From an uncultured Candidatus Saccharibacteria bacterium (GTDB lineage Bacteria > Patescibacteriota > Minisyncoccia > Phycocordibacterales > UBA918), in contig CAZBMV010000001.1 in the NCBI GenBank assembly GCA_964493145.1, positions 54,623 through 118,622 on the forward strand: a stretch of 64,000 bases of DNA. The letters are read 5' to 3'. Positions 1 through 64,000 of the stretch are shown here, one piece after another. A model generated the notes under the pieces. It worked only from the letters and a program-made list of their open reading frames with translations. It searched no databases and was not told where the DNA came from. Made by a program: the position numbers and the translations under genes. Numbering within the stretch: position 1 is the stretch's first letter; each line of letters opens with the position of its first letter.

Positions 1-2567
1 GCGTACATGTAGAGATCAGAAATTTCTTTTCCTGAGGTGCCGCTGAAGAAAATGTTGAGCGACTGTGACTGGTCAATCCACTTTCCTCGTGTTGCGCCCG
101 CCTTCATAATCCAGCGCATGTCAATCTCAAACGTCTCCTTGTACTTCTGTTTGAGTTCAACGGGAACACTCGGGATGTCTCTCAGACTTCCATCGTTGTA
201 CTTGATTGCCGAGAGCATTTCAGTATTCCACAAGCCGATTTTTTTGAGATCTTCCACGAGGTACGGGTTCACGATAATGAAGTCTCCGGAAATATTTGAT
301 TTCACGTAGATGTTTTTGTAAATCGGCTCGTTCCCCGGAATGGAACCGGCAATGTTTGCAATGGTTGCCGTCGGCGCAATCGCCATGGTATTTGAATTTC
401 GCATACCGTACTGCTTCACCGCATCGCGTACAACACTCCAGTCAAGTCGCTCGGTGCGGTCAATGCCCGTGGGGATACCACGCTCCTCTTCCACGAGTGC
501 AATGGTATCCACAGGGAAGATTCCTCTGTCCCACTTTGAGCCTCTGAAGCTTTGGTACGCACCGCGTTCGCGTGCGAGATCGGTTGACGCGAGGATGGTG
601 TAGTACGCGATAATCTCCATTGAGGTATCAGAGAATTCTGCACACTCTTCCGACGCAAATGGAATATTGAGCATGTAGAGCGCATCTTGGAAACCCATAA
701 TACCTAAGCCCACGGGACGGTGCTTCATGTTTGAGTTCCGTGCCTCAACCGTTGGATAAAAGTTGAGATCAATGACGTTGTCAAGCATGCGCATCGCTGT
801 CGTTGTCGTCTCGCGAACCATTTCACGATCAAAGGACCCGTTCACGATATGCTTCGGATAGTTGATGGAGCCCAAGTTACATACGGCAGTTTCCTCCGCG
901 GAGGTGTTGAGCGTAATTTCCGTACAGAGGTTGGAGCTATGAATGACGCCAACGTGATCTTGCGGTGAACGAATGTTTGAAGGGTCTTTGAATGTAATCC
1001 ATGGGTGACCAGTTTCAAAGAGCATGGAGAGCATTTTTTTCCAAAGGTCGCGCGCTTTCATTCGCTTCCAAATTTTCATTTCCCCACGACGTGCCATTTC
1101 CTCATACTTCACGTACAGTTCCTCAAACTTCTTTCCGTACGTTTCGGTGAGGTCCACTGCCTCATCGGGTGAAAAGAGTGTCCACTCGGCGTCATCGCGC
1201 ACGCGCTTCATGAAGAGGTCGGAAACCCACGCCGCAGTGTTCATGTCGTGTGTACGACGTCGCTCATCTCCGGTGTTTTTGCGAAGTTCAAGAAAATCCT
1301 CAAAATCAACGTGCCAATTTTCCATGTACACGCACGATGCACCGCGGCGGCGACCAGAGCGGTTGATGGCGACCGTGACGTCGTTTGCAATCTTAAGAAA
1401 CGGAATGACCCCCTGTGAGGTGATGCCCGCCGCCTTGATTTCGGCACCCATACCGCGAAGTTTGCTCCACGCGGTTCCGATGCCGCCCGCCCACTTTGAG
1501 AGCATCGCGTTGTCGCCGTACACCTTGAAAATATGCTTTAGGTCGTCCTCAACAACATTGAGGTAACACGAGGAAAGTTGCGGGTGTGGTGTCCCGGCGT
1601 GGAAGAGTGTCGGTGTAGACGGGACGAAGCGCATGAGCGACATGATGTTGTAAAACTCAACCGCGCGCGTCTCTTTTTCCTGTTCATTGAGCGCGAGTCC
1701 CATGGCGATACGCATCCACATCATCTGTGGTGTCTCTATGAGTTTCCCCTCAACGCGAATGAAGTATCGGTCATTGAGTGTTTCAATGCCAATGTATTTA
1801 AAGAGGTCGTCGCGAGAGGGGTCAATGTGTTCGGCGAGTTTTTCAAGATTGAAGGAGAGCATCGTGGCGTCGTACTTCTTCGCCTCAACGCCTCGGCGCA
1901 TGTTACGGACAAACGCGTCTCGGTATACCTTTACCCGTTCCTCACGCGAAACCGAACTCAGGTTCCCCACCGCCTCATCGGCGATGCGTCGTGCGAGTTG
2001 GCGTGCGGCGACAACCGAGTACGCGGGGTCTTCCTCAATGCGTGAGCGCAACACGAGTGTCACGAGTTTGGATAGTTCTGCTGTCTTAATGCCGTCGTAC
2101 ACCTCTCGCTCCACCTGCGCGACGATGTCTTCGGTGCGGATTTCATTTTCATGCCCTGCGGTAAACTCAGAAAGGTACGCGCGCATTTTTTCGCGAGAGA
2201 ATTGTTCCTTGCTCCCGTCAGATCGTTCCACCGTGAGGCGCTGCTCTTCAATTTCTTTGACCACCTCCTGCTTTCGTTCTTCGCTCTGCTTGAAGCGATA
2301 CAAAATATACGCCTTCGCAACACCGAAGTACCCCTGCTCCATGAGCGCGTTCTCCACGAGGTCTTGCACCTGCTCGACGGTCGGACAATGTTCTTTCCCC
2401 TCGCAGAGAGTACCGAGGTTCGCTACAACCCGCTCAGTCATCTGTTCCAGTGTCACATCATCAACAGACACCTGTTCGGCGGCAAACGCCTTCTTCATGA
2501 CGATGACAATCTTCGTCGGATCAAAGGGGGCCGACATTCCGTTTCGTTTGATAATTGTGGTGATCAT
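1..2567 (-). CDS. ribonucleotide reductase catalytic (large) subunit, partial; C-terminus runs off the window start
   Basis: Minus-strand reading frame open to the window edge, start codon complement at 2565-2567. Translation begins MITTIIKRNGMSAPFDPTKI (ATP-cone-like) and carries SSNLCTEITLN and CNLGSINY motifs typical of RNR large subunits. Missing from the ORF track only because there is no in-window stop. Confidence 0.8.
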   Translation of the reverse strand, partial: MITTIIKRNGMSAPFDPTKIVIVMKKAFAAEQVSVDDVTLEQMTERVVANLGTLCEGKEHCPTVEQVQDLVENALMEQGYFGVAKAYILYRFKQSEERKQEVVKEIEEQRLTVERSDGSKEQFSREKMRAYLSEFTAGHENEIRTEDIVAQVEREVYDGIKTAELSKLVTLVLRSRIEEDPAYSVVAARQLARRIADEAVGNLSSVSREERVKVYRDAFVRNMRRGVEAKKYDATMLSFNLEKLAEHIDPSRDDLFKYIGIETLNDRYFIRVEGKLIETPQMMWMRIAMGLALNEQEKETRAVEFYNIMSLMRFVPSTPTLFHAGTPHPQLSSCYLNVVEDDLKHIFKVYGDNAMLSKWAGGIGTAWSKLRGMGAEIKAAGITSQGVIPFLKIANDVTVAINRSGRRRGASCVYMENWHVDFEDFLELRKNTGDERRRTHDMNTAAWVSDLFMKRVRDDAEWTLFSPDEAVDLTETYGKKFEELYVKYEEMARRGEMKIWKRMKARDLWKKMLSMLFETGHPWITFKDPSNIRSPQDHVGVIHSSNLCTEITLNTSAEETAVCNLGSINYPKHIVNGSFDREMVRETTTTAMRMLDNVIDLNFYPTVEARNSNMKHRPVGLGIMGFQDALYMLNIPFASEECAEFSDTSMEIIAYYTILASTDLARERGAYQSFRGSKWDRGIFPVDTIALVEEERGIPTGIDRTERLDWSVVRDAVKQYGMRNSNTMAIAPTATIANIAGSIPGNEPIYKNIYVKSNISGDFIIVNPYLVEDLKKIGLWNTEMLSAIKYNDGSLRDIPSVPVELKQKYKETFEIDMRWIMKAGATRGKWIDQSQSLNIFFSGTSGKEISDLYMY

Positions 2568-2888
2568 AGCGCTGTATCGTTATGTATAAATAATCCGTTC
2601 GTACATTTTTTTGAGGGCTCTTAAGCACGCCACCTGTCTTGTGGTTTCTGAAATTTCTAATGTGCCCTTTCCGACACACGAAGAGCAAAGGCGTGTGTTA
2701 TACGCATAATAGCATGTCGTGCAAAACTCAAAATTTCGCCTATTCTATGAGACGAGCCGATGCTCTTAAGCAAAATATGGGTTTTTGTGACAGGGTGTAC
2801 AAAACCCACACAAAAGGTGCTGTGGATAGCAATATTTATCTTCGTGGGGCAAGACTTGAAACAGGATTTTTATTGTTTCCGAATGAAC

Positions 2889-2917
2889 AAAACCCCGTGC
2901 CGAAGGCGCGGGGTTTT
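2889..2917. terminator. GC-rich hairpin flanked by A- and T-runs; likely bidirectional intrinsic terminator after mscL
   Basis: AAAACCCCGTGCC-GAAG-GCGCGGGGTTTT, immediately 3' of the mscL stop. Confidence 0.55.
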
Positions 2918-2929
2918 GTTCATCAGCCA

Positions 2930-3298
2930 CTATTTTTTGAGACTGTCTCTGATTTCCCTAAGGAGGAGAATTTCTTCGCTTGGCGAAGGTGCTTCTTGCT
3001 TCTGCGACTTTTGGAAACGATTGAGTGCACGCAGTGTGAGGAAGATAACGAAAGCAATGATGGTGAAATCAATCACCGCCTGAATGAATTTTCCGTACTG
3101 AAGTGATATCGTGCCAACCGATACGGAGAGGCTAGTAAAATCAAGACCACCGAGAAAGATGCCGATGATGGGCATGAACATCGTATCAACGAGCGATGAG
3201 ACGATTTTGCCGAATGCGGTACCGATAATGACCGCAACCGCAAGATCAACAACGTTGCCCCGAATCGCGAACGCTTTAAATTCTTCTAGTATTTTCAT
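2930..3298 (-). CDS. mscL: large-conductance mechanosensitive channel
   Basis: 122 aa. FKAFAIRGNVVDLAVAVIIGTAFGKIVSSLVD...MPIIG matches the MscL N-terminal signature almost residue for residue. Confidence 0.9.
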   Translation of the reverse strand: MKILEEFKAFAIRGNVVDLAVAVIIGTAFGKIVSSLVDTMFMPIIGIFLGGLDFTSLSVSVGTISLQYGKFIQAVIDFTIIAFVIFLTLRALNRFQKSQKQEAPSPSEEILLLREIRDSLKK

Positions 3299-3324
3299 AC
3301 ATAACAGTATACACTTTTCTAAAT

Positions 3325-4107
3325 ATGCTCACATACATTTTCATAGCAACACTCAGCATTGCACTACTTTCCCTCGTTGGAAGTTTTTTCTTTAACACAA
3401 AAGACACCGCAAACAAAACGCACACCTTCGTCCTCCCCGTTGCGGTCGGCGTCTTTCTCGGTGTCGTTTTTTTTGAACTTCTCCCAGAGACGTACGAAGC
3501 TTCTCACGTGTGGGGCCCTGTTGCCATTGCGTGCGGCTTTTTCGGATTTTACATACTCTCGCACATGCTCCACACATTCCATCACCACCATGCACATGAT
3601 GAAGACTCGTGCGTGGGAACCGGTGGCAAGATGCTTCTCATTGGTGATGCAATCCACAACGTGGCCGACGGCGTCGTCATCGCATCTGCATTCATGGTAA
3701 ATCCACTTGCGGGTGTTGTGACAACGGTGGGCATAGCACTCCATGAAATTCCTCAAGAAATTGCAGAGTTTGGCGTGCTCCTCCGTTCGGGATACTCACG
3801 CCAGAAAGCGCGTGTGCTCAATTTCATATCGGCGACAAGCGTTTTTGTCGGTGCGCTTTTCACCTATTTTTTTGCACAAACCACTGAGGGATACGTCTTC
3901 GTCCTCACCGGTATAGCAGCCGGTAACCTTCTTTATATTGCATCCGCTGATCTCATTCCCGAACTTCGCGAATCACACAAAGAGCACTTCGCCGCGACAC
4001 TCGTTGCAACGCTCGCGGGATTCGTACTCATCGGCGGACTTATTTCATACACACACGAGAACTTGCCTGAATACGGTAATTCTTCGGAAGAATTCCACGA
4101 TTTATAG
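3325..4107 (+). CDS. zupT: ZIP-family zinc/metal transporter (ZupT-like)
   Basis: 260 aa polytopic protein with a His-rich loop (HHHHAHDED) and the ZIP motifs HNVADG and HEIPQEIAEFGVLL. Confidence 0.75.
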   Translation: MLTYIFIATLSIALLSLVGSFFFNTKDTANKTHTFVLPVAVGVFLGVVFFELLPETYEASHVWGPVAIACGFFGFYILSHMLHTFHHHHAHDEDSCVGTGGKMLLIGDAIHNVADGVVIASAFMVNPLAGVVTTVGIALHEIPQEIAEFGVLLRSGYSRQKARVLNFISATSVFVGALFTYFFAQTTEGYVFVLTGIAAGNLLYIASADLIPELRESHKEHFAATLVATLAGFVLIGGLISYTHENLPEYGNSSEEFHDL

Positions 4108-4563
4108 ACCCCAAAGAAGACGGGCGATATAGTACCCAAATCCCGCACCTATCACAAAAATGAGAATGGCAGTGCCAATGATATCTGTTGAACTCATTCC
4201 TCCATTATACGTGAATGTATATTTCTGTCTCATTTGTTGACTTTAAAACGGGGTCATAGTATACATATGCCTTTCCATCGTACGAATTTCAGTGAAACAA
4301 CACAGGCAGTGTGCTCGGAACGAACGTTTTTGTCACACTGCCTGTGTGGTTTTGCAGGCATCTGTTCAAACAACAACCTGAGGTACGTTAGATGGAAAAT
4401 ACACAAGAAATAGACCTGAACAAAACCCAAGAACAAGGAGGCCTTGGGAATGGCAACGAGGGGAATCCACAGCACATCTCGCATCACCACGAGTTCGGAA
4501 AAATGCTCGCGGTAACGAGAATGTACTGGGGCATCGTAGAGTAGCCACATCAGGTCAACAGTC

Positions 4564-4592
4564 AAAGCCGGAGCATTCGCTCCGGCTTTTTT
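4564..4592. terminator. intrinsic terminator-like hairpin + T-run
   Basis: AAAGCCGGAGC-ATTC-GCTCCGGCTTTTTT. Confidence 0.5.
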
Positions 4593-4595
4593 ATT

Positions 4596-4613
4596 TGGGC
4601 GGCTACCGGGAAT
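4596..4613 (-). repeat. 18-nt duplicate of the tRNA-His 3' end (TGGGCGGCTACCGGGAAT), att-like
   Basis: Identical to 7335-7352 (the 3' end of the tRNA-His gene). A further 14-nt copy lies at 7061-7074 and an inverted 16-nt copy at 4745-4760. Confidence 0.55.
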
Positions 4614-4755
4614 ATCGGTCATTACATGACCAGTATCCGTTCAGGATATTTTTGTTCGTCTGACGACTCCAAAACTATCTCTGAACAGCTTCGATTCGCG
4701 TTACGGCTTTTCTGTTTCGTTGTCACCTCACAGAAAACCCTACGCCCGGTAGCCG

Positions 4756-4799
4756 CCCAGAATATAAAAAACTCCCGAAGGAGTTTTTTATATTCTGGG
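4756..4799. repeat. 20-bp perfect-stem hairpin (CCCAGAATATAAAAAACTCC-CGAAGG-GGAGTTTTTTATATTCTGGG)
   Basis: Inverted repeat seen directly; abuts the inverted tRNA-His 3' copy. Confidence 0.5.
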
Positions 4800-4888
4800 C
4801 GACGTCGTAGAGGACGTTAGAACTGTGTTTGAGAGGTTGGGGGATGCGAGTATTTATATTCCGACGTTCTTCTCCACCCCTGAGTGCA

Positions 4889-5503
4889 CTATTTCTTGAG
4901 TAGATACTTGAGCCAGACCGTTTTCTTTCCTGGGTTGGTCCAAGCATCTTGTTTGATGACTTTCAAATTATATTGCTGAAAAATTTCTTGCAACTTTTCT
5001 GGTTGCCAGTATGAGAAGAACCTCTGATACTCATACCCGTAATCATTTTCCACAACTACTTTTTCGTCGTCACCCTCTTTAAGAGCAATGTGGAGTATCC
5101 CGCTTGGTTTGAGTATGCGACAAATTTCACCAAAAACAAAATTGATTTTTTCTTTTGGAATATGGAGTAGCGACGCTTTTGCAAACACTCCATCAAAATA
5201 CTCGTCGGCATAAGGCAAGACGGAAAGCATATCTCCTTGCAGAAAAGTTGCTGATGGTAATTTCTCACGAGCAATCTTTAAGAGGCCTTCTGATAAATCA
5301 AACCCCTGTACATCAAAACCTCGGAGCGTGAGTTTCTTTGTTTCAACGCCAGGACCGCAACCTAAATCTAAAACTTTTGCATTTTGGAAAAGTGCTTCAC
5401 TAAAAAAGTCCACGAAGTCATTGTCCCAGCTATCGTTCTCGTGGTCCTTTGAGTAATCGCTGGCAATTTTGTTATATGTATCTGCAAGTATGTTCGTTTC
5501 CAT
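4889..5503 (-). CDS. class I SAM-dependent methyltransferase
   Basis: 204 aa with motif I VLDLGCGPG and the acidic post-I region; small-molecule MTase-like. Confidence 0.75.
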   Translation of the reverse strand: METNILADTYNKIASDYSKDHENDSWDNDFVDFFSEALFQNAKVLDLGCGPGVETKKLTLRGFDVQGFDLSEGLLKIAREKLPSATFLQGDMLSVLPYADEYFDGVFAKASLLHIPKEKINFVFGEICRILKPSGILHIALKEGDDEKVVVENDYGYEYQRFFSYWQPEKLQEIFQQYNLKVIKQDAWTNPGKKTVWLKYLLKK

Positions 5504-5540
5504 TCAAAAAGTATATCAAATTACCCCACACTCTGGTTCA

Positions 5541-6068
5541 CTACACATTAACCTCAATAATCCCTCCATCACCAATTTTGTCAGGAATACTTTTTCCTAA
5601 ATGTGCGAGTATCTGTTTAATTGGTCCACCGTGAGATACGACCGCTATCGTGTTGTATTCCTTCTGTGTTATTTTTCCAAACGTATCTAAAACTCTGTTT
5701 CTAAAATCAGCAAAACTTTCCCCTTCAGGGTCAGTATTCAAAGGGTCCTTGTGTGCCTCAACCACTTCAGGATATTTCTCCAAAGCTTCTGCCTTCGTAA
5801 GACCAGAGAGTACTCCGTAACTCCTTTCTTCAAGTCCATTCACAATCTCAACAGGACACTCTATTTTTGAGCTTATGATTTCGGCACTTTCCCTCGCTCT
5901 AATTAAAGGGCTGACGAAAATAATTTCAATGCCTTTGCCAACTAAATTATCAGCCGTTACGGTGAGCTGTTCCTTTCCCAAGTCAGTAAGGTTGTCATCG
6001 TAGCTCCCGCCGTATCTGTCTTCCACATCACCCGTCGTCTCCCCGTGCCTTACCAAAAATATTTTCAT
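5541..6068 (-). CDS. histidine phosphatase family protein (phosphoglycerate-mutase-like)
   Basis: 175 aa; N-terminal LVRHGET (RHG catalytic motif) and a downstream SHGG. Confidence 0.75.
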   Translation of the reverse strand: MKIFLVRHGETTGDVEDRYGGSYDDNLTDLGKEQLTVTADNLVGKGIEIIFVSPLIRARESAEIISSKIECPVEIVNGLEERSYGVLSGLTKAEALEKYPEVVEAHKDPLNTDPEGESFADFRNRVLDTFGKITQKEYNTIAVVSHGGPIKQILAHLGKSIPDKIGDGGIIEVNV

Positions 6069-6083
6069 ACTTACCTTAACTAT

Positions 6084-6992
6084 TTATTTAATCCAAGAAG
6101 CTAACGCGTCTGCCAAATTTTGCTCAAAACCGTTATACCCGTGGTCAGCATCACCGAGAATATTCGTCTCAACCTTGGGTGAGTTGAGTAAAGCCCCCTT
6201 TATCCTATTCATTGTCTCCTCAATTGAAACTACGAGGGCATCATCTTTCCTTCCCATAATTGCATATGTTGGAATGGTTATCTTTGCGAGGAGTGGGAGT
6301 GTATCACTGGGGTTATGAAAGTTGAATATTGCGACAGGCGAATGTTCTCCGCCAAGACTAATGTACGACTTCGCCGAAAGCGGACTTTCATCCCATAATG
6401 CAGGGTTCGGCAGAAGTTCATCGCCCCTCCCTTCGGCAACCATTTGTTGTGCGGTGTTCATATCTACCTCATAATTTTTATCCAACTTTATGAGACCGAC
6501 CATATCGGAGGGTGAAAGGAAAATGACCGAGGAAAGTCTTTCGTCATTTGCCTCTGCGGAATAATATGCAACCTTCGGAGCACCGAGACTGTGTCCCGAG
6601 AGATGAATGTTTGAGAAACCTCTTGACGAGACAAAATCAATCGCTGTTCGTATATCAATCAGACTGTCTTCAAATTTCTCATATGCGTTTCCAATTCTCA
6701 CAATCGTCCGCTTTCCGTCCATAATTTTCGTTAGGTCCTTCATCAGTTCGCAACCACGATTATTGAAAGCGAGGAATGCAATATTATTGCTTGTTAGAGT
6801 TTCGGCAATAGCATCTAGGAATTTGTTTTCATAAAAATTACCCGCCATTCCGTGAACGTGCACAAGGATTTTGCCAGTTGTCTGCTCTGGTTCATACAAA
6901 AGACCAACTAGCTCTAGACCGTCTTGTGTGACCATCCTATGGAATGATGTTTTCATAATGGTGATAGAAGTATACCAAAAATTAATTCTCAC
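6084..6992 (-). CDS. alpha/beta-fold hydrolase
   Basis: 302 aa; HVHGMAGN oxyanion-region motif and GHSLGA nucleophile elbow. Confidence 0.7.
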   Translation of the reverse strand: MRINFWYTSITIMKTSFHRMVTQDGLELVGLLYEPEQTTGKILVHVHGMAGNFYENKFLDAIAETLTSNNIAFLAFNNRGCELMKDLTKIMDGKRTIVRIGNAYEKFEDSLIDIRTAIDFVSSRGFSNIHLSGHSLGAPKVAYYSAEANDERLSSVIFLSPSDMVGLIKLDKNYEVDMNTAQQMVAEGRGDELLPNPALWDESPLSAKSYISLGGEHSPVAIFNFHNPSDTLPLLAKITIPTYAIMGRKDDALVVSIEETMNRIKGALLNSPKVETNILGDADHGYNGFEQNLADALASWIK

Positions 6993-7009
6993 TAGGGTAT
7001 CGTTTGGCT

Positions 7010-7059
7010 AGAACCAAAATGTCCCCTGTTTAGGGGATATTTTGGTTCTTTTTTTCTTT
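7010..7059 (+). terminator. strong plus-strand intrinsic terminator (11-bp outer + 6-bp inner stem, then TTTTTTCTTT)
   Basis: AGAACCAAAAT GTCCCCT GTTT AGGGGAT ATTTTGGTTCT TTTTTTCTTT. No plus-strand gene lies upstream. Confidence 0.45.
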
Positions 7060-7073
7060 AGGGCGGCTACCGG

Positions 7074-7163
7074 GTGAGAAAGTGCGGGGCACTTTTGCAA
7101 GAGGTTGTCGACAGTTTGAGGACACGAGAACTGTCATACAACCTGAACAGTTCCTGTAAGGAA
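7074..7163. ncRNA. structured repeat element, family 2, copy 1 (candidate small RNA / 3'-UTR element)
   Basis: GTGAGAAAGTGC-GGGG-GCACTTTTGCAAGAGGTTGTCGACAG...CTGTCATACAACCTGAACAG-TTC-CTGTAAGGAA. A second copy at 61283-61379 keeps the stems through compensatory changes. Confidence 0.35.
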
Positions 7164-7289
7164 TCGGCGTCCAACTCTAGTTCACTACGTTCACAAGAGT
7201 TACCTGCCCGCGGTTCGCTGGTTCGTCGCATTATGAGAGCGACTTACATCGCGAACCGTTCGATTCCGGACGCGAGCTCCGCTCGCTTA

Positions 7290-7345
7290 GCCGCCCAGAC
7301 ATGTGAAAAGCCCCTTACGGGGCCTTCACATGTCTGGGCGGCTAC
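7290..7345. repeat. 18-bp perfect inverted repeat (GCCGCCCAGACATGTGAA...TTCACATGTCTGGGCGGC) enclosing a GCCCC/GGGGC inner hairpin; overlaps the tRNA-His 3' end
   Basis: Seen directly. Likely processing or terminator structure downstream of tRNA-His on the minus strand. Confidence 0.5.
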
Positions 7346-7408
7346 CGGGAATCGAACCCGAGACACAAGTGCCACAAACTTGAGTTTTACCACTAAACTA
7401 TAGCCGCC
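7335..7408 (-). tRNA. tRNA-His (anticodon GTG), with extra 5' G
   Basis: RC reads GGCGGCTATAGTTTAGTGGTAAAACTCAAGTTTGTGGCACTTGTGTCTCGGGTTCGATTCCCGGTAGCCGCCCA. Cloverleaf folds, anticodon loop is TTGTGGC, T-loop is TTCGATT. Confidence 0.85.
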
Positions 7409-7437
7409 ATGTGCGCATAGTTATAGCGGTTTTCTTG

Positions 7438-8337
7438 TCACTTGTCGAGGTGTTCCCCTTTCAAAAAGCGCGTGCTGTCTTGAAAGACACTCCCCTCCTT
7501 GAACTCGTTGTGAAATTCGGATGGCAGAAGCTGAATGTCGTCGTCCGGTAAAATCCATCGCACTTCGTCTATTTCGTGCGCGTGAGTCTTCTCTCTTTCA
7601 TCGTGCGTAAGGTAATCAGCACCGTTTGCAATCTCAAAGAAAAATTCAACTGACTGTACTCCGCCGGTATTTACAAATGTGTACACGTATAAGAGTCTGC
7701 CTACCACCGGTTTCACGCCAAGCTCTTCTACGAGTTCCCGTTCTATACACTCTTTCGGATTTTCTCCAACATCAAGATGTCCCCCCGGAAGTGCGTAAAA
7801 ATCTCGCTCCGGGTGATGGACGGCGAGAAGTTTCCCATCGTGAATGATAACCGCGCGACTGCGGACGGTGTGTGTATGCATGGACGTAAGTATACAAGAA
7901 AAACGAGTGCGGGAGCACTCGTTTGATGGACATTCGTTTGGTGACTTTGGTGGAAGATCATTGAGTAAGCTTAAAACCATTGCGCGTTTTTCGGCAAAAT
8001 CAAAATGTGGGTGTGTTTGACTGCACCAATCAATCGCTCGCACCCATGCGCACACGAGGCGCCTCCCTTCCAGGGAGAGCCCTATGTACACTCCGGGGTT
8101 CCGGTAAAACCACTCAATGAAACAGGCCGATGCGTTGCACTCAGCCCGTATTGCCGCGAGTGCATTGTATGCTCTGCAAACGTTACGAAATTCAAACGCC
8201 AAGTACACCGTAATAACGGTAAAGCACACGACTACTCCCTGTATCATGTGAACCTCCCGAGAGAACGAATACTTCATATACTGTACACAATAAAAGAGAA
8301 ACATGGAACAATCTTCCCAAATCCTCTGCCCATACAA
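7438..8337 (-). CDS. NUDIX hydrolase; the functional protein probably starts at the internal Met (7881), giving ~147 aa
   Basis: C-terminal half carries the Nudix box GGHLDVGENPKECIERELVEELG. The N-terminal 150 aa of the long ORF is low-quality sequence running toward tRNA-Leu. Confidence 0.7.
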   Translation of the reverse strand: MYGQRIWEDCSMFLFYCVQYMKYSFSREVHMIQGVVVCFTVITVYLAFEFRNVCRAYNALAAIRAECNASACFIEWFYRNPGVYIGLSLEGRRLVCAWVRAIDWCSQTHPHFDFAEKRAMVLSLLNDLPPKSPNECPSNECSRTRFSCILTSMHTHTVRSRAVIIHDGKLLAVHHPERDFYALPGGHLDVGENPKECIERELVEELGVKPVVGRLLYVYTFVNTGGVQSVEFFFEIANGADYLTHDEREKTHAHEIDEVRWILPDDDIQLLPSEFHNEFKEGSVFQDSTRFLKGEHLDK

Positions 8338-8364
8338 AAAGACCGGCAGAAAGCCGGTCTTTTT
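8336..8364. terminator. hairpin + T-run (AAAAAGACCGGC-AGAA-AGCCGGTCTTTTT)
   Basis: Seen directly, between the tRNA-Leu 3' end and the NUDIX ORF. Confidence 0.5.
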
Positions 8365-8367
8365 GTA

Positions 8368-8454
8368 TGGTGCTCAGGAGAGGATTTGAACCTCCATGCC
8401 CGTGAAGGCGCTACCACCTCAAGGTAGTGCGTCTACCAATTTCGCCACCTGAGC
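8368..8454 (-). tRNA. tRNA-Leu (anticodon GAG), CCA encoded
   Basis: RC reads GCTCAGGTGGCGAAATTGGTAGACGCACTACCTTGAGGTGGTAGCGCCTTCACGGGCATGGAGGTTCAAATCCTCTCCTGAGCACCA. Long variable arm, anticodon loop CTTGAGG. Confidence 0.85.
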
Positions 8455-8511
8455 ATCTTTCAGGAAAAATCCTGAGAACGCAGTATAACTAATATTATCT
8501 TTATTTTCAAC

Positions 8512-8545
8512 AAAAACCGCGCGGCCTTTGGCCGCGCGGTTTTTG
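8512..8545. terminator. bidirectional intrinsic terminator (AAAAACCGCGCGGCC-TTT-GGCCGCGCGGTTTTT)
   Basis: Perfect 12-bp GC stem with an A-run on one side and a T-run on the other; lies 3' of rplS. Confidence 0.65.
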
Positions 8546-8555
8546 TTGGTACGTA

Positions 8556-9200
8556 TTATTTCGCTTCTTCTGTCGTTGCTTCAGTTGCCGGCTCTGTCGC
8601 TTCGGTAACTGGTGTTTCCGGCTCAACTTCTGTTGCGGTGTTTGTCTCTTCTGATGCTTTCGCTTCTTCCGCTACCTTTGCTGCGGCTTCTGCCTCTGCT
8701 TTTACCTTTGCTTCTTCAGCGAGTCGCGCCTCCTCCGCTGCCTTTGCGGCCGCTTCTTCTGCGGCGATACGTTCCCGCTCCGCCTTCATTTCAATTTCTG
8801 ATTCGGAAGAAAGACTCATGAGGCGCATACGACGCATCTGTCGCTTGATTTCACGAGCAACCTTCTCGCGGATGTAGTAGAGTTTCGCGCGTCGGACGGT
8901 GCTTCGTCTCACAATCTCAATCTTATCAATGAGCGGTGAATGGAGTGGGAAAATCTTTTCAACCCCGATGCCGTCCACAACCTTTCGTACCGTAAACGTG
9001 GCACCTGCCTCGCCACCATGCTTGCGCGCGAGCACAATTCCCTCAAACACCTGAATGCGTGTTTTGCCCTTATCCTCAATCTTCTGGTGCACGCGAACGG
9101 TGTCCCCCGCCTTGATGCCGAGATTCTTTCGGTCTTCCATGTTGACGGAAGAAATGGTGATTCCTGCTACGGTATTCATGATACGAATGACTAACTGCAA
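8556..9200 (-). CDS. rplS: 50S ribosomal protein L19 with ~90-aa Ala/Glu-rich C-terminal tail
   Basis: Core region [32 protein letters not shown]...TFTVRK...[13 protein letters not shown]...[10 protein letters not shown] matches L19. The true start may be the Met at 9179 (MNTVAG...). The tail is low-complexity [15 protein letters not shown]. Confidence 0.85.
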
Positions 9201-9242
9201 TTACTGCCTAAAATATAAACGTGCTGTACTCTAACACATGAA

Positions 9243-10004
9243 TCATTGCGTCGCAATAGACGCGAGCGCGCGCGAGAAATCGGGCGGAAGTTCGGCAACG
9301 TACGTTCTTTCTTCCCCTCTGGGGAGCACAAGTGTGAGGCTGTACGCGTGGAGAGCGAGTCGTGAAAAGCCGAGGTTGTCGTTTTGTTCGGTCTCCTTCG
9401 GTGCGTAGAGTGTGTCTCCCACAATCGGCTTTCCTATTGAGCGGAGGTGGACGCGAATCTGGTGCGTACGTCCCGTTTTCGGGAGGACTCGTACGTACGC
9501 ATGTGTGCTTGATTGCCCTAAAAGTTCCCAGTTCGTTGTTGCACTGCGGAGCATCCCACGCGCACCTCGTTCTGCAGAACGCAAGCGAAAATCTCGCGGA
9601 CTCCTCCCGATGGGGCGTTTGATTGTTCCCCATTTTTCTTTCAGTGTTCCGTAGATGAACGCGCGGTACTCCTTCCGAACGAGACGCTCGTGAAACTGCT
9701 CTTTGAGGTGTGTGAATCCACTCGGTGTTTTTGCGAGGATGAGCACTCCGGACGTTTCTCTATCAAGGCGGTGAACGACCCCCGAGCGTTCAAGGGGGGT
9801 CCCATCTTGAGCCAGCCCCGGTTCACCGACCCCACGCGCCGTAGGCGCGTGGGCAAGAAACCAATCAACGACCGTCGGCTCGGTACTTCGGCCATCACCA
9901 TGCACCATAATTCCCGACGGTTTATCAATGACGAGAACGTCCTCATCCTCGTAGAGAATCGTAATGTCACCGACCTTTTCTTCGCTCGCGTGTTGCATAT
10001 TCAT
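9243..10004 (-). CDS. RluA-family pseudouridine synthase (RluD-like)
   Basis: Contains VLVIDKPSGIMVH, HRLDRETSGVLILAKT and a THQIRVHL-like motif. The ORF-track start at 10175 overlaps uppS by ~200 nt; the internal Met near 10004 (MNMQHASEEK) is the likelier start. Confidence 0.7.
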   Translation of the reverse strand: MNMQHASEEKVGDITILYEDEDVLVIDKPSGIMVHGDGRSTEPTVVDWFLAHAPTARGVGEPGLAQDGTPLERSGVVHRLDRETSGVLILAKTPSGFTHLKEQFHERLVRKEYRAFIYGTLKEKWGTIKRPIGRSPRDFRLRSAERGARGMLRSATTNWELLGQSSTHAYVRVLPKTGRTHQIRVHLRSIGKPIVGDTLYAPKETEQNDNLGFSRLALHAYSLTLVLPRGEERTYVAELPPDFSRALASIATQ

Positions 10005-10653
10005 GTAGGATACTCTGAAATTGAGATTCTCCAAAATCGGGCCAGAGTGTTTTTGTAAAAAAGAGTTCACTGTACGCCGATTGCCAGAGGAGAAAATTTG
10101 ATGTGCGCATTTCGCCACTCGTGCGAATGATGAGGTCGGGGTCCGGCATGCCGTGAGTCCACAACATTCCACCAAAAGATTCTTCGCTCACCAAGGTCCC
10201 CGCAGAAACTGCCCTATTTACCGCATCTACGATTTCTCGTCTCCCACCGTACGAGAGCGCAACCCAGACGGTGAGGTCGGGGTCATCATAATTTTTTGAT
10301 TCCGCATCCGTAACCGCCTCGCGCAGTTTTTGTGAGAGTGCACCCAATTCCCCTATTACACGCAAATTTATTTTACCTTTCTTTTGCAAGAGATTGGGAA
10401 GTTCAGCAAGTGCCTGTTCAAGAAGTGACATGAGATACCCGACTTCCTCTTCCGTACGCTTCCAATTTTCCGTTGAGAATGCGTAGCATACCATGTGTGG
10501 AATATGCGCATCGTACACTGCCTCAACAATGTTTTTAAAAGTGGAATACCCCGCCCGGTGACCATCAAGAAGAGACTTTCCTTGCGCAGTCGCCCACCGA
10601 CGATTGCCATCCATGATGAACCCTACGCACTGTGGCACATTGTTTCGTTCCAT
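9967..10653 (-). CDS. uppS: undecaprenyl-diphosphate synthase (cis-prenyltransferase)
   Basis: IMDGNRRWA, ENWKR and RTSGEMRTSNFLLWQ motifs. Confidence 0.85.
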   Translation of the reverse strand: MERNNVPQCVGFIMDGNRRWATAQGKSLLDGHRAGYSTFKNIVEAVYDAHIPHMVCYAFSTENWKRTEEEVGYLMSLLEQALAELPNLLQKKGKINLRVIGELGALSQKLREAVTDAESKNYDDPDLTVWVALSYGGRREIVDAVNRAVSAGTLVSEESFGGMLWTHGMPDPDLIIRTSGEMRTSNFLLWQSAYSELFFTKTLWPDFGESQFQSILHEYATRERRKGR

Positions 10654-10656
10654 ACG

Positions 10657-10968
10657 CTACTGGCTTATAACTCTAAATTCATCAAAATGTTTCTCCGGTG
10701 TCCGCCAATCAATCGCGAGTGATTCAATCTTCGCGAGCGGTGAACCTGTGTTCAGTGCCTCAATACTCCCCTTGAGTTCATCGGTGGTGCCCTGCAAAAC
10801 AACCTCAACCGAACCATCCTCACTATTTCGTACCCACCCGAAGAGGCCGTGTTCACGTGCGTACCGCTCAATGTAATCTCGGTATCCAACCCGCTGCACC
10901 TTCCCCTTTACGACAGCATGAATTTCTAAAAACATACCTGAAGTATACCTGTATTGAAATAATTTCAA
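10657..10968 (-). CDS. acyP: acylphosphatase
   Basis: VKGKVQRVGYR...GLFGWVRNSEDGSVEVVLQG signature; the start could instead be the Met at ~10935. Confidence 0.7.
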   Translation of the reverse strand: MKLFQYRYTSGMFLEIHAVVKGKVQRVGYRDYIERYAREHGLFGWVRNSEDGSVEVVLQGTTDELKGSIEALNTGSPLAKIESLAIDWRTPEKHFDEFRVISQ

Positions 10969-10998
10969 AAAACGGTACTATGGTGCGTACCGTTTTAA

Positions 10999-11071
10999 GG
11001 GCGCTTAGCTCAGTTGGTAGAGCAACTCGTTTACACCGAGAAGGTCAGGGGTTCGAGTCCCTTAGCGCCCA
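10999..11071 (+). tRNA. tRNA-Val (anticodon TAC)
   Basis: GGGCGCTTAGCTCAGTTGGTAGAGCAACTCGTTTACACCGAGAAGGTCAGGGGTTCGAGTCCCTTAGCGCCCA; cloverleaf folds with anticodon loop TTTACAC. Confidence 0.85.
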
Positions 11072-11291
11072 CAAAGAAAACCCGCTCTGTGGGTTTTTGA
11101 CTGGGCGCTAAGCACAGCACCTGCGTGCTGTGCGTGAGGGCTCGAAAAGAATTTGTATATTTTTTCTATACGAAATGAAAAAATACAAATTCTCGGGTAG
11201 AAAAAAGTTATGAACGTAGTGAATTACTTTTTGACACCGAGACCTCCACCGCCCACACATACAAAAAATCGCATCGGCGGTTTTTTGTTTT

Positions 11292-11314
11292 TGTGCCTCG
11301 ACCAGGAATCGAAC
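11292..11314 (-). repeat. 23-nt duplicate of the tRNA-Arg(TCT) 3' end (TGTGCCTCGACCAGGAATCGAAC)
   Basis: Identical to 11438-11460; lies 125 bp beyond the tRNA 3' end and itself sits inside a CCAGGAATCGAA...TTCGATTCCTGG inverted repeat. Confidence 0.55.
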
Positions 11315-11439
11315 ATTACATGTTCAGTACACCTTGTCGCTATTTTGTTTCCTTACGTCACAAAATAGCTGGCAAGGTCTTCGATTCCTGGACCCAATCA
11401 CAGAAAAACCGGCATGGAGCCGGTATTTTTGTGATTGTG

Positions 11440-11512
11440 TGCCTCGACCAGGAATCGAACCTGGAATAACGGCTTAGAAGTCCGCAGTTATATCCATTTA
11501 ACTATCGAGGCA
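11440..11512 (-). tRNA. tRNA-Arg (anticodon TCT), imperfect anticodon stem
   Basis: RC reads GCCTCGATAGTTAAATGGATATAACTGCGGACTTCTAAGCCGTTATTCCAGGTTCGATTCCTGGTCGAGGCA. Acceptor and T-arm are canonical; loop is CTTCTAA. Confidence 0.6.
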
Positions 11513-11569
11513 TAACTTATCTGTTTAGAACGAACGTAGTGTACAGAGGAGACTGGCTCCCCGCAAGAC

Positions 11570-11950
11570 CTACTGCATCTCAATTCTTTCCACAACAACC
11601 TCATCGCTACTTTGTGGTTCTTCGGGCACGACGGGCTTTTCAATATACACGACCTCCTTACGTTCACTTCGCAAACGGTTAAAGATTATTTCCCTCTCCT
11701 TAAACCTGCTACCCTGTTCCCGAACCGCACGTTCGTCGTACTGAAGTGGTGTTTCTGAAACAGTAACGCCTTCTTCGCGTTCAATGATCTGCGTGTGAAA
11801 ATCGTACGCAATGTACGCAATGCCACACACAAGTATGACAAACGCACACGTTAAGCCAATCAACCAATCACGTACTGGGTTTACAAACTCCCGTGCACGA
11901 TACTGCGTCATTCCTTTTTTCTTTTTTAAACCAAGAAAAGCAAACTTCAT
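11570..11950 (-). CDS. hypothetical membrane protein, last gene of the pilMNO operon (PilP position)
   Basis: 126 aa with one TM helix; start overlaps the stop of the preceding gene (translational coupling). Confidence 0.4.
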   Translation of the reverse strand: MKFAFLGLKKKKGMTQYRAREFVNPVRDWLIGLTCAFVILVCGIAYIAYDFHTQIIEREEGVTVSETPLQYDERAVREQGSRFKEREIIFNRLRSERKEVVYIEKPVVPEEPQSSDEVVVERIEMQ

Positions 11951-12477
11951 ACCTTTTTAAATTTTGTTACGCGTACCTCGCACGCCCCCTTCCACAACAG
12001 CCCACTTTCTGTCGCACCCTTTTCCAGCCGAACGGAACTCAACACACCCTGATATGGAAGATGCTCAAGAATTTTAAATGTGTGAAGAACAGCATCATGT
12101 TCGCCCTCAATACTCACATTCACGACGAGCGTTTCAAACGTTTCGTCTATTGGCTGTACCGTGAGCGAGTTTGTCACGAGCGTGACTCGTTGTTCTCGTG
12201 CGATATCCTCAACGAGAGTGAGGAACGTAATAACGTCCGCTTCTTCAAGGATTCTTGAAGCGACAAATTCTCTCTCCGCCTTCGTATTCTCAAGAGCGGT
12301 CGTGAGAGTTGCGAGCGACTTTTTGTGGAACTCAATCTCCGCCTGCTCAGTGCTCTTTGTGTGAAGTACGACTTTTCGTTTCTCCACTTCACGAACAAAG
12401 AACGCTGTTGCAATGATGGTGCCGCAGAGAAAGAGTCCTCCGATAGCAGCAACAATTTTTGAATGGTGTGAAAACAT
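11947..12477 (-). CDS. pilO: type IV pilus assembly protein PilO-like
   Basis: 176 aa: N-terminal TM helix, coiled coil and periplasmic domain; sits between pilN and the last operon gene. Confidence 0.45.
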   Translation of the reverse strand: MFSHHSKIVAAIGGLFLCGTIIATAFFVREVEKRKVVLHTKSTEQAEIEFHKKSLATLTTALENTKAEREFVASRILEEADVITFLTLVEDIAREQRVTLVTNSLTVQPIDETFETLVVNVSIEGEHDAVLHTFKILEHLPYQGVLSSVRLEKGATESGLLWKGACEVRVTKFKKV

Positions 12478-12486
12478 ATGAATGAC

Positions 12487-13020
12487 TTATGGTGCCACGG
12501 TGACGGTAAGGGTGAACGGGAGATTCACATCACGCGCGAGGTCTGCAATGGGAATATTCGCAGCTTCAAAAAGATCGGTATTCTCCACCGCCCGCTTAAA
12601 AGATACGAGTGTCTCACGCGTTGTCGCGGTACCCTGTACTTGGATGGTATCAATTCGCCCCTTGACCTCTTGTATAAGAAACGTCTTAAATGAAATACCC
12701 TGCGGTGCACGTTCTTCAAGAGTTGCAATAGCGTGACTCGGTGATATTGTTTCTTGCTGTTTTTTTAGTTGCGTGAGAATTTTCGTTATATCGCTTATCT
12801 CATGTGTTGCGGTCGCCAACATTTGCTCTTCTATGCGCTCTTTTTCCGACACAAGTGCCATAGAGTGAATTTGTGCACCGACGAGCACATACGTCGGCAC
12901 GTGTGCGACACCAAGAATGACGGCGACACATCCGAAGAGAAACGAGAGTGTCGCTCCTGCGCGGTACATGTACTCCCGCTTAACCACTCTGTGTCCTTCT
13001 GATGGAATGAGATTAATCAT
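12487..13020 (-). CDS. pilN: type IV pilus assembly protein PilN
   Basis: Begins MINLIPSE (canonical PilN INLLP start), followed by a TM helix and coiled coil. Confidence 0.6.
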   Translation of the reverse strand: MINLIPSEGHRVVKREYMYRAGATLSFLFGCVAVILGVAHVPTYVLVGAQIHSMALVSEKERIEEQMLATATHEISDITKILTQLKKQQETISPSHAIATLEERAPQGISFKTFLIQEVKGRIDTIQVQGTATTRETLVSFKRAVENTDLFEAANIPIADLARDVNLPFTLTVTVAP

Positions 13021-14117
13021 AGGTGAGAAAAATTTCTGAGTGCAAGACCGATTGCCGTCGCGTACCCGTACGAGTACCTCCGTGTGATGTCGGGGATATT
13101 CGTTTCAAGTGAGAGAGCGTTCACCCACACCTGCGCACATTCTGCCTTCACGCCGAGTTTTTCGGTGAGATACTCGGGAAGACCGAGAAGGTTCGCGCTC
13201 CCGCCACAGATAATCACCTTTTGTATCTCGCGCGCCTCCCGATCAATATCGCGAGTGTTCCAATAGTGCATGCGGATGCTGAGCTCGTCTATGATGATGT
13301 CCGCATGCTTCATGAGTACTGCGGCAATACGCTCATTCTCCTTTGACCGAATCAGACCGCGAGTATTTTTGATTTTTGTCAGTTCAGATTCTGCGACATC
13401 GCCCAGAATTGCCCGCATGTCTTGACTCATCTGATTCCCCGCGACGTCTATTGTTGACGTGTACATGAGTACCCCGTGATGCACGATACCGATACCCATT
13501 CGCGTCTTCCCAAAATCAACGATCATGTACGTTCCGCTCAGTTCCTCGGGGACCGTCGCCCGTGCAATTGCTTGCGCCTCAATCTCAAACGCGAGGGGGA
13601 TGAGCCCGGCTTTGGTGCACGCCTCATAGTACGTATTGATGGTTGACTGCGCGTACACCGAAACCGCAATGCGCAACGTGCGATTTTCCTCGTCTCTTCC
13701 CACAATCGCGTAGTCAAAGTACGCGTCACGAGGCGAGAGAGGAACATTCTCCTCAAGACGGAACTCGAGGAGTCCCCGAATATCCTTCTCGGGTGTCTGG
13801 ATGGGAAGTGTCGTTTCAAAAAGGTACGCGCGCTCCTCCGGAAGCGATACATTAACGTAGGTGGCATTTGTATGCTTTTTCATTTCCTTGAGTGTCGCAA
13901 TGAGTTTCTCTACATCGTGTACGTTACCGCGTTCAACGACTCCGACAGGAATCTCTATGTCGCCCCACACCTTGAGTGTGAGGTCTGTACTGTATGTGTG
14001 CTCACGAACAAATTGGACATACTTGAGAGAAGTGTCAGAAATATCAACCCCGACACAGGGAAACGACATGAGGCTCGGTGGCGGAAAAACGCGTTGTACG
14101 AGAGAAAGAACCGACAT
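13017..14117 (-). CDS. pilM: type IV pilus assembly ATPase-like protein PilM (actin/FtsA fold)
   Basis: 366 aa; GVDISDTSLKYVQF phosphate-1-like start, MIVDFGKTRMGIGIV second ATPase-fold segment, operon partner of pilN. Confidence 0.7.
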   Translation of the reverse strand: MSVLSLVQRVFPPPSLMSFPCVGVDISDTSLKYVQFVREHTYSTDLTLKVWGDIEIPVGVVERGNVHDVEKLIATLKEMKKHTNATYVNVSLPEERAYLFETTLPIQTPEKDIRGLLEFRLEENVPLSPRDAYFDYAIVGRDEENRTLRIAVSVYAQSTINTYYEACTKAGLIPLAFEIEAQAIARATVPEELSGTYMIVDFGKTRMGIGIVHHGVLMYTSTIDVAGNQMSQDMRAILGDVAESELTKIKNTRGLIRSKENERIAAVLMKHADIIIDELSIRMHYWNTRDIDREAREIQKVIICGGSANLLGLPEYLTEKLGVKAECAQVWVNALSLETNIPDITRRYSYGYATAIGLALRNFSHL

Positions 14118-14177
14118 ACGATGTACTTATATTATACACGTATACGCGGGATTCTCGCCCTTCAATTCCACACAAAA

Positions 14178-14762
14178 CTATGACTTGAGGTAGAGCATGA
14201 CGGCGTATAGCGCCACGCCAGCGCAAACTGCAAACGTGACGAGAGCGAATCGCTTATTCAAGCGCGCGAGAGCGTACTCGCCAAACTTGTGACAAATGTA
14301 TCCGATAAGGATGAAGCGCCCGAATCTCCCTATGATGGACGCGAGGATAAAACTCGCAATGTGTATGTGGAGCATGCCGCCGGCGATTGCGGTGAGTTTA
14401 TACGGAATTGGGGTAAACGCCCCGAGGAGGGTGAACCAAAACGCCCCCTCGTTCATCGCTTCGCTCGCCTTCGCAAAAAGATTCTCAAGGTGGTAGAGAG
14501 TGATAATCTTTGTGCCAATAAGGTCAAAGAAAACCGCACCGATGAGGTACCCGAATATACCCCCGAGAACCGATGCGGTGCCCGCAATGAATATGTACCG
14601 CACCCAGTGGTGAGGCTTCGCAAGCGTCATTGCGAGAAGAAACGGGTCAATGAGCACAGGAAGGAACGATGACTCCGCAAACGAAATGAGACCGAGGAAC
14701 CAGTCACCGTACGTTGCTTTCGGTTTTTTCACCACACCATTGTCTGTTTCCACTTTTTCCAT
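14178..14762 (-). CDS. DedA/YqaA-like integral membrane protein
   Basis: 194 aa, 4-5 TM helices; family assignment is tentative. Confidence 0.4.
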   Translation of the reverse strand: MEKVETDNGVVKKPKATYGDWFLGLISFAESSFLPVLIDPFLLAMTLAKPHHWVRYIFIAGTASVLGGIFGYLIGAVFFDLIGTKIITLYHLENLFAKASEAMNEGAFWFTLLGAFTPIPYKLTAIAGGMLHIHIASFILASIIGRFGRFILIGYICHKFGEYALARLNKRFALVTFAVCAGVALYAVMLYLKS

Positions 14763-14764
14763 AC

Positions 14765-15109
14765 CTATTTTATTTTCGTACCCGACGGCACATCGTTTGT
14801 CGGTTCAAGGAGCGCGAGTACCCCCTCGTGACTTGCCGCGAGTATCATTCCCTGACTCTCAAACCCTCTTATAGTGCGCGGTGCGAGATTCACCACGTAC
14901 GGAAACTTCTTCCCCACGAGGACCTGCGGATCATCAAAGTACTCTCGTATTCCCGAGAGAATTTGTCGTGGAACGCGGTTCCCTTCCGCATCAACATCCC
15001 CCACATCAACCATACACCGGAGCAGTTTATCGGCCCCGTCCACAATCTCAACAGAGAGTATCTCGCCGATGCGAATCTCCACTTTTGTAAAATCGTCGTA
15101 GGTAATCAT
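14765..15109 (-). CDS. csaA: tRNA-binding protein (CsaA/EMAP-like OB fold)
   Basis: YDDFTKVEIRIGEI...NLAPRTIRGFESQGMIL...PSGTKI aligns with B. subtilis CsaA (IDDFEKLDIRTG...PNGTKI). Confidence 0.7.
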   Translation of the reverse strand: MITYDDFTKVEIRIGEILSVEIVDGADKLLRCMVDVGDVDAEGNRVPRQILSGIREYFDDPQVLVGKKFPYVVNLAPRTIRGFESQGMILAASHEGVLALLEPTNDVPSGTKIK

Positions 15110-15111
15110 GT

Positions 15112-15516
15112 TTATTTTTTCTTATTCTGCGTACGCACAATGTAACTGTTGAGAATAACTGAGGCGGCACTCGCGTCCGTCATCTCGTTCCGTCCCTGAA
15201 AACGGATAGCCTCTTGCGTGGTGTACTGCTCGGGCTCAAGTTCAACAGGAATTCCGAGGTTGAGGGTAATGTCCTGAATGAATTCTTCAACCTGCGTGTG
15301 GACCTTGTTGGGCGCGCCGTCTCTCCCCAAGGAGTGACCCATGATGATTTGGGTGACTTTTTCTTTCTCCGCAAGAGAAGAAATATTTTGCAACAGTTTC
15401 GCGTCGTTTGGAAAAACCGTATGTGGAAACGCCATCATTCCCCTATCATCACTGAGCGCAACGCCCACACGTTTCGTTCCATAATCAATTCCCATGAGTC
15501 TCATTGGGAGTAGCAT
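15112..15516 (-). CDS. ruvX: Holliday-junction resolvase-like RNase H fold protein RuvX/YqgF
   Basis: MRLMGIDYGTKRVGVALSD. The ORF-track start (15663) would overlap the tRNA-Ser gene, so an internal Met (15516 or 15504) is assumed. Confidence 0.75.
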   Translation of the reverse strand: MLLPMRLMGIDYGTKRVGVALSDDRGMMAFPHTVFPNDAKLLQNISSLAEKEKVTQIIMGHSLGRDGAPNKVHTQVEEFIQDITLNLGIPVELEPEQYTTQEAIRFQGRNEMTDASAASVILNSYIVRTQNKKK

Positions 15517-15573
15517 AGCACGTTTGGAAGTCTTCGTTTTTTCTGGTACTATCCTTGCTACAAAAGAATACAC

Positions 15574-15660
15574 GGAAGGGTGACAGAGTGGTCGATTGTA
15601 CCTGTCTTGAAAACAGGAGTCTGGGAAACCGGACCGCGAGTTCGAATCTCGCCCCTTCCG
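15574..15660 (+). tRNA. tRNA-Ser (anticodon TGA), long variable arm
   Basis: GGAAGGGTGACAGAGTGGTCGATTGTACCTGTCTTGAAAACAGGAGTCTGGGAAACCGGACCGCGAGTTCGAATCTCGCCCCTTCCG. Confidence 0.85.
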
Positions 15661-15787
15661 CAAAACTAGAAAATTCAGGGTTCTTCCCTGGATTTTTTAG
15701 TTTCTGCGCAGGAGATTCGAAGCTGTTCAGAGATATTTTGGGAGTGATAGCGAACAAAAATATCCTGAACGGGTACTGAAACTGTAA

Positions 15788-15811
15788 GTTTCGAATCTCG
15801 CCCCTTCCGCC
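15788..15811 (+). repeat. near-identical (22/24) duplicate of the tRNA-Ser 3' end, ~130 bp downstream; followed by a terminator hairpin at 15821-15850
   Basis: GTTTCGAATCTCGCCCCTTCCGCC versus the tRNA 3' end AGTTCGAATCTCGCCCCTTCCGCA. Confidence 0.55.
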
Positions 15812-15909
15812 AAAATTGGAAAGCCCATATACGATATGTGGGCTTTTTAGTTTTTCACACTTCAACACAGAGAACAAAATTCACATAGACAGCGTGCTAC
15901 AATACACAC

Positions 15910-16380
15910 ATGAATGAAATGGCTCGTTCGGTGTACTGGGAAGCACCGGAACACAACCACATTGAAAAGACGGGTGATTGGTACTGGATTCTCGGCATCC
16001 TCGCCGTTGCGGGTTCGGTCGCGAGCATGATTTTCAACAACGTCCTCTTTGGCGTGGTCATTCTCCTCGCGGCAATGCTCATGTTTATCACCGGCAACAG
16101 AAAGCCGCGAATGCTTGAGTTTGAGGTGTCGGCAAACGGTGTCCGCATTGAGCACGATCTCTACCCATACGCAACGCTTGAGTCGTACTACCTTGATGAG
16201 TTTAATCTCATGAATCCGCAACTCATTCTGAAGTCACAGAAACTTTTCATGCCTCTCATTATCATTCCTATTCCGGAGGAGTACATTGTGATTATTGAGC
16301 AACTCGTTTCAACACGTCTCCCCGAGGAACACCTGGAGGAACCGCTCGCGCACAAAATACTGGAATTTTTTGGATTTTAA
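15910..16380 (+). CDS. hypothetical membrane protein
   Basis: 156 aa with two central TM helices; no recognisable motif. Confidence 0.4.
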   Translation: MNEMARSVYWEAPEHNHIEKTGDWYWILGILAVAGSVASMIFNNVLFGVVILLAAMLMFITGNRKPRMLEFEVSANGVRIEHDLYPYATLESYYLDEFNLMNPQLILKSQKLFMPLIIIPIPEEYIVIIEQLVSTRLPEEHLEEPLAHKILEFFGF

Positions 16381-16397
16381 TGTATTCTTTTGGTCAC

Positions 16398-16472
16398 GTC
16401 CTCATAGTTTAATGGATAGAACGCGAGTTTGCGGTACTCGTAATCCAGGTTCGATTCCTGGTGAGGGCACCA
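16398..16472 (+). tRNA. tRNA with anticodon GCG (Arg, unusual isoacceptor), CCA encoded
   Basis: GTCCTCATAGTTTAATGGATAGAACGCGAGTTTGCGGTACTCGTAATCCAGGTTCGATTCCTGGTGAGGGCACCA. D- and T-arms closely resemble the tRNA-Arg(TCT) at 11440. Anticodon stem CGAGT/ACTCG, loop TTGCGGT. Confidence 0.55.
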
Positions 16473-16475
16473 CGG

Positions 16476-16517
16476 TATACGAAAAACACGTCACGTATGT
16501 GACGTGTTTTTCGTATA
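16476..16517. terminator. 19-bp perfect palindrome hairpin (TATACGAAAAACACGTCAC-GTAT-GTGACGTGTTTTTCGTATA) directly after the tRNA
   Basis: Seen directly; symmetric A/T runs allow bidirectional termination or processing. Confidence 0.5.
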
Positions 16518-16794
16518 GCACGCAAACTGCTTTGCGTGCGTACAGTGGTGCCAAGTGGAACCATGTTTCGGCTATTACTAATGCCGAAACAGGCGAGCTC
16601 GGGGTGAGAAGCGAATACTTGGAGCTTCGCAAGACCTTGAGCACGCTAGTGCGAAAGGTGTACCGCTTCTGTAAGAAGAAAGTGCTTACTATTTTGGAAA
16701 CGAAGTAGAACAAAATAGTTAGCAACTTGACCCCACCGTGCCCTCATCAGCCGCAACCAAAATCTAGCGTCTATTGCTTGCTTCAAAACTTAGT

Positions 16795-16864
16795 GCGGGA
16801 TGCGAGAATCGAACTCGCGTCTGATGCTTGGGAAGCATCCATCCTGCCACTAAACGAATCCCGC
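16795..16864 (-). tRNA. tRNA-Gly (anticodon CCC)
   Basis: RC reads GCGGGATTCGTTTAGTGGCAGGATGGATGCTTCCCAAGCATCAGACGCGAGTTCGATTCTCGCATCCCGCA. Confidence 0.85.
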
Positions 16865-16910
16865 GCTAAGTTTTGAACTCGGGAAACAAAATGTCTGGGA
16901 GACATTTTGT

Positions 16911-16935
16911 CATCCTGCCACTGAACGATACCCGC
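16911..16935 (-). repeat. 21/25 duplicate of the tRNA-Gly 5' region, next to the palindrome ACAAAATGTC-TGGGA-GACATTTTGT
   Basis: CATCCTGCCACTGAACGATACCCGC versus the tRNA segment CATCCTGCCACTAAACGAATCCCGC. Confidence 0.45.
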
Positions 16936-16968
16936 GTCGCATAATAGTAACGCACGTAAACTATTATG

Positions 16969-17000
16969 CAAAACCCCGTGCTTCGCACGGGGTTTTGTTT
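16969..17000. terminator. intrinsic terminator (AAAACCCCGTGC-TTCG-GCACGGGGTTTTGTTTT) after rpsT
   Basis: Perfect stem, flanking A/T runs, 3 nt from the rpsT stop. Confidence 0.65.
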
Positions 17001-17002
17001 TG

Positions 17003-17269
17003 CTACTTCGCTCCCTTCTTGAGTGAGGCGACGAGGCGGGACTTCTTGCGGTCGGCGGTGTTTGATTTGATGATGCCGCGGTTTGTCGCTTTATCTATTG
17101 CCTTAAATACTTGCGGGAGGAGTGCTTCTGCCTCTTTGGTGTTTCCCTTCGTGACGTGGTCTCGGTACACCTTCACGGTGTCGTGGAGGATTGCCTTTCT
17201 TCGTACGTTGTACACACGCTTCTTAAGAGACGTGCGGTGTGCCTTCTTTGCGTTTGTGGTGATTGCCAT
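17003..17269 (-). CDS. rpsT: 30S ribosomal protein S20
   Basis: 88 aa, MAITTNAKKAHRTSLKKRVYNVRRKA...; basic throughout and matches the S20 pattern. Confidence 0.85.
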   Translation of the reverse strand: MAITTNAKKAHRTSLKKRVYNVRRKAILHDTVKVYRDHVTKGNTKEAEALLPQVFKAIDKATNRGIIKSNTADRKKSRLVASLKKGAK

Positions 17270-17348
17270 ATGTGAGCGATACTATAGCGTATGGTGGGGT
17301 GATTGGCAATCAAATTCAACCTAAATGACACAATCTTGTTACACTCAC

Positions 17349-18170
17349 TTATTTACTCTCAAGCATGCGGATGTTTGATTCAATGGAATTCTGCATCGCC
17401 CTGAACTCGGCTTCGTAGATGTCGGGGTCCACGCTTGGGTATGGAATCTTTGGTTGGTGCTGTGACAGTACGTATGCGGCCTCTTGCGCATTAAAGAGCG
17501 CCTTCTTTGCCTCTTCATACCTTCCGAGACTCAGGAGTACGAGACCGTACGTATTTTGTACCCACGGATTATCCTCGTTGTCCTTAGCGATTGGTTCAAT
17601 GGTCTGAAGTGCCCCGCGGACGTCGCCTGCACGAAATTGCACCCACGCCTTATCGTTTCTTCCCACCCAACTCGTGGAGTACTTTTCAATAAAGATGGAA
17701 AACTCCTCAATCGCTCTCTCGTTGTCACCGAGGTGTCCGTACGCGAGCGCGAGAACGTACCGTGTTTGAGTGTGATCCGGGTACACATCAAGTTCACGTT
17801 CTGCTTCTCTGCGTGAACCTTCAAGATCGCCCAGTATGAAAAGCGTTCGGGAAAGTTGGTGGTGTGCGTATGGCGCCGCCTTCCCAACGGGAGGGTACGA
17901 AGCGTACGTGAAGAGGTATTTTGCAATCTGTACGTTGTAGAGCGAGGGGACTTCTCCAAAAAAAGTGACCCCTGCTTTGTAGTAGAGCGCTGGAGACAAG
18001 AGTCCGTATACGATGAGAATGACGATTGTCGCCACGATCCCGTACCCGACCCAATCCTTGTTTTTGTGTTTTTGACCAAAGGTCATTTGGCTGAGCATGG
18101 GCAAATTGTACCATCTCATGCTGTTTGTGTACCACGAGCGAGGTGCGCTATCATGTACGTATGATTGCAA
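17349..18170 (-). CDS. TPR-repeat protein with N-terminal TM anchor
   Basis: Several 34-aa TPR-like repeats (ALAYGHLGDNERAIEEF etc.). The true start may be the Met at ~18119, avoiding overlap with ruvA. Confidence 0.55.
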   Translation of the reverse strand: MQSYVHDSAPRSWYTNSMRWYNLPMLSQMTFGQKHKNKDWVGYGIVATIVILIVYGLLSPALYYKAGVTFFGEVPSLYNVQIAKYLFTYASYPPVGKAAPYAHHQLSRTLFILGDLEGSRREAERELDVYPDHTQTRYVLALAYGHLGDNERAIEEFSIFIEKYSTSWVGRNDKAWVQFRAGDVRGALQTIEPIAKDNEDNPWVQNTYGLVLLSLGRYEEAKKALFNAQEAAYVLSQHQPKIPYPSVDPDIYEAEFRAMQNSIESNIRMLESK

Positions 18171-18730
18171 AACTCACAGGCGAAGTGGTTGAGGTTATGG
18201 TCGCACAGGTAGTGGTGGACGTCGGTGGTATGGGGTATCTCGTTTCTGTAACAAACGGGAGCGGATACAGTGTGGGGGAACGAATTACGCTTCACACCTA
18301 TCTCGCGGTGCGCGAGAATGCCATGGACCTGTATGGATTCGGAACGCGTGAAGAGCTCCGCATGTTCCAAGAGCTCATCAAGATTCCAAAAATTGGTCCG
18401 AAGACCGCCCTCCAAATACTCTCCCAGACGACACTCGCGATGCTCGCGCACGCCGTGCGAACCGATGACCCGACGTACCTCTCCAAAATGTCCGGCATGG
18501 GCAAGAAGAGCGCGGAAAAAATCGTCTCGGGGCTTCGGGACGTCTTGGGTGATGAGGGAATTTCCGGAGAGTACACGGGAACCAAAAATGGAGACAGTGA
18601 CGTCATTGACGCGCTCATGGTCCTCGGATACTCACAGCGGGACGCGCTTGAGGCGATCCAGCACATCCCGCCTGAAATCACCGAAACGAACGAACGGATC
18701 AGGTACGCGCTCAGGGCGGTCGGTTCCTAA
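18161..18730 (+). CDS. ruvA: Holliday junction branch-migration complex subunit RuvA
   Basis: MIAKLTGEVVEV...VVVDVGGMGYLVSV, HhH region IPKIGPKTALQIL; C-terminal domain III. Start trimmed to the internal Met. Confidence 0.8.
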   Translation: MIAKLTGEVVEVMVAQVVVDVGGMGYLVSVTNGSGYSVGERITLHTYLAVRENAMDLYGFGTREELRMFQELIKIPKIGPKTALQILSQTTLAMLAHAVRTDDPTYLSKMSGMGKKSAEKIVSGLRDVLGDEGISGEYTGTKNGDSDVIDALMVLGYSQRDALEAIQHIPPEITETNERIRYALRAVGS

Positions 18731-18754
18731 TCTTTTTTTGATACGCGGTGAAAA

Positions 18755-20062
18755 ATGGGTATACTGAAGGGATTCTCCATGGACAATATTCTCTATTACA
18801 TAAAGCAACTTATCCCTTCGGGGGTGTTTCGGCTCGTGCAACCTTTTTACCACTACGTCCTCGCGCTCATTGGGGCCGTGTATTACCGCTTCCCCTCAAA
18901 GGAAATCACCGTCATCGGGGTAACCGGGACGAAGGGAAAGTCTACGGTCGTGGAACTCATCAATGCCATCTTTGAGGCCGATGGAAAACGCACCGCAGTC
19001 GCCGGAACCATCCGTTTCAAAATCGGCGAGAAGAGCGAGCGCAACATGTTCAAGATGACGATGCCGGGACGCTTCTTCATGCAAAAATTTCTCCGTGACG
19101 CGGTGAACGCGGGATGTGATGTTGCGATTGTGGAGATGACCTCGCAGGGAGTGCTCCAATCTCGCCACAAGTTCATCCACCTTGATGCGCTCGTGTTCAC
19201 CAACCTCTCACCCGAACACATTGAATCGCACGGTTCGTACGAAAAGTACATCGTCGCAAAACTTGAACTCGCGCGCGCGCTCGAAGAATCACAGAAGCGC
19301 CCTCGGTACATGGTTGCAAACAAGGACGACGAACACGGCGCGCGCTTCCTTGAACGGAGCGTTGAGCACGCTCTCCCCTACGGACTCTCAGACCTTGAAC
19401 TCTACACGCTCAACAAGGAGGATATTAGTCTCGTGATACAGGGATCAACGCTCCGTGTCCCGCTCATCGGTCTCTTCAACGTATACAACACACTCGCGGC
19501 GATAACGTGCGCACGCGCACTCGGCGTACCAATGAAGACGATTCACACCGCACTTACGAACCTTCCGCCTATCAAGGGGCGTGTGGAGCGGTTCAAGTCG
19601 CCAAAGGGTGCAGAACGAAAGGTGACCGCAATTGTTGACTACGCGCACACTCCAGACTCACTTGAGAAACTGTACCTCGCATTTGAAAAAGAAAAGAAAG
19701 TATGCGTACTTGGGAACACCGGTGGGGGGCGAGACACGTGGAAGCGACCGGAAATGGGAAGAATCGCCGATAAGTACTGTGATCGCATTATTTTCACGAA
19801 CGAGGACCCGTACGACGAAGACCCGCGAGAAATCATTGACGACATGGTGCGTGGTATTGAACACGAATCAAAACTCACCATCATTATGGACAGGAGAAAG
19901 GCGATTCGTACGGCACTTGAGGAAGCGCCGGATGGGAGTGTGGTAATTATTTCCGGAAAGGGAACCGACCCGTACATTATGGGCCCGCACAATACCAAAA
20001 CACCTTGGAGCGATGCGAAGGTGGTTCAACAGGAGATGAATGCTCTCTTTGGAGAAGGGTAG
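18755..20062 (+). CDS. murE: Mur ligase family protein (MurE-like, shortened N-domain)
   Basis: P-loop GVTGTKGKST, then GRVERF...VDYAHTPDSLEKL...LGNTGGGRD...TNEDPYDEDP, which follows the MurE C-domain pattern. Substrate specificity cannot be called. Confidence 0.6.
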   Translation: MGILKGFSMDNILYYIKQLIPSGVFRLVQPFYHYVLALIGAVYYRFPSKEITVIGVTGTKGKSTVVELINAIFEADGKRTAVAGTIRFKIGEKSERNMFKMTMPGRFFMQKFLRDAVNAGCDVAIVEMTSQGVLQSRHKFIHLDALVFTNLSPEHIESHGSYEKYIVAKLELARALEESQKRPRYMVANKDDEHGARFLERSVEHALPYGLSDLELYTLNKEDISLVIQGSTLRVPLIGLFNVYNTLAAITCARALGVPMKTIHTALTNLPPIKGRVERFKSPKGAERKVTAIVDYAHTPDSLEKLYLAFEKEKKVCVLGNTGGGRDTWKRPEMGRIADKYCDRIIFTNEDPYDEDPREIIDDMVRGIEHESKLTIIMDRRKAIRTALEEAPDGSVVIISGKGTDPYIMGPHNTKTPWSDAKVVQQEMNALFGEG

Positions 20063-20065
20063 TTC

Positions 20066-20542
20066 CTATTTTCTTTTCGCATCTCGCGCGTGAAAGAGAA
20101 CGATTCCCGCACACACGGAAACGTTGAGGGATTCCTTTGCACCACTCATGGGTATGTGGAGGTGTGTGGTTGCGTCGGTAAGTACTTCACTTTCCACTCC
20201 CGTAATCTCATTCCCAAAAATGAATGCGGTGTCTTCTTTCGTAACGAGCGTTGTATATGGAACGGCGTGTGTCGTTTGCTCTACGGCGACAACGTGGACA
20301 CTTTCCTTCTTCAGTCGTTCTATGAGAGAAACAATACCTTCAACCACCTCGTATGGCACTGTCTCTGTTGCACCGAGCGACGTTTTTTTTATTTCCGCAT
20401 TCTCTCGGCCGAAACGATCCCGCGGAGCGGGTGTGTACCCGGTGATGAAAATTTTGGACACGCCTGCCCCATCCGCAGTCCTGAAAATTGAGCCGACGTT
20501 GTGTGCGCTTCGTATGTTGTGGAGAATGACGTACGTGTGCAT
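20066..20542 (-). CDS. SpoU/TrmH-family RNA 2'-O-methyltransferase
   Basis: The C-terminal 158 aa carry the SPOUT motifs (HNVGSIFRTADGAG, FIFGNEITGV, LHIPMSG). The ORF-track N-terminal 179 aa is charged low-complexity sequence and overlaps the opposite-strand membrane-protein gene. Confidence 0.7.
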   Translation of the reverse strand: MHTYVILHNIRSAHNVGSIFRTADGAGVSKIFITGYTPAPRDRFGRENAEIKKTSLGATETVPYEVVEGIVSLIERLKKESVHVVAVEQTTHAVPYTTLVTKEDTAFIFGNEITGVESEVLTDATTHLHIPMSGAKESLNVSVCAGIVLFHARDAKRK

Positions 20543-20623
20543 GGCTGTGTGTCGCACATCATACACCCATTTTTCGTAGACGCTATTCCTTAACAAGGTT
20601 ACATGGACACGGTACACTGAAGT

Positions 20624-21022
20624 ATGCTCAACATTTTCCCCATTCAGTTTCTCGCTCCGTTTGCATACATGATTCTGCGCGTCGGCATCGGTTTCGTACT
20701 CTTTGTTCTCGGTGTTCGTCACCTTCGTAATCGCTTCGCCCTTCGTGACACGTTCACGTTCCGCCTCTTCCCGTACGGCTTCTTCTTCGCGTGGTATCTC
20801 GCTATTGTGGAAATGGTTATTGGCGTCATGTACCTGCTCGGCCTTTTTACCCAAATCGCCGCTCTCCTCACCATACTCATGTCGCTCAAGTTTCTCATCA
20901 TGCATCGCACTTTCTCGCATCCGCTCATTCCGTCTCGCCTCACATACTTTTTTATGCTCCTTATCTCGGTTTCGCTCCTCATCACCGGCGGTGGCGTGCT
21001 GGGTTTTGATTTGCCGATATAA
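20624..21022 (+). CDS. DoxX-like small membrane protein
   Basis: 132 aa with four TM helices; tentative family. Confidence 0.4.
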   Translation: MLNIFPIQFLAPFAYMILRVGIGFVLFVLGVRHLRNRFALRDTFTFRLFPYGFFFAWYLAIVEMVIGVMYLLGLFTQIAALLTILMSLKFLIMHRTFSHPLIPSRLTYFFMLLISVSLLITGGGVLGFDLPI

Positions 21023-21203
21023 ATAGACATCTGCGGTGCCTGTGGTATAGTTTTGGTGCGCAGGAATGCGCTTTTTCATTTTCTTTTTTGTCTTTACAAA
21101 TTAGAATATAAACATGTTTGGTATATTTCCACACATCCGCCTTACAGGCGCTGTACACCTTTAGGGTATTTTTGTTCGTAAACTCCAATAATTCCACTAA
21201 AGG

Positions 21204-21232
21204 TCCGGAAAAGTGCCCCGCACTTTTCCGCC
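21204..21232. repeat. hairpin AAAAGTGC-CCC-GCACTTTT abutting the tRNA-Lys 5' end; same stem as the first hairpin of the 7074 element, inverted
   Basis: Seen directly. Confidence 0.4.
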
Positions 21233-21237
21233 CATAG

Positions 21238-21310
21238 CTCAGCCGGTAGAGCAGCTCCCTTTTAAGGAGAAGGTCCCAGGTTCGATCCCTGGTGGGCGGA
21301 CAAAATTTTT
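21238..21310 (+). tRNA. tRNA-Lys (anticodon TTT)
   Basis: CCGCCCATAGCTCAGCCGGTAGAGCAGCTCCCTTTTAAGGAGAAGGTCCCAGGTTCGATCCCTGGTGGGCGGA; loop CTTTTAA. Confidence 0.8.
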
Positions 21311-21340
21311 AAAGAAAATTTTGGACGCACAAAAAACTGT

Positions 21341-21366
21341 CCGGGGGACAGTTTTTAAGGGATCGA
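21341..21366 (+). terminator. intrinsic terminator AAAAAACTGTCC-GGG-GGACAGTTTTT
   Basis: Seen directly, 30 nt after tRNA-Lys. Confidence 0.55.
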
Positions 21367-21430
21367 AGACCTTGCGAGATACCTTTGCGAGTGAAGCGAA
21401 GCAAAGTATCCGCAAGGTGTACTGCTCGTG

Positions 21431-21447
21431 TAACGAGAGATACCCTG
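21431..21447 (+). repeat. 17-nt direct duplicate of the tRNA-Lys 3' end (CCCTGGTGGGCGGACAA)
   Basis: Identical to 21297-21313. Confidence 0.5.
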
Positions 21448-21549
21448 GTGGGCGGACAAGCGTTAAGAAACCCTGACCTTCGTCAGGGTTTTAGCTTGTC
21501 CGAGCCGCAGCGATGTTTTGCCGACCGCAAGGAAGCAAAACCGCGAGGC

Positions 21550-22022
21550 GGGGTCGCGAGTGCTTAGATAAATATTTATGAAATTAATATTTAACTTAGC
21601 AACTCGTGACGACAAGGTTTGTTTAGTACGCAAACCACTTTGCGTACGGCGCTTGTCCGAGCCGCAGCGATGTGGCCAGAAAATAACGAGCGTAGCGAAT
21701 ATATTTTCTGAGTCTGTCTTAAAATTCTATTCAAAATGAATTTTAAGACGAAAGCTGTCAAAAAGGCAAAACCGCGAGGCGGGGTCGCGAGTGCTTATGA
21801 GCGAAGCGAATTAGGAACAGCAGTCTGGGAGACTGCTGTTCCGTGACGACAACGCCATTGGGGTCGCGAGTGCTTAACGAACGCAGTGAGTTTAGGAATA
21901 ATAATCTGGGAGATTGTTATTCCGTGACGACAAGATTTGTTTAAGCGAGCTGGGGTCGCGAGTGCTTATGAGCGAAGCGAATTAGGAACAGCAGTCTGGG
22001 AGACTGCTGTTCCGTGACGACA
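21550..22022 (+). repeat. tandem array of four homologous ~66-74-nt structured units (21550-21615, 21781-21852, 21860-21933, 21952-22022)
   Basis: Each unit is GGGGTCGCGAGTGCTTA + variable region ending in a 12-13-bp hairpin + CGTGACGACA(A). Units 2 and 4 are identical; unit 3 keeps its hairpin through compensatory changes. Upstream partial repeats GCAAAACCGCGAGGC x2 and CTTGTCCGAGCCGCAGCGATGT x2. Confidence 0.6.
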
Positions 22023-22107
22023 GGACCAAAGAAGGTTTTGGCACAAAAAGTGATGTCTTTCGCATGGTGGCGAAAAGTGCTACATTTAACTCCATAATCT
22101 AACGTCT

Positions 22108-22848
22108 ATGTTTGAATCCTTTGGCAGTAGTGCGCACGAAAAAAAGGTACTCATTTTATCTCCGGAACGATACGAGGAAACCTTTAAAAAGAACATTGAA
22201 GAGCTACACGATGCGGTTGAGAGTGGCGACACGGAAACCATTGCGAAAGTGCGTTTCTATATTGAAAAACATAAACGCGAGATGTCAGAGTATGTCCGTG
22301 GCATTGATGAAATAGACACCAGCCTTTCAAATGAAATCCTTTCAGATGCCTCAAAAGCAATTCTTATTGACAACCGAATTCTCTTGGAGAAAATTGTTGG
22401 TAACCTTGAACGGTACATTCACGAATACCAAGAAGTGCTCACGGAAAGTACTGATGCGATGTCTTCAGGTGTTTCCAGCGCGGTGGATCCTTTTAAAGAA
22501 CGCGCCGTTCACGTTGAGCGTACCGGCGTTTCTGCACGATACTCACTCGCTGAGGTGCGGCAGTACCGACAAATTTTAAATGACGCGGCGCAAAGTGGTG
22601 ATGCGCAAATACTAAACCTTCTTGAAGAGGCGGTGACAAAGTACACCACAGAAGTGACTTCCTATGAGGTGGCAATCGGCGAAATTGATACTCTGCTTAG
22701 GCGTGAAGAAAATTCGGATGTCACGATTGCCCTCTACACAAACAATAAGATTCTTCTTGAACAAACCATTGCTGAAACGCAACAGCTCATTGATGACTAC
22801 CGAGCGCTTCTCACAAAAGAACTTGGAACGTCAGCATCAACGCTTTAA
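22108..22848 (+). CDS. hypothetical protein with two ~75-aa internal repeats
   Basis: ETIAKVRFYIEKHKREMSEYVRGIDEIDTSL... is repeated as QILNLLEEAVTKYTTEVTSYEVAIGEIDTLL...; both followed by NRILLEK/NKILLEQ. Confidence 0.4.
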   Translation: MFESFGSSAHEKKVLILSPERYEETFKKNIEELHDAVESGDTETIAKVRFYIEKHKREMSEYVRGIDEIDTSLSNEILSDASKAILIDNRILLEKIVGNLERYIHEYQEVLTESTDAMSSGVSSAVDPFKERAVHVERTGVSARYSLAEVRQYRQILNDAAQSGDAQILNLLEEAVTKYTTEVTSYEVAIGEIDTLLRREENSDVTIALYTNNKILLEQTIAETQQLIDDYRALLTKELGTSASTL

Positions 22849-23543
22849 AGCTTGAGCACCCACTGCTCAAGCGCTGTGGCTATGTCGCGCTTTCCGAGAT
22901 GTCCATCGTGGTAGAGCGTGACCAAATTTTTTGTAAGCTCTTCAACCTCACCTGCCTTGAACTTTGTGAGCGCTCGCTTCGCTTTCTGGTATACAAACGG
23001 CTTAAGCCCTGCCTCCTCTGCACCTGCGGTCTTTCCCGCAAGAAGCATTGTCTTCAGTTGCCAAAAAAGAATGCCCACGATTTCCTCCACAGGGACACCT
23101 TCGCGAATATTGGTGATGAGATGCACCCAGAGCACCCTCTTGTCGCGTGCGGCAAGTGCGTCGCTGAGTGCAAACACATTGAGTTTTTCCTCTTCGGCCT
23201 TGCATTCACAGCACACATCGGCAATTTTTGAAAAGATTTTTTTGTCTTCCGCCGGACGTGCGGTCTCAATGACAATGAAATGATGCGAAGACTCCTTGAG
23301 AGCCGCCAAATGTGCGAGAAACGCATCATAAAAGGTGGCGTCTTCGCTCGGTGTATCAAGGAGGATAACTTCCGTTCCTCCGAAGAGCGGCGTGCTCTGC
23401 GCGAGTTCGGAGAGCATACCGTCTTCGTAGGTATCCGCAGTGATGCGAAGCGGTGCTCTATCGCTACCGAGCGTTTCGTGCGCACGTGCAAGTGCCTTCT
23501 GTCGCACCTCGTCGGTATTTTTTCCAAAATAAATATCAAGCAT
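22845..23543 (-). CDS. holA: DNA polymerase III delta subunit-like (short form)
   Basis: PLFGG...VILL segment and C-terminal LSDALAARDKRVLWVHLITNIREGVPVEEIVGILFWQLKTMLLA follow the HolA pattern; immediately downstream of polA. Confidence 0.45.
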   Translation of the reverse strand: MLDIYFGKNTDEVRQKALARAHETLGSDRAPLRITADTYEDGMLSELAQSTPLFGGTEVILLDTPSEDATFYDAFLAHLAALKESSHHFIVIETARPAEDKKIFSKIADVCCECKAEEEKLNVFALSDALAARDKRVLWVHLITNIREGVPVEEIVGILFWQLKTMLLAGKTAGAEEAGLKPFVYQKAKRALTKFKAGEVEELTKNLVTLYHDGHLGKRDIATALEQWVLKL

Positions 23544-25947
23544 GATTCATGTATTCCATCTCATCCCAATTCTTCCCCATTTTCACCTCGGCGGCAATCG
23601 GCACGTCGTGTGTTTCTTCTTTGGTGAGGACTTGCTCCATGATTTCTTTAATTCGGAAAACGACCTCTTTCACGTACGCGTCCTCAATTTCAAACACGAG
23701 CTCGTCGTGTACCTGCAGAAGCATTTTCGCACGTGCACCATTCTTTTCTTTTGCAAGGTAGTCGTGAATTCGTACCATTGCAATGCGAATGATGTCAGCG
23801 GCAGTTCCCTGTACGGGCGCGTTGATTGCCATGCGCTCCGCTTGCGCTCGGATAAAAGGTGCGGAGGAGTTCATGCCGGGGAAATAGCGGCGCCGTCCAA
23901 AGTACGTCTTAGTGTACCCGTGTGCGCGAGCAAATGCTTTTGTCTCTTCAAGGTATTCGGCGAGCCGGGTGAAGGTATTGAAATACGCATTGTAAAACTC
24001 CTGCGCTTCTGCACGCGTCGTCGTATCACCAAGGTTCGCACGGAGCGCATTCACGCCCATGCCGTAGAGAATACCGAAATTAATAACCTTCGCCTCGCGT
24101 CGCATCTCGCGCGTTACCTCCGCAAATGGAACATGGAAAACGCGCGAGGCGACGCCTTGATGCACGTCCTCGCCGTTTTTAAAGATTTCAATCATTTTCT
24201 TGTCGCCGGAGAGAAACGCGGCGATGCGTAACTCAACCTGTGAGTAGTCTATGGAAACGAGCGTGCGCCCATGGTCCGCAATGAATGCTTTTCGTATCTC
24301 GCGACCTTCTTCGGTGCGTACGGGGATGTTTTGAATGTTCGGATTCTGTGATGCCATACGCCCCGTAGTCGTTCCCGCCTGAAGAAACGTCGTGTGGAGT
24401 CGGCCGTCGGCACCGACCATAGTGGGGATGGTGTCCACGTACGTAGATACGAGTTTTTGGATTTCACGGTACCGCAAAATTTCCTCAATGATGGGGTGTG
24501 CGTCTTTCAGTTTTTCCAGTTCCGATTCGCGCGTAGAGCGTTGCCCTGTTGCGGTGTGCTTTTGATTCTTCGGCTTGAGTGCAAGCGTATCGTAGAGAAT
24601 TTCACCGAGCTGTTTCGGCGAATTAACATTGAATTCCTTACCGGCGTGCGCATAGATGCGTTTTTCAAGCTCTGCAATCTCACGATGTATTTTTGCGGAA
24701 AGCGCTTGTAGGTGCGACACATCTATGCGCACTCCCGTTTTCTCCATCTCGCGCAAAACGGGCATGAGTGGCAACTCAATGTCCTCATACACTTTCACAA
24801 GTTCGCGTTTACTGAGTTCCTCTCTGATGTGTGCCTGAATCTGGGAAAAGTCGGAAAGGTTGTGCGCTCGCCCATACTGCACAATGTCGTCGTACGTCGG
24901 ATTTGTCGTTTCGGACGAGAGGAGCCAGAGCGCGAGTGCTGTTTTTTCCACTTCTCCCTCCGGAATCGCACTTTGTTCTTTTGTCGGTACGTCGGTTTTT
25001 ACACTGAAAAGATTTTTCACCCTCGTCGCGAGCGTACGAAAGCCGAGTTCCGCAAAGAGCGTGAGTGCCTTCTCCACATCAAAACCATCTCGCCACGTCT
25101 CCACGGGCAGGGTAAACGTGATGGGCGCATCGCGCCTGATGGTTGCGAGCATTTTAGAAAAGAGCGCCTCTTCTTCATTTGCTTTGAGAAGTTCCACCAT
25201 GCGATCTTTAATTCCCTTTGCGCGGAGCGTTCCTTCGTCTTTCTTGAGCGCGCGATATATTCCCTCAACCGTCTTAAAATGCACAATGAGTTCCGTCGCA
25301 GTCTTCTCTCCCACTCCCTTAATCCCCGGAATATTGTCGGACGGATCACCCCGAAGCCCCTTGTAGTCGGGAATCTGTGAAGGACCGAAGCCGAAGCGTC
25401 CCACAACTCCCCGTTCATCGTAGAGGACGGTGTCGTTTATTCCTTTCTTGAGGGTGTACACGAGCACTCGTTTGTCATCAACGAGTTGGAGTGTGTCCAT
25501 ATCGCCCGATGCAATGATGACGCGCAGGGTTTCGTCTTTTTTCATCTGTTCTGCAATGGTGCCCAAGATATCGTCCGCCTCAAAACCGGGGTACGAGTAC
25601 ACGGGCACGTTGCAGGCATGGAACACATCGTACGAGCGCTGTATCTGTGTGATGAGCGCGTCTTCGGTCTTTGCTCTCCCCGCTTTGTACTCTTTATACA
25701 CTTCGTGGCGGTACGTCGGTTCGGGAAGGTCGTAGCAGGCGACGAGGTAGTCGGGCTTCAGTTCCTCAACGATTTTGAGGAGCATGGCGACAACTCCGTA
25801 GAGTGCACCGGTGGGTTCCCCTGTAGGCGATGCGAAATCGGGAAGCGCGTGGTACGCGCGGTGGAGAATGGCGTGCGCGTCCAGAAGGACAAGTGTCCGT
25901 TCCTTCTCTTCTTTTTTGGTTTTATTTTTTTGCATTTTAAGTTCCAT
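23536..25947 (-). CDS. polA: DNA polymerase I (5'-3' exonuclease + Klenow-like polymerase)
   Basis: 5' nuclease region LVLLDAHAILHRAYHALP and polymerase motifs (DYSQVELRIAAFLSGD, KVINFGILYGMG, QVHDELVFE). Start trimmed to the internal Met; the ORF-track N-terminus overlaps tsaE. Confidence 0.85.
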   Translation of the reverse strand: MELKMQKNKTKKEEKERTLVLLDAHAILHRAYHALPDFASPTGEPTGALYGVVAMLLKIVEELKPDYLVACYDLPEPTYRHEVYKEYKAGRAKTEDALITQIQRSYDVFHACNVPVYSYPGFEADDILGTIAEQMKKDETLRVIIASGDMDTLQLVDDKRVLVYTLKKGINDTVLYDERGVVGRFGFGPSQIPDYKGLRGDPSDNIPGIKGVGEKTATELIVHFKTVEGIYRALKKDEGTLRAKGIKDRMVELLKANEEEALFSKMLATIRRDAPITFTLPVETWRDGFDVEKALTLFAELGFRTLATRVKNLFSVKTDVPTKEQSAIPEGEVEKTALALWLLSSETTNPTYDDIVQYGRAHNLSDFSQIQAHIREELSKRELVKVYEDIELPLMPVLREMEKTGVRIDVSHLQALSAKIHREIAELEKRIYAHAGKEFNVNSPKQLGEILYDTLALKPKNQKHTATGQRSTRESELEKLKDAHPIIEEILRYREIQKLVSTYVDTIPTMVGADGRLHTTFLQAGTTTGRMASQNPNIQNIPVRTEEGREIRKAFIADHGRTLVSIDYSQVELRIAAFLSGDKKMIEIFKNGEDVHQGVASRVFHVPFAEVTREMRREAKVINFGILYGMGVNALRANLGDTTTRAEAQEFYNAYFNTFTRLAEYLEETKAFARAHGYTKTYFGRRRYFPGMNSSAPFIRAQAERMAINAPVQGTAADIIRIAMVRIHDYLAKEKNGARAKMLLQVHDELVFEIEDAYVKEVVFRIKEIMEQVLTKEETHDVPIAAEVKMGKNWDEMEYMNHA

Positions 25948-26374
25948 ACGTAACGGTTCTCGTTTGTTCGTGGAGCGTGAATGAAATGGGGTACGCATCC
26001 TCAGGGATAAGGCGTTCAATTTTTTCCGGCCACTCAATACAGACGAGGCGTGTGGGGTCCTTCAAAAGTTCTTCAAAGCCGAGAACGCGCATCTCGTCGT
26101 CAGACTCAATACGGTACGCATCAATGTGCGTGAGTGTTTTAAAAAATGGGTGGCTTTTAATTGGGTATGATTTCATAATGACGAACGTCGGGCTCGTGAT
26201 TGTCTCTTCAATCGTGAGCACTTTTCCAATCTCCTTCACAAAAGCCGTTTTCCCTGCACCGAGGTCTCCCTGAAGTGCGAGAACGTGTGCATTATTTTTG
26301 AGAGCAAGTCCGTTCACAATTTCATGCGCAAAAGCATACAGCTCATCAATGGTACCGATATCGCGCTTCTCCAT
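25937..26374 (-). CDS. tsaE: tRNA t6A37 biosynthesis ATPase TsaE (YjeE)
   Basis: LALQGDLGAGKTAFVKEI P-loop in a ~145-aa protein. Confidence 0.75.
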   Translation of the reverse strand: MEKRDIGTIDELYAFAHEIVNGLALKNNAHVLALQGDLGAGKTAFVKEIGKVLTIEETITSPTFVIMKSYPIKSHPFFKTLTHIDAYRIESDDEMRVLGFEELLKDPTRLVCIEWPEKIERLIPEDAYPISFTLHEQTRTVTYGT

Positions 26375-26419
26375 TTGGTCATTCTACCATTTTTATCAGA
26401 GAGCGCAGGCAAAAGAAAA

Positions 26420-26455
26420 GGCCGGTTTGCGAGAGTAAACTCTCGCAAACCGGCC
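26420..26455. terminator. 16-bp perfect hairpin GGCCGGTTTGCGAGAG-TAAA-CTCTCGCAAACCGGCC after the lipoprotein gene
   Basis: Seen directly. Confidence 0.55.
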
Positions 26456-26470
26456 CTAGACCAGCCACCA

Positions 26471-26866
26471 TCACCGGATATGGATTCCTCCATATGGGTT
26501 GTGATGCGGCGAAGGAACAGGAATAACCTGTACGCCCTGCCGGCAAACCGGGTGGTAGTCATTGCGATGTGCGTTCCTGTCGTCGCACATCCACGGCACC
26601 GTCTTAGGTGGCACCACCATCATGGGCGGGTAATCATAATGATGATGGTGTCGCGGTTGCCGATATTGCGGCACCACTACCACGGGCGGTGGTGCATACA
26701 TCGGACCGCCACCGTAGTACGGAGGACGCGGCATCGGTTGGGCATTGCTCGCCATCCCGCCAAGGGTGACGTGCTTATCGCGATACGCACCACCGGCGGT
26801 TGCAAGACAGCCCGACATCAGTATCGCCACGAAGGCGATGAAGAGCGTTTTGAAAAGAACGTTCAT
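26471..26866 (-). CDS. Pro/His/Tyr-rich lipoprotein
   Basis: Signal peptide with lipobox LMSGC, then a low-complexity PPYYGGGP...HHHHYDYPP region. Confidence 0.5.
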   Translation of the reverse strand: MNVLFKTLFIAFVAILMSGCLATAGGAYRDKHVTLGGMASNAQPMPRPPYYGGGPMYAPPPVVVVPQYRQPRHHHHYDYPPMMVVPPKTVPWMCDDRNAHRNDYHPVCRQGVQVIPVPSPHHNPYGGIHIR

Positions 26867-26993
26867 GATTTTACCCTCCTTGGTAAAAATTGAATTGTCT
26901 TAATTATACCACAATCACTATTCCTGTCAATAATCCCCAAAAGGGCTTTGTTCTCCGTGCTTTTGGGTATCCTTCGCGTGGTACCATACATAC

Positions 26994-28649
26994 ATGCCCC
27001 AATTTGATGATTCTCTCACCAATGCCCGCCTCGCTTCGCTTCACCGTTCTGAGGAAGAGCGCCTCGTGGAAGCGCTCGCGCCAAAATACGGCTACCGGTA
27101 TGCCAATCTTGAGCGGACCCCCCTCAACGTAGAAGCACTCAAGTTGCTCTCTGAAGAGGAGTCACGAGGTGCGGAACTCGCGATCTTTGCCCGAACAAAC
27201 GAAAAGGTGTCTGTCGCAGTTCGCAACCCTCACAACCCCGACCTTCCCGTCGTTCTCAAAAAACTTGAGGGGATGGGGCTCACCCCAACCGTGTACCTCG
27301 TTTCGCTCCAGAGCGTACTCCACGCGTGGGACCGCTACCACGACGTTGATAGCGCAACCGCTGAGGTGCATGGTGTCCTTGATGTGAATCCGAAAAAAAT
27401 TAAACAAATCGCCGACACCGTCCACTCGTACCTTGATGTGGGCGGAATGGTTACCGCGATTGAAAAGGAGGGTTCTGTCACCCGTACGAGCAGTATCATT
27501 GAAATCGTGTTTGGAGGCGCACTCGCGCTCAACGCATCGGACATTCACATTGAACCTGAAAATCGTACGACGCGTATTCGGTATCGTCTGGACGGCGTCC
27601 TCTTTGACATCTGCGCCATTGAAAAGGGTACGTCGGCACAAATTCTTTCACGTCTGAAACTGCTCTCGGGTCTTAAGTTAAACAGACGGAAGGAATCTCA
27701 AGACGGACGCTTCACGTTTGACGTTGGGACGCGAAAGGTTGAAATTCGTTCCTCACTCATTCCGGGTGCGTACGGAGAATCCATGGTAATGCGCCTCCTT
27801 GACCCCGATGCATCCAGTTTTAAATTGGAGAACCTCGGTCTCAATGCAAAACTCCGCGACATCATTCTCAACGAACTCAGTCGTCCAAATGGCGCGCTCC
27901 TTACTACCGGACCAACCGGGTCGGGAAAGACAACCGCACTTTACTCGTTCCTCATGCACATCCACACGCCTGAACTTAAAATTCTCACCCTTGAGGATCC
28001 TGTTGAGTACAAACTTCCCGGTATTGTGCAGTCGCAGGTGAGCGATGAGTACTCGTTTGCGCAAGGTCTTCGTGCCATGCTCCGCCAAGACCCCGATGTC
28101 ATCCTCATCGGTGAAATTCGCGACCGTGAAGTGGCGGAAACCGCAATTCACGCCGCGCTCACGGGACACCTTGTCTTTTCCACGCTCCACACCAACAGCG
28201 CCGCAGGCGCATTCCCTCGCCTCGTTGATATCGGCGTTGACCCAAGTATGATCGCAAGCGCGGTCAATATCGTCCTCGGGCAACGTCTCGTTCGCCTCCT
28301 CTGTCCCGTGTGTAAAGTGGAGCGAGAAATGACAACTGAAGAACAGGCGCTCATACAACGGGTGCTCGGTGTTCCCGTTGCGATTCACACTGTCTTTGAT
28401 GCGGCGGGGTGTGATGCGTGCGGTATGAGTGGGTACAGGGGACGAGTGGGTGTCTTTGAAGCAATTCGCATTGATACCGCGGTTGAAAATGCCCTCGCAT
28501 CAGACCCGCGCGAACGTGTCATTCTTGAAGCAGCCAAATCTCAGGAGATCCCCACCATGCAACAGGATGCGCTCTATAAGGTGCTCGGCGGCATTACCTC
28601 ACTTGATGAGGCGTCGCGAGTACTTGACCTGTATCACATTGACGACTAG
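26994..28649 (+). CDS. pilB: type IV pilus/type II secretion assembly ATPase (GspE/PilB family)
   Basis: Walker A TTGPTGSGKTT, Asp box LRQDPDVILIGEIRD, His box GHLVFSTLHTN, Walker B, and a CPVCK...C..C tetracysteine. Confidence 0.85.
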   Translation: MPQFDDSLTNARLASLHRSEEERLVEALAPKYGYRYANLERTPLNVEALKLLSEEESRGAELAIFARTNEKVSVAVRNPHNPDLPVVLKKLEGMGLTPTVYLVSLQSVLHAWDRYHDVDSATAEVHGVLDVNPKKIKQIADTVHSYLDVGGMVTAIEKEGSVTRTSSIIEIVFGGALALNASDIHIEPENRTTRIRYRLDGVLFDICAIEKGTSAQILSRLKLLSGLKLNRRKESQDGRFTFDVGTRKVEIRSSLIPGAYGESMVMRLLDPDASSFKLENLGLNAKLRDIILNELSRPNGALLTTGPTGSGKTTALYSFLMHIHTPELKILTLEDPVEYKLPGIVQSQVSDEYSFAQGLRAMLRQDPDVILIGEIRDREVAETAIHAALTGHLVFSTLHTNSAAGAFPRLVDIGVDPSMIASAVNIVLGQRLVRLLCPVCKVEREMTTEEQALIQRVLGVPVAIHTVFDAAGCDACGMSGYRGRVGVFEAIRIDTAVENALASDPRERVILEAAKSQEIPTMQQDALYKVLGGITSLDEASRVLDLYHIDD

Positions 28650-28656
28650 AACACGT

Positions 28657-28760
28657 CCTGAATCCCCATATACTTCGGCGCGCTTCAATCAGAAACACTC
28701 ACCATATATGAAATATGCCTCGTATTTCCTCATTCGCGCTTCTTGTCTCTGGGGTTTCAG
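28657..28760 (+). ncRNA. structured repeat element, family 1, copy A (3' of pilB)
   Basis: Outer stem CTGAATCCCCA/TGGGGTTTCAG around a conserved core (CTTCAATCAGAAACACTCACCATATATGAAATATGCCTCGTATTTCCTCATTCG). Homologous copies at 31913-32029 and 61080-61207. Confidence 0.4.
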
Positions 28761-28805
28761 ACCATGCTCTTGTGGTCAATTTAAAATTTCTAGATATACG
28801 TCATC

Positions 28806-28835
28806 AAAAACCATTCGTTTAAACGAATGGTTTTT
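28806..28835. terminator. intrinsic terminator AAAAACCATTCG-TTTAAA-CGAATGGTTTTT
   Basis: Seen directly. Confidence 0.6.
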
Positions 28836-29205
28836 GCTATGCAACTTGTGTTTGGGTAGGTCAAGGAGACGAGGTGGTGGGGTCATGCTATATTCCCTAC
28901 ATCGTGAGTTACGATACTCACTGTTCCTCACATTGAGCGTATAACCCTTGACGCAATAGCTTCCGTAAGAAGTGACACTCCAAAATTAAGGTATGCTCCA
29001 GTGGTCTCATTCAAAGATGAGCACCAAAGCACCCTCATCTTGAGTACCAAGTATTGCGTAAAGGGTTATCAGTTCAATGACCCTGTTTTTTACTCTCTAA
29101 AAAAGAAAACATTCGGAGTCCCGAATGCAATGAACGATACGCCCACATTGTAGCATACCGACATTTTTTGTCAATCCCCTCCCTTTAGGGGGTTTTTCGG
29201 ATACA

Positions 29206-30198
29206 ATGGTGACTATGAGCGACCAAAAAACTTCATACGAACGTGATACCGCTGGAAATCTTGATCAAACACTTCGTCCGCACACCTGGGATGAGTACGT
29301 CGGACAAGCAAAAACGAAGGAGAACCTGCGCATTCTCCTTACCGCGGCACGTGAGCGCGGTCATGCGGCCGAGCACATTCTTCTCTACGGTCCACCGGGG
29401 CTTGGAAAGACGACGCTCGCCCATCTCATTTCACGAACACTCGGAACGAACATGCGCACAACTTCCGGTCCCGCGATTGAGCGCGTTGGTGATCTCGCCG
29501 CAATTCTCACAAACCTCTCTCCCGGTGACGTACTCTTTATTGATGAAATACACCGACTCAGTAAATCAATTGAGGAGGTGCTCTACCCCGCAATGGAATC
29601 CGGTGTTTTGGATATCATCATCGGCAAGGGACCTTCGGCACGCACGGTGCAACTGGATCTCCCTCCATTCACGCTCGTTGCGGCGACGACGCGAATTTCG
29701 CTCATTTCTTCGCCTCTTCGTTCACGTTTTTCTGGAGGAACGTTTCGCTTGGAGTTTTATTCCGATGACGAAATCGCGCGCATTCTCAAACGTTCAGCGG
29801 AACTCCTCAACGTTCGCGTTGCAGATCCTCTTCTCCTCCACATCGCGAGACGCTGTCGGGCAACACCGCGTACGGCAAACTATCTTTTGAAACGGTGCCG
29901 CGACCTCGCGCAACTTGAAACGTGTGATGTAAATGACGCTATCATTGAAAAAACGTTTGACCTTCTTGAGATTGATTCGCTCGGACTCACGAAGCAAGAC
30001 CGATCCCTCCTCTCACTCCTCATCACAAAGTTTGGTGGAGGTCCTGTAGGGCTCAACACTATGGCGGCGGCGACGGGAGAAGAGATGGCGACAATAGAAG
30101 ACGTTTTTGAGCCATACCTCATTCGGCAGGGACTCATAGAACGAACACCTCGTGGTCGTGTTGCGACAACTGTCGCGTACGAACACATAGAAAAATAG
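29206..30198 (+). CDS. ruvB: Holliday junction DNA helicase RuvB
   Basis: LRPHTWDEYVGQ, Walker A GPPGLGKTTLA, Walker B VLFIDEIHRL, sensor TTR...SPLRSRF. Confidence 0.9.
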   Translation: MVTMSDQKTSYERDTAGNLDQTLRPHTWDEYVGQAKTKENLRILLTAARERGHAAEHILLYGPPGLGKTTLAHLISRTLGTNMRTTSGPAIERVGDLAAILTNLSPGDVLFIDEIHRLSKSIEEVLYPAMESGVLDIIIGKGPSARTVQLDLPPFTLVAATTRISLISSPLRSRFSGGTFRLEFYSDDEIARILKRSAELLNVRVADPLLLHIARRCRATPRTANYLLKRCRDLAQLETCDVNDAIIEKTFDLLEIDSLGLTKQDRSLLSLLITKFGGGPVGLNTMAAATGEEMATIEDVFEPYLIRQGLIERTPRGRVATTVAYEHIEK

Positions 30199-30290
30199 TG
30201 TTTGAACGTTAAAAAGTGCGTATAATACTTAGGACCTACCTCACTCTGTGTGGTTCAATGTGAAATGGGTTCTAACAACATATATTCCGT

Positions 30291-30836
30291 ATGAGTGGAC
30301 ACAATAAGTGGAGCAAAATTAAGCACAAAAAAGCCGCGAGCGACGCTCAAAAGAGTAAGGTTTTTTCAAAGCATGCAAGTCTTATCGCAATGGAATCACG
30401 AAAGGCGCGGGGTGACGTAGGTGCCCCGGGTCTCATCGCCGCAATTGAGCGTGCGAAAAAAGATTCAATGCCAAAGGAAAACATTGACCGCGCAGTTTCC
30501 AAAGGAGCTGGTGCCGACGGTGCGTCATTCACTGAGGTGGTGTACGAAATGTATGGCCCGGGAGGAACCGCGATGATTGTTACCGCGGTTACCGACAACC
30601 CAAACAGAACCACCCCGGAAATTAAACACCTCCTCACAAAAAACGGATACCAGCTCGGTGGGAGTGGGTCATCTCTGTGGGCGTTTACAAAAACCGCTGA
30701 TGGGTATGTCCCCAACACCCCAATGACACTCTCTGACGAAGATGGCGAAAAACTCGCAAGTCTTATTGAGGCGCTGGAGACACATGACGACGTGCAAGAT
30801 ATTTTCACCACAGCGGACGACCCAAGTGGTGAATAA
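30291..30836 (+). CDS. yebC: YebC/PmpR-family transcriptional regulator (short form)
   Basis: MSGHNKWSKIKHKKAASDAQKSKVFSK matches the YebC N-terminal consensus. Confidence 0.8.
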   Translation: MSGHNKWSKIKHKKAASDAQKSKVFSKHASLIAMESRKARGDVGAPGLIAAIERAKKDSMPKENIDRAVSKGAGADGASFTEVVYEMYGPGGTAMIVTAVTDNPNRTTPEIKHLLTKNGYQLGGSGSSLWAFTKTADGYVPNTPMTLSDEDGEKLASLIEALETHDDVQDIFTTADDPSGE

Positions 30837-30840
30837 GGGT

Positions 30841-31317
30841 ATGAAAGTTCTCGCCTTTGATCCGGGGTATGATCGTTTAGGAGTCGCGGTACTTGAGCGA
30901 GATGCAGGAAAGGAAAAACTTCTCTTTTCCGAGTGTTTGGAAACCGACAGGAACACCTCTCTCTCTGAACGCTTGTTCCGTGTGGGGCAACATGTTGAGT
31001 TCCTTCTCAAAGAACACGCCCCGACCATCGTTGCACTGGAAACGCTCTTCTTTAATAAAAATGTAAAGACGGCAATTGGTGTTGCCGAGGTACGGGGTAT
31101 TATCCTTTTCCTCGCGCAGAGCGCTGGGTGTTCTGTTGCGGAGTTTGGTCCGCAAGAAATAAAAGTTGCGGTGACCGGCTACGGAAACAGTGATAAGACC
31201 GCTGTTTTCACCATGGTGAAGCGCCTCGTCGGCGGAGTGCCTGAGGGCGCATTGGACGACGAATACGACGCAATTGCGGTGGGTATTACGGCCCTCGCGC
31301 ACAAAAAACATTTGTAA
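30841..31317 (+). CDS. ruvC: crossover junction endodeoxyribonuclease RuvC
   Basis: MKVLAFDPGYDRLGVAV; the ORF-track N-terminal 33 aa would overlap yebC in another frame. Confidence 0.75.
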   Translation: MKVLAFDPGYDRLGVAVLERDAGKEKLLFSECLETDRNTSLSERLFRVGQHVEFLLKEHAPTIVALETLFFNKNVKTAIGVAEVRGIILFLAQSAGCSVAEFGPQEIKVAVTGYGNSDKTAVFTMVKRLVGGVPEGALDDEYDAIAVGITALAHKKHL

Positions 31318-31540
31318 AAACATTCGCCTGCAATACCTCATGAAGCCTGTGGGGTACTCTGGACGAACTGGTAAAAGTCCGCTCCTCCATCCTCCGAGCT
31401 AACGCCCAGGGTATTACGCGGGAGGAATCGGGGATTTTTTCTCGCAGAAGAAATGGCTCTGCCGTTGCTACATTACAGGTTCATTCATCCCCGCCCTGAC
31501 AGGTGGACGAACGAGTAAACAGCATCCCCATTTCACCCTG

Positions 31541-31912
31541 TTGCAGAATGGGCAAAGTTTTGATACAAAAGACCCTAATAAAAAGTTAAGTAAAAAATTG
31601 AATCATATGATCCTTTTTGTCGCCACCAATTATGCAGCCCGTCATGATGATGAGGAAGAAAATGAAAATGAAGACGAGGTGGAAACTGCGGATATTGATG
31701 ATGAGCTTTTGAGTGAACTTGCTGATGATGAAATAGGTGATGATCTTCTTGATGAAGAAATTGATCCTCTCCTTAAGGAAAGTGAGTTCCCACCCAACGA
31801 AGAAACGCCGGAGGGTGTTGTTGATGACGAAGCGAAGCCGTTTGTTGACGATGAAGAAGACGATGAGGAAGATATGGACTATGATTCGTTTGACGACCAC
31901 GACGAACTATAA
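31541..31912 (+). CDS. highly acidic small protein (Asp/Glu ~50% of the C-terminal 90 aa)
   Basis: DDEEENENEDEVETADIDDELLSELADDEIGDDLLDEE...; could start at MILFVATNYAAR. DNA-mimic-like or anti-sigma-like composition. Confidence 0.5.
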   Translation: MQNGQSFDTKDPNKKLSKKLNHMILFVATNYAARHDDEEENENEDEVETADIDDELLSELADDEIGDDLLDEEIDPLLKESEFPPNEETPEGVVDDEAKPFVDDEEDDEEDMDYDSFDDHDEL

Positions 31913-32029
31913 ACTTTTTAAAACAATCTCATACTTTGTTGTCCTTCAATCGGAAACGCTCATCGTATATTGAATACGCCTCGCATTTCCTCATTCGGAC
32001 GCCTCGTCTGAACTTGTTTTGAAAAAGTT
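31913..32029 (+). ncRNA. structured repeat element, family 1, copy B
   Basis: Outer stem ACTTTTAAAACAA/TTGTTTTGAAAAAGT; core CTTCAATCGGAAACGCTCATCGTATATTGAATACGCCTCGCATTTCCTCATTCGG. Confidence 0.4.
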
Positions 32030-32051
32030 TAATAAACCTTTTCAAGGAAAC

Positions 32052-32084
32052 AAAACCGCCGGCATGAAGTGCCGGCGGTTTTGT
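32052..32084. terminator. bidirectional intrinsic terminator AAAACCGCCGGCA-TGAAG-TGCCGGCGGTTTT, 3' of tyrS
   Basis: Seen directly. Confidence 0.65.
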
Positions 32085-32098
32085 GTACCCCCTCTCTC

Positions 32099-33304
32099 TT
32101 ATGGGAGCAGTCGCACAAACCTGCGCTTGCCGATTTTGAGCGTGCGCGGTGTCTCAACTCGTTCCGGAATTGTTTCAAGTTTTTCTCCTGTCTCCGCGTC
32201 GCGTACCCCGCCCGCATCAAGGAGTCGTCTGAGTTCTGTTTTTGAAGAAACTATTCCCTCCTTAAGAATTGTCTCAACGTACCCTCCGGCGATCTCAAGA
32301 ACGTCTTCGGGGACACCGTGGTTTTGAAATGTTTCAATAAATGTTTGCTCTGCCTCGTGTGCCGCTGTGTCTCCGTGATACATTCGTGTAATTTCTCGTG
32401 CGAGCTTCATCTTGATGTCACGAGGGTTTGTGTTGCCGGATGAGAGCGCGTCTCGTATTTCCAAAACTTCTGCCATAGGGAGTCGTGTGCACATCGTAAA
32501 GTATTCGTTTATGTTTGCATCGCTCATGCTCATAACCTTCCCGTACATATCATTGGGAGGCATGGTGAGCGTTATGGTGTTCCCCCAACTTGAGCTCATT
32601 TTGCGTCCGTCCGTTCCTTGAATGATTGGCGTCATGAGAATGTCTTGCGCTTCTTGCCCAAAGTGCGGTTGCAGTACACGCCCCGCGAGCATATTGAAGC
32701 GTTGGTCCGTGCCACCGAGTTCAACGTCTGCGTGAATTGCGACGCTATCGTACCCCTGCATGAGTGGGTAGAGTGTTTCGCGAAGCGACACGCGCTTCCC
32801 CGCATCCAACCGTCGCCTTATGTTGTCTCTCGCAATGAAGTCCGAGACGGAGAAGAGGTCTGCGTGCTCGCCGATTTCCCGATACGTGAGTTTTTCAAGC
32901 CACTCTGAATTGTAGCGAAACTCCACCGCACCAATATCAAGTATTTTCCCAACCTGCTCATAGTACGTTTTTTTATTCTCTTCCACGATGTCCCGCGTGA
33001 GCATTGGGCGCTCGCTATCCTTGTCGGACGTGTCGCCAATGAGTCCTGTGAAGTCACCGACAATGAGAACGATTTGGTGCCCAAGTTCCTGAAAATCACG
33101 AAGTTTAAGGAGGGGGATAGATCGTCCGAGGTGGAGACTCGCGCTCGTTGGGTCAATCCCAAGTTTGACGCGAAGTTGTTTCCCTGAGAGCAATTTTTTC
33201 TTTAGGCTGTCTTTATGGATGACTTCATCAACTCCGCGTGTAAGGAGTTCGTCTATTTTTTGTTCGTGTGTATCAACGCCCATAGTATGCATACTGTACC
33301 ACAT
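32099..33304 (-). CDS. tyrS: tyrosine--tRNA ligase
   Basis: HIGH-class motif region LKLGIDPTSASLHLGRSIPL, KMSSS (KMSKS), C-terminal S4-like domain. Confidence 0.9.
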   Translation of the reverse strand: MWYSMHTMGVDTHEQKIDELLTRGVDEVIHKDSLKKKLLSGKQLRVKLGIDPTSASLHLGRSIPLLKLRDFQELGHQIVLIVGDFTGLIGDTSDKDSERPMLTRDIVEENKKTYYEQVGKILDIGAVEFRYNSEWLEKLTYREIGEHADLFSVSDFIARDNIRRRLDAGKRVSLRETLYPLMQGYDSVAIHADVELGGTDQRFNMLAGRVLQPHFGQEAQDILMTPIIQGTDGRKMSSSWGNTITLTMPPNDMYGKVMSMSDANINEYFTMCTRLPMAEVLEIRDALSSGNTNPRDIKMKLAREITRMYHGDTAAHEAEQTFIETFQNHGVPEDVLEIAGGYVETILKEGIVSSKTELRRLLDAGGVRDAETGEKLETIPERVETPRTLKIGKRRFVRLLP

Positions 33305-33386
33305 TCAATATTTTTTTGGAAAAAACCGAATTGTGTAGCCACCCTTTGCTGTTTATCAATGTGCCATACAGTGCTACTATGGGCAC

Positions 33387-35573
33387 ATGACAACGATACG
33401 AACGTGGGTGCGCGCACACACGCGAGAACTCTTGGTAGATGTGTGCATTGGCGTATTCGTCCTTGGTCTCATTGGAGCGGGGGTGCTTCTCATCTGGGTA
33501 GCGACACTGGACATTCCCGACCTTTCTTCGTTTGAGGAGCGTCGCATCCAACAATCAACAAAAATTTACGATCGCACGGGAGAAATTCTCCTTTACGACC
33601 TCCACCAGGATGTCCGTAGAACGGTCGTTCCCTATGAAGAAATATCGCGCCATATAAAAAATGCGACCGTTGCAATTGAAGATGACACGTTCTTTGAGCA
33701 TCAGGGCGTTCGGCCTCTCGCCATTCTTCGTGCCGCATACGACAACCTTATTGGTGGCAATCTTCTCGGTGGGCGCGGCGGATCAACGATAACCCAGCAG
33801 GTCATTAAGAACTCTGTGCTTGCGCGAGAAAAAACACTCACGAGAAAAATCAAAGAAATGATTCTCGCGTTTCGCCTTGAGCAGGTGCTCACAAAAGAAG
33901 AGATTCTCTCCCACTACCTCAATGAGTCTCCGTACGGCGGGACCATTTATGGAGTAGAGGAGGCGAGTCTCTCGTTTTTTGGAAAGCCGGCATCTGATGT
34001 GACGCTCGCGGAAGCCGCCTACCTTGCCTCGCTCCCACAACTCCCAACGTACTACTCTCCGTACGGAAGTCACATTGATGATTTGGAAAAACGAAAAAAT
34101 CTCGTGCTCCAAAAAATGTTAGAACATGGTTTTATCTCGCAAGAAGAGTATGACGGAGCGATGGGGGAACGAGTTGAATTCAAACCGCAGGTGGCAACCG
34201 GAATTCGTGCGCCGCATTTTGTTTTTTATATCCGAGACTACCTCATAGAAAAGTACGGGGAGGAATCTCTCGCGGAGCGTGGTCTCAAGGTTATCACAAC
34301 GCTTGATTGGGAGTTGCAGGAAAAGGCGGAAGAGATTGTGAAAGAAAAGGCGCTTTTTAACGCAAAAACATACAATGCGGAAAACGCGTCCCTTGTTGCC
34401 GCCGACCCAACAAATGGCGATATTCTGGTTATGGTTGGGTCGCGCGACTACTTTGATACGGAGATAGACGGTAACTACAACATCGCCCTCGCAGAACGTC
34501 AGCCTGGGTCGTCCTTCAAGCCGTTTGTGTACGCAGCCGCGTTTAAAAAAGGATACACCCCCGACACGGTCGTGTTTGATCTAAAAACACAATTTTCAAC
34601 CGCGTGCGCTCCGGACAACTTTACCTCTGTAGACAACTGCTATTCTCCTGAAAACTACGATCACAAATTCCGTGGTCCGGTTTCCTTCAGAAACGCGTTG
34701 GCGCAATCTCTCAACATTCCGGCAGTGAAGGTGCTTTACCTTGCGGGCATTCCTGAGTCCATCAAACTCGCACGGTCACTCGGCATCACGACGCTCATTG
34801 ATCCAAACAAGTACGGGCTCACGCTCGTCCTCGGTGGTGGTGAGGTACGACTCCTTGAAATGGTGGGGGCGTATGGAACATTCGCAAATGAGGGGGTGCG
34901 CAACGAGTTGCGCGGTGTATTACGAATTGAGGATGCGAGTGGTGTCGCACTTGAAGAAACGACACCTGAACCGAAGCATGTGCTTGATAGGAACATTACC
35001 CTTCAAATTTCCGACATTCTTTCTGACAATACTGCACGCACGCCACTCTTTGGTGCAAATTCTCCCCTCTATTTTCCCGGCCGTGATGTCGCGGCAAAAA
35101 CGGGTACTACAAACGATAAGCGAGATGCGTGGGTAGTGGGGTACACTCCAAACCTCGTTGTGGGCGCGTGGGCTGGAAATAATGACAATAGATCAATGAG
35201 TGAGATCTCCGGACTAATCATCACACCATTGTGGCGAGCGTTCATGGATGTGGCACTCCAAAAAATAGAGCCTCGTACGTTTGCCGAGCCACCACAAACA
35301 CCAAACACCATTAAGCCGATTCTCCAGGGGGTGTGGTTTGATCCCCTCTCTCTCATTCCCAACGACGGGGAGGAAGGTGTTCCGCTCAATATTGAAAATG
35401 CTGTTGCGGGGGCACACTCAATTTTATATTTTGTTGATAAAGATAATCCGCTCGGACCGCAACCAACTAACCAGACAGACCCTCAGTTTCCCTTATGGGA
35501 ATACCCGGTGTCTCTATGGAAGAGCTCTCTCATGGGTGTGCCGGGTGTAGATGGAAGTGGGGAAAACGATTAG
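33387..35573 (+). CDS. bifunctional class A penicillin-binding protein (PBP1A)
   Basis: N-terminal TM; GT51 motifs (EDDTFFEHQGV, GGSTITQQ, RKIKEMILAFRLEQ); transpeptidase SSFKP and KTGTT. Confidence 0.85.
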   Translation: MTTIRTWVRAHTRELLVDVCIGVFVLGLIGAGVLLIWVATLDIPDLSSFEERRIQQSTKIYDRTGEILLYDLHQDVRRTVVPYEEISRHIKNATVAIEDDTFFEHQGVRPLAILRAAYDNLIGGNLLGGRGGSTITQQVIKNSVLAREKTLTRKIKEMILAFRLEQVLTKEEILSHYLNESPYGGTIYGVEEASLSFFGKPASDVTLAEAAYLASLPQLPTYYSPYGSHIDDLEKRKNLVLQKMLEHGFISQEEYDGAMGERVEFKPQVATGIRAPHFVFYIRDYLIEKYGEESLAERGLKVITTLDWELQEKAEEIVKEKALFNAKTYNAENASLVAADPTNGDILVMVGSRDYFDTEIDGNYNIALAERQPGSSFKPFVYAAAFKKGYTPDTVVFDLKTQFSTACAPDNFTSVDNCYSPENYDHKFRGPVSFRNALAQSLNIPAVKVLYLAGIPESIKLARSLGITTLIDPNKYGLTLVLGGGEVRLLEMVGAYGTFANEGVRNELRGVLRIEDASGVALEETTPEPKHVLDRNITLQISDILSDNTARTPLFGANSPLYFPGRDVAAKTGTTNDKRDAWVVGYTPNLVVGAWAGNNDNRSMSEISGLIITPLWRAFMDVALQKIEPRTFAEPPQTPNTIKPILQGVWFDPLSLIPNDGEEGVPLNIENAVAGAHSILYFVDKDNPLGPQPTNQTDPQFPLWEYPVSLWKSSLMGVPGVDGSGEND

Positions 35574-35578
35574 AAAGA

Positions 35579-35872
35579 TTATATAATCTCTTTTGGTGCA
35601 CTCTTCTTTCCCAACCGCTCTTCTAGTTTGGTGATGATTTTCTTCTTATAAAGAATGATCTCTGTTTTTAACATCCCTGATGTGTGTATAGAAAGTGTTT
35701 TTGTGGTTGTGTTGTATGTACACACTTCTTTTTTTACAGTGAGGTTGAGTGTTTCTTCCACAATAGAAATAAATGTTTGTATAATCGCTCCTTGTGGGGC
35801 CCTAAGAGAATCGGTATATTTTTTAAAAAGGTTAGAAACATGAATAATTCCTTTCCCTCGCTTCTTTTCCAT
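35579..35872 (-). CDS. DUF721-like small protein downstream of dnaN
   Basis: 97 aa basic protein; family assignment rests on position, not motifs. Confidence 0.35.
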   Translation of the reverse strand: MEKKRGKGIIHVSNLFKKYTDSLRAPQGAIIQTFISIVEETLNLTVKKEVCTYNTTTKTLSIHTSGMLKTEIILYKKKIITKLEERLGKKSAPKEII

Positions 35873-35873
35873 A

Positions 35874-36965
35874 CTATTTGTTCATTGGCATGACGAGATA
35901 CCTAAGTGAATTATCATGTACTCCTTCAATAACCATTGGCCGTCCAAACCCGGCACATTTAAGGATAATGCTCTCGCTCTGTATGTGGGGGAGTGCCTCA
36001 CTAATGTACCGTTGATTGAAGTTAAGGGTTATATCCTCTCCCTCCACAGTCGCTTGGATTGATTCTGTTGTTGCGCCCGCCTCCCCGCTCTGTGCTGAGA
36101 GGGTAAATGTACCACCGGAAATTGTAATGGTGAGCTGAAGAAATTTATTGAGGAAAATGTTTGTTTTCTTTAGTGCTTGTGAAAGGTTGTTTGTGAGGAG
36201 GGTTGTGTTTGTTTTGTACTCTTTAGGAATAATTTGTGTGTAGTCTGGAAACGAGCCGGTGATGAGACGAGAGGTGATGTAGATATTATCAACAGAGAGA
36301 GCGCATTGGTTTTCTGTAATAAAAATTTGTACATCTCCCTGCACCTCTTCAACAACACGCGCGAGCTCAAGTGCGTTTTTATATGGAATTAGAATTGGTT
36401 CCTCAAGGGTAATGTTCTTTTGTGGAATTGTTTTCTCCATTAACCTAAAAGAGTCTGTTGCCACAAATGTGAGGGTATGCTCTTTTTTTTGGTGAATATA
36501 AATACTTCCTAATTCAGGCTTAATTGATGATTGGGACGCGGTAAACGCTGTTGTTTTTATTCCCAGGGCAAAAAGAGATCCTTGGATGGTGTGTGGGGTG
36601 CTCTGTATGTGTGGAATTGTTGGAAAATCCTCAATTGGAATACTTTTAATTTCTGTTCGCGACGCTTTTGATTCAACAACCAACACATCTCCTTCTTTAT
36701 AGAGGGTAACTGTTGGTTGTGTAATAAGATTTATTGTTTGTACAAGAATGTTTGCTGGAACGGCGATACTACCATCCTCTTGTTGTGTCACGTCAACATA
36801 CCCCTCAATTCCAATTTCAAGATTTGTTGCCTTAATGGTGAGTTTTGTGTTTTTTACCTCAAGGAGTACACATTGGAGTATGGGGAGAGTTATGTGTTTT
36901 GTGCATACTTTAGAAACACTCTCAAGTGTTTGTTTAAATTTTTTTATATCAAGTGAGATGTGCAT
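35874..36965 (-). CDS. dnaN: DNA polymerase III beta sliding clamp
   Basis: 363 aa; MHISLDIKKFKQTLESVSKV...LLEVKNTKLTIKATNLEIGIE is the typical domain-I start; directly downstream of dnaA. Confidence 0.8.
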   Translation of the reverse strand: MHISLDIKKFKQTLESVSKVCTKHITLPILQCVLLEVKNTKLTIKATNLEIGIEGYVDVTQQEDGSIAVPANILVQTINLITQPTVTLYKEGDVLVVESKASRTEIKSIPIEDFPTIPHIQSTPHTIQGSLFALGIKTTAFTASQSSIKPELGSIYIHQKKEHTLTFVATDSFRLMEKTIPQKNITLEEPILIPYKNALELARVVEEVQGDVQIFITENQCALSVDNIYITSRLITGSFPDYTQIIPKEYKTNTTLLTNNLSQALKKTNIFLNKFLQLTITISGGTFTLSAQSGEAGATTESIQATVEGEDITLNFNQRYISEALPHIQSESIILKCAGFGRPMVIEGVHDNSLRYLVMPMNK

Positions 36966-37244
36966 ATGTGTGTTTTTCTTTTTTTAAAACCGGACTACGT
37001 TTTACTATTATGTATGTGAATGTGTTGATAGTGCGATAAAAGTACGTAATTGTAGTATTTTTTGTAATATTTTTTTGTATAATTCTGTGTATAGGGTGGT
37101 TATTTTTTCACATAAATATATTTTCTATGTGAATATCTTTTACATTAAAAAATAACGATACTTTTTTTCATACCTATACACACAGTACGATAATACTTTT
37201 CCTATTTTATAAAGAACTTTTCAACACACTTCCCCACCACCCAT
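36966..37244. promoter_or_regulatory. AT-rich dnaA-dnaN intergenic region; candidate oriC/DUE with weak DnaA-box-like 9-mers
   Basis: About 75% A+T with many T/A runs. Degenerate TTATNCACA-like sites: TATTCACAT (complement of ATGTGAATA), ATTCACATA. Confidence 0.45.
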
Positions 37245-38624
37245 CTACTTGAGAAGTAAACGAATTTGAGAAATTTCTTCCTCTAACTCCGTACTCTCTT
37301 TCACCTCATGTTTTATTTTTTCACACGAGTGGATGACGGTGGTGTGGTCACGACCCCCCAACTTTTGCCCAATTGCCGGGTATGAAACTTGAAAATCCTC
37401 TCGGAGGATGTACATGATAAGTTGACGTGGCTTCACAACCTCCTTCCTACGCGTCTTTTCGTAAATACTTGCAGGATCAATGTCATAAAATCGTGCAATT
37501 TTATCCACCACATCAGAAACCGCAAGTGATTTGCGTGGGCGGGTACTGTTTTTTATAAGTACCTTCACCTCATCAAGCGAGAGCGCTCGTCCGAGGAGTT
37601 GTGATTGGCATAAAATGGTATTGAGTGCACCCTCCAACTCACGAACGTTTCCCTCTATGGTCTGTGAGAGGTGTTCAACCACATCCTCACCGAGGACGAG
37701 ACTATTTTGCGCCGCTTTTGATTTGAGAATGGCGCCCCGCGATTCAAAGTCAGGTTCAGGAATATCAACAATCATTCCCTGTGAAAAACGGGAACGGAGA
37801 CGTTCTTCCATATTTGACATGAGTGCCGGGTGAACATCACTTGAGAAGACAATCTGCTTGTTATTGTCATGCATGGCGTTGAAGAGGTGGAAGAGTTCTT
37901 CCTGCGTCTTCTCCTTATTCATAAGAAACTGCACATCGTCCATAATGAGAACGTCATACTGGCGGTACTTGTCCTTAAAATTATTTGCCGTTCCGTTCTG
38001 AAGTGAATTCATGTAGTCAACGGTAAAACGCTCACTTGTGACGTAGTACACCTTCTTCCCCGCCCGCTTCAATTGATTTCCGACAGCCTGAATGAGGTGT
38101 GTTTTTCCATGTCCCGTTTTCCCGTACACAAAGAGTGGGTTGTACGCAATGCCGGGTTTGTTTACGACCGTTCGTGCCGCAGCATGCGCGAGCTCGTTAA
38201 ACGGACCAACGACAAAATTATCAAACACATACTTCGGGTTAAGATTGTCACTCTTATTTATGTAGTACTCCTCAAGAGGAAGCGCGGCATTCACCGTTTG
38301 CTTTCGTGAAGATTCGTGTCGCTTGTCGTTTCGTTGCACAACAATATACTCTATGCTCCGCGCATAAGGAGTGAGGTCGCGAAGTGTTTTTAAAATCAAC
38401 GTCTGAAATTTATCCGCAACCCAGTCACGAACAAAAACACTTGGAACACCAAGCGTTACCGTCCCGTCTTCAAGTGAAACAATGTGTGTATCACGGAACC
38501 ACGTTTTAAAATTTGCGGAGGTTATGGAGAGTTCTATATTGACGAGCGCATCATCCCACAATTTCTTCACATCAATCTGTTCCGTCTGAATAATGTTGGT
38601 AGAGATGTTTGAAATAGAACTCAT
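37245..38624 (-). CDS. dnaA: chromosomal replication initiator DnaA
   Basis: AAA+ motifs GKTGHGKTHL and VLIMDDVQF; C-terminal DNA-binding domain (...IGQKLGGRDHTTVIH). Confidence 0.9.
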   Translation of the reverse strand: MSSISNISTNIIQTEQIDVKKLWDDALVNIELSITSANFKTWFRDTHIVSLEDGTVTLGVPSVFVRDWVADKFQTLILKTLRDLTPYARSIEYIVVQRNDKRHESSRKQTVNAALPLEEYYINKSDNLNPKYVFDNFVVGPFNELAHAAARTVVNKPGIAYNPLFVYGKTGHGKTHLIQAVGNQLKRAGKKVYYVTSERFTVDYMNSLQNGTANNFKDKYRQYDVLIMDDVQFLMNKEKTQEELFHLFNAMHDNNKQIVFSSDVHPALMSNMEERLRSRFSQGMIVDIPEPDFESRGAILKSKAAQNSLVLGEDVVEHLSQTIEGNVRELEGALNTILCQSQLLGRALSLDEVKVLIKNSTRPRKSLAVSDVVDKIARFYDIDPASIYEKTRRKEVVKPRQLIMYILREDFQVSYPAIGQKLGGRDHTTVIHSCEKIKHEVKESTELEEEISQIRLLLK

Positions 38625-38842
38625 AGAAGACGTGTTAAATGACAGAGAGAATTATACCCACCTGTGGAGAAGTGTAAATACGTGAGAAAAAACGGCGCAT
38701 TTAATATCGTGTGTGTACAGGGGATGTGCACAACGTGTGGAGAGAACTGTATACGCAAAGAGTCAATACCACAGACCAAAGCGAAGGTCCCCGCTGTTGA
38801 TTAAATGTGTTTTTTGGTGTAGAGTGTCACGCACATAATCAT
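38625..38842. promoter_or_regulatory. dnaA/rpmH divergent promoter region with DnaA-box-like TGTGGAGAA/TGTGGAGAG (= TTCTCCACA)
   Basis: Two copies of an 8/9 DnaA-box match 50 bp apart, upstream of dnaA. Confidence 0.45.
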
Positions 38843-38980
38843 ATGCCAAAAAGAACGTATCAACCAAAGAAGCGAAAGCGAGCGACAACGCACGGTTTCC
38901 TCGTTCGTGCAAAATCAAGCACAGGCGCAAACGTATTAAAAGCACGCCGACGAAAAGGACGTGCAAAATTAAGCGTTTAA
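38843..38980 (+). CDS. rpmH: 50S ribosomal protein L34
   Basis: 45 aa [45 protein letters not shown]; canonical position before rnpA; below the ORF-track length cutoff. Confidence 0.85.
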
Positions 38981-38995
38981 GATACACTTGTAGAG

Positions 38996-39322
38996 ATGCT
39001 TCCACGAAAAGAACGATTGAGTAGGAAAGAATTCAATCGGTTTTTTTCTTTTGGGAAAAAGGTACACTCGGCATCATTCACACTCGTGTACGCTCCCCAT
39101 GAGGAACTCCACGTATCCGTCGTTGTTTCAAAAAAAGTGGCACCGACAGCAGTTGTGCGAAACAAGGTGCGTCGGAGGGTGTACGACATTGTGAGAAGAG
39201 CGCGCGACGAACGAAACATTCACGGAGTATACATCTTTCTTACAAAACCATCGGTGGCACGCACAGACTACACAACACTCAAGGAAGAGGTTCGCAAGCA
39301 CCTCCACACCATTATAAAGTAA
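38996..39322 (+). CDS. rnpA: ribonuclease P protein component
   Basis: RLSRKEFNRFF...FTLVY... basic 108 aa, immediately after rpmH. Confidence 0.8.
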   Translation: MLPRKERLSRKEFNRFFSFGKKVHSASFTLVYAPHEELHVSVVVSKKVAPTAVVRNKVRRRVYDIVRRARDERNIHGVYIFLTKPSVARTDYTTLKEEVRKHLHTIIK

Positions 39323-39332
39323 CCAACAGACC

Positions 39333-40079
39333 ATGACGTACATTTGGCATACATTTTTCTTTGACCCAATCTATAACAGTCTCATTTTTTTTATTGATGT
39401 TGTTCGCGGAGGCGACGTGGGCGTTGCCATCATTTGTACCGTTGTTCTTGTAAAAACCATCATTCTTCCCCTCTCGCTCAAAGCGGCACGAACGCAACTC
39501 GTCATGCGTGACATAGAACCAAAACTCACTGAAATAAAAGAAAAGTATAAAGACCAACGAGAAACACAGGCACTGAAGACCATGGAGCTATTCCGTGAAG
39601 CAAAGATCAACCCACTCACGAGCATACTTCTCCTGTTCATTCAAATTCCAATCATCATCGCACTCTATTTTTCCGTGTATTCAGGTGGGGGTGTCAAACT
39701 GCCTGAAATAAATGTTGCAATCCTCTACTCGTTTATTCCCACCCCAGAAACGGTCAGTATGATTTTTCTCGGCTTCATGGACATTACCGCAAAGAGCCTC
39801 CCGCTCGCCTTCATTGCCGGCCTCACACAATTCATACACACACACCTCTCACTCCCACCGCAAAAGCCACGAGATCCAAAAGCCGAACCGAATTTTAAAG
39901 ATGACTTTGCGCGAAGTATGCACATACAAATGAAGTACGTCATGCCGATACTCATCTTCGTTGTTGCGTACACCATTTCAGCGGCAATCGCCCTCTACTT
40001 CACCGTGAGCAACCTCATGGCTATCGCACAAGAGTACGTCGTCCGCCACAAAGGCCTTAAGGTAACACACACAAATTAG
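39333..40079 (+). CDS. yidC: membrane protein insertase YidC (short form)
   Basis: 248 aa with 5 TM helices and conserved NPLTS, following rnpA. Confidence 0.75.
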   Translation: MTYIWHTFFFDPIYNSLIFFIDVVRGGDVGVAIICTVVLVKTIILPLSLKAARTQLVMRDIEPKLTEIKEKYKDQRETQALKTMELFREAKINPLTSILLLFIQIPIIIALYFSVYSGGGVKLPEINVAILYSFIPTPETVSMIFLGFMDITAKSLPLAFIAGLTQFIHTHLSLPPQKPRDPKAEPNFKDDFARSMHIQMKYVMPILIFVVAYTISAAIALYFTVSNLMAIAQEYVVRHKGLKVTHTN

Positions 40080-40108
40080 AAATTTAGAAATACAAAAACC
40101 AACACTTT

Positions 40109-40142
40109 TATATTATAATTCCCCATGGGGAATTATAATATA
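40109..40142. repeat. perfect 34-bp palindrome TATATTATAATTCCCCATGGGGAATTATAATATA (copy 1; dyad extends to 40105-40146)
   Basis: Exact copies at 40758-40791 and 53597-53630, each with its own extra dyad-symmetric flanks. Confidence 0.8.
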
Positions 40143-40154
40143 AAAGTGTAATGT

Positions 40155-40724
40155 ATGGAGAAAAAGGAAAAAAAGAATGAGAGAATAAAACTGGGACCAA
40201 TTGGTGAAGCAATACTCGGAGTGGTTGCGGTTACAGGCATGGTTACTGTTTTTGCGGTATTCCCTGGTGTGACAACAGTTATCGCCCCCTTTTTAAAAAA
40301 GAAAAAATACTCACCAAAGCAAGCGATTGAAAGAAATATTAACTCACTCATCAAAAAAGGAGTTCTCAAAAAAGTAACTGACTCATCAGGAAACGAAAAA
40401 CTTGAACTCACAAAACGAGGACGATGGGAGGCCGCTCTCCGGTTTACTTCTCAAGATAGAAAGCAAACAAAATGGGATGGAGTTTGGAGAGTGGTGATAT
40501 TTGACGTACCACAATCAAAAGCAAAAGAACGAGGAGAACTTCGCAGGGCAATGCGTTTTTTCGGATTCAAACTTCTTCAAAAAAGCGTGTGGGTATATCC
40601 TTTTGCATGTGATGACTTCATTACACTTCTCAAAGATCATTTCGGTGTCTCGCGCGATGTTCTCTATATGAAAGTGTCACACATTGAAAACGACAAGCAT
40701 CTTAGGAGAGAGTTTGGTTTGTAA
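40155..40724 (+). CDS. membrane-anchored PaaX-family-like regulator (TM helix + wHTH-like + PaaX_C-like domain)
   Basis: TM helix IGEAILGVVAVTGMVTVFAVF; LIKKGVLKKVTDSSGNEKLELTKRG resembles the PaaX wHTH wing; TKWDGVWRVVIFDVPQSKAKERGELRRAMRFFGFKLLQKSVWVYP resembles the PaaX WDGxW...GFG core. Bracketed by the 34-bp palindromes. Confidence 0.45.
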   Translation: MEKKEKKNERIKLGPIGEAILGVVAVTGMVTVFAVFPGVTTVIAPFLKKKKYSPKQAIERNINSLIKKGVLKKVTDSSGNEKLELTKRGRWEAALRFTSQDRKQTKWDGVWRVVIFDVPQSKAKERGELRRAMRFFGFKLLQKSVWVYPFACDDFITLLKDHFGVSRDVLYMKVSHIENDKHLRREFGL

Positions 40725-40757
40725 ATAAGCCAGCGCAACTTATTTTGTAACACAACT

Positions 40758-40791
40758 TATATTATAATTCCCCATGGGGAATTATAATATA
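40758..40791. repeat. perfect 34-bp palindrome, copy 2 (dyad extends to 40751-40798)
   Basis: CACAACTTA-[core]-TAAGTTGTG. Confidence 0.8.
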
Positions 40792-40844
40792 AGTTGTGTT
40801 CAACGGGAGCATTGGAACAATAGGTATGATTGTTTGAAAACAAG

Positions 40845-41993
40845 TTATTGCAGATCAAACATCCAGAGCGCATTGTCGTTCTTGTTGATGAAGTAGAGCG
40901 CCGATTCATCCGGTGCAATGCCAATCGTGAGCACGTCAACCTCTCGTCCCGTTTCCGTAAGAAAATTGCTTAATACCGTTGCTTTGCCTTCTCTAATATC
41001 AATTCGCCAGAGCACGTCACTGTAGGAGATGCTCCCCATGTACCAATCATCAGGAAATCGCTTCCCTGCACCGAGGTCTTCAGGTGCAGAACAGTACAGG
41101 TATGAAGAACCACTGATACACTTTTCCGGAATGACAGTAATCGGAACAACGGAAGGGTTCCCCTCAGAAAGGTTTGCGAGAGAGTAGACAACACCATCAG
41201 CAAGCACCGTTGTAATCGGTGTTGCGTGGTGCACAATACCCATAAGGCCATACCCACCCGCGGTTACGTACCGAAGCCTATTTTTAGACACTTCATAAAG
41301 TGACCCTCGCTGCATTGCTGTTGGAACAGTGTACACGTACGTTGTCTCGCCCCAAATTACGTGGATATCCCGAAGCGGGATGCTAAACAACTGCACGGTC
41401 GTTTCTTTTTGCACATCGTATGCGTACCCCACAGAACCACTTTCATCCTTGAGTAGGTAGTACAACGTGCTCGTCGCTTCTCCAAAATGTATTTCAGTTG
41501 CTCCTGCCGGTAATTTTTTTCCTACGAATGAGCCACCCTGTGCTGATGCAAGTGTTCCAACGAGCGTTTCTGTATTAAGTTGAGACAGAAGCGTGATCGC
41601 AACAGAAGCGCCGTTTCGTGAAAATACTGCCTCGCGTGCACCAGGGAGCGTTGTGCCACTGATGAGTGACTCAGAACCATTCGCGGTGTTGATTTGGTAG
41701 ATGTGTCCGGTCCCCTGCTCCACGTAACGTATACCACCATCAACAAAACTCGCTCCCGCGACAGGGCGAACGGTAAGTTGTTTCAACTTCTGTATCTTAC
41801 CTGCGATGTTTATATCCTGAACATCAACGACCGAGTCATGAACTGCGACATCAGACGAATTTCCTCCAATACCAAAGTTTGAAAAAACTTCCGAACCATT
41901 CTTGGGAGACCCGAAGGTGAAAAGGTACGCCCACACACCTAGAATGATGAGAATGAGAAGGGTTCCTATAATAATGAGAATTGTTTTTTTCAT
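40845..41993 (-). CDS. secreted/membrane-anchored repeat-rich protein (beta-propeller-like), first gene after the T4SS-like cluster
   Basis: N-terminal TM/signal, Gly/Ser/Thr-rich repeats, no catalytic motifs. Confidence 0.4.
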   Translation of the reverse strand: MKKTILIIIGTLLILIILGVWAYLFTFGSPKNGSEVFSNFGIGGNSSDVAVHDSVVDVQDINIAGKIQKLKQLTVRPVAGASFVDGGIRYVEQGTGHIYQINTANGSESLISGTTLPGAREAVFSRNGASVAITLLSQLNTETLVGTLASAQGGSFVGKKLPAGATEIHFGEATSTLYYLLKDESGSVGYAYDVQKETTVQLFSIPLRDIHVIWGETTYVYTVPTAMQRGSLYEVSKNRLRYVTAGGYGLMGIVHHATPITTVLADGVVYSLANLSEGNPSVVPITVIPEKCISGSSYLYCSAPEDLGAGKRFPDDWYMGSISYSDVLWRIDIREGKATVLSNFLTETGREVDVLTIGIAPDESALYFINKNDNALWMFDLQ

Positions 41994-42736
41994 TGTGGCA
42001 TACCTTGATTTCCGTCATTACCGTAAGACGCATCTCCATAAGTACATTCTCCAACTGAAGCACTTATTATTGTGAACGTACCACTACGTGCGCTACATTG
42101 CGCGCGCGCACCACTATCATCGTAATCAACGATGTTATAACACGAAGGACAAACAGGATCAAAAATAGGAGTAAGTGAGTAACGCTCCGTTTGTATGGTA
42201 ACGTTTGTGTTTCGAATCGCCTCATCGGCAAGTTGTTCTGACGTTCTACCTTCGCCCGTATCGATGCCACCTGCTCCTGTTCCCCGCGAAGACTGATTAA
42301 GTTGAACTTTCGTTGCGTTTTCCAACACATTCAATTTCGTGAGTTCCGGGTTGATGGTGTAGAGCACGATGTACGGGAGGAGGAGTATGGCAAGTCCCAT
42401 GAGCACGCCTTTAATATCATCTTTAGCAGAAGATTTACCAGTCACCACTTCAGTTGTCGCATATTTAACACCCGCGATGGCTATTTTTACAACACCGAAA
42501 AGCGCACCGATGGAAATGAGGAGAATGTATATTTTGTTTATGTAATCAGGAAGGCTCGTCGCACCAGATGTATTGAGTCCGGGGACGTTCACGAGGGGCG
42601 TGTATTTTGCCGTCTGTGCGAGAGTGGGAGTCGCAAAAACAGCAACAAAGAAAAAAACTAAAAAGACAAGAGAAAAAACGCGGGCGAGATGAGTTTTTGT
42701 TGTACATGAAGAAAACATACGCTTATTCAAAAACAA
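41990..42736 (-). CDS. TrbC/VirB2-like pilin candidate with Cys-rich C-terminal extension
   Basis: Signal peptide, then two hydrophobic helices (ILLISIGALFGVVKIAIAGV and VLMGLAILLLPYIVLYTI) separated by a short polar loop, as in VirB2/TrbC. Confidence 0.4.
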   Translation of the reverse strand: MFLNKRMFSSCTTKTHLARVFSLVFLVFFFVAVFATPTLAQTAKYTPLVNVPGLNTSGATSLPDYINKIYILLISIGALFGVVKIAIAGVKYATTEVVTGKSSAKDDIKGVLMGLAILLLPYIVLYTINPELTKLNVLENATKVQLNQSSRGTGAGGIDTGEGRTSEQLADEAIRNTNVTIQTERYSLTPIFDPVCPSCYNIVDYDDSGARAQCSARSGTFTIISASVGECTYGDASYGNDGNQGMPQ

Positions 42737-43733
42737 GATTCAGTGCCTTTTCAATAAATTGTGGGACAGTACCTTTTGTGACCACCCGATACTCCACCTG
42801 TGCGGAGCCCGCCCCGCCCGTGCGTGCCAAAACGAGCGCGTTGGGGATACCTGTCTTTGATTGTACCTCGGTACCGTCAAGTTTCCACACAAAATCAGCA
42901 CTCTGTGCCGTTAAAGCGGTATTGAGGAAAAAGGGCTCACCGAAAAGGGTTGTTTCGTCACTCACAAACGAGAACGGATTTCGCACTTCACGGAGGAGGA
43001 GCCCGAGGAGCGGACTGTGTTCGTAAAAGTGTACCTCGGGTTCAACAAGATTTATTTCCACTTCCCCCCTTCCCACAGAGCGCCCATCATTCGCAAAAAC
43101 TTCAACGGAGATCTCTTCTTCACCAAACAGGGACGACGTGATGGTTACGGCATACCTTCCCTTAACCGGCCCCCCAAAAAGAACAGATCCCGCACGACTC
43201 CATTTATACGTGTACGCGGAGAGGGGCATGCTTGAGCCGTCGTCAACAACAGCGACGAGTTTCATTGGGGTGTTGTGTGTGGGGAGGCGGCGACCTTTGT
43301 AGAATGTGGGAACGTACGAATCTGTTTCAACAACAACATCCACGACGGAAGGTGTAAGGGTAATTTCTTTTGAGAGCGAAGGCGCTCCCGTTTTTGTGAG
43401 GACGACACGAACGGAAAGTTTTTCACCCACGTCACCCGTACGAAGAGAAATGGAGCGTTCGTTCTCAAGGTCAGACCGCCTTTCTCCGTCCACAAACCAT
43501 GAAACAGTCGCACCTATCGCATCTACCGAATAGTCATCAAGCGAAACAACGACAGTTGAGTGGGGGGCGGGGTACGATGGACGTGTGGTGAGCTGAACCC
43601 CAGCGCCGCCCAGTGCGGCAAATTGCGCATGGGCAGGAGAAAAGGAAACAAGAAACAAACCGAAAGCCAACCCAAAAAACCATAGAGAGTGAAGACGTTT
43701 CATGTTCCCAACCATATACAGTAAGTGTATCAC
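42723..43733 (-). CDS. secreted hypothetical protein (signal peptide)
   Basis: 336 aa with signal peptide, beta-rich; coupled to the neighbouring genes by overlaps. Confidence 0.4.
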   Translation of the reverse strand: MIHLLYMVGNMKRLHSLWFFGLAFGLFLVSFSPAHAQFAALGGAGVQLTTRPSYPAPHSTVVVSLDDYSVDAIGATVSWFVDGERRSDLENERSISLRTGDVGEKLSVRVVLTKTGAPSLSKEITLTPSVVDVVVETDSYVPTFYKGRRLPTHNTPMKLVAVVDDGSSMPLSAYTYKWSRAGSVLFGGPVKGRYAVTITSSLFGEEEISVEVFANDGRSVGRGEVEINLVEPEVHFYEHSPLLGLLLREVRNPFSFVSDETTLFGEPFFLNTALTAQSADFVWKLDGTEVQSKTGIPNALVLARTGGAGSAQVEYRVVTKGTVPQFIEKALNLVFE

Positions 43734-43794
43734 GCTACAGACATTCTCTGCTTAACTAATAAACAAAAGAGAGTTATTCCCAGGGTAGTCCTCA

Positions 43795-44490
43795 TTACCG
43801 CACAGCCTTTGTATTTTTGCTAAACAAAATATAACACACCCAAATAACAAGCCACGGAAAGAGATTTGTTACAGGGAAGATATTAAGCGCTAAACAAACA
43901 GCGGTCACAAATGTTGTCATTGTTGTTGCTAGGGGGTCAATTTCAAACAAATAAAATACAAACATGTAACAAATGAAAAGCACAAGAGTCATAACAACAA
44001 CTACAATCCAGAGCGCATACCCGAGAGGTTCAAAAAACAGCCAGTCTTGGAAATCAAACATCTTTCCAAGAAGTTTTCCGTACCACGTTTCATGTCGCAC
44101 ATGCAATACCACGCCATGGAGACCAAAACCAACAAGAGAACCCAATGCACAAACCAACTGGATGACGTACGCAAACAGAATTATTGAAATTGTAAAACGA
44201 AATGCTGTTTTCGTAACAACGCCAGCCGGTTTCATTTTTTTGGTAAGACTCCTTTTCAGGTTTCGTCTAACGTACTCATTCTTTGCCACACGAAGCGCTT
44301 CTGCCGTTTGGGACACAGTCCCCTCGGTACGTTCACCAGGTTCTTCCACAGGAATTTCATTCGTTTCAACACCCCTTTCTTTTTTTTCCCAATAATCAGC
44401 AAGGAGGCGTTCGTCGGTTGTTTGGCGTGATGGTAAGGAAGAAACCTTCTCATTCCAATCCTTTTGCTTGGCTTCATCAATATGTGGCAT
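43795..44490 (-). CDS. polytopic membrane protein of the T4SS-like cluster
   Basis: 231 aa, charged N-terminus plus 4 TM helices. Confidence 0.4.
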   Translation of the reverse strand: MPHIDEAKQKDWNEKVSSLPSRQTTDERLLADYWEKKERGVETNEIPVEEPGERTEGTVSQTAEALRVAKNEYVRRNLKRSLTKKMKPAGVVTKTAFRFTISIILFAYVIQLVCALGSLVGFGLHGVVLHVRHETWYGKLLGKMFDFQDWLFFEPLGYALWIVVVVMTLVLFICYMFVFYLFEIDPLATTMTTFVTAVCLALNIFPVTNLFPWLVIWVCYILFSKNTKAVR

Positions 44491-44495
44491 AGTGT

Positions 44496-46292
44496 CTATG
44501 TACTACCTCGTGCAAGTTCCGCACGCGCTTGCTGTATCTGGAGGAGTTGCGATGGGTCGGACGTGATGATTTGGTCTTCCGTGTATGACGCCATGACCTT
44601 AATCGCGACGTGCTTAAGGCCGACGAAGAAGATACCCTCCCCCACCCCTGACTCTAAAAGCATGAACTTTTCTTCATCGGTGAGGTTGAACACGCTCTGG
44701 AGTGTGTCAATCGCCGTCGGTGATTGCTTCATGAGAAGCTGAATGGATGAATTCGTGATCATCGGAACGCCGTACGGTGAGCGAAGGAAATCGTCCACGT
44801 CTTGTGTGATTGTTGAGAGGCCGAGGTAGTACTTTCGTCCGCGCTTTGCGACATTGTGGAGAAAGGCGGCCGTGTCGGGGGATTTGAGCATCCACCACGC
44901 CTCATCAATGACGAGGAGGCGCTTTTTGAGTTCACGACGAACCGCACCCCAGATGTGGTTCGTGATGATGTACATGGCGATGGTCTTCAACTCCTCCTCC
45001 ATGTCACGGAGAGAGAAGACGATGAACTTTTGATTGATGTCCACATTTGTCGGTTCGTTCATGAAGCCCGCCCACGTACCCGATGTGTACTTTGTGAGGC
45101 GTTGTACCAATGATTCGCTCCCCTCCATTCCCGCGAGTACCATTTCAAAATCCGAGAGGAGGGGTGGCGGGAGGTCGCGATAGTCACCGTTTCCCGTGAT
45201 GTCCTTGAGGGCATACACCTCGTGAAGCGCCGCATCAATGATGGCGTCTTCTTCCGGCGTGAGTCCGCCGAGCATGAGACGCATGAGCCCCACGAGTTCA
45301 ATAATGTGCGAGCGGAGAAGTTCCTTCGGATTTTCATCGGCTTGCGGTACGGGGAGATCAAACGGATTGATGTGGTGACTTGAGGAGAGCGAGATGTTGA
45401 AGAAGCGACCACCGGTTGCTTCCGCGAGGTACTCGTACTCACGTTCCGGATCAATGACGATGACTTCCGTACCGAACATGAGCGAGCGGAGAATTTCCAG
45501 CTTTGTCGTGTACGACTTTCCCGCGCCGGATGTTGCGAAGGTGACCGAGTTGTAGTTTGTGAGCTTGAAGCGATCAAAGAGCACGAGGGAACTGTTGTGA
45601 CGATTGATGCCATAGAGAATGCCGTTGTCCGAGGTGAGATCAAACGAGGTGAACGGGAAAAAACTGGAGAGTGGCGAAGAGTTGAACTTCGTGTGCACGA
45701 GGAGCATGTCGGAAACGGTGGGAATGACACTCAAGAACCCCTCTTCTTGCTGGAAAAGTGCCGGCTTAATGTAGACGAGCCGTGCATCAAGAATACCCTT
45801 TACTTCAGTTTCCATTTTGTTGAGAGTCGCCTCATTGTCGGCGTAGAGCGCAATGTAGAGGCCGACGTTAAAAAGCTTCTCTTCCGCTTGCTGAAGTTTG
45901 TCACGGAGGTCCTCAAGGTTGCGGTATGCGGCATCAAGTTGCGGGTCGCGAACCATCCCCTTCTCGGCACGCTCATTGATTTGGCTCTGAACCTCAGCGA
46001 CCTTTTTTTGGAATTTCTTAAGAGTCTCTGTCGTGTTGATAGGGTGCACAACGATAGACACATCAATTTCCCGCTCAAGGTTGAGGACAGGTTCAAGCCA
46101 CCCGTCATTGAGGTACCGCGGGTACGACACCGCAAAAAAGACACGTGAGAGGCGTCCGCTCACATTGAGACTGCGCGGATTTATACTTATTGCGGACGGA
46201 GCAACAACATCGGTGAGCGAGAGCGGAGTGTTCGCCGGCGTTGCTTCTGTAGCATCTTTCTTTTTTTGTTGTATAAAATCAAAAAGACTCAT
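44496..46292 (-). CDS. virB4: VirB4/TrbE/CagE-family type IV secretion ATPase
   Basis: Walker A FATSGAGKSYTT, Walker B LLVIDEAWWML, the GRKYY motif, and the N-terminal FFAVSYPRYLNDGWL region typical of VirB4. Confidence 0.8.
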   Translation of the reverse strand: MSLFDFIQQKKKDATEATPANTPLSLTDVVAPSAISINPRSLNVSGRLSRVFFAVSYPRYLNDGWLEPVLNLEREIDVSIVVHPINTTETLKKFQKKVAEVQSQINERAEKGMVRDPQLDAAYRNLEDLRDKLQQAEEKLFNVGLYIALYADNEATLNKMETEVKGILDARLVYIKPALFQQEEGFLSVIPTVSDMLLVHTKFNSSPLSSFFPFTSFDLTSDNGILYGINRHNSSLVLFDRFKLTNYNSVTFATSGAGKSYTTKLEILRSLMFGTEVIVIDPEREYEYLAEATGGRFFNISLSSSHHINPFDLPVPQADENPKELLRSHIIELVGLMRLMLGGLTPEEDAIIDAALHEVYALKDITGNGDYRDLPPPLLSDFEMVLAGMEGSESLVQRLTKYTSGTWAGFMNEPTNVDINQKFIVFSLRDMEEELKTIAMYIITNHIWGAVRRELKKRLLVIDEAWWMLKSPDTAAFLHNVAKRGRKYYLGLSTITQDVDDFLRSPYGVPMITNSSIQLLMKQSPTAIDTLQSVFNLTDEEKFMLLESGVGEGIFFVGLKHVAIKVMASYTEDQIITSDPSQLLQIQQARAELARGST

Positions 46293-46297
46293 AGGTG

Positions 46298-46918
46298 TTA
46301 CCGTTGCGGTGCTTGTGAAAGGTCCTCGGGATTAAAAATGTGGTAGTACAGTTCGGTGAGTTCGTCTGTTCCCAGAGGCGCGGTACGGATGCCGATGCGC
46401 GCGAGCCCCTGCTCCACGACAGACACGCGCTGTTCCAACTGCATGCGGTCTTCAAAAAATTTATCTGAGACACCTCCCCCCTTTTTTGTTTTCGGCTTAA
46501 GGAATTTCCCTATACCCTCAACCTCAAGCGACGCTGACCTATACGGCACAATGACAAAGAAATTCTTTGTCATAATTTCCACTTCGCTCGTAAAGGTGGT
46601 AATGAACTCCATGTACTCTCGCAACTGAATGCGCATGAGGTCGTTGTCTTGATGCGATTCTCTCTCTTTGAGGATTTCTAGGTACGGCCGTATATCAAGA
46701 CGTCGCGACTGAGCGTATATTTGGAGAGAAAAGTCCACCGCATTAAGAAATGCCTGAAATTGAGAGAGAATCGCCTGCTGTTCTTCGGATGCTTTGAGCG
46801 CAAAGTTTATGGAAGAGGCGAGGAGCACCATACACATTTGCCCATCTTTAAGAATGACGACATCATCGTGAATGTCTGCAATGGGAACAAATTGTTGCGT
46901 TGCGTTTTGTGTTGTCAT
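46298..46918 (-). CDS. T4SS-associated protein resembling the extreme N-terminus of Gram-positive VirB4 (possible split VirB4 N-fragment)
   Basis: VPIADIHDDVVILKDGQMCMVLLASSINFALKASEEQ resembles the DG.I.KDG...L.V..INF.L.S.EEQ start of TraE/TcpF-type VirB4. Stops 5 nt before the VirB4 start. Confidence 0.4.
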   Translation of the reverse strand: MTTQNATQQFVPIADIHDDVVILKDGQMCMVLLASSINFALKASEEQQAILSQFQAFLNAVDFSLQIYAQSRRLDIRPYLEILKERESHQDNDLMRIQLREYMEFITTFTSEVEIMTKNFFVIVPYRSASLEVEGIGKFLKPKTKKGGGVSDKFFEDRMQLEQRVSVVEQGLARIGIRTAPLGTDELTELYYHIFNPEDLSQAPQR

Positions 46919-46920
46919 AA

Positions 46921-47322
46921 TTAACGTTCGGTTTGATTGAGCTCAAGTTTTTTAGTCAGCGCCGAAATGGAATTTTGGTGAACGGAAGAAAGATCTGATG
47001 TTTGCTGGGCTTCTTCCCCGTAGCCGTTTGTCACCGTCTGTGAGGATTCGCGTTTCCAAAGGTACAGTTTATTCTTTGTCGTATACCGCGCCGCTGACTC
47101 AAGGAAGAGTGAGAACGGGCGATTGTTGACGCGGTGAAATGCGAGCGAAAAAGAGAGGGCGGCAATCGGGAGGCCAAAGAGAATCGCCAAAATAAAAGGA
47201 GCGCTCAAAAAAAGAATGACGAGGATGCCCACTCCACCGGCGAGGTACACGAACTGGCGCCACGTAAGGGGGCCAATAACCTTGTCTTCAATCTCAATGA
47301 ATTGAGGAACCTCAAAGCGCAT
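46921..47322 (-). CDS. PrgI/VirB3-like small membrane protein
   Basis: MRFEVPQFIEIEDKVIGPLTWRQFVYLAGGVGILVILFL...; hydrophobic hairpin, positioned before VirB4 as in Gram-positive T4SS. Confidence 0.45.
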   Translation of the reverse strand: MRFEVPQFIEIEDKVIGPLTWRQFVYLAGGVGILVILFLSAPFILAILFGLPIAALSFSLAFHRVNNRPFSLFLESAARYTTKNKLYLWKRESSQTVTNGYGEEAQQTSDLSSVHQNSISALTKKLELNQTER

Positions 47323-47378
47323 ATATCAGTATTGTACCTTATCCGCACGCCCGCTCCCCCACGGGCGTGCGGATAAAA

Positions 47379-47930
47379 CTACTCACCCGCCCTTTTCCCC
47401 TCCTCGTATGCTTCGTACCCTCGTACGGGAGAGGAGGCACCGGACTCGTCTTTGATAGACGCAATATCTTTTTGCATGGTGCGTGTTGGCGCAATTGCCC
47501 TAAGCACCTCTTCGCGTGTGAGCGGACGCGGGCTATTCTCGTTTGTACCACTCGCGTTCTCAATTCCTTCGGGACGGAGCTCAAGTTTTTCACGAGTGTC
47601 TTTATTTGCACTCGGTAACACAACTGTTTCAGCAGTAGCATTCAGCGAATTAAAAAAGACACCAATAGTTTTTTCAATTTCAGGTATATGCGCAGAATCA
47701 ATTCCCAAAGCAGAAAGTTCATTTTTAAAATCTTCAGGCGACTTAAAACCAAGAATTGTATCGCCAATTAAGTCAATGAAAGCAAGTCTTTTTTGCTCAT
47801 CAAAATTATTTTTTGTTACCAATACACCAATAACTTCTCCTAGCTCTAGGCTACCGTATAGATTTTTTACCGGCACACTAGCATTTCGGTATGCAAGAAG
47901 CCTTTTTTCAGAGGTGATAGTGTCGTTCAT
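47379..47930 (-). CDS. hypothetical protein of the T4SS-like cluster
   Basis: 183 aa, no motif; stop abuts the start of the upstream gene. Confidence 0.35.
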   Translation of the reverse strand: MNDTITSEKRLLAYRNASVPVKNLYGSLELGEVIGVLVTKNNFDEQKRLAFIDLIGDTILGFKSPEDFKNELSALGIDSAHIPEIEKTIGVFFNSLNATAETVVLPSANKDTREKLELRPEGIENASGTNENSPRPLTREEVLRAIAPTRTMQKDIASIKDESGASSPVRGYEAYEEGKRAGE

Positions 47931-47931
47931 A

Positions 47932-50199
47932 TTAGAATCTTGAACCTGCCGGAGTACTAAAGAAATTATTAAATGCGTTATTCCCGTGGATCATTTGAAC
48001 ATTTCGTTTAATGTTCGCTCTCGCCGTGTCGTCAATTGAATCATTATCAAGTATTTTTGTGAGTACATTTGCGTTTAGATGCTGCGCTGCTTTAACATCA
48101 GTAAGAATTTGAACAGGAAGATTTGCTCTCTCAGAATCATTACGAATTCTTCCAAACAAACGTGTTGCTGAAGCGGGGGTTGAAACACCTGCGGGCGCAA
48201 ATTCTGTAATAAGTGAAGTGTTTCGGGCATTTTTGAGAACAGATTTTTCGCTGGGGGTGAGGTTCTTCATGTCGTGGATCTGTTTTGATGTCAAGTGACC
48301 GGCATGTTGGACAAGTGTGTTGAAGTCCATTGCATCAAGATCACTTGCATCTGCTTTGCTAATATTCCCAGCATTTCCTCCTGCGCCTCCCGATACCCCA
48401 TGTTTATTTTGAACGTGAATTGAGCGAGCAGAGCGTAATTTCGCTTTCTTCTCATCGTCAAGGTCTTCAGACTTTGCTTTCATTAAGGATTCAAACTGAG
48501 AAGAAGACATATTTTCCACGAGAGCATTATATTCGGGAGTTCCCTCTTTATGTTTTTCAAGAAGTTTCAAAAGTTGTTCATTTGAAGCGTTTGTGATGGA
48601 ACGTTCCATGTCAATTCTTTGTTGGCTTCCAGTAGGTGCCGAATGACCTGCGGCAATATTGGCACCAATATTACTGACTTGGGCACTTTGTGCCCTAGCT
48701 CTCTTAATTTCTTTTGTTTCATCTTTTTTGTCCTTGAATGTTTTACTGCCACCGTAATTACTTTTCGCCGCTTTTGTTGCAACTGCGTTTATTCCAGTGG
48801 CACGCATAGCTAGGGCACCAATTTGCGCGCCTCTAGTATTGCTTTTGCGTAATGAATCCTGTTTGTCGGCGACCCACTGACCAGCACGACCAATCGTGTT
48901 GCGTCCCATCCACCCGGTAGCACCTTTACGAAGATTATCACCGGCGCCAATCATCATTCCCGCACCCTCAACCCCAAGCTTCTTTGCCACGAGTAGAGAT
49001 TGGATGAGGAAGAAAATGATGACGGAAAAGTTTAGGAACATGTAGTATGAATCCGCCTGTTCCCCATTGGTCATCGCTTTCATGAAACTTCCACCTGAAC
49101 CAATAAGGTTGAGCCCACCAATGAGTGTGAGTGAAATGAGTGTGAGAAAAAGGTAAATTGGTGCGAAAAAAGCTTGTGCAAGCAGTTTTCCCCAAAGTGA
49201 GGACGCCATGCTTGCCGTTTTTGGGAAAATAGTTGCGGCAAAAAGAATCGGTGAGGCAACCATAATGAGAATGAGAATCACAAACCGAATCACGAGCAGT
49301 ACCGCAGCAGCGAAGAACACAAATGCCGCAATGAAGAGAACTAATGCGCCGAGAACGTAGAACCAAACCATGCCAGCTTTTGTTACGTTGTTGAAAGTGT
49401 TCGGGTCAGGTGCTTTGAAAATGGTTGTAATTCCAAGACGATCAGCAACAGCAGCGGAAATGGTACCCCCCCCGTCTGTCATGGAGGTATAAATTTGGTA
49501 TGAAGTATAGTTTCCGAAATCAACAACAAATTTCACAATGAAGAGACTGAAGTTGATGAGGAGCGCACCGATGATGATGCGTGAGAGTGTTTGCTTTATA
49601 AAGTGACTATCCGGGTCAATAATGGCTCTGATGCCGAGGTAGATGAATCCGAAAATAAAAGCCAGGTTTGCAAAGTCACGAACGAGTTTCCACGCGTTAT
49701 CTATCGCCAAACCAAATGATTGTGTATTGACCATGTCGCCCATACCAAAAACAAATTTTTGGAGTGCAGCATCAAGAAGCGTCCCTCCTACCCACGTAAA
49801 CGCGGACGCCATTGTGAGAATGAGGTTACCGATGTACTGACCAACTTGTGACCAAAAACCACCGTCCTCTTTTTTCTTGTCTTTCGCTGTAGCAGCTTGG
49901 TTTTTTGCTTCCGCTTCTCTCCGCACCTCTTCTTGCCACTGTTGGTTGAGGGCGTCGTTTTCAGCCTGTCTTTCATCATAAGTCTGTGTATCGTTTTGAT
50001 CTGCGATAGCGCCAAGATCTACATTTGAGGTATCAACCCCTTGAGTATTGCCGCGCGTATAGTCAACAGCAGTAGGATCAGCGTCTTGAGCAAAACCAAC
50101 ACGCACCATTCCAAAAAAAGAAAAGAGGAAAAGAAGTGCAATCGCCAAAAGGGTTGTTCTCTCCCCGAGCGTATTTTTTTGTTGATGCAGAGAAGTCAT
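47932..50199 (-). CDS. VirB6/TrbL-like polytopic membrane protein with long hydrophilic C-terminal extension
   Basis: Signal-like N-terminus (MTSLHQQKNTLGERTTLLAIALLFLFSFFGMV), ~8 TM helices, then a ~330-aa polar tail. The ORF-track start (50400) overlaps the upstream gene by 200 nt and is trimmed. Confidence 0.45.
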   Translation of the reverse strand: MTSLHQQKNTLGERTTLLAIALLFLFSFFGMVRVGFAQDADPTAVDYTRGNTQGVDTSNVDLGAIADQNDTQTYDERQAENDALNQQWQEEVRREAEAKNQAATAKDKKKEDGGFWSQVGQYIGNLILTMASAFTWVGGTLLDAALQKFVFGMGDMVNTQSFGLAIDNAWKLVRDFANLAFIFGFIYLGIRAIIDPDSHFIKQTLSRIIIGALLINFSLFIVKFVVDFGNYTSYQIYTSMTDGGGTISAAVADRLGITTIFKAPDPNTFNNVTKAGMVWFYVLGALVLFIAAFVFFAAAVLLVIRFVILILIMVASPILFAATIFPKTASMASSLWGKLLAQAFFAPIYLFLTLISLTLIGGLNLIGSGGSFMKAMTNGEQADSYYMFLNFSVIIFFLIQSLLVAKKLGVEGAGMMIGAGDNLRKGATGWMGRNTIGRAGQWVADKQDSLRKSNTRGAQIGALAMRATGINAVATKAAKSNYGGSKTFKDKKDETKEIKRARAQSAQVSNIGANIAAGHSAPTGSQQRIDMERSITNASNEQLLKLLEKHKEGTPEYNALVENMSSSQFESLMKAKSEDLDDEKKAKLRSARSIHVQNKHGVSGGAGGNAGNISKADASDLDAMDFNTLVQHAGHLTSKQIHDMKNLTPSEKSVLKNARNTSLITEFAPAGVSTPASATRLFGRIRNDSERANLPVQILTDVKAAQHLNANVLTKILDNDSIDDTARANIKRNVQMIHGNNAFNNFFSTPAGSRF

Positions 50200-50200
50200 A

Positions 50201-51706
50201 TTAGAAATTTGTCTCCTGACATGCGTTATCAATGGAACCGGTGAAGGACGAAATTTCGGTTTGCAAGTTCGGAATGGTTTGCAATTCAACGGACACGAGT
50301 TGTGGAGCGGAATGCAAATTATTTCCGTCGCGGAACGCCATAAATCGTTCCATAATACGTGATTGTGCTGCGGGGATTGATGTTGCATTGTACTTTTCAA
50401 GGAGTGAGTTTATCGTCGCACCGGGAGTTGATGAATTTTCCAGTGCAGAGTAATCGGCGAGCCAGACGTTAAGTGTTGCAATAACTGTTTGCGCTGAAGC
50501 AATCGCAGTTTGCGCTGAGCTCAGTTGACTTTGGAGCGACGAGGTGAGGTTGCCGGGGGTACAGACCTCGTACACCTCATTTCCGCTATCGTCGGTTGTT
50601 GTCGCTCCGGGGTACACTCGTTCTCGGTACGTTGAGGCATCAGTGATGAGATTGACAATTTGTTGCTGAAGACCGAGGTAGCGTTCCTCATTTGTTATGG
50701 CGGTTCTCAGTGCGGAGTTTGCACCCTCAGAAGCACCGGTAACATCGGTTGAATCTTGCATTGGCTCATCACGCATTCGGTCAAAGTAATCTCCGGAAGA
50801 ACCGTTCCCCGGTTCGGTGAGACCGAGGAGCCCACCGACACCACCTAACGCTTCACCTACGAGTTGTGCAAAGAGAGCTCCGACGAGCTCATTGATCTCA
50901 TCCGCGGCAGCAATTCGTTGGTTCGTAAGACCCAGAGCACTGTTTAATTGGTCTTCAATAACAGAACCGGGAGTGATAATGTTTCCATAATCGTCTTCCC
51001 TGGAGAGAAATCCCTTACCAAACTCAAGAAGTTTAATTTCTTGCCCCTGCGCATTGCTGATGCTTGCGTACATTGCCGTGTTTGCCTCAAGGTATGCACT
51101 GTATGGGTTGTTCCCCGGCATGAGTGCCATTTCGTACCACCCATCCCAGCCACCCGCGAGGAAGTTTCCGTTCATAAAACTTTCCATATTGCTCACGACG
51201 CCACTCAGCGTACATTGCGCTTGGTAGTTGCGACGTTGGTTGTACTGCATCTGGAGTGCAAGTTGAACGTTAAGCTTAAACGGCGAACAGAGAAACTTGA
51301 GCGGTGAACCCCAAATGAAATCACCCGCTACTCTGTCAGCGATATTCATGAGGAATCCCTCAAGGTCGGTCACAAAGGCGGGGCTCCCCTGAAAGCCCGA
51401 GTTCACCCACTTGGTCGTACTCTTGATCATTTGTTGAATAGTGAGGTTGACGAGTTGCCACGCGATTTTATCAAGGACATACTCCTTTGTCGCCAGACTT
51501 TGAATGGAGGCGGACGTTATGGCATCAAACGCCGCGGAGATTGCACTTTGCACCCACGCGCCTATTTCTCCGACGATATTATCATCAAACGAGTGCGCCT
51601 TTTGAACCGTTAACGACTGCGAGACCGGAGCAAAAACAAAACTTGAAACAAGAACAAAGGAGGTGGCGATGAGGGTTACTTTTTTAAGAAATGAAGGCGA
51701 CATCAT
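50201..51706 (-). CDS. secreted hypothetical protein (501 aa)
   Basis: Signal peptide; Gly/Ser/Asn-rich; no motif. Confidence 0.4.
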   Translation of the reverse strand: MMSPSFLKKVTLIATSFVLVSSFVFAPVSQSLTVQKAHSFDDNIVGEIGAWVQSAISAAFDAITSASIQSLATKEYVLDKIAWQLVNLTIQQMIKSTTKWVNSGFQGSPAFVTDLEGFLMNIADRVAGDFIWGSPLKFLCSPFKLNVQLALQMQYNQRRNYQAQCTLSGVVSNMESFMNGNFLAGGWDGWYEMALMPGNNPYSAYLEANTAMYASISNAQGQEIKLLEFGKGFLSREDDYGNIITPGSVIEDQLNSALGLTNQRIAAADEINELVGALFAQLVGEALGGVGGLLGLTEPGNGSSGDYFDRMRDEPMQDSTDVTGASEGANSALRTAITNEERYLGLQQQIVNLITDASTYRERVYPGATTTDDSGNEVYEVCTPGNLTSSLQSQLSSAQTAIASAQTVIATLNVWLADYSALENSSTPGATINSLLEKYNATSIPAAQSRIMERFMAFRDGNNLHSAPQLVSVELQTIPNLQTEISSFTGSIDNACQETNF

Positions 51707-52575
51707 ATGTCAAAAAGATAAAAGAACGCGCCGAGTTCGTCGTTTGCATAGGTAATACCGTTTTCACCGAGAGCTTCGCCCATAGCCTTGAAGGAATTTG
51801 CCATAGCGGTTACATCATCATAGTACTTTCGTACGCGCGCGAGGGCGTAGAGTGGGTCATCAAACGCCTTTTCCATTGCTTCTATGTCGGTGAGAATTGC
51901 TTCGTACGCATTGAGGAGCGCGAGGTGTTCATTGACGAACGAATCCGGCACGCTCATTTTAAGCATGTCATTAATCATGCCGACGTACGCCTCGCGTATG
52001 GGTGCGAGTTTTGCGAGCACGGCGGGGTCGTTCGTATCAAGCGCTTGTTTTAAAATTGTCACCTCATTCACCCCTCCCGTTTGATACTTCACGACGATTT
52101 CCGGTATGCGATTTCCATACTCGCGCATCGCTTCAAAGGTCGCAGGAACGATGGTGAGTTCAAGACGAGAGCGACGTTTGCTCTGTGTGTTTTCTTCAAT
52201 GGCGGTGACGGCATTCCCGACGAGCAGAGACGGGTCGCTGAAATCTTGACCGTTTATTTTCCCCTGAAGGTAGTCTTGAAAAAATGCTTCAGAAAATTTT
52301 CCCGTGAAGGTGGTTGGTTCCTCGTACGGTTCCGCACCCTCTGCTTCATTGTTTGGCGCGGGTGGCGTTATTGCTTTGATACCAAGACTTTCCTCCCAAT
52401 CTTTAATGCCATCATTGTCCGAGTCGGTCGCTTCAATATACGTTCGTTCGGGTGCCACCGCGACGACGACTTGTGCTTCCTGTGGTTGTGCCGTCGTCGC
52501 ATTCACGTGCAAAGCGCCAAGGATGATGACGATCCCCATTGCGACTGCTCCTCCTATACGAATACTCCCTTTCAC
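51703..52575 (-). CDS. secreted/anchored hypothetical protein, first gene of the T4SS-like cluster
   Basis: N-terminal TM/signal and a DSDNDGIKDWEE (calcium-binding-like) segment. Confidence 0.4.
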   Translation of the reverse strand: MKGSIRIGGAVAMGIVIILGALHVNATTAQPQEAQVVVAVAPERTYIEATDSDNDGIKDWEESLGIKAITPPAPNNEAEGAEPYEEPTTFTGKFSEAFFQDYLQGKINGQDFSDPSLLVGNAVTAIEENTQSKRRSRLELTIVPATFEAMREYGNRIPEIVVKYQTGGVNEVTILKQALDTNDPAVLAKLAPIREAYVGMINDMLKMSVPDSFVNEHLALLNAYEAILTDIEAMEKAFDDPLYALARVRKYYDDVTAMANSFKAMGEALGENGITYANDELGAFFYLFDI

Positions 52576-52649
52576 ACGAAGGTGGATTACTCATGTAGTA
52601 TAGCAAGATGTGTGTAAAAACATGTGATTTTTGTGCACACAACGTGTGG

Positions 52650-53531
52650 TTAACTCTGTGGAGAGAGAGGTTGATTTTGATGTGTGTAGAGTTTGTGCGC
52701 GAGCGCGAGCCACTTCTCAAGAGGAACGTCTTCCCCGCGGACGTCTTCCCTAAGGCCGAGTGTGGAAAAAGTGGGGGTAAGAACATCGCGCGCAACCATA
52801 CCGGAAAGATTTCCAATGAGTTGCTTCCGCCTTGACTTGAACCCACAGTGGAGCACCGAGAAGAAAAATTCCTGAAAAGAAGGTGTCTCCCCCGCATTCC
52901 CTAGGGTTCCCCTAGGGAATGCGGGGGGAGACAGGCGGTCTTTTGAAATGTGCTGAACTGCGAGAATGGCCGAATCAATCTTTGGAGGAGGCATGAAATT
53001 GCCTTTTGTGACGGTTTTTACGTACCGTGGTTCACCAAAAACCTTTACAGAGAGCGACAAAACCGACTCCTTCTCGCTTCGTGCAATGCGCTCGGCGACC
53101 TCTTTTTGTACAAGAAAAACGAGAGTTAATGGGGGTATGTCATGCTCAAGAAAATGGCGAAAAAGAAAGCCGGAAATGTAGTAGGGGATGTTTGCTATGA
53201 GTTTGTAGGCACTCGGCCGAAGGCCGAGTGCCCCGAGGTCAACATTCCGTACATCATCATGCACAATAACAAGCTTTTTAGCCGTAATTTCCTCCTCAAA
53301 GGTTTTTTGAAGTGCTTCAACGGCACGTATGTCTGCCTCTATGGCGACAACATTTGCCCCACGAATGAGAAGTTCACGAGTGAGCATGCCGGTCCCGGGG
53401 CCTACCTCAAGCACTACATCACCCCTTTTTACCTCTCCCGCTTCCGCCATTGCCTCTGAAATACGGGGATTTTTGAGAAAATGCTGCCCCAAAGACTTTT
53501 TTGCATCAATCTTTCCTATCCTTTTTTTCAT
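52650..53531 (-). CDS. ksgA: 16S rRNA (adenine1518/1519-N6)-dimethyltransferase
   Basis: LGQHFL, VLEVGPGTGMLT (motif I), NIPYYIS; contains a 46-nt palindromic in-frame segment (see repeat at 52885). Confidence 0.85.
   Translation of the reverse strand: MKKRIGKIDAKKSLGQHFLKNPRISEAMAEAGEVKRGDVVLEVGPGTGMLTRELLIRGANVVAIEADIRAVEALQKTFEEEITAKKLVIVHDDVRNVDLGALGLRPSAYKLIANIPYYISGFLFRHFLEHDIPPLTLVFLVQKEVAERIARSEKESVLSLSVKVFGEPRYVKTVTKGNFMPPPKIDSAILAVQHISKDRLSPPAFPRGTLGNAGETPSFQEFFFSVLHCGFKSRRKQLIGNLSGMVARDVLTPTFSTLGLREDVRGEDVPLEKWLALAHKLYTHQNQPLSPQS
52885..52930. repeat. 21-bp inverted repeat with 3-nt spacer embedded in-frame in ksgA (TCTCCCCCGCATTCCCTAGGG-TTC-CCCTAGGGAATGCGGGGGGAGA)
   Basis: Seen directly; encodes the PAFPRGTLGNAGETPS segment of KsgA. 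Confidence 0.7.
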
Positions 53532-53585
53532 AAAGACAGTATAGGTGTAGGGATATCAAACTGCAAAACATAAACGTAAGCTCAC

Positions 53586-53639
53586 TTCCGCCGCTTATAT
53601 TATAATTCCCCATGGGGAATTATAATATAAGCGGCGGAA
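53586..53639. repeat. 54-nt perfect palindrome containing the third copy of the 34-bp core; abuts the pcrA stop, ~50 nt upstream of the ksgA start
   Basis: TTCCGCCGCTTA-[34-bp core]-TAAGCGGCGGAA. Confidence 0.8.
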
Positions 53640-53640
53640 A

Positions 53641-55593
53641 CTAATCCAAGTACACCGTCCGTTCATAGCCGGATTCGCTCGGGTTTGTACTCTCAAGGAG
53701 TTCTTCGCGGATGTCGCGCAAAAAAGAAGACGGGGCGTTGACGCGTTGGCTTCCAAAAATAGTACGCATGTGCGCGTAGGAGAGAAAAACCTTTTTTTGC
53801 GCGCGCGTGAGCGCAACGTAAAAGAGGCGGCGCTCCTCTTCTTCATCAACACCCTCGTCACTCAAGCGCTCGTGTGGGAAGAGACCATCTTCAAGTCCGG
53901 TGATGAATACGTACGGGAACTCAAGACCTTTGGATGCGTGGATGGTCATGAGACGTACCGCGTCCAGTTCGTCCTTGTCTTTGAGTTCATCCTGGTCGCT
54001 CCCGAGTGCGGAATCTTCAAGGAGGTGCTCTATCGCTTCTTCGGGTTCATACTCGCAATACTTCGTTCCGAGGGAGACGAGTTCGCGTACGTTTTCAAGA
54101 CGTTCAAGCCCCTCTTCTCCATTCTGTCGATACTCCCCCTCCATCCCCGTTCGTTTCATGATGAACGCGAGCGTCTCGTGGACGGGATGACCTTTCGCGT
54201 ACGTCGCGATTTCATCTATGAGTGCATAAAACGCGTCAACTTTCTCACGCGTTTTTGCAGGAAGATCATCGCGCTTCCCCTCCACCACCTTGAGAACGGT
54301 TACCTTGCCTATGCCCCGCGGAGGTGTGTTGATGATACGTACCAGGTCCCCCGTTCCTTCCGGGTTGAGCGCAAAGCGCAGGAACGCGAGAACATCCTTC
54401 ACCTCCTTCCGTTCAAAAAACTTCGTGCCGAGCATTTGGTACGGCACATCGTAGTTGATGAAGGCTTCCTCAAGCGCACGCGACTGAAAGTTGGTACGGA
54501 AGAGAACGGCGATGTGCGAAGGAGACACCCCTTTTTTTATGAGGTCCTTTGCGGTCATGGCAACGTACTCCGCCTCCTCCTGTCCTCCCATCGCGGCGTA
54601 AAGCGAAATGAGTTCCCCGGGGTGATTTTTTGTAAACACTTTTTTCAGAGGGCGGTTCACATTCTTTCCGATGATGTCATTGGACGCCGCAATGATGGTT
54701 TGCGTGGAGCGGTAGTTTTCCTCCAGCATGATTATTTTTGCCTGTGGAAAGTGACGTTCAAATTGCAAAATATTTTTGATGTCAGCACCCCTCCACGAGT
54801 AAATGTTTTGATCCACGTCACCAACGACGCAGAGGTTTGCGCGCTCTCCCACAATGAGCCGTGCAATTTCATACTGGACACGGTTCGTGTCTTGGTACTC
54901 GTCTATGTGGACGTACGTAAAGCGATCGCGGTACTCGGCAACAATTTCGGGGTGACTCTTGAGCATGGAAAGCGTCTTTGCGAGGAGGTCATCAAAATCA
55001 AGTGCGTGTTCGTCTTTGAGAATCGTGTCGTAGTGCGCCCACACTTCCGCCGCCACACGCTCAGGGTACGTGCGGCTTTCTCCCGCGAAGTCGCTACGTG
55101 TCTGTGCGTCTCCCTTCGCGCGTGAAATAATGGAAAGAATTTTACGCGGTTCAAACTGTTTTGGGTCGTGCCCCGCGCGCTCCATCGCCTTTTTTATCGC
55201 ACCTATGGAGTCACTGCGATCGTATATGGCGAACTGCTTTTTGAGTCCGAACACCCCATGGTGCTCTCTGAGCATACGAACGCCGAGAGAGTGGAAGGTA
55301 GTCACGAGGGGGACACCGCCATCGGTACTGCGTGCGCTCCCGTGAAACACCTCTATAAGGTGCATGACACGTTCGCGCATTTCTTTTGCCGCTTTGTTGG
55401 TAAAGGTGACGGCGAGAATTCGCTCAGGTGGTATACCGCTCAGTATGAGGTGGATGATGCGGTGCGTGATGACTCTCGTTTTCCCTGAGCCGGCACCCGC
55501 GAGCACGAGAAGCGGACCCTCGGTTGTCATCACCGCATTTTTTTGTGCCTCGTTGAGACCTTCAAGGTGTTTTTTGGAAAAAGTGTCGTCCAT
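53641..55593 (-). CDS. pcrA: UvrD/PcrA/Rep-family ATP-dependent DNA helicase
   Basis: Motif I GAGSGKTRVITHRI, Ia, II (DEYQDTN), and VGDVDQNIYSWRGA. Confidence 0.9.
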   Translation of the reverse strand: MDDTFSKKHLEGLNEAQKNAVMTTEGPLLVLAGAGSGKTRVITHRIIHLILSGIPPERILAVTFTNKAAKEMRERVMHLIEVFHGSARSTDGGVPLVTTFHSLGVRMLREHHGVFGLKKQFAIYDRSDSIGAIKKAMERAGHDPKQFEPRKILSIISRAKGDAQTRSDFAGESRTYPERVAAEVWAHYDTILKDEHALDFDDLLAKTLSMLKSHPEIVAEYRDRFTYVHIDEYQDTNRVQYEIARLIVGERANLCVVGDVDQNIYSWRGADIKNILQFERHFPQAKIIMLEENYRSTQTIIAASNDIIGKNVNRPLKKVFTKNHPGELISLYAAMGGQEEAEYVAMTAKDLIKKGVSPSHIAVLFRTNFQSRALEEAFINYDVPYQMLGTKFFERKEVKDVLAFLRFALNPEGTGDLVRIINTPPRGIGKVTVLKVVEGKRDDLPAKTREKVDAFYALIDEIATYAKGHPVHETLAFIMKRTGMEGEYRQNGEEGLERLENVRELVSLGTKYCEYEPEEAIEHLLEDSALGSDQDELKDKDELDAVRLMTIHASKGLEFPYVFITGLEDGLFPHERLSDEGVDEEEERRLFYVALTRAQKKVFLSYAHMRTIFGSQRVNAPSSFLRDIREELLESTNPSESGYERTVYLD

Positions 55594-56002
55594 TCGGCAT
55601 CAACTATACCACGGGGTCCTCAGGGGGAGATTTTGTGGATAAAAGAGAGGGAGAAATATTACACAATAAAAAAACACCCTGTAAATACTCCAAAAATGCT
55701 TGTTTTGAGGGCTTAAACTACCCTCACCAGCGCACTGTGGAAAAGGCAAAAAAGCAAGGTTGACCCCCCTTCTCCCTCCGCTATCATGGTAATCGTACCC
55801 TCAAATGAGGATACCGCATGGAGCGTCAATGACCGCTCTTTTTGTTTCAGGCAGACGCCTCACACTTCGCGATACATAATAATGTGTGAGACTAAGCTTC
55901 CCGATTGACCGTAGTGGATGAATTGCGGTGAGACCATAACACACGTATATAAAACAGTTTTTCAAGGACTCTTTTTCACCAAGGATACAAAATGGTGAAA
56001 GG

Positions 56003-57037
56003 ATGACATACATTCATACTCCGTGGTTCGCTCTGGAACTCGGAATTTTTGCTGTGGCGGTTGTTCTTCCCCTCTCGGTCTCGGCTGGCTTCCTAGCCCC
56101 ATTCTTTGGTACGGCGTCAGCAGATACTGAGGAGTGGGCTCCGATGTCTACTCGCACAAACTCACAAACGGTACCCCTCCTCCGTGCCGCACTCAACATT
56201 GATCCGAATCCTGCGAAAGGAGGGGGTGACATCATCATTTCAGAGGGTGCACTCGTTGCGAATGGTGACATTGACGGAGTCGGTGATGTGGCAAACACAA
56301 AAACCATGAATGGCGAGATTAGCGTGTACGTTGTTCGCGAGGGAGACACGCTCTCGCAGATTGCGCAGATGTTTGATATCAGTTCAAAGACGATTCTCTG
56401 GGCAAATGACATTTCAAATCCCTCAAAAATTCGCCCCGGCGACTCACTCCTCATCCTTCCGATTACCGGCGTGCGCCACGTGGTAAAGAAGGGAGACACT
56501 ATTGCATCAATCGCGAAAAAGTACGAGGGTGATGTGGATGACATTCTCGCGTACAATCAGCTCGCGTCGGCAAACGATGTGAGTGTTGGTGACACGATCG
56601 TTGTTCCGGGTGGTACGATTGCGACTCCCGCACCAGCGAAGAAGACCGCGCCATCGTACGCGGGGAGCAGGATTGTGGCAACAGGAAACGGTAGTTCGGG
56701 ATACACACATCCACTCCCAGGAGCGGTACGCACCCAAGGGCTCCACGGATACAACGGTGTTGATTACGGGGCGCCTGCAGGCACACCTATATACGCAGCT
56801 GCGGATGGAGAGGTCATCGTTGCAAAAAATTCGGGATGGAATGGAGGGTACGGGCTCTACGTTGTCGTGAAGCATGCGAACGGCACACAAACCCTCTACG
56901 CGCACAACTCACGAAATGCGGTCGCCGTAGGAGAGGTTGTCTCGGCGGGACAGGTTATCGGATACGTCGGAAGCACCGGTAAGTCTACGGGTAATCATCT
57001 CCACTTTGAGGTACGTGGTGCGAAAAATCCTTTCTAA
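56003..57037 (+). CDS. LysM-domain M23 peptidoglycan DD-metalloendopeptidase
   Basis: Two LysM repeats (YVVREGDTLSQIAQMF, HVVKKGDTIASIAKKY) and M23 motifs HNGVDYGAPAGTPIYAAADG and HLHFEV. Confidence 0.85.
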   Translation: MTYIHTPWFALELGIFAVAVVLPLSVSAGFLAPFFGTASADTEEWAPMSTRTNSQTVPLLRAALNIDPNPAKGGGDIIISEGALVANGDIDGVGDVANTKTMNGEISVYVVREGDTLSQIAQMFDISSKTILWANDISNPSKIRPGDSLLILPITGVRHVVKKGDTIASIAKKYEGDVDDILAYNQLASANDVSVGDTIVVPGGTIATPAPAKKTAPSYAGSRIVATGNGSSGYTHPLPGAVRTQGLHGYNGVDYGAPAGTPIYAAADGEVIVAKNSGWNGGYGLYVVVKHANGTQTLYAHNSRNAVAVGEVVSAGQVIGYVGSTGKSTGNHLHFEVRGAKNPF

Positions 57038-57073
57038 ATCCGGAAACGCCGCGGCTTCACCCACGGCGTTTTG

Positions 57074-57712
57074 CTATTTTTTGTTCTGAATAAAAAACAG
57101 TGCGGTGGCGGTTACGGCACCGAGCGTATCGGCGAGCATGTCTTTCTGCGCGTCCCACATGTCGCCTTGACTTCCGAGGTACGCCGCGCCAAGTTCAGGT
57201 GCGGCGTTTGCGGCATACAGCCACTCTATGAGTTCGTATCCCATCGCGATTGTCGCAATGGTGAAAATGGGATAGGTAAAGAGGAGAAAACGATTCGCAA
57301 CAAGTTTCTTTACAGAGAGCCACTCGGCAATCGCGTACGCATAGAACCCAACCGAAAAGTGCGCAATCCGGTCAAAGTGGTTTCGCTCAAAATCAAAGAG
57401 GTCGGTAACAAAGCCGAAGGGAACCTGTGCAAACGTCCAGTGCCCGCCGATGGTGTGGAGGTAGATGAGCACAAACATGAGCCCGTACGCCGCCTTTGAA
57501 AACGTCACACCGCGCGCATAGAGAATCAAAATAATTCCGACGATGATCCACACCGTAAGATTTTCAACAAACCACGTCGCGCGGTCGGTGGGGTGGAATG
57601 CGAGAACGGTAAAGAGAATAGAATAAATGATAAGCAGTGTTCGTAAAAAAGTATGTTGAAGCATGCTTGTAGTATATAACGCCGCCAGCCACTTTTTATA
57701 ATAAAACCGCAA
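57074..57712 (-). CDS. polytopic membrane protein (YjdF/DUF2238-like)
   Basis: 212 aa, 6 TM helices; tentative family. Confidence 0.4.
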   Translation of the reverse strand: MRFYYKKWLAALYTTSMLQHTFLRTLLIIYSILFTVLAFHPTDRATWFVENLTVWIIVGIILILYARGVTFSKAAYGLMFVLIYLHTIGGHWTFAQVPFGFVTDLFDFERNHFDRIAHFSVGFYAYAIAEWLSVKKLVANRFLLFTYPIFTIATIAMGYELIEWLYAANAAPELGAAYLGSQGDMWDAQKDMLADTLGAVTATALFFIQNKK

Positions 57713-57779
57713 GCCATTCGGGCTTTTTCTTTTTCAACGGTCAGTACTTTCTCTCCCAAAAAATTAGGAAAATCACATT

Positions 57780-57813
57780 TATACCATAACGCGCATATGC
57801 GCGTTATGGTATA
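57780..57813. promoter_or_regulatory. perfect 34-bp palindrome TATACCATAACGCGCAT|ATGCGCGTTATGGTATA between the TrmB-like regulator gene and the membrane-protein gene; candidate operator
   Basis: Seen directly; 8 nt after the regulator stop and ~70 nt before the downstream start. Confidence 0.45.
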
Positions 57814-57821
57814 AACGGTGG

Positions 57822-58610
57822 TTACGGGAGTTTGATATGTTTTGGTTTCTCAAATTCCCCGCGAGTCCGTTCCCAGAGTATCTCAAAGATGTCTTTCATT
57901 GCGCGGGCGAGCTTTTCACTTTCAATAATGAGTGCTTGCTTTGAACCTGGGATAACAATGCGGACTCCCCATTCAAACATCTCAAACGAAGTATCTGCCG
58001 CATAGAGATTTGTTGGGAGAAAGCGTGCAACTATGCCACCGTCACCGGTGAGAAATTTTTCATACGATGCAAGCGAGGCGTCATCAGGAGTAAAGGCACG
58101 TACCGCGATGTTGTGTTTTTGCTTATATTCATTCCACGGTAAAAAAACAGATTTCTCAAGTTCAACATCAACATCGGTTGCACGTGCAAAAAACCCGACG
58201 ATTTCTTTCCCGTGAAATTCTTTGAGGCGGTAGTCGTATGCCTGCTTGAGACCATCAGTTCCCTCAAAGTAGAGGATATTCGGCTTTTCACTGGTTTTTC
58301 GTTGAAGCGCCATGAGTTCCGGAAGTGCGCGCTTCACCGAGCGGAGTTTCTGTTCGGCGTCCTCAACATACGCTTCCGGTGATCGTGCCATGTATAGTTT
58401 ATTTTTCTCTCCGGTCACCTGTATGATGAGTCCTTTCTCAACAAGTTCCTCTGCGATGACGTAGGCGGTCGGCCGCTTGAGCCGCGCACGCTTGGCGATT
58501 TTATAAGGAGTTGATGGACCAAGTTCAAGGAGCGCGAGGTACACACGTGCCGCTTTATCACTCAAGTTTAGATTCTTCAGTTGTTCAACGAGATCTTCCA
58601 TATAGCGCAC
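57822..58610 (-). CDS. TrmB-family transcriptional regulator
   Basis: N-terminal wHTH LSDKAARVYLALLELGPSTPYKIAKRARLKRPTAYVIAEELVEKGLI plus TrmB-like C-domain. Confidence 0.7.
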   Translation of the reverse strand: MRYMEDLVEQLKNLNLSDKAARVYLALLELGPSTPYKIAKRARLKRPTAYVIAEELVEKGLIIQVTGEKNKLYMARSPEAYVEDAEQKLRSVKRALPELMALQRKTSEKPNILYFEGTDGLKQAYDYRLKEFHGKEIVGFFARATDVDVELEKSVFLPWNEYKQKHNIAVRAFTPDDASLASYEKFLTGDGGIVARFLPTNLYAADTSFEMFEWGVRIVIPGSKQALIIESEKLARAMKDIFEILWERTRGEFEKPKHIKLP

Positions 58611-58728
58611 ATGGTACTACAGAGTAATATTATAGTCAATAAAATTGACAAATACAAACTAAAGCACAAATTATCCTTATGATAAAACAAAAAATAAAGA
58701 AAGCAGATAAAATAGATAGTCAGATATA

Positions 58729-58757
58729 TTGACGAGAATGATACCGTGTGGTAGTAT
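58729..58757 (+). promoter_or_regulatory. sigma70-like promoter TTGACG-N17-TAGTAT
   Basis: Near-consensus -35 and -10 with 17-nt spacer, ~90 nt upstream of the small ORF whose RBS is AAGGAGAG. Confidence 0.5.
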
Positions 58758-58844
58758 ATACGCAGATGATACGGAAGTATCAAGAACTTTGAATCCGCGA
58801 AATTCTTCGCACCGCACCTCGGGCACTGGGGTAAGGAGAGACAA

Positions 58845-59105
58845 ATGGATATCTACTTGGTAAGGAATACATACGGATGGGATGGCGCCGAGATGTGGGG
58901 GCGAACTGTCGGCGATGTGGCACACGGACCTGTTGGTGTGTTTTTCACCCCAGAACTTGCCGCAGATGCCTGCATCGCCATGAGAATGAAATTCGTTTTC
59001 TCCGGCGATTGGTCATATCCCGAAATCCGTCCTGAATGGAAAGATTGGTTTGACGACAAATACCATAATGTTTACATAGAAAAATGGAACATTATGGGTT
59101 CGTAA
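58845..59105 (+). CDS. hypothetical small protein (86 aa)
   Basis: Strong SD (TAAGGAGAG) 6 nt before the ATG, with the promoter upstream. Confidence 0.55.
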   Translation: MDIYLVRNTYGWDGAEMWGRTVGDVAHGPVGVFFTPELAADACIAMRMKFVFSGDWSYPEIRPEWKDWFDDKYHNVYIEKWNIMGS

Positions 59106-59378
59106 TCAATCTTTCCACGCAGACCCCAGTCTGACTGCGTGTAATAAATGAATGGGACGCTCGTAGAGAATACAAGTACGAGCATGGTGGGGCATAAAAG
59201 ACCGAACCCCTTCCAAAAGCTTTTCCGGTAGATACGCTTAGACTACCCGTTCGCCCTTACGTGAAAGTGGTCTGGCGAGTTGAGTGAATTCACCTCCTCG
59301 CCATCTTTATACAGTTTTTAAGGAAACTTGAAAACTTTTAGAGATTTGTTCCTTCAAAATCAACCTGAGGAGACGAAC

Positions 59379-59651
59379 ATGAGTGAACAGCAACCGAGAA
59401 TGAGCGTTTCGGGAACCATTGTTGAGGTTCTCAACGAGGGGCTTGCCACCTTCAAGGTGAAGACGAAACTGGGTTTCGCATTCGTCTGGGTGTGGGAGGA
59501 AGTTGAAGTGAACTTCCGCGTCGGTTCGGCCTTTGAGGTCACCGATGCGCCGGTCACATTTGACGGCGGCTACCCCATAGCGACAATCAAGCCCGGTACC
59601 ATGTTCTTCCTCAACGGAACGAGGTACGAGACACATGACCCCGAGGCCTAA
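59379..59651 (+). CDS. hypothetical small protein (90 aa)
   Basis: SD GAGGAG 6 nt upstream of ATG (MSEQQPRM...); beta-rich. Confidence 0.5.
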   Translation: MSEQQPRMSVSGTIVEVLNEGLATFKVKTKLGFAFVWVWEEVEVNFRVGSAFEVTDAPVTFDGGYPIATIKPGTMFFLNGTRYETHDPEA

Positions 59652-59910
59652 CATGGAGCAGGTTCCGAGGCGACCTGAACAAAACGTCTCAAACAACACG
59701 CCCGAATGGTGGAATCACTTTCACCCTTCGGGCTTTTTCTTTTTGGGCACGTATACCATAAGTTCCGATCGGAACTTATGGTATAAATATTTTTTGTGGA
59801 ATCTTAAGTGCAAACCGTTACACGTCCCGCGTATCCTACGCACACCCGTATGTCTATTGACGGTAATATATAAATTTGCTACACTTTATATACAGTAAAT
59901 TCATATATTT

Positions 59911-61053
59911 ATGAAACCAATAATTAAGCGATTTTACACGAGCAAAATCAATTCCCTTCTTGAACCCGGCAAGGTGCTTGTGGTGTACGGACCGCGTCAG
60001 GTTGGGAAAACGACACTCATTCATGGGTTCCTTGAGGGGTATGAGGGAAGGGTGTACCAAGGAACCGGCGAGAACGCTCCTCTCGCCGAAGTGCTTGAGT
60101 CACACGACGTGGCAAAGATAACGTCGTATTTCAGTGGGTACGACCTCATCTTTATAGATGAGGCACAACGGATAGAGAAGATCGGTCTCGCACTCAAACT
60201 CATTGTCGACCATCTTCCTCATGTGCGTGTCATCGCGACCGGCTCATCGTCGTTCGAACTCTCAAACAAGATTGGCGAACCACTCGTTGGAAGACAGCGC
60301 ATTGTCACACTGTTTCCGCTCTCCGTCATGGAACTCGTCGGACATTTCGGCGGAGCATTCCCGCATGAACGGCTCGGTGAGCTTCTCGTTTTCGGCGCGT
60401 ACCCTGAGGTACTCACCACGCTGTCGCTTGAGAAGAAAAAAGAAACCCTCGCGCTCCTCCGTGACGGGTATCTGTATCGAGACATTCTGGAGCTTGAGAA
60501 TCTGCGCAACAGCAAAAAGGTACTCGACCTTCTTCGACTCATCGCGTTTCAGATCGGGAAAGAGGTGTCAATTCAAGAACTTGGAACGATGCTCGGCATG
60601 AGTCGGAAAACGGTTGAACGGTACCTGGATCTTTTGGAGAAGGCGTTTGTCCTGTTTAATGTGCGCGGATTTTCAAGGAACCTTCGCAATGAAGTGACGA
60701 AGACATCGCGGTACTACTTCTACGATATCGGCGTTCGCAACGCGGTGATTGATAATTTTAACGCCATCAACGTTCGCTCGGGTGATGATGTCGGCATGCT
60801 CTGGGAAAACTTTGTCATCGCTGAGCGCATGAAAAAAAGAATGTACCACGGCATTCACGCCAACATGCATTTTTGGCGCACATGGCAGCAGCAGGAGATC
60901 GACCTCGTGGAAGAGCGCGATGGAAAATTGTTCGGATATGAACTGAAGTATGCAAAACGTAAAACAAAAATTCCGCCACAGTGGAGGGAAACGTACCCCG
61001 CCGCCTTTTTTGAAACAATCAGTACGGACAACTATCTTCCGTTCATTACGTGA
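59911..61053 (+). CDS. AAA-family ATPase with DUF4143-like C-terminal domain
   Basis: Walker A GPRQVGKTT, Walker B LIFIDEAQ, and a C-terminal helix-turn-helix-like segment. Confidence 0.7.
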   Translation: MKPIIKRFYTSKINSLLEPGKVLVVYGPRQVGKTTLIHGFLEGYEGRVYQGTGENAPLAEVLESHDVAKITSYFSGYDLIFIDEAQRIEKIGLALKLIVDHLPHVRVIATGSSSFELSNKIGEPLVGRQRIVTLFPLSVMELVGHFGGAFPHERLGELLVFGAYPEVLTTLSLEKKKETLALLRDGYLYRDILELENLRNSKKVLDLLRLIAFQIGKEVSIQELGTMLGMSRKTVERYLDLLEKAFVLFNVRGFSRNLRNEVTKTSRYYFYDIGVRNAVIDNFNAINVRSGDDVGMLWENFVIAERMKKRMYHGIHANMHFWRTWQQQEIDLVEERDGKLFGYELKYAKRKTKIPPQWRETYPAAFFETISTDNYLPFIT

Positions 61054-61079
61054 TGAGGGCGAACGATGTTTTGAAACGT

Positions 61080-61207
61080 TCTAGAACTCATTTCAAACCC
61101 CATCTGCTTTGTTGCGTTCGTCGCTCAAACACTCATCGTATATTGAATACGCCTCGTGTTCTCGCTTCTCCGCGTCTCGCATCTTAGGTTTTGAAATGAG
61201 TTCTAGG
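61080..61207 (+). ncRNA. structured repeat element, family 1, copy C
   Basis: 20-bp outer inverted repeat TCTAGAACTCATTTCAAACC/GGTTTTGAAATGAGTTCTAG around the core CTCAAACACTCATCGTATATTGAATACGCCTCG. Confidence 0.4.
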
Positions 61208-61282
61208 TCTTCATTCTGAAGCTGGGCGCTTCAAGCACGTGTGACTCTTTCAGTGCATCGGATTCTTCAAGGTCGGCTATCG

Positions 61283-61379
61283 TGAGAAAGTCCGGGGGAC
61301 TTTCGCAAGAGGTTGTCGACAAATTTTGGTTTGTGTAAACCAAAATTTGTCATACAACCTGAACAGGTTCTGTAAGAAA
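61283..61379. ncRNA. structured repeat element, family 2, copy 2
   Basis: GTGAGAAAGTCC-GGGG-GGACTTTCGCAAGAGGTTGTCGACAA-[hairpin AATTTTGGTTT-GTGTA-AACCAAAATTT]-GTCATACAACCTGAACAG-GTT-CTGTAAGAAA. Outer stem GGTCGGCTATC/GATAGCCGACC overlaps the comM stop. Confidence 0.4.
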
Positions 61380-61389
61380 GATAGCCGAC

Positions 61390-62913
61390 CTATGTTTTGG
61401 CGCGATAGTGGAGTGCTTCAAGAACGTGCGCTTCCTTGAGGTCGGGCGAATCGTCCAAGTCAGCGATTGTCTGCGAAACTTTAATGAGGCGATGGTAACT
61501 TCGCGGGGAGAGTCCAAGTTTTTCTGCTGAGCGCTTGAGAAGGTCGCGAACCGCGGGTGTCATGTGCACGCGTTCATCAATATCACGTGACGACATTTCT
61601 CCGTTTGCGTTGATGCCACTTCCCCTGAATCGCTCGTACTGGCGTTTGCGCGCGTGCATGATTTGTTCACGTGCACGGTCAGTTTCACCACGAGTTCCAG
61701 GAGAGGATACCCTCTTTTCCGTGAGCGTATTGTAGTCAACGTGCGGTACCGAGAGCCAGAGATCAATACGGTCAAGAATTGGCCCGGAAATTTTGTGCTT
61801 GTACGTTTGGAGCATCTGTTGCGTGTAGTCGCCGCGCTCATCGCCACCGCGAGTTGGGTTCATTGCCGCGACGAGAATAAAATCTGCGGGAAAAAGTGCG
61901 CTCGCCTGAACACGAGAAATGGACACGACCCTGTCCTCAAGCGGTTGACGGAGCGCATCTATCGCACGTCGCTCAAATTCGGGAAACTCATCCAGAAAGA
62001 GCACCCCCTTATGGGCGAGGGTCACCTCTCCCGGACGCGGGTGCGTACCGCCACCGACGAGCGCGGTGTATGACGCGGTGTGATGTGGTGCACGAAAGGG
62101 CGGGCAGAGTGAAACGCTCTCCCCAGTTCCTGCAACCGAGTGAATGGAAGTCACCTCGAGCGCCTCTTCGCGCGTGAGTGGCGGAAGAATTCCTCGGAGT
62201 GCTCTCGCGAGCATCGTCTTCCCCGTCCCCGGTGGACCGACCATGATGACGTTGTGCCTCCCGGCGGCAGCGATCATAAGTCCGCGCTTCGCAGACTCTT
62301 GCCCGCGAACGTCTTCAAGACGGACGGCACTTTCACTCCAGAGTGTCTCAATTTGGGTTGGTGGTATTTCGGGTATGCGTGCGTGATCATCACGCGTCGT
62401 ATCAATGTGCCTGATAACCTCGGTGAGCGTGCGCGCAGGCGTGATGCGTATTCCTGAAATGAGTGCCGCCTCCTCTCTGTTCTCATAGGGGACAACGACT
62501 TCGGAAAAGTGTGCGGATAGCGCTTTGCGCACAATGGGGAGGACACCGCGTACCGGGCGGAGTGTACCATCAAGGGAGAGTTCACCAATGAAGCAGATAC
62601 TTGAGACATCGGCGCGCAGTTCTTCTTTCGCCATGAGGTACGAAATCGCAATGGGCAAATCAAAGAGAGGACCTTCCTTCTTGAGGTCTGCGGGAGCGAG
62701 CGAAATAACCACTTTGTGATTCTCGCCCTTTGGTGCGGAGAAGCCGGAATTCTTAAGGGCGCTGTTCACCCTGTCGCGCGCTTCCTCCACCGCCTTCCCC
62801 GGAAGACCGACAATGGTAAACGCAAACAGACCTCGCGAGAGGTCTGTCTCCACCGTAACGATGTCGGCGCTCGTGAGCGAAGGCTGTGCGGAGTGAACAC
62901 GTGCGATCGCCAT
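61390..62913 (-). CDS. comM: YifB/ComM-family Mg-chelatase-like AAA+ ATPase
   Basis: N-terminal Lon-protease-like region, Walker A GPPGTGKTMLA, and a C-terminal Mg-chelatase subunit ChlI-like domain. Confidence 0.8.
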   Translation of the reverse strand: MAIARVHSAQPSLTSADIVTVETDLSRGLFAFTIVGLPGKAVEEARDRVNSALKNSGFSAPKGENHKVVISLAPADLKKEGPLFDLPIAISYLMAKEELRADVSSICFIGELSLDGTLRPVRGVLPIVRKALSAHFSEVVVPYENREEAALISGIRITPARTLTEVIRHIDTTRDDHARIPEIPPTQIETLWSESAVRLEDVRGQESAKRGLMIAAAGRHNVIMVGPPGTGKTMLARALRGILPPLTREEALEVTSIHSVAGTGESVSLCPPFRAPHHTASYTALVGGGTHPRPGEVTLAHKGVLFLDEFPEFERRAIDALRQPLEDRVVSISRVQASALFPADFILVAAMNPTRGGDERGDYTQQMLQTYKHKISGPILDRIDLWLSVPHVDYNTLTEKRVSSPGTRGETDRAREQIMHARKRQYERFRGSGINANGEMSSRDIDERVHMTPAVRDLLKRSAEKLGLSPRSYHRLIKVSQTIADLDDSPDLKEAHVLEALHYRAKT

Positions 62914-62922
62914 ACCCTTTTA

Positions 62923-63294
62923 CTACGCGAGCGTCCCCTCTTCTTCGCGGTGCGCGATGCACGTGCGCGCAGTAGGATTTATCATGAGACGCTTCTCTTC
63001 AATTGCGCCTCCACAAATTTCACACGCACCGAATTTCCCCTCTTCAATTTTTGCGAGCGCGCGAAGGATGCCGTTGTATCGCTTCTCAAGCACCGCGACG
63101 AGTGCGGTGCGTTCATCCCACGCCTCCACACTGTCGGCGGCGAGATTTTGGTCCGGCTCTTCCGCATCCAATTCTTCGGGAACCGCAATCCAGTCGCTCG
63201 GATTTTCCGGGTTGTGAATGCCAATGACGGAAAGTTCATTGGTAATGTCCGCAAGCATTCCTTGAAGTTGTGTTTTGTAGTCGTGTGTACTCAT
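62923..63294 (-). CDS. DksA/TraR-family zinc-finger protein
   Basis: C-terminal CEICGGAI...TARTCIAH zinc-finger-like motif. Confidence 0.5.
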   Translation of the reverse strand: MSTHDYKTQLQGMLADITNELSVIGIHNPENPSDWIAVPEELDAEEPDQNLAADSVEAWDERTALVAVLEKRYNGILRALAKIEEGKFGACEICGGAIEEKRLMINPTARTCIAHREEEGTLA

Positions 63295-63324
63295 GGTAAA
63301 AAGTATACCACTTTTCAGAATCTA

Positions 63325-63978
63325 TTAGAATCGTTCTATGATTTCTGTGAGCGCGCCACTTCCCGCTGTAATCACAACGGTGTCTTGGTTAACGAACGAG
63401 TATACGACAACCTCGTTCCCCACGTCGTCATAGAGGACGCGGGCGGGTTTGTTGTTCACAATCGTGTCCCTGAAGAACATGCTCGTAATCGGCGACGAGG
63501 AGGTAAAGAGCGGCGTGAGGTCGGCAAACATGTACTTTTCCCACGTGAGAAGTCCCACAAAGAGTGCGTCAAAGTTGTACGATCTGATGACGATGAACGG
63601 AACTTTTTCATTCATGGCAACGCCACCAATCATGAGGGCTGGTTCAAGTGCGCGTATTGTTTCTTCACTGAGCCGTGTCCCGAGGAAAGCAAACAACTCC
63701 TCTGCAGTCGCAACGTGTGAAACGGGATCACCCATCACGACCGGGTAGAGTTGAACCGACGCGTGAGAAGAATGCGCAACTTCATTTTTAAGTGCGGTGA
63801 GAAACGAAACAGGGTCAGATTCAAGTGCGATTGAAAGTTGCTCCTCGGTTTTGAAAAAGGCGGGAATGGTGAGTGTCTCTTGTGCACCGTCACCGGTCTC
63901 ACCGCGGAACAGCATGACGGATACGCTCGCGCCAATCGCGAGAATAATTCCCACAACAACGGCACCCCCGAGCATCAT
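63325..63978 (-). CDS. membrane-anchored hypothetical protein
   Basis: N-terminal TM helix; the reading frame stays open to the window end, so the true start may lie beyond 64000. Confidence 0.4.
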   Translation of the reverse strand: MMLGGAVVVGIILAIGASVSVMLFRGETGDGAQETLTIPAFFKTEEQLSIALESDPVSFLTALKNEVAHSSHASVQLYPVVMGDPVSHVATAEELFAFLGTRLSEETIRALEPALMIGGVAMNEKVPFIVIRSYNFDALFVGLLTWEKYMFADLTPLFTSSSPITSMFFRDTIVNNKPARVLYDDVGNEVVVYSFVNQDTVVITAGSGALTEIIERF

Positions 63979-64000
63979 CCATGTTGTTTGGGAAAGTTCA

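What the first reader, a model, noticed from the sequence alone, without database searches (positions are those of the whole stretch)
52885..52930. 21-bp inverted repeat embedded in-frame inside the ksgA coding sequence
- TCTCCCCCGCATTCCCTAGGG-TTC-CCCTAGGGAATGCGGGGGGAGA is perfect over 21 bp except for one extra G.
- It encodes PAFPRGTLGNAGETPS in a region where KsgA/RsmA proteins normally go straight from the P-rich linker to the F..RRK segment.
- A hairpin-forming palindrome inserted in-frame is reminiscent of Rickettsia palindromic elements that colonise ORFs.
Basis: partly seen in the sequence, partly recalled or inferred. Interest (0 to 1): 0.5.

Follow-up and report, generated by a model that had tools for sequence, protein, structure and literature searches.

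The report
In-frame hairpin repeat inside ksgA
A 45-base, hairpin-forming palindrome sits in-frame in a floppy linker of the rRNA methyltransferase gene ksgA of a candidate-phyla-radiation (CPR) bacterium, and its tip matches small palindromic repeats in other CPR genomes that mostly lie just after genes and occasionally inside conserved genes.

Summary
It has perfect 18-nt arms, extends to a 50-nt palindrome (52884-52933) with one bulged base, and folds far better than shuffles (z = -8 to -9). It lies in-frame in ksgA/rsmA (52650-53531, minus strand) and adds 15 residues (SPPAFPRGTLGNAGE) that 117 of 120 close homologues lack. An AlphaFold model places them in a low-confidence coil between the two domains.

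It is not a one-off. Its 21-nt tip, TCCCTAGGGGAACCCTAGGGA, recurs in 11 fetched loci, at least 10 from Patescibacteria. Most of these are short hairpins 8-37 nt after stop codons. One is in-frame in recG, at a site where about 35 of 120 close relatives carry assorted insertions. A distant KsgA carries a sister unit at the same codon position.

Best reading: a small REP/RPE-like palindromic repeat landed in a permissive linker. How it moves is unknown. Rivals are de novo replication template switching and a selected RNA structure.

I rate it a new variant of a known kind, of moderate interest.

The parts
52650..53531 (-). ksgA/rsmA coding sequence (293 aa), intact, host of the insertion
   Evidence: ORF list. 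Pfam PF00398 RrnaAD, E = 1.6e-38. PDB KsgA/RsmA hits down to 6.5e-30. 7696 homologues with E <= 1e-10. The UvrD-helicase -> ksgA gene order is conserved in relatives.
52884..52933 (.). Full 50-nt palindrome (23/24-nt arms with one bulged base, 3-nt loop TTC on the plus strand = GAA on the gene strand)
   Evidence: Sequence. MFE structures pair the whole stretch: RNA -48.6 kcal/mol z = -8.1, DNA -28.8 kcal/mol z = -9.1.
52889..52927 (.). Perfect core of the palindrome: 18-nt arms 52889-52906 and 52910-52927
   Evidence: the repeat finder I13, 100% complementary; own scan.
52894..52922 (.). Inner 29-nt unit GCATTCCCTAGGG-TTC-CCCTAGGGAATGC. It carries the family tip (TCCCTAGGGGAACCCTAGGGA on the gene strand) and is delimited from the outer stem by the bulge.
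   Evidence: The 21-nt tip occurs in 11 other fetched loci. The repeated unit in Saccharibacteria CAZQIF01 is about 27-29 nt with unrelated flanks. Calling this stretch the 'unit' is my inference from that size match and from the bulge position.
52887..52931 (-). Net 45-nt (15-codon) insertion relative to the 26-aa-class homologues: codons 201-215, SPPAFPRGTLGNAGE
   Evidence: Codon-by-codon comparison with P0002, P0010 and P0007 and the protein alignments. The boundary is ambiguous by 1-2 codons. AlphaFold2 gives mean pLDDT 54 for residues 201-210 and 67 for 211-220, below 50 at residues 206-213, with no secondary structure between strand 187-193 and helix 219-230.
52875..52880 (-). UCUUUU on the gene strand (codons PSF). 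It pairs with AAAAGA upstream in the MFE fold and gives a U-rich tail two bases after the extended stem.
   Evidence: MFE structures. The terminator scan did not call this site, so 'terminator-like' is my reading only.
52940..52945 (-). AAAAGA on the gene strand (native SKD codons), the outer A-rich partner of the U-rich tail
   Evidence: MFE structures. The SKD codons are conserved in homologues.
53208..53232 (.). Second, older hairpin inside ksgA: GGCACTCGGCC-gaa-GGCCGAGTGCC, encoding G-ALGLRPSA (residues ~100-108)
   Evidence: Own scan. Present in all 7 distinct ksgA DNAs held, as a 16-bp perfect stem in P0037 and P0049. 6 of 16 pairs change on both sides; 0 of 500 shuffles reach the covariation score.

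Best explanation
The feature is a real, lineage-specific, in-frame insertion of a small hairpin-forming palindromic repeat into the interdomain linker of KsgA/RsmA.

**Anatomy.**
- The core is a ~29-nt unit whose 21-nt tip, TCCCTAGGG-GAA-CCCTAGGGA, defines a family dispersed in Patescibacteria (CPR) genomes.
- Most family members sit a few to a few tens of bases downstream of stop codons, where they look like terminator hairpins.
- A few sit in-frame in surface loops of conserved genes.
- In this ksgA the unit is embedded in a further 10-bp outer stem.

**Why this copy persists (inferred).**
- Its length is a multiple of three.
- It is in the one frame of the gene strand that avoids the two TAG triplets of the tip. 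That frame yields PRGTLG.
- It lies in a disordered linker between the methyltransferase domain and the C-terminal domain.

**Shown versus inferred.**
- Shown: the palindrome; that it is an insertion; the family resemblance; the position of other copies; the disordered location.
- Inferred: that it arrived by transposition-like or ectopic copy-paste of a pre-existing hairpin unit; that the arms are kept or extended as a palindrome by intrastrand template switching; that its effect on KsgA is near neutral.
For: **It is an insertion.** 117 of 120 homologues, including the nearest (P0002 75%, P0010 72%), lack it.

**It belongs to a family.**
- A scan of one genome per GTDB species for the 15-mer CTAGGGGAACCCTAG gave 71 loci, 22 of them CPR. 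Of the 16 hits whose stems extend by at least 5 further perfect pairs, 14 are CPR.
- The flanks, which the search did not force, are again TCC...GGA in 11 loci.
- In Saccharibacteria MAG CAZQIF01, 4 unit copies on four contigs share only ~27-29 nt; their flanks are unrelated.
- The ksgA insert of P0007, AATCTCTCTAGGGGAACCCTAGAGAGTTG, is 27/29 identical to an intergenic unit of that Saccharibacteria genome.

**Same site, separate lineages.** P0007 carries its unit at the same codon boundary, but it sits elsewhere in the KsgA tree. The clade joining it to the window holds 77 of the 120 sequences.

**Other ORF colonisation.**
- The same tip is in-frame in recG of L033.
- About 35 of 120 RecG relatives at 78-90% identity carry insertions of 5-47 aa at that one site.
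- All 5 insertion alleles with DNA in hand are hairpins; the base form is not.
- 12 of 29 insertion alleles allow unusually long perfect stems when back-translated.

**Position of intergenic copies.** They lie 8-37 nt after stop codons in 7 independent loci.

**Foreign look.** CTAG is 8.6-fold depleted in the window (29 observed, 249 expected). The palindrome holds two of those CTAG and the only two CCTAGG.

**Permissive site.** In the AlphaFold model, pLDDT falls to block means of 54 and 67 across residues 201-220, below 50 at 206-213, in coil between the two domains. A third, unrelated 189-nt palindromic insertion (17-nt terminal inverted repeats, -90 kcal/mol) occupies the same linker in P0049.
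Against: - No second copy of the unit or of its arms occurs in the 64-kb window. The rest of the genome could not be read.
- Copy numbers elsewhere are low, 1-6 exact tips per genome.
- No target-site duplication, no terminal inverted repeats distinct from the palindrome, and no candidate transposase were found.
- Outer stems differ from locus to locus yet remain complementary. Simple cut- or copy-and-paste of a fixed element does not explain that.
- Two insertions at the same codon boundary in ksgA could instead reflect a site-specific process or a function.
Confidence: 0.55

Rival explanations
1. De novo origin by replication template switching. A short quasi-palindrome in the linker was converted, perfected and extended by intrastrand template switches, so no mobile unit is involved.
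For: - **Elsewhere in this genome.** In the RluD-like gene, a 10-bp hairpin (9831-9853) has its left arm on native LAH.P codons, and its right arm opens an 8+4-aa insertion relative to solved RluD/RluC structures. That is the expected signature of an inverted copy.
- **P0049.** The outer arms of its 189-nt palindrome overlap native codons.
- **P0002.** The nearest relative has a 7-bp inverted repeat, GAACGTC-TTGGG-GACGTTC, at exactly this site.
- **This palindrome.** The outer right arm, GGGGAGACA, reads G-E-T like the native G-D-V of P0002. The outer left arm could therefore be its inverted copy, with the bulge marking the junction (my reading).
- **Paired changes.** Changes on both sides of a pair appear in the older ksgA hairpin and between the RecG alleles P0121 and P0122.
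- **Literature.** Template switching is documented to create and maintain hairpins (PMC8794818) and to homogenise and expand inverted repeats (PMC13100816).
Against: - The net gain (45 nt) is almost the whole palindrome (50 nt), so both inner arms are new rather than one being native.
- The inner 21 nt are identical to hairpins at unrelated loci in other CPR phyla. Local inverted copying cannot produce that.
- No source sequence for the arms exists in the window.
Confidence: 0.2
2. A selected cis-acting structure in the ksgA mRNA or DNA. Candidates are an intragenic attenuator/terminator, a translational pause between the two domains, or an autoregulatory mimic of 16S rRNA helix 45, the KsgA substrate.
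For: - **Stability.** The hairpin is very stable.
- **Terminator-like flanks.** AAAAGA lies upstream and CCUUCUUUUC follows the extended stem (my reading).
- **Recurrence.** It recurs at the same place in a second KsgA lineage, with two complementary pair differences next to the tip.
- **Precedent in the gene.** ksgA of this clade already carries a conserved coding hairpin with covariation. At the protein level, K/N before ALGL goes with F after it (23 of 27 versus 23 of 93, Fisher p = 2e-8).
- **Helix 45.** The tip shares TAGGGGAACC, including the GGAA loop, with E. coli-type helix 45 (sequence in PMC6107228).
Against: - It is absent from 117 of 120 close homologues, including the nearest, so it is not a conserved regulatory element of ksgA.
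- The same tip occurs in recG and in many intergenic sites.
- The helix 45 sequences listed for Parcubacteria, CPR2 and Saccharibacteria are GTAGCGGAAGCTG and GTACCGGAAGGTG, not this sequence.
- The predicted fold has a GAA triloop, not a GGAA tetraloop.
- The terminator scan did not call the site, and no Rfam family matches above threshold.
- The protein-level association is not corrected for phylogeny.
Confidence: 0.15
3. Chance symmetry or an assembly/amplification artefact.
For: The window comes from a single metagenome-derived contig. The exact protein is on record from one contig only, and its contig could not be retrieved for a check.
Against: - The expected number of such palindromes by chance is about 1e-5, and the fold z-score is -8.
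- The ORF stays intact and in-frame.
- Related in-frame hairpins appear in independent assemblies from Logan, JGI, ENA and NCBI.
Confidence: 0.03

Closest known systems
Rickettsia palindromic elements (RPEs; Ogata et al. 2000, as summarised in PMC10969869)
   Same: Palindromic, hairpin-forming DNA inserted in-frame into housekeeping ORFs, translated as an extra peptide at structurally permissive places, and present or absent between relatives.
   Different: RPEs are ~150 bp, form families specific to Rickettsia, encode a conserved peptide, and reach dozens of copies per genome. Here the unit is ~29 nt (50 nt with the outer stem), is found in Patescibacteria at 1-6 exact tips per genome, and most copies are intergenic.
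REP/BIME-type repetitive extragenic palindromes, and terminator-like repeats such as pneumococcal SPRITE (PMC10969869)
   Same: Short (20-40 nt) palindromic units with a conserved core, dispersed, lying just downstream of genes where they resemble rho-independent terminators.
   Different: This copy is intragenic and translated. Copy number is low. The tip contains CTAG, and no GTAG head as in classical REPs was seen. No RAYT-type transposase was looked for or found. The conserved part is the hairpin tip, while the outer stems are locus-specific.
Hairpins created and maintained by replication template switching (PMC8794818; PMC13100816)
   Same: Perfect stems arise in single events. There are paired 'compensatory' changes and outward expansion of inverted repeats. 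This fits the outer stem here, the older ksgA hairpin and the RluD-like hairpin.
   Different: Template switching copies nearby sequence. The inner 21-29 nt here match unrelated loci in other phyla, and both arms are new.
MITEs (e.g. Correia, ERIC)
   Same: Non-autonomous small repeats that can insert in ORFs in-frame and form stable RNA structures.
   Different: No target-site duplication, no parent IS and no distinct terminal inverted repeats were found. At 29-50 nt it is below the size of the named examples as I recall them.

Membership tests
Rickettsia palindromic elements (RPE) | Element length about 100-150 bp | tested here: not met
   Net insertion 45 nt, palindrome 50 nt, shared unit ~29 nt. 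RPE size as given in PMC10969869.
Rickettsia palindromic elements (RPE) | In-frame insertion in ORFs, translated with the host protein | tested here: met
   Intact 293-aa ORF with 15 extra residues.
Rickettsia palindromic elements (RPE) | Sequence membership in one of the RPE families; Rickettsia host | not tested
   No RPE sequences were available for comparison. Homologue names place the host in Patescibacteria (Minisyncoccia/Paceibacteria), not Rickettsia.
Rickettsia palindromic elements (RPE) | Many dispersed copies in the same genome | tested here: inconclusive
   There is one copy in the 64-kb window. Other CPR genomes hold 1-6 exact tips.
REP / BIME | Short imperfect palindrome of 20-40 nt with a conserved core | tested here: met
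   A ~29-nt unit with a 21-nt conserved tip shared by 12 loci including the window.
REP / BIME | Extragenic location | tested here: not met
   This copy is inside ksgA. Most other family members are extragenic, 8-37 nt after stop codons.
REP / BIME | Conserved GTAG-type head and an associated RAYT (Y1) transposase | not tested
   The unit contains CTAG twice, and I saw no GTAG head by eye. No search for a RAYT gene was made; only 64 kb of the genome is available.
MITE | Target-site duplication flanking the element | tested here: not met
   There is no direct repeat beyond a possible CC at the borders. One RecG allele (P0211) does have a 13-nt direct repeat around its hairpin.
MITE | Derivation from a full-length IS with matching terminal inverted repeats | not tested
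   No IS with these ends was searched for. BLAST of the element against the phage and plasmid collections found nothing.
Template-switch-generated hairpin | The new arm is the reverse complement of adjacent pre-existing sequence | tested here: inconclusive
   Both inner arms are new (45 of 50 nt are net gain). The outer left arm could be a copy of the native-looking GGGGAGACA. A clear case exists in the RluD-like gene.
Intrinsic (rho-independent) terminator | G+C-rich stem-loop followed at once by a U-tract | tested here: inconclusive
   The consensus scan does not call it. If the bulged outer stem is allowed, the tail is CCUUCUUUUC (my reading).
16S rRNA helix 45 mimic (KsgA substrate) | GGAA tetraloop on a stem matching the organism's own helix 45 | tested here: not met
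   The predicted loop is a GAA triloop. It shares 10 nt with E. coli-type helix 45, but the listed Parcubacteria and Saccharibacteria helix 45 sequences differ. This organism's own 16S is not in the window.
Any Rfam RNA family | Score at or above the family's gathering threshold | tested here: not met
   Only sub-threshold miRNA-precursor-like hits, 22-33 bits against thresholds of 70-119. The gathering scan of the whole window finds only 8 tRNAs.

The most novel reading that the evidence does not exclude
CPR bacteria harbour an undescribed kind of mini palindromic element, a ~29-nt unit recognised by its hairpin tip. It either nests in existing hairpins or is copied together with them. That would explain the conserved tip combined with locus-specific but complementary outer stems. 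Together with template switching, it would create hypervariable in-frame insertion hotspots in housekeeping genes, such as the ksgA linker and recG between helicase motifs I and Ia. It would thus be a steady source of new protein loops in otherwise streamlined genomes.
Probability: 0.25. Interest if true: 0.7.

Novelty: new variant of a known kind. Interest (0 to 1): 0.5.

Why it matters
**What is already known.** In-frame colonisation of essential genes by palindromic DNA is best documented for Rickettsia.

**What this adds.**
- The same behaviour appears, with a much smaller unit, in the candidate phyla radiation, whose genomes are usually described as streamlined and poor in repeats.
- The family offers a concrete handle, a 21-nt tip, for cataloguing such units across CPR genomes.
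- The recG and ksgA hotspots offer natural series of alleles with and without hairpins among near-identical proteins.

**What those alleles could test.**
- How palindromes arise, grow and are lost.
- Whether template switching keeps them perfect.
- How protein loops tolerate them.

**Practical consequences.**
- These insertions can mislead alignment-based trees and gene-length quality checks of CPR MAGs.
- The intragenic hairpins may affect transcription or translation of the host genes.

Tried and rejected
**Searches that found nothing useful**
- Other copies in the window: the 16-mer including the tip, the 15-mer tip and the outer arm, each with up to 3 mismatches, hit only the palindrome itself.
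- Rfam: only sub-threshold miRNA-like hairpin hits.
- Phage and plasmid collections: no match.
- Viral contigs: 7 tip hits, none with an extended stem.
It found no further ksgA case.
- The window's own contig could not be retrieved, so the genome-wide copy number is unknown.
- The exhaustive representative search found two more KsgAs with long linkers (P0243, P0246). Their DNA is not retrievable, and the back-translation test is not significant for them.

**Ideas considered and set aside**
- Helix-45 mimicry (KsgA binding its own mRNA). It is attractive because the tip shares TAGGGGAACC with E. coli-type helix 45. I downgraded it because CPR helix 45 sequences differ, the family occurs in recG and intergenic sites, and the second ksgA case was found only because I looked at KsgA homologues, which is ascertainment bias.
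- Intrinsic terminator: not called by the scan.
- DNA uptake sequence: rejected because copy number is far too low.
- DGR target hairpin, intein or intron scar, and CRISPR repeat: rejected from my own knowledge of those systems (they were not tested here), because the variation is length and palindrome content in non-DGR-type proteins and there is no array or splice signature.
- Shared descent of the window and P0007 insertions: unlikely, because the clade joining them holds 77 of 120 sequences, nearly all without an insertion.
- The identical reading frame of all in-gene copies is not evidence of homology. Only one frame per strand avoids the TAG triplets of the tip.
Full report
**1. Observation**

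The window holds a 293-aa ORF on the minus strand (52650-53531). It is an unambiguous RsmA/KsgA 16S rRNA dimethyltransferase: Pfam RrnaAD E = 1.6e-38, and the best solved relatives are KsgA/RsmA at 6.5e-30.

Inside it, the repeat finder reports perfect 18-nt arms at 52889-52906 and 52910-52927, separated by 3 nt. Reading the sequence, the symmetry continues with one extra G to 52884-52933, 50 nt in all. On the gene strand this reads UGUCUCCCCC-C-GCAUUCCCUAGGG GAA CCCUAGGGAAUGC-GGGGGAGACA.

The 80-nt region folds at -48.6 kcal/mol as RNA, against -24.4 +/- 3.0 for shuffles (z = -8.1). As DNA it folds at -28.8 kcal/mol (z = -9.1). No shuffle does as well.

The palindrome is read in-frame as SPPAFPRGTLGNAGE, residues 201-215.

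**2. It is an insertion**

The 120 best of 7696 KsgA homologues are Patescibacteria proteins; source names include Minisyncoccia and what appears to be Paceibacteria. In the segment from DSA to FFF, 117 of them have 26 or 28 residues. The window has 41, P0007 has 40 and P0049 has 91.

The two closest relatives, P0002 (75% identity) and P0010 (72%), have the short form. Codon-by-codon comparison puts the gain at 45 nt between the Leu of ISKDRL and the G/T-x-I/P-P codons. The boundary is uncertain by one or two codons.

An AlphaFold2 model built on 25 sequences has mean pLDDT 85. The insertion is coil with reduced confidence (block means 54 and 67 for residues 201-220, below 50 for 206-213). It lies between the last strand of the methyltransferase domain (187-193) and the first helix of the C-terminal domain (219-230). 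That it is tolerated as a disordered linker loop is an inference from this model.

**3. The same thing elsewhere in KsgA**

P0007 (Logan SRR35866679) has the same UvrD -> ksgA gene order. It carries a 42-nt insertion at the same codon boundary...AATCTCT CTAGGGGAACCCTAG AGAGTTG.... Its 15-nt tip is identical to the window's. The two pairs next to the tip that differ do so on both sides (C-G versus T-A, and T-A versus C-G).

In a neighbour-joining tree, P0007 is not near the window. The smallest clade containing both holds 77 of the 120 sequences. Two gains are far more parsimonious than one gain with many losses.

P0049 has an unrelated 189-nt insertion about six codons downstream. It has 17-nt terminal inverted repeats and a rod-like fold of about -90 kcal/mol. 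The linker is thus a recurrent landing or survival site for palindromic DNA.

**4. A family with a conserved tip**

I scanned one genome per GTDB species for CTAGGGGAACCCTAG and got 71 loci.
- 22 of the 71 are Patescibacteria (Saccharibacteria, Paceibacteria, Nomurabacteria and unclassified), counting L033.
- Of the 16 hits whose stem extends by at least 5 further perfect pairs, 14 are from these lineages.
- The flanking bases, which the search did not fix, are again TCC...GGA. The 21-mer TCCCTAGGGGAACCCTAGGGA occurs in 11 fetched loci besides the window.

In the Saccharibacteria MAG CAZQIF01, four copies on four contigs share only AAACTCCCTAGGGGAACCCTAGGGAGTT(T). A variant with CTCT...AGAG also occurs. 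Sequence beyond about 27-29 nt is unrelated between copies. The P0007 insert is 27/29 identical to that CTCT variant.

Outer stems differ from locus to locus but stay complementary. They are often A-run/T-run, for example ACAAAAATCTCC...GGAGATTTTGT.

In 7 independent loci the hairpin lies 8-37 nt downstream of a stop codon, sometimes between convergent genes. That is the position of a terminator.

CTAG is 8.6-fold depleted in the window (29 observed, 249 expected). The palindrome contributes two of those CTAG and the only two CCTAGG sites, so the unit looks compositionally foreign.

Nothing similar is found in Rfam, the phage collection or the plasmid collection.

**5. Colonisation of another ORF and a hotspot**

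In L033 the same tip lies in-frame in recG, between helicase motifs I and Ia: CCTCTCCCTAGGG GAA CCCTAGGGAGAGG, peptide PLPRGTLGRG.

Among 120 RecG relatives at 78-90% identity, about 85 have the base form RPPEG-LGKK-LEFGNLQ. About 35 carry insertions of 5-47 residues at this single site, with very different sequences.

DNA was obtained for five insertion alleles, and all five are hairpins:
- P0121, described above.
- P0122 (TTACATAGGG GAA CCCTATGTAA), with three pair changes on both sides relative to P0121.
- P0124 (a different tip).
- P0211 (CCCCTAGGG TAA CCCTAGGGG), flanked by a 13-nt direct repeat.
- P0158 (a 120-nt imperfect rod, -55.7 kcal/mol).

The base form, P0123, has no hairpin. A back-translation test asks for the longest perfect stem that any synonymous coding allows. 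It puts 12 of 29 insertion alleles at or below the 4% tail of random RecG segments. The test is conservative, because it misses the known hairpins of P0122 and P0124.

**6. Other hairpins in coding DNA of this genome**

*An older hairpin in ksgA.* It lies at 53208-53232 and encodes G-ALGLRPSA. It is present in all seven distinct ksgA DNAs I could obtain, and it forms a perfect 16-bp stem in P0037 and P0049.
- Six of 16 pairs change on both sides.
- No shuffle out of 500 reaches the covariation score, and slid controls are much lower.
- Third codon positions pair with third codon positions.
- Palindromic coding predicts that K/N before ALGL goes with F after it. This holds in 23 of 27 cases against 23 of 93 otherwise (Fisher p = 2e-8, not corrected for phylogeny).

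*A hairpin in the RluD-like gene (9243-10175).* A 10-bp perfect hairpin has its left arm on native LAH.P codons. Its right arm opens an insertion relative to solved RluD/RluC structures. This is the signature expected of an inverted copy made by template switching.

These cases show that palindromes are made or maintained in coding DNA in this lineage. They do not share the CTAGGG tip.

**7. Mechanism**

I commit to the following, with confidence 0.55.
- A pre-existing small palindromic unit of the CTAGGG-GAA-CCCTAG family was inserted into the ksgA linker, by transposition or by ectopic templated copying.
- It survives because it is 3n long, lies in the one frame of the gene strand without TAG, and sits in a disordered linker.
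- The 10-bp outer stem, separated from the 29-nt unit by the single bulge, may have been added by template switching that copied the native-looking GGGGAGACA (G-E-T; compare G-D-V in P0002) to the other side.
- Template switching, or selection for pairing, keeps the arms complementary.

What is shown: the palindrome, the insertion, the family, the location of relatives, and the permissive protein site. What is inferred: the mode of arrival, the composite origin, and neutrality.

The main weaknesses are these:
- There is no second copy in 64 kb.
- Copy numbers are low in other genomes.
- There is no target-site duplication and no candidate enzyme.
- The rule 'conserved tip, variable complementary outer stem' is unexplained. 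It could mean insertion into loops of existing hairpins or outward growth after insertion. The recG base allele has no pre-existing hairpin, which argues against the first option at that site.

**8. Rivals**

*Pure template switching (0.2).* It explains the outer stem and the other coding hairpins. It does not explain a 21-29-nt sequence shared with unrelated loci in other phyla.

*A selected structure (0.15).* The hairpin has an A-rich 5' flank and a U-rich tail, and it separates the two domain-coding halves. Its tip shares TAGGGGAACC with E. coli-type 16S helix 45, the substrate of KsgA. Against this:
- It is missing from nearly all close homologues.
- The family occurs outside ksgA.
- The listed Parcubacteria and Saccharibacteria helix 45 sequences differ.
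- The predicted loop is a triloop.
- The terminator scan does not call it.

*Artefact or chance (0.03).* This is unlikely, given the statistics and the independent assemblies with related insertions.

**9. Comparison and verdict**

In behaviour this is closest to Rickettsia palindromic elements. In size and intergenic placement it is closest to REP- or SPRITE-like terminator-shaped repeats (PMC10969869). The maintenance of the arms resembles template-switch-driven hairpin evolution (PMC8794818, PMC13100816).

It fails the size and host criteria for RPE, the extragenic criterion for REP, and the target-site-duplication criterion for MITEs. I therefore file it as a new variant of a known kind, not as a member of any named family.

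I found no paper describing such units in CPR genomes, though the searches were narrow. Interest is moderate, 0.5. The single palindrome is explained in kind. The CPR-wide tip family and the recG/ksgA hotspots are the parts worth following up.

Noticed in passing
window 53208-53232 (inside ksgA, residues ~100-108): A second perfect hairpin, GGCACTCGGCC-gaa-GGCCGAGTGCC, encodes G-ALGLRPSA. It is conserved as a hairpin in all 7 ksgA DNAs held, reaching 16 perfect pairs in P0037 and P0049. It shows paired changes at synonymous third positions and a K/N...F amino-acid coupling predicted by palindromic coding.
   Followed up: yes
window 9831-9853 (RluD-like pseudouridine synthase gene 9243-10175, minus strand): A 10-bp perfect hairpin, CCCACGCGCC-gta-GGCGCGTGGG, encodes AHAPTARG. 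Its left arm covers native LAH.P codons, and its right arm starts an 8+4-residue insertion relative to solved RluD/RluC structures. This is a template-switch-like signature.
   Followed up: partly
window 40102-40149, 40749-40800, 53586-53639: Three perfect 48-54-nt palindromes share the core TTATATTATAATTCCCCA|TGGGGAATTATAATATAA with locus-specific complementary outer stems. Each lies directly after a gene end; the third lies between the UvrD-like helicase stop and the ksgA start. The architecture, a conserved centre with variable outer stems, matches that of the CTAGGG family. The core is not found in any fetched locus or in viral contigs.
   Followed up: partly
window 57778-57815 and 59752-59785: Two more zero-loop intergenic palindromes share TATACCATAA...TTATGGTATA. 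Both are called terminator-like by the scan.
   Followed up: no
whole window: CTAG is strongly avoided: 29 observed against 249 expected from base composition. The same holds in related loci.
   Followed up: partly
L033 1682-3898 (recG) and relatives P0121-P0240: There is a hypervariable in-frame insertion hotspot in RecG between helicase motifs I and Ia. About 35 of 120 relatives at 78-90% identity carry 5-47 extra residues of unrelated sequence. All five alleles with DNA are hairpins, and one (P0211) has a 13-nt direct repeat, AAGAAATCTTCCC, on both sides.
   Followed up: yes
L013 65-1141 (ksgA of P0049): A 189-nt in-frame insertion in the same KsgA linker has 17-nt terminal inverted repeats (GGAAATCACGACGTTGG...CCAACGTCGTGATTTCC) and a branched rod fold of about -90 kcal/mol. 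Its outer arms overlap native codons.
   Followed up: partly
window 46551-46573 (TraC-like gene 46298-46918) and L210 17008-17036: An 11-bp hairpin, ATGACAAAGAA-a-TTCTTTGTCAT, encoding MTKNFFVI recurs at the homologous place in the TraC-like gene of a relative. It could be a by-product of protein conservation.
   Followed up: no
window ~40800-52600 and L003/L210: ksgA is followed in the relatives by a conserved cluster with TrbL-, PrgI-, TraC-like and VirB4/TraG-type ATPase genes, resembling a type IV secretion or conjugation apparatus. The same gene order appears in relatives at 65-72% KsgA identity. In the window I only checked the TraC-like ORF; the cluster's presence there is inferred from ORF sizes.
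   Followed up: no
L017 and L032 (Saccharibacteria contig CAZQIF010000017.1): Two copies of a longer repeat each end in the CTCT-variant hairpin. One has an 11-nt tandem duplication, CTAGAGAGTTT, within the right arm.
   Followed up: no

What the first reader, a model, noticed from the sequence alone, without database searches (positions are those of the whole stretch)
53586..53639. 54-nt perfect palindrome (third copy of the 34-bp core) fused to the pcrA stop codon and upstream of ksgA
- A 54-nt perfect dyad is far beyond chance expectation.
- It starts 1 nt after the helicase stop and ends ~50 nt before the ksgA start.
- It shares the 34-bp core with the two copies flanking the PaaX-like gene but has the longest private extension (GC-rich CCGCCGC arms).
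- It has no U-tract, so it is not a canonical terminator.
- Candidate roles: a stable mRNA 3' stabiliser or processing site, a DNA cruciform, or a target or footprint of a hairpin-recognising transposase or recombinase.
Basis: seen in the sequence. Interest (0 to 1): 0.55.

Follow-up and report, generated by a model that had tools for sequence, protein, structure and literature searches.

The report
Regulator-linked perfect palindrome after pcrA
The 54-base perfect palindrome is real and is a stray third copy of a 34-base mirror-symmetric DNA site that, in hundreds of tiny uncultured bacteria (Patescibacteria), sits on both sides of the gene for a small PaaX-like DNA-binding protein, so it is most likely that protein's docking site, here lodged in the hairpin slot that ends the helicase gene.

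Summary
Window 53586-53639 is a perfect 27+27 nt palindrome. It starts 1 nt after the TAG of a UvrD/PcrA-type helicase and ends 54 nt before the KsgA start. It shares a 36-bp core, not 34, with two copies flanking a PaaX_M gene.

The functional unit is a 34-bp frame, TATAyyATAA-N14-TTATrrTATA. The window holds five of these in register.

Orthologues of the PaaX_M gene sit in conserved rnpA-yidC synteny. They are flanked by the same frame with a genome-specific centre. The upstream copy ends 8-12 nt before the ATG.

Across 82 Patescibacteria loci, long palindromes are about 10-fold enriched next to PaaX_M genes (p~1e-25). C at position -3 from the dyad is nearly invariant (93 of 96 half-sites).

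The protein model best matches E. coli PaaX and winged-helix repressors.

Best reading: this is a dispersed copy of the regulator's cognate dyad site. It occupies the pcrA 3' hairpin slot, where relatives carry unrelated hairpins or a canonical terminator. Its perfect symmetry and private GC-rich arms look like template-switch symmetrisation.

No binding was tested. The effect on pcrA and ksgA is inferred. No transposase link was found. The protein-palindrome cassette appears undescribed in the paper library searched.

The parts
53586..53639 (.). The finding: a 54-nt perfect palindrome with no spacer, between the helicase stop codon and ksgA
   Evidence: Expected by chance 3.6e-12. As RNA it forms a hairpin of about 24-27 bp; a 111-nt context folds at -50.9 kcal/mol, z = -7.35.
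53596..53629 (.). 34-bp dyad frame TATATTATAA-N14-TTATAATATA, proposed to be the protein-binding unit
   Evidence: The pattern TATANNRTAA-N(12-20)-TTAYNNTATA hits exactly five sites in the window, all 34 bp long; 0 are expected. The five align in register. The same frame occurs in orthologous loci L090, L004, L005, L006 and L007.
53586..53594 (.). Private left extension TTCCGCCGC, complementary to 53631-53639. It is not shared with the other copies.
   Evidence: Private palindromic extensions of 1-10 nt are also seen at sites in L004, L007 and window copies 1 and 2.
53631..53639 (.). Private right extension GCGGCGGAA. It ends 1 nt before the helicase stop codon.
40102..40149 (.). Copy 1: a 48-nt perfect palindrome with the same 36-bp core. 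It lies 22 nt after the yidC stop, and its frame ends 12 nt before the PaaX_M ATG.
40749..40800 (.). Copy 2: a 52-nt perfect palindrome with the same core, between the convergent 3' ends of the PaaX_M gene and a 382-aa gene
40155..40724 (+). Gene for the proposed cognate protein (189 aa). It has an uncharged hydrophobic N-terminal segment, a winged-helix region and a Cas2-like PaaX_M domain.
   Evidence: Pfam PaaX_M 4.3e-18. AF2 model with pLDDT 83. Best PDB match is E. coli PaaX 8a39, followed by MecI/BlaI, PadR and MarR. Kyte-Doolittle maximum 2.24 over residues 19-37. It is the only family member in the window.
57780..57813 (.). Site 4: the same 34-bp frame in its CC variant, TATACCATAA CGCGCAT|ATGCGCG TTATGGTATA. 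It lies 8 nt after the stop of a TrmB-like gene and upstream of a DUF2238 gene.
59752..59785 (.). Site 5: the same frame in its CC variant, with inner 7-mer GTTCCGA. It lies 126 nt upstream of a DUF4143/AAA_14 gene.
53641..55593 (-). UvrD/PcrA-type helicase gene. Its transcript would carry the palindrome as a 3' hairpin.
52650..53531 (-). KsgA/RsmA (RrnaAD) gene downstream of the palindrome
53538..53567 (-). ksgA's own promoter-like site, TTTGCA-18-TATACT, ending 6 nt before the ATG (leaderless-type geometry). The palindrome lies upstream of it.
   Evidence: TATACT also lies 6-8 nt before the ksgA ATG in L085 and L089. The window as a whole shows a peak of -10-like hexamers 6-9 nt before ATGs.

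Best explanation
The 54-nt palindrome has two layers: a 34-bp dyad site (53596-53629) wrapped in a private palindromic extension.

The 34-bp site is a dispersed, lineage-specific copy of the cognate DNA site of the PaaX_M-family protein encoded at 40155-40724. That protein has a winged-helix region and a Cas2-like dimerisation domain, and is probably membrane-associated. Its own gene is flanked by two identical copies of the site.

Inferred mechanism:
- A dimer of the protein binds duplex DNA on the frame TATAyyATAA-N14-TTATrrTATA. A family-wide contact falls at C(-3)/G(+3) around the dyad.
- At its own gene, the outer TATA of the upstream site doubles as the -10 box of a short-leader promoter, which gives autorepression.
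- The copy at 53586-53639 sits in the slot just after the helicase stop codon, where relatives carry an ordinary terminator-type hairpin. Once transcribed, it forms a very stable 3' hairpin for the pcrA mRNA.
- Bound protein could add a roadblock that insulates the leaderless ksgA promoter 20-70 nt downstream.

The perfect symmetry, the spread of symmetry into private flanks and the identity of the copies are best explained by intrastrand template switching and gene conversion acting on a long zero-spacer dyad, not by selection on each base.

What is shown: the sequence facts, the protein-site association, the conserved geometry and the symmetrisation signature.
What is inferred: protein binding, autorepression, termination or roadblock, and membrane anchoring.
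For: (1) Association with the gene. In the five closest orthologous loci fetched (L090 71%, L004 67%, L005 61%, L006 59%, L007 53% identity), the gene keeps its rpmH/rnpA-yidC synteny where the flanks were read (L004, L090). It is flanked by the same 34-bp frame with a genome-specific inner 7-mer.

(2) Generality. In 82 loci from different Patescibacteria, 34 of 96 perfect palindromes fall in the 3.4% of DNA within 250 bp of the PaaX_M gene ends (p = 1.6e-25). Near-perfect palindromes scoring 13 or more occur upstream in 26% of loci and downstream in 33%, against 2.6% of random 320-nt windows. Upstream and downstream copies match each other within a genome and differ between genomes.

(3) Motif rather than mere hairpin:
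- C at -3 in 93 of 96 half-sites (1.77 bits), A at -1 in 66 of 96, and an A/T-rich block at -8 to -12.
- The L005 upstream site keeps the outer half-sites although 3 of 7 inner positions do not pair.
- Site length is fixed at 34 bp in the orthologue group.

(4) The protein looks like a DNA-binding repressor. It has a PaaX_M domain. The AF2 model has pLDDT 83. Its best PDB match is E. coli PaaX, followed by winged-helix repressors. E. coli PaaX is autoregulated and binds a long dyad, TGATTC-N27-GAATCA (PMC9493321).

(5) Promoter overlap. The upstream site ends 8-12 nt before the ATG in the window, L090, L004, L005 and L007. This genome shows a peak of -10-like hexamers 6-9 nt before start codons.

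(6) Terminator slot. The orthologous pcrA-ksgA junctions carry unrelated hairpins (L085, L087) or a canonical bidirectional terminator (L089). The window has no other terminator at this junction. The RNA folds at -50.9 kcal/mol.

(7) Symmetrisation. Within-genome site pairs show 15 positions where both arms changed together, against 25 one-arm differences; about 0.1 co-changes would be expected from independent hits, by my own estimate. The central dinucleotide is inverted (GT/AC) between copies in L042 and L049. Arm homogenisation, extension of arm identity and spacer inversion are the published outcomes of template switching (PMC8604942, PMC3820800).
Against: - No binding experiment or protein-DNA model was made.
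- The conserved outer TATA..TAA could reflect promoter (-10) function alone.
- Downstream copies often lie between convergent gene ends (15 of 27 loci). A promoter operator is not expected there, so the both-sides arrangement is not explained by simple autoregulation.
- The three window copies are identical over 36 bp, including inner bases that differ in sites 4 and 5. That is more like copying than independent operator evolution.
- Centre-motif classes did not sort cleanly with coarse protein clusters.
- The winged helix may be incomplete if the hydrophobic N-terminal helices are in the membrane.
- The site centre lies about 81 bp upstream of the predicted ksgA start, which is a poor position for repression.
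- No U-tract follows the hairpin, so termination is not assured.
Confidence: 0.6

Rival explanations
1. It is only an RNA hairpin. The palindrome is a U-tract-less terminator, 3'-exonuclease block or RNase III processing site of the pcrA-ksgA transcript. Its resemblance to the PaaX_M-flanking copies reflects copying of a convenient stable hairpin, with no protein partner.
For: - It starts 1 nt after the stop codon.
- The same slot holds hairpins or a canonical terminator in three relatives.
- The RNA is very stable.
- Copies 1 and 2 and site 4 also lie just after stop codons.
- Compensated arm changes fit selection for pairing.
Against: - It does not explain the 10-fold enrichment next to PaaX_M genes across 82 loci.
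- It does not explain the invariant C at -3, a position in or next to the loop of a zero-spacer hairpin.
- It does not explain the fixed 34-bp frame, or sites that keep the motif while losing pairing (L005 upstream, L040).
- The ordinary terminators of this genome have 3-5 nt loops and A/T tracts. This class has a 0 or 2 nt centre and no T run.
- In L004 a canonical terminator follows the downstream palindrome, so the palindrome is not needed for termination there.
Confidence: 0.15
2. It is part of a mobile or recombining cassette. The PaaX_M gene with its two palindromes is a self-contained element. The Cas2-like protein cuts or recombines at the C-N4-G centre, and solo palindromes such as 53586-53639 are targets, footprints or non-autonomous copies inserted at the tips of pre-existing hairpins.
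For: - The cassette layout (palindrome, one gene, palindrome; centres about 610-800 bp apart) holds whatever the neighbour's orientation.
- Several paralogues occur per genome.
- The three copies are 36/36 identical, while orthologous sites in other genomes have diverged.
- Each window copy sits exactly at the centre of a private outer palindrome, as expected for insertion at a hairpin tip.
- C(-3)/G(+3) is invariant and 6 bp apart, like the cut positions of some recombinases and resolvases (the comparison is from my own knowledge).
- An Asp in the first strand of the Cas2-like domain is invariant (D117).
- An unrelated palindrome is inserted in frame inside ksgA.
Against: - The orthologous gene stays at the same yidC-proximal position in genomes only 53-71% identical in this protein, with diverged palindromes. 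That indicates long residence, not movement.
- There are no exact copies of the core in 185,579 species genomes, the JGI metagenomes (only chance-like hits) or viral contigs.
- No target-site duplication is evident.
- No transposase or recombinase was seen in the ORFs scanned.
- The private outer palindromes are also produced by template switching.
- PaaX_M domains are not known nucleases.
Confidence: 0.12
3. It is a portable bidirectional promoter. The frame is two back-to-back -10 boxes (TATAAT, or the extended TGGTATAA in the CC variant), and copy 3 simply adds a second promoter for ksgA.
For: - Each arm carries an outward-facing TATAAT, TATAAA or TGnTATA box.
- Upstream copies lie 8-12 nt before the PaaX_M ATG in five genomes.
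- Leaderless-type promoter geometry is common in this genome.
Against: - Paralogue families have no TATA motif in their flanking palindromes (centres CTATAG, CGATCG or CGRYCG).
- Copy 2 and many downstream sites lie between convergent 3' ends.
- ksgA already has its own conserved promoter.
- A promoter does not need a palindromic GC-rich centre or the invariant C at -3.
Confidence: 0.08

Closest known systems
PaaX repressor and its operators (E. coli and Pseudomonas phenylacetate catabolon)
   Same: - The protein shares the winged-helix plus Cas2-like PaaX_M architecture. E. coli PaaX (8a39) is the best structural match.
- PaaX represses its own promoter.
- PaaX recognises a long dyad with outer half-sites, TGATTC-N27-GAATCA (PMC9493321).
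   Different: - There is no C-terminal effector (phenylacetyl-CoA) domain, and no paa genes were seen among the neighbours examined.
- The protein scores 25.7 bits against the 264.55-bit cut-off of the PaaX equivalog model.
- It has a hydrophobic N-terminal segment.
- The sites are 34 bp, perfectly symmetric through the centre, present on both sides of the gene, and carry a different motif.
BlaI/MecI, PadR and MarR-type winged-helix repressors with palindromic operators overlapping their own promoters
   Same: - The fold matches in the winged-helix part.
- The operator overlaps the -10 region of the regulator's own gene, an autoregulatory layout inferred here.
   Different: - The dimerisation domain is Cas2-like.
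- The operators are much longer, perfect and flanked by private palindromic arms.
- A second copy lies downstream of the gene.
Rho-independent (intrinsic) terminators, including the bidirectional ones of this genome
   Same: It is a stable hairpin directly after a stop codon, in a slot that holds a canonical terminator in relative L089.
   Different: It has no T/U tract, no loop (zero spacer) and an AT-rich stem of about 25 bp, and its sequence is shared with sites elsewhere.
REP/BIME elements with RAYT transposases, IS200/IS605 hairpin ends, and Rickettsia palindromic elements
   Same: They are short repeated palindromes in intergenic DNA at gene ends. In this window another palindrome is inserted in frame in a gene, as RPEs are.
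   Different: - Only three identical copies occur in 64 kb.
- No HUH/Y1 transposase was seen.
- The copies are tied to a winged-helix gene rather than to a transposase.
- The symmetry is perfect, whereas REP hairpins are imperfect.
Protelomerase (telRL) and tyrosine-recombinase core sites (loxP, dif)
   Same: They are long dyads, perfect in telRL and 34 bp in loxP, with a conserved pair of positions 6 bp apart around the centre. This comparison is from my own knowledge, set.
   Different: No recombinase or protelomerase gene is associated. The sites lie inside a chromosome, flanking a regulator gene. Nothing here shows cleavage.

Membership tests
Cognate dyad sites of PaaX_M-family proteins in Patescibacteria (a class defined here) | Even-length dyad of about 34-40 bp with a 0 or 2 nt centre, and C at -3 / G at +3 | tested here: met
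   The centre at 53612|53613 reads CCA|TGG, so C is at -3. The family-wide matrix has C in 93 of 96 half-sites.
Cognate dyad sites of PaaX_M-family proteins in Patescibacteria (a class defined here) | Same sequence as the sites that flank the genome's own PaaX_M gene | tested here: met
   It is 36/36 identical to 40108-40143 and 40757-40792.
Cognate dyad sites of PaaX_M-family proteins in Patescibacteria (a class defined here) | Orthologue-group frame TATAyyRTAA-N14-TTAYrrTATA | tested here: met
Cognate dyad sites of PaaX_M-family proteins in Patescibacteria (a class defined here) | Physically bound by the protein | not testable with these tools
   This needs EMSA, DAP-seq or footprinting, or a protein-DNA complex prediction.
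PaaX regulon (true PaaX orthologue plus operator) | Regulator passes the PaaX equivalog model and has the C-terminal effector domain | tested here: not met
   TIGR02277 scores 25.7 bits against a cut-off of 264.55. The protein is 189 aa and ends after the PaaX_M domain.
PaaX regulon (true PaaX orthologue plus operator) | Operator TGATTC-N27-GAATCA | tested here: not met
   The motif here is TATAyyATAA-N14-TTATrrTATA.
Intrinsic terminator | GC-rich stem, 3-8 nt loop, and a run of T within 0-2 nt after the stem | tested here: not met
   The scan of 53300-53900 does not call it. The stem is followed by GTGAGCTTACG on the transcribed strand.
REP/RAYT or IS200/IS605-type hairpin elements | Many dispersed copies plus a Y1/HUH transposase gene in the genome | tested here: inconclusive
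   There are three copies in 64 kb. No such domain was found in the 24 ORFs scanned. The rest of the genome was not available.
MITE | Terminal inverted repeats plus a target-site duplication, with copies in many loci | tested here: not met
   No direct duplication flanks the 36-bp core; the flanks are inverted, not direct. No exact copies occur elsewhere.
Known RNA family (Rfam) | Match at or above the gathering score | tested here: not met
   Only miRNA-precursor noise at 25-31 bits, against thresholds of 70-119.
Protelomerase or tyrosine-recombinase target | Associated recombinase or resolvase gene, and evidence of cleavage or hairpin ends | not tested
   None was seen among the neighbours examined. 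No genome-wide search was possible.

The most novel reading that the evidence does not exclude
The PaaX_M gene with its two flanking perfect palindromes may be a previously undescribed self-contained DNA module of Patescibacteria. In this reading the Cas2-like protein does more than repress. It acts on the palindromes at the invariant C-N4-G centre by nicking, recombining, inverting or excising them, or it tethers them to the membrane near the origin. Solo copies such as 53586-53639 would then be products or targets of that activity, placed at the tips of terminator hairpins. The evidence does not exclude this: the layout is cassette-like regardless of neighbours, the copies evolve in concert, each copy is centred in a private outer palindrome, the Asp in the first strand of the Cas2-like domain is invariant, and there are several paralogues per genome.
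Probability: 0.12. Interest if true: 0.85.

Novelty: new variant of a known kind. Interest (0 to 1): 0.55.

Why it matters
Patescibacteria (the candidate phyla radiation) have almost no experimentally characterised transcription factors.

This work links a very common small protein family to a recognisable class of DNA sites. More than 580 matches to this family were found among species-representative genomes, often several per genome. That link yields testable predictions:
- a binding motif, with C at -3, a 34-bp frame and a genome-specific centre;
- an autoregulatory promoter;
- a first candidate regulon in this genome: the regulator's own gene, the pcrA/ksgA junction, and sites next to a TrmB-like/DUF2238 pair and a DUF4143 ATPase.

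It also gives a clean natural example of long dyads kept perfectly symmetric and growing into their flanks, probably by template switching, in genomes with reduced repair.

If the protein turns out to act on the palindromes enzymatically, the module would be a new kind of DNA element built on a Cas2-like fold.

Tried and rejected
- Exact scan of the 24-mer core in 185,579 species genomes: 0 hits.
- Scan of the central 20-mer in JGI metagenomes: 3 loci. L001 is a coding-region coincidence. L002 and L003 are one proteobacterial 62-nt palindrome that shares only the central 22 nt; it has an unrelated context and is judged chance-level.
- Viral contigs: 0 hits.
- Looking up the window's own contig through exact proteins failed, so the rest of the genome could not be searched.
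- tblastn of PcrA and KsgA against the PaaX_M loci found nothing. The orthologous junctions had to be fetched through KsgA homologues.
- Rfam at a permissive E-value gave only hairpin noise.
- The terminator scan does not call the palindrome.
- Sorting centre motifs (CTATAG, CGATCG, CGRYCG) by coarse protein clusters gave no clean partition, so that covariation argument is not used.
- PADLOC and NCBIfam gave only sub-threshold Cas2 and PaaX hits, so no defence-system assignment is made.
- A sample of 24 window ORFs showed no transposase or recombinase.
- A parS/ParB-type centromere and a DNA-uptake-sequence receptor were considered and rejected. The motif is unrelated, and the DNA-binding part is predicted to be cytoplasmic because positive residues lie on both sides of the hydrophobic segment. 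That is an inference from the sequence.
- An integrative-element model (attL/attR plus an empty attB) was considered and rejected, because each copy's private flanks are complementary to each other rather than to another copy's flanks.
- An assembly artefact is unlikely. The palindromes are internal to contigs, and the L085 and L086 loci from two samples carry the same called genes across the region.
- Literature searches found no description of this protein-palindrome association in the held library.
Full report
1. The observation

Window 53586-53639 is a perfect palindrome of 27+27 nt with no spacer. From the window's base composition, about 3.6e-12 centres with 27 matched pairs are expected in 64 kb.

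Both neighbouring genes are on the minus strand:
- A 650-aa UvrD/PcrA-type helicase (53641-55593; UvrD-helicase 2e-84, UvrD_C 3e-71). Its TAG stop is separated from the palindrome by one base.
- A 293-aa RrnaAD/KsgA methyltransferase (52650-53531; 2e-38). Its ATG lies 54 nt past the other end.

Two more copies lie at 40102-40149 (48 nt) and 40749-40800 (52 nt). They sit on either side of a 189-aa gene with a PaaX_M (Cas2-like) domain at 40155-40724. The stretch identical in all three copies is 36 bp, not 34. Outside it, each copy has private arms that are again complementary to each other. No T run follows the stem, and the terminator scan does not call it.

2. The real unit is a 34-bp frame

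The pattern TATANNRTAA-N(12-20)-TTAYNNTATA hits five places in the window, where none is expected. All five hits are exactly 34 bp long:
- the three identical copies;
- 57780-57813, 8 nt after the stop of a TrmB-like regulator gene and upstream of a DUF2238 gene;
- 59752-59785, upstream of a DUF4143/AAA_14 gene.

The five align in register. Invariant positions are TATA..ATAA....C....G....TTAT..TATA. The inner seven bases per arm differ between the two subtypes but are palindromic in every site.

3. The link to the PaaX_M protein

The window lies in an origin region: dnaA, then rpmH, rnpA, yidC and the PaaX_M gene.

The closest orthologues fetched keep this arrangement, and every one is flanked by the same 34-bp frame:
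- L090 (71% identity) and L004 (67%) show the same synteny.
- L005, L006 and L007 (61-53%) carry the same flanking frame.

Each genome has its own inner 7-mer:
- window: TTCCCCA
- L090: GGGACGA
- L004: GCTCCAA
- L005: CGTACGG
- L006: TGTCCAC
- L007: GGGCCGT

The two copies within a genome share the inner 7-mer.

The family is large. All listed hits are Patescibacteria MAGs or unclassified bacteria apart from one labelled Bdellovibrionales, and several genomes appear more than once.

Across 82 loci:
- 34 of 96 perfect palindromes (arms of at least 13 nt, spacer of at most 2 nt) fall in the 3.4% of sequence within 250 bp of the gene ends. About 3.3 are expected (p = 1.6e-25).
- Allowing mismatches, 26% of upstream flanks and 33% of downstream flanks carry a palindrome scoring 13 or more. 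Only 2.6% of random 320-nt windows do.

More distant paralogues have other sequences but the same design. The sites are about 34-40 bp with a 0 or 2 nt centre. Upstream and downstream copies are alike within a genome (L034, L038, L042, L044, L049, L050, L062 and others). Solo copies lie kilobases away in L050, L062, L052 and L038.

4. A motif, not merely a hairpin

A position matrix over 96 half-sites from the gene-flanking palindromes shows:
- C at -3 from the dyad in 93 of 96 (1.77 bits);
- A at -1 in 66 of 96;
- an A/T-rich block at -8 to -12;
- little information elsewhere.

The centre is therefore C-N4-G (CTATAG, CGATCG, CGRYCG, and here CCATGG). In a zero-spacer hairpin these positions lie in or next to the loop, so pairing cannot be what conserves them.

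Some sites keep the motif while losing pairing. The L005 upstream site has perfect outer half-sites, yet 3 of its 7 inner positions do not pair. L040 is similar.

5. The protein

An AlphaFold2 model built on a 29-sequence alignment has mean pLDDT 83. Its best PDB match is the crystal structure of E. coli PaaX (8a39, E = 4e-5, 184 aligned columns). Next come MukE-type winged helices, Rv0674, MecI/BlaI, PadR, MarR and, further down, Cas2.

It is not a PaaX orthologue:
- It lacks the C-terminal effector domain.
- It scores far below the equivalog cut-off.
- Its Cas2 matches are sub-threshold.

Residues ~13-46 carry a single charged residue and reach a Kyte-Doolittle mean of 2.24, with Lys/Arg clusters on both sides. 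I infer a membrane-associated segment with the rest of the protein in the cytoplasm. This was not tested. Foldseek aligns part of that segment with the first helices of PaaX's winged helix, so whether the DNA-binding fold is complete is uncertain.

E. coli PaaX represses its own promoter and binds a long dyad, TGATTC-N27-GAATCA (PMC9493321). The general architecture is the same as here.

6. Promoter overlap at the regulator's own gene

The upstream site ends 12, 8, 10, 9 and 9 nt before the ATG in the window, L090, L004, L005 and L007 respectively. The terminal TATA plus two flanking bases therefore forms a -10-like hexamer (TATAAA, TATAAT, TATACT, TATATC, TATATT) lying 6-10 nt from the start codon.

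This genome uses that geometry. Strong -10-like hexamers peak 6-9 nt before ATGs, in 9 of 57 genes. ksgA itself has TTTGCA-18-TATACT ending 6 nt before its ATG, and the TATACT is conserved in L085 and L089.

Binding at the upstream site would therefore occlude the regulator's own -10 box. This is an inference.

7. What the third copy does where it sits

I fetched the orthologous helicase-ksgA junction from three relatives with conserved gene order: L085 (same contig as L004), L087 (same contig as L005) and L089. None has a site of this class, but all have a hairpin in that position:
- L085 has two unrelated perfect palindromes, the first directly after the stop codon and followed by the same AGCTTACG seen after the window palindrome.
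- L087 has a near-perfect palindrome.
- L089 has a canonical bidirectional terminator.

The slot after the helicase stop is thus a conserved hairpin/terminator position. In the window lineage it is filled by a copy of the regulator's site clamped by a GC-rich 9-bp outer stem.

As RNA the element folds at -50.9 kcal/mol within a 111-nt context (z = -7.35). No other terminator lies between the two genes.

My reading is that it ends or stabilises the pcrA transcript and, if bound, adds a roadblock ahead of the ksgA promoter. None of this is shown.

8. Why the palindromes are so perfect

I compared upstream and downstream sites within 16 genomes, over 17 positions per arm:
- 232 positions are the same in all four arms.
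- 25 positions differ in one arm only.
- 15 positions differ symmetrically, with both arms of a site changed together.

Independent hits at the observed one-arm rate would give about 0.1 symmetric changes, by my own estimate. The central dinucleotide is inverted (GT versus AC) between the two copies in L042 and L049.

Private palindromic extensions of 1-10 nt beyond the frame are common in the orthologue group.

Arm homogenisation, extension of arm identity and spacer inversion are the documented products of intrastrand template switching at inverted repeats (PMC8604942, PMC3820800, PMC7202029). I therefore treat the 54-nt length and the CCGCCGC arms as a mutational by-product. That by-product may have been retained because it stabilises the hairpin. 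It is not evidence of a 54-nt recognition site.

9. What does not fit simple autoregulation

- Downstream copies often sit between convergent 3' ends (15 of 27 loci, including the window and L004).
- The unit is always palindrome, single gene, palindrome.
- The three window copies are identical even at inner positions that vary in sites 4 and 5.

These features leave room for DNA looping between the two sites, for gene conversion, or for the more novel possibility that the protein acts on the sites.

Against mobility:
- The synteny is conserved.
- No exact copies of the core occur elsewhere.
- No target duplication is present.
- No transposase was seen among the scanned ORFs.

10. Verdict

The element belongs to a protein-linked class of dyad sites that I could not find described in the paper library searched. 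I file it as a new variant of a known kind: an autoregulated winged-helix repressor with palindromic operators.

Its unusual features are sites on both sides of the gene, perfect symmetry that expands into the flanks, concerted evolution of the copies, and a Cas2-like protein that is probably membrane-tethered.

Confidence:
- That it is a copy of the PaaX_M-associated site: high.
- That the protein binds it: moderate.
- Its effect on pcrA and ksgA: an inference.

Noticed in passing
window 52889-52927 (inside ksgA, 52650-53531, minus strand): A perfect 18-bp inverted repeat with a 3-nt loop (CCCCCGCATTCCCTAGGG ttc CCCTAGGGAATGCGGGGG) lies inside the ksgA coding sequence. The alignment with six homologues (61-75% identity) shows a 15-residue insertion (around SPPAFPRGTLGNAGE) found only in the window protein and encoded by this palindrome. 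It is an in-frame palindromic insertion, reminiscent of Rickettsia palindromic elements or of a template-switch event. It is unique in the window.
   Followed up: partly
window 57074-61053, against L085 4993-6491: The two CC-type sites (57780-57813, 59752-59785) lie in a segment between the conserved LysM/M23 peptidase and ComM-like Mg-chelatase genes, and the gene content of that segment differs from the relative. The window has DUF2238, a TrmB-like regulator, small ORFs and a DUF4143 ATPase. L085 has AHSA1, HxlR and a flavodoxin. The sites may mark or regulate an accessory island.
   Followed up: no
window 57716-57735 and 59727-59745: A direct repeat, TTCGGGCTTTTTCTTTTT, precedes both CC-type sites (about 45 nt before site 4 and 6 nt before site 5). 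It looks like the tail of a terminator and may be part of a larger repeated unit.
   Followed up: no
window, genome-wide feature (for example 53538-53543, TATACT 6 nt before the ksgA ATG): Strong -10-like hexamers peak 6-9 nt upstream of start codons, in 9 of 57 crude gene calls. This suggests frequent leaderless transcripts in this organism. The ksgA example is conserved in two relatives.
   Followed up: partly
L002 3075-3136 / L003 7284-7345: An unrelated, apparently proteobacterial contig carries a 62-nt perfect palindrome (GAAATAAGGGGACAGTTTACTTAATTCCCCATGGGGAATTAAGTAAACTGTCCCCTTATTTC). Its central 22 nt equal the centre of the window core. It lies between two co-directional genes. I judged it a coincidence, but it also has C at -3.
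   Followed up: partly
L085 9850-9874 and 9906-9937; window 28805-28836; L016 2788-2829; L007 6480-6521; L057 16530-16571: These genomes hold many other zero-spacer perfect palindromes of unique sequence in intergenic DNA, several with a C-N4-G centre (CATATG, CGTACG). Some may be solo sites of other PaaX_M paralogues, and some may be terminators perfected by template switching.
   Followed up: no
window 40845-52575 and L085 10912-20837, L087, L089: Between the PaaX_M gene and ksgA lies a conserved minus-strand cluster of type IV secretion-like genes (PrgI, TraC-like, TraG/VirB4-type ATPase, TrbL) plus unannotated proteins. It is syntenic in all relatives examined, and the regulator's downstream site abuts the 3' end of the cluster.
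   Followed up: no
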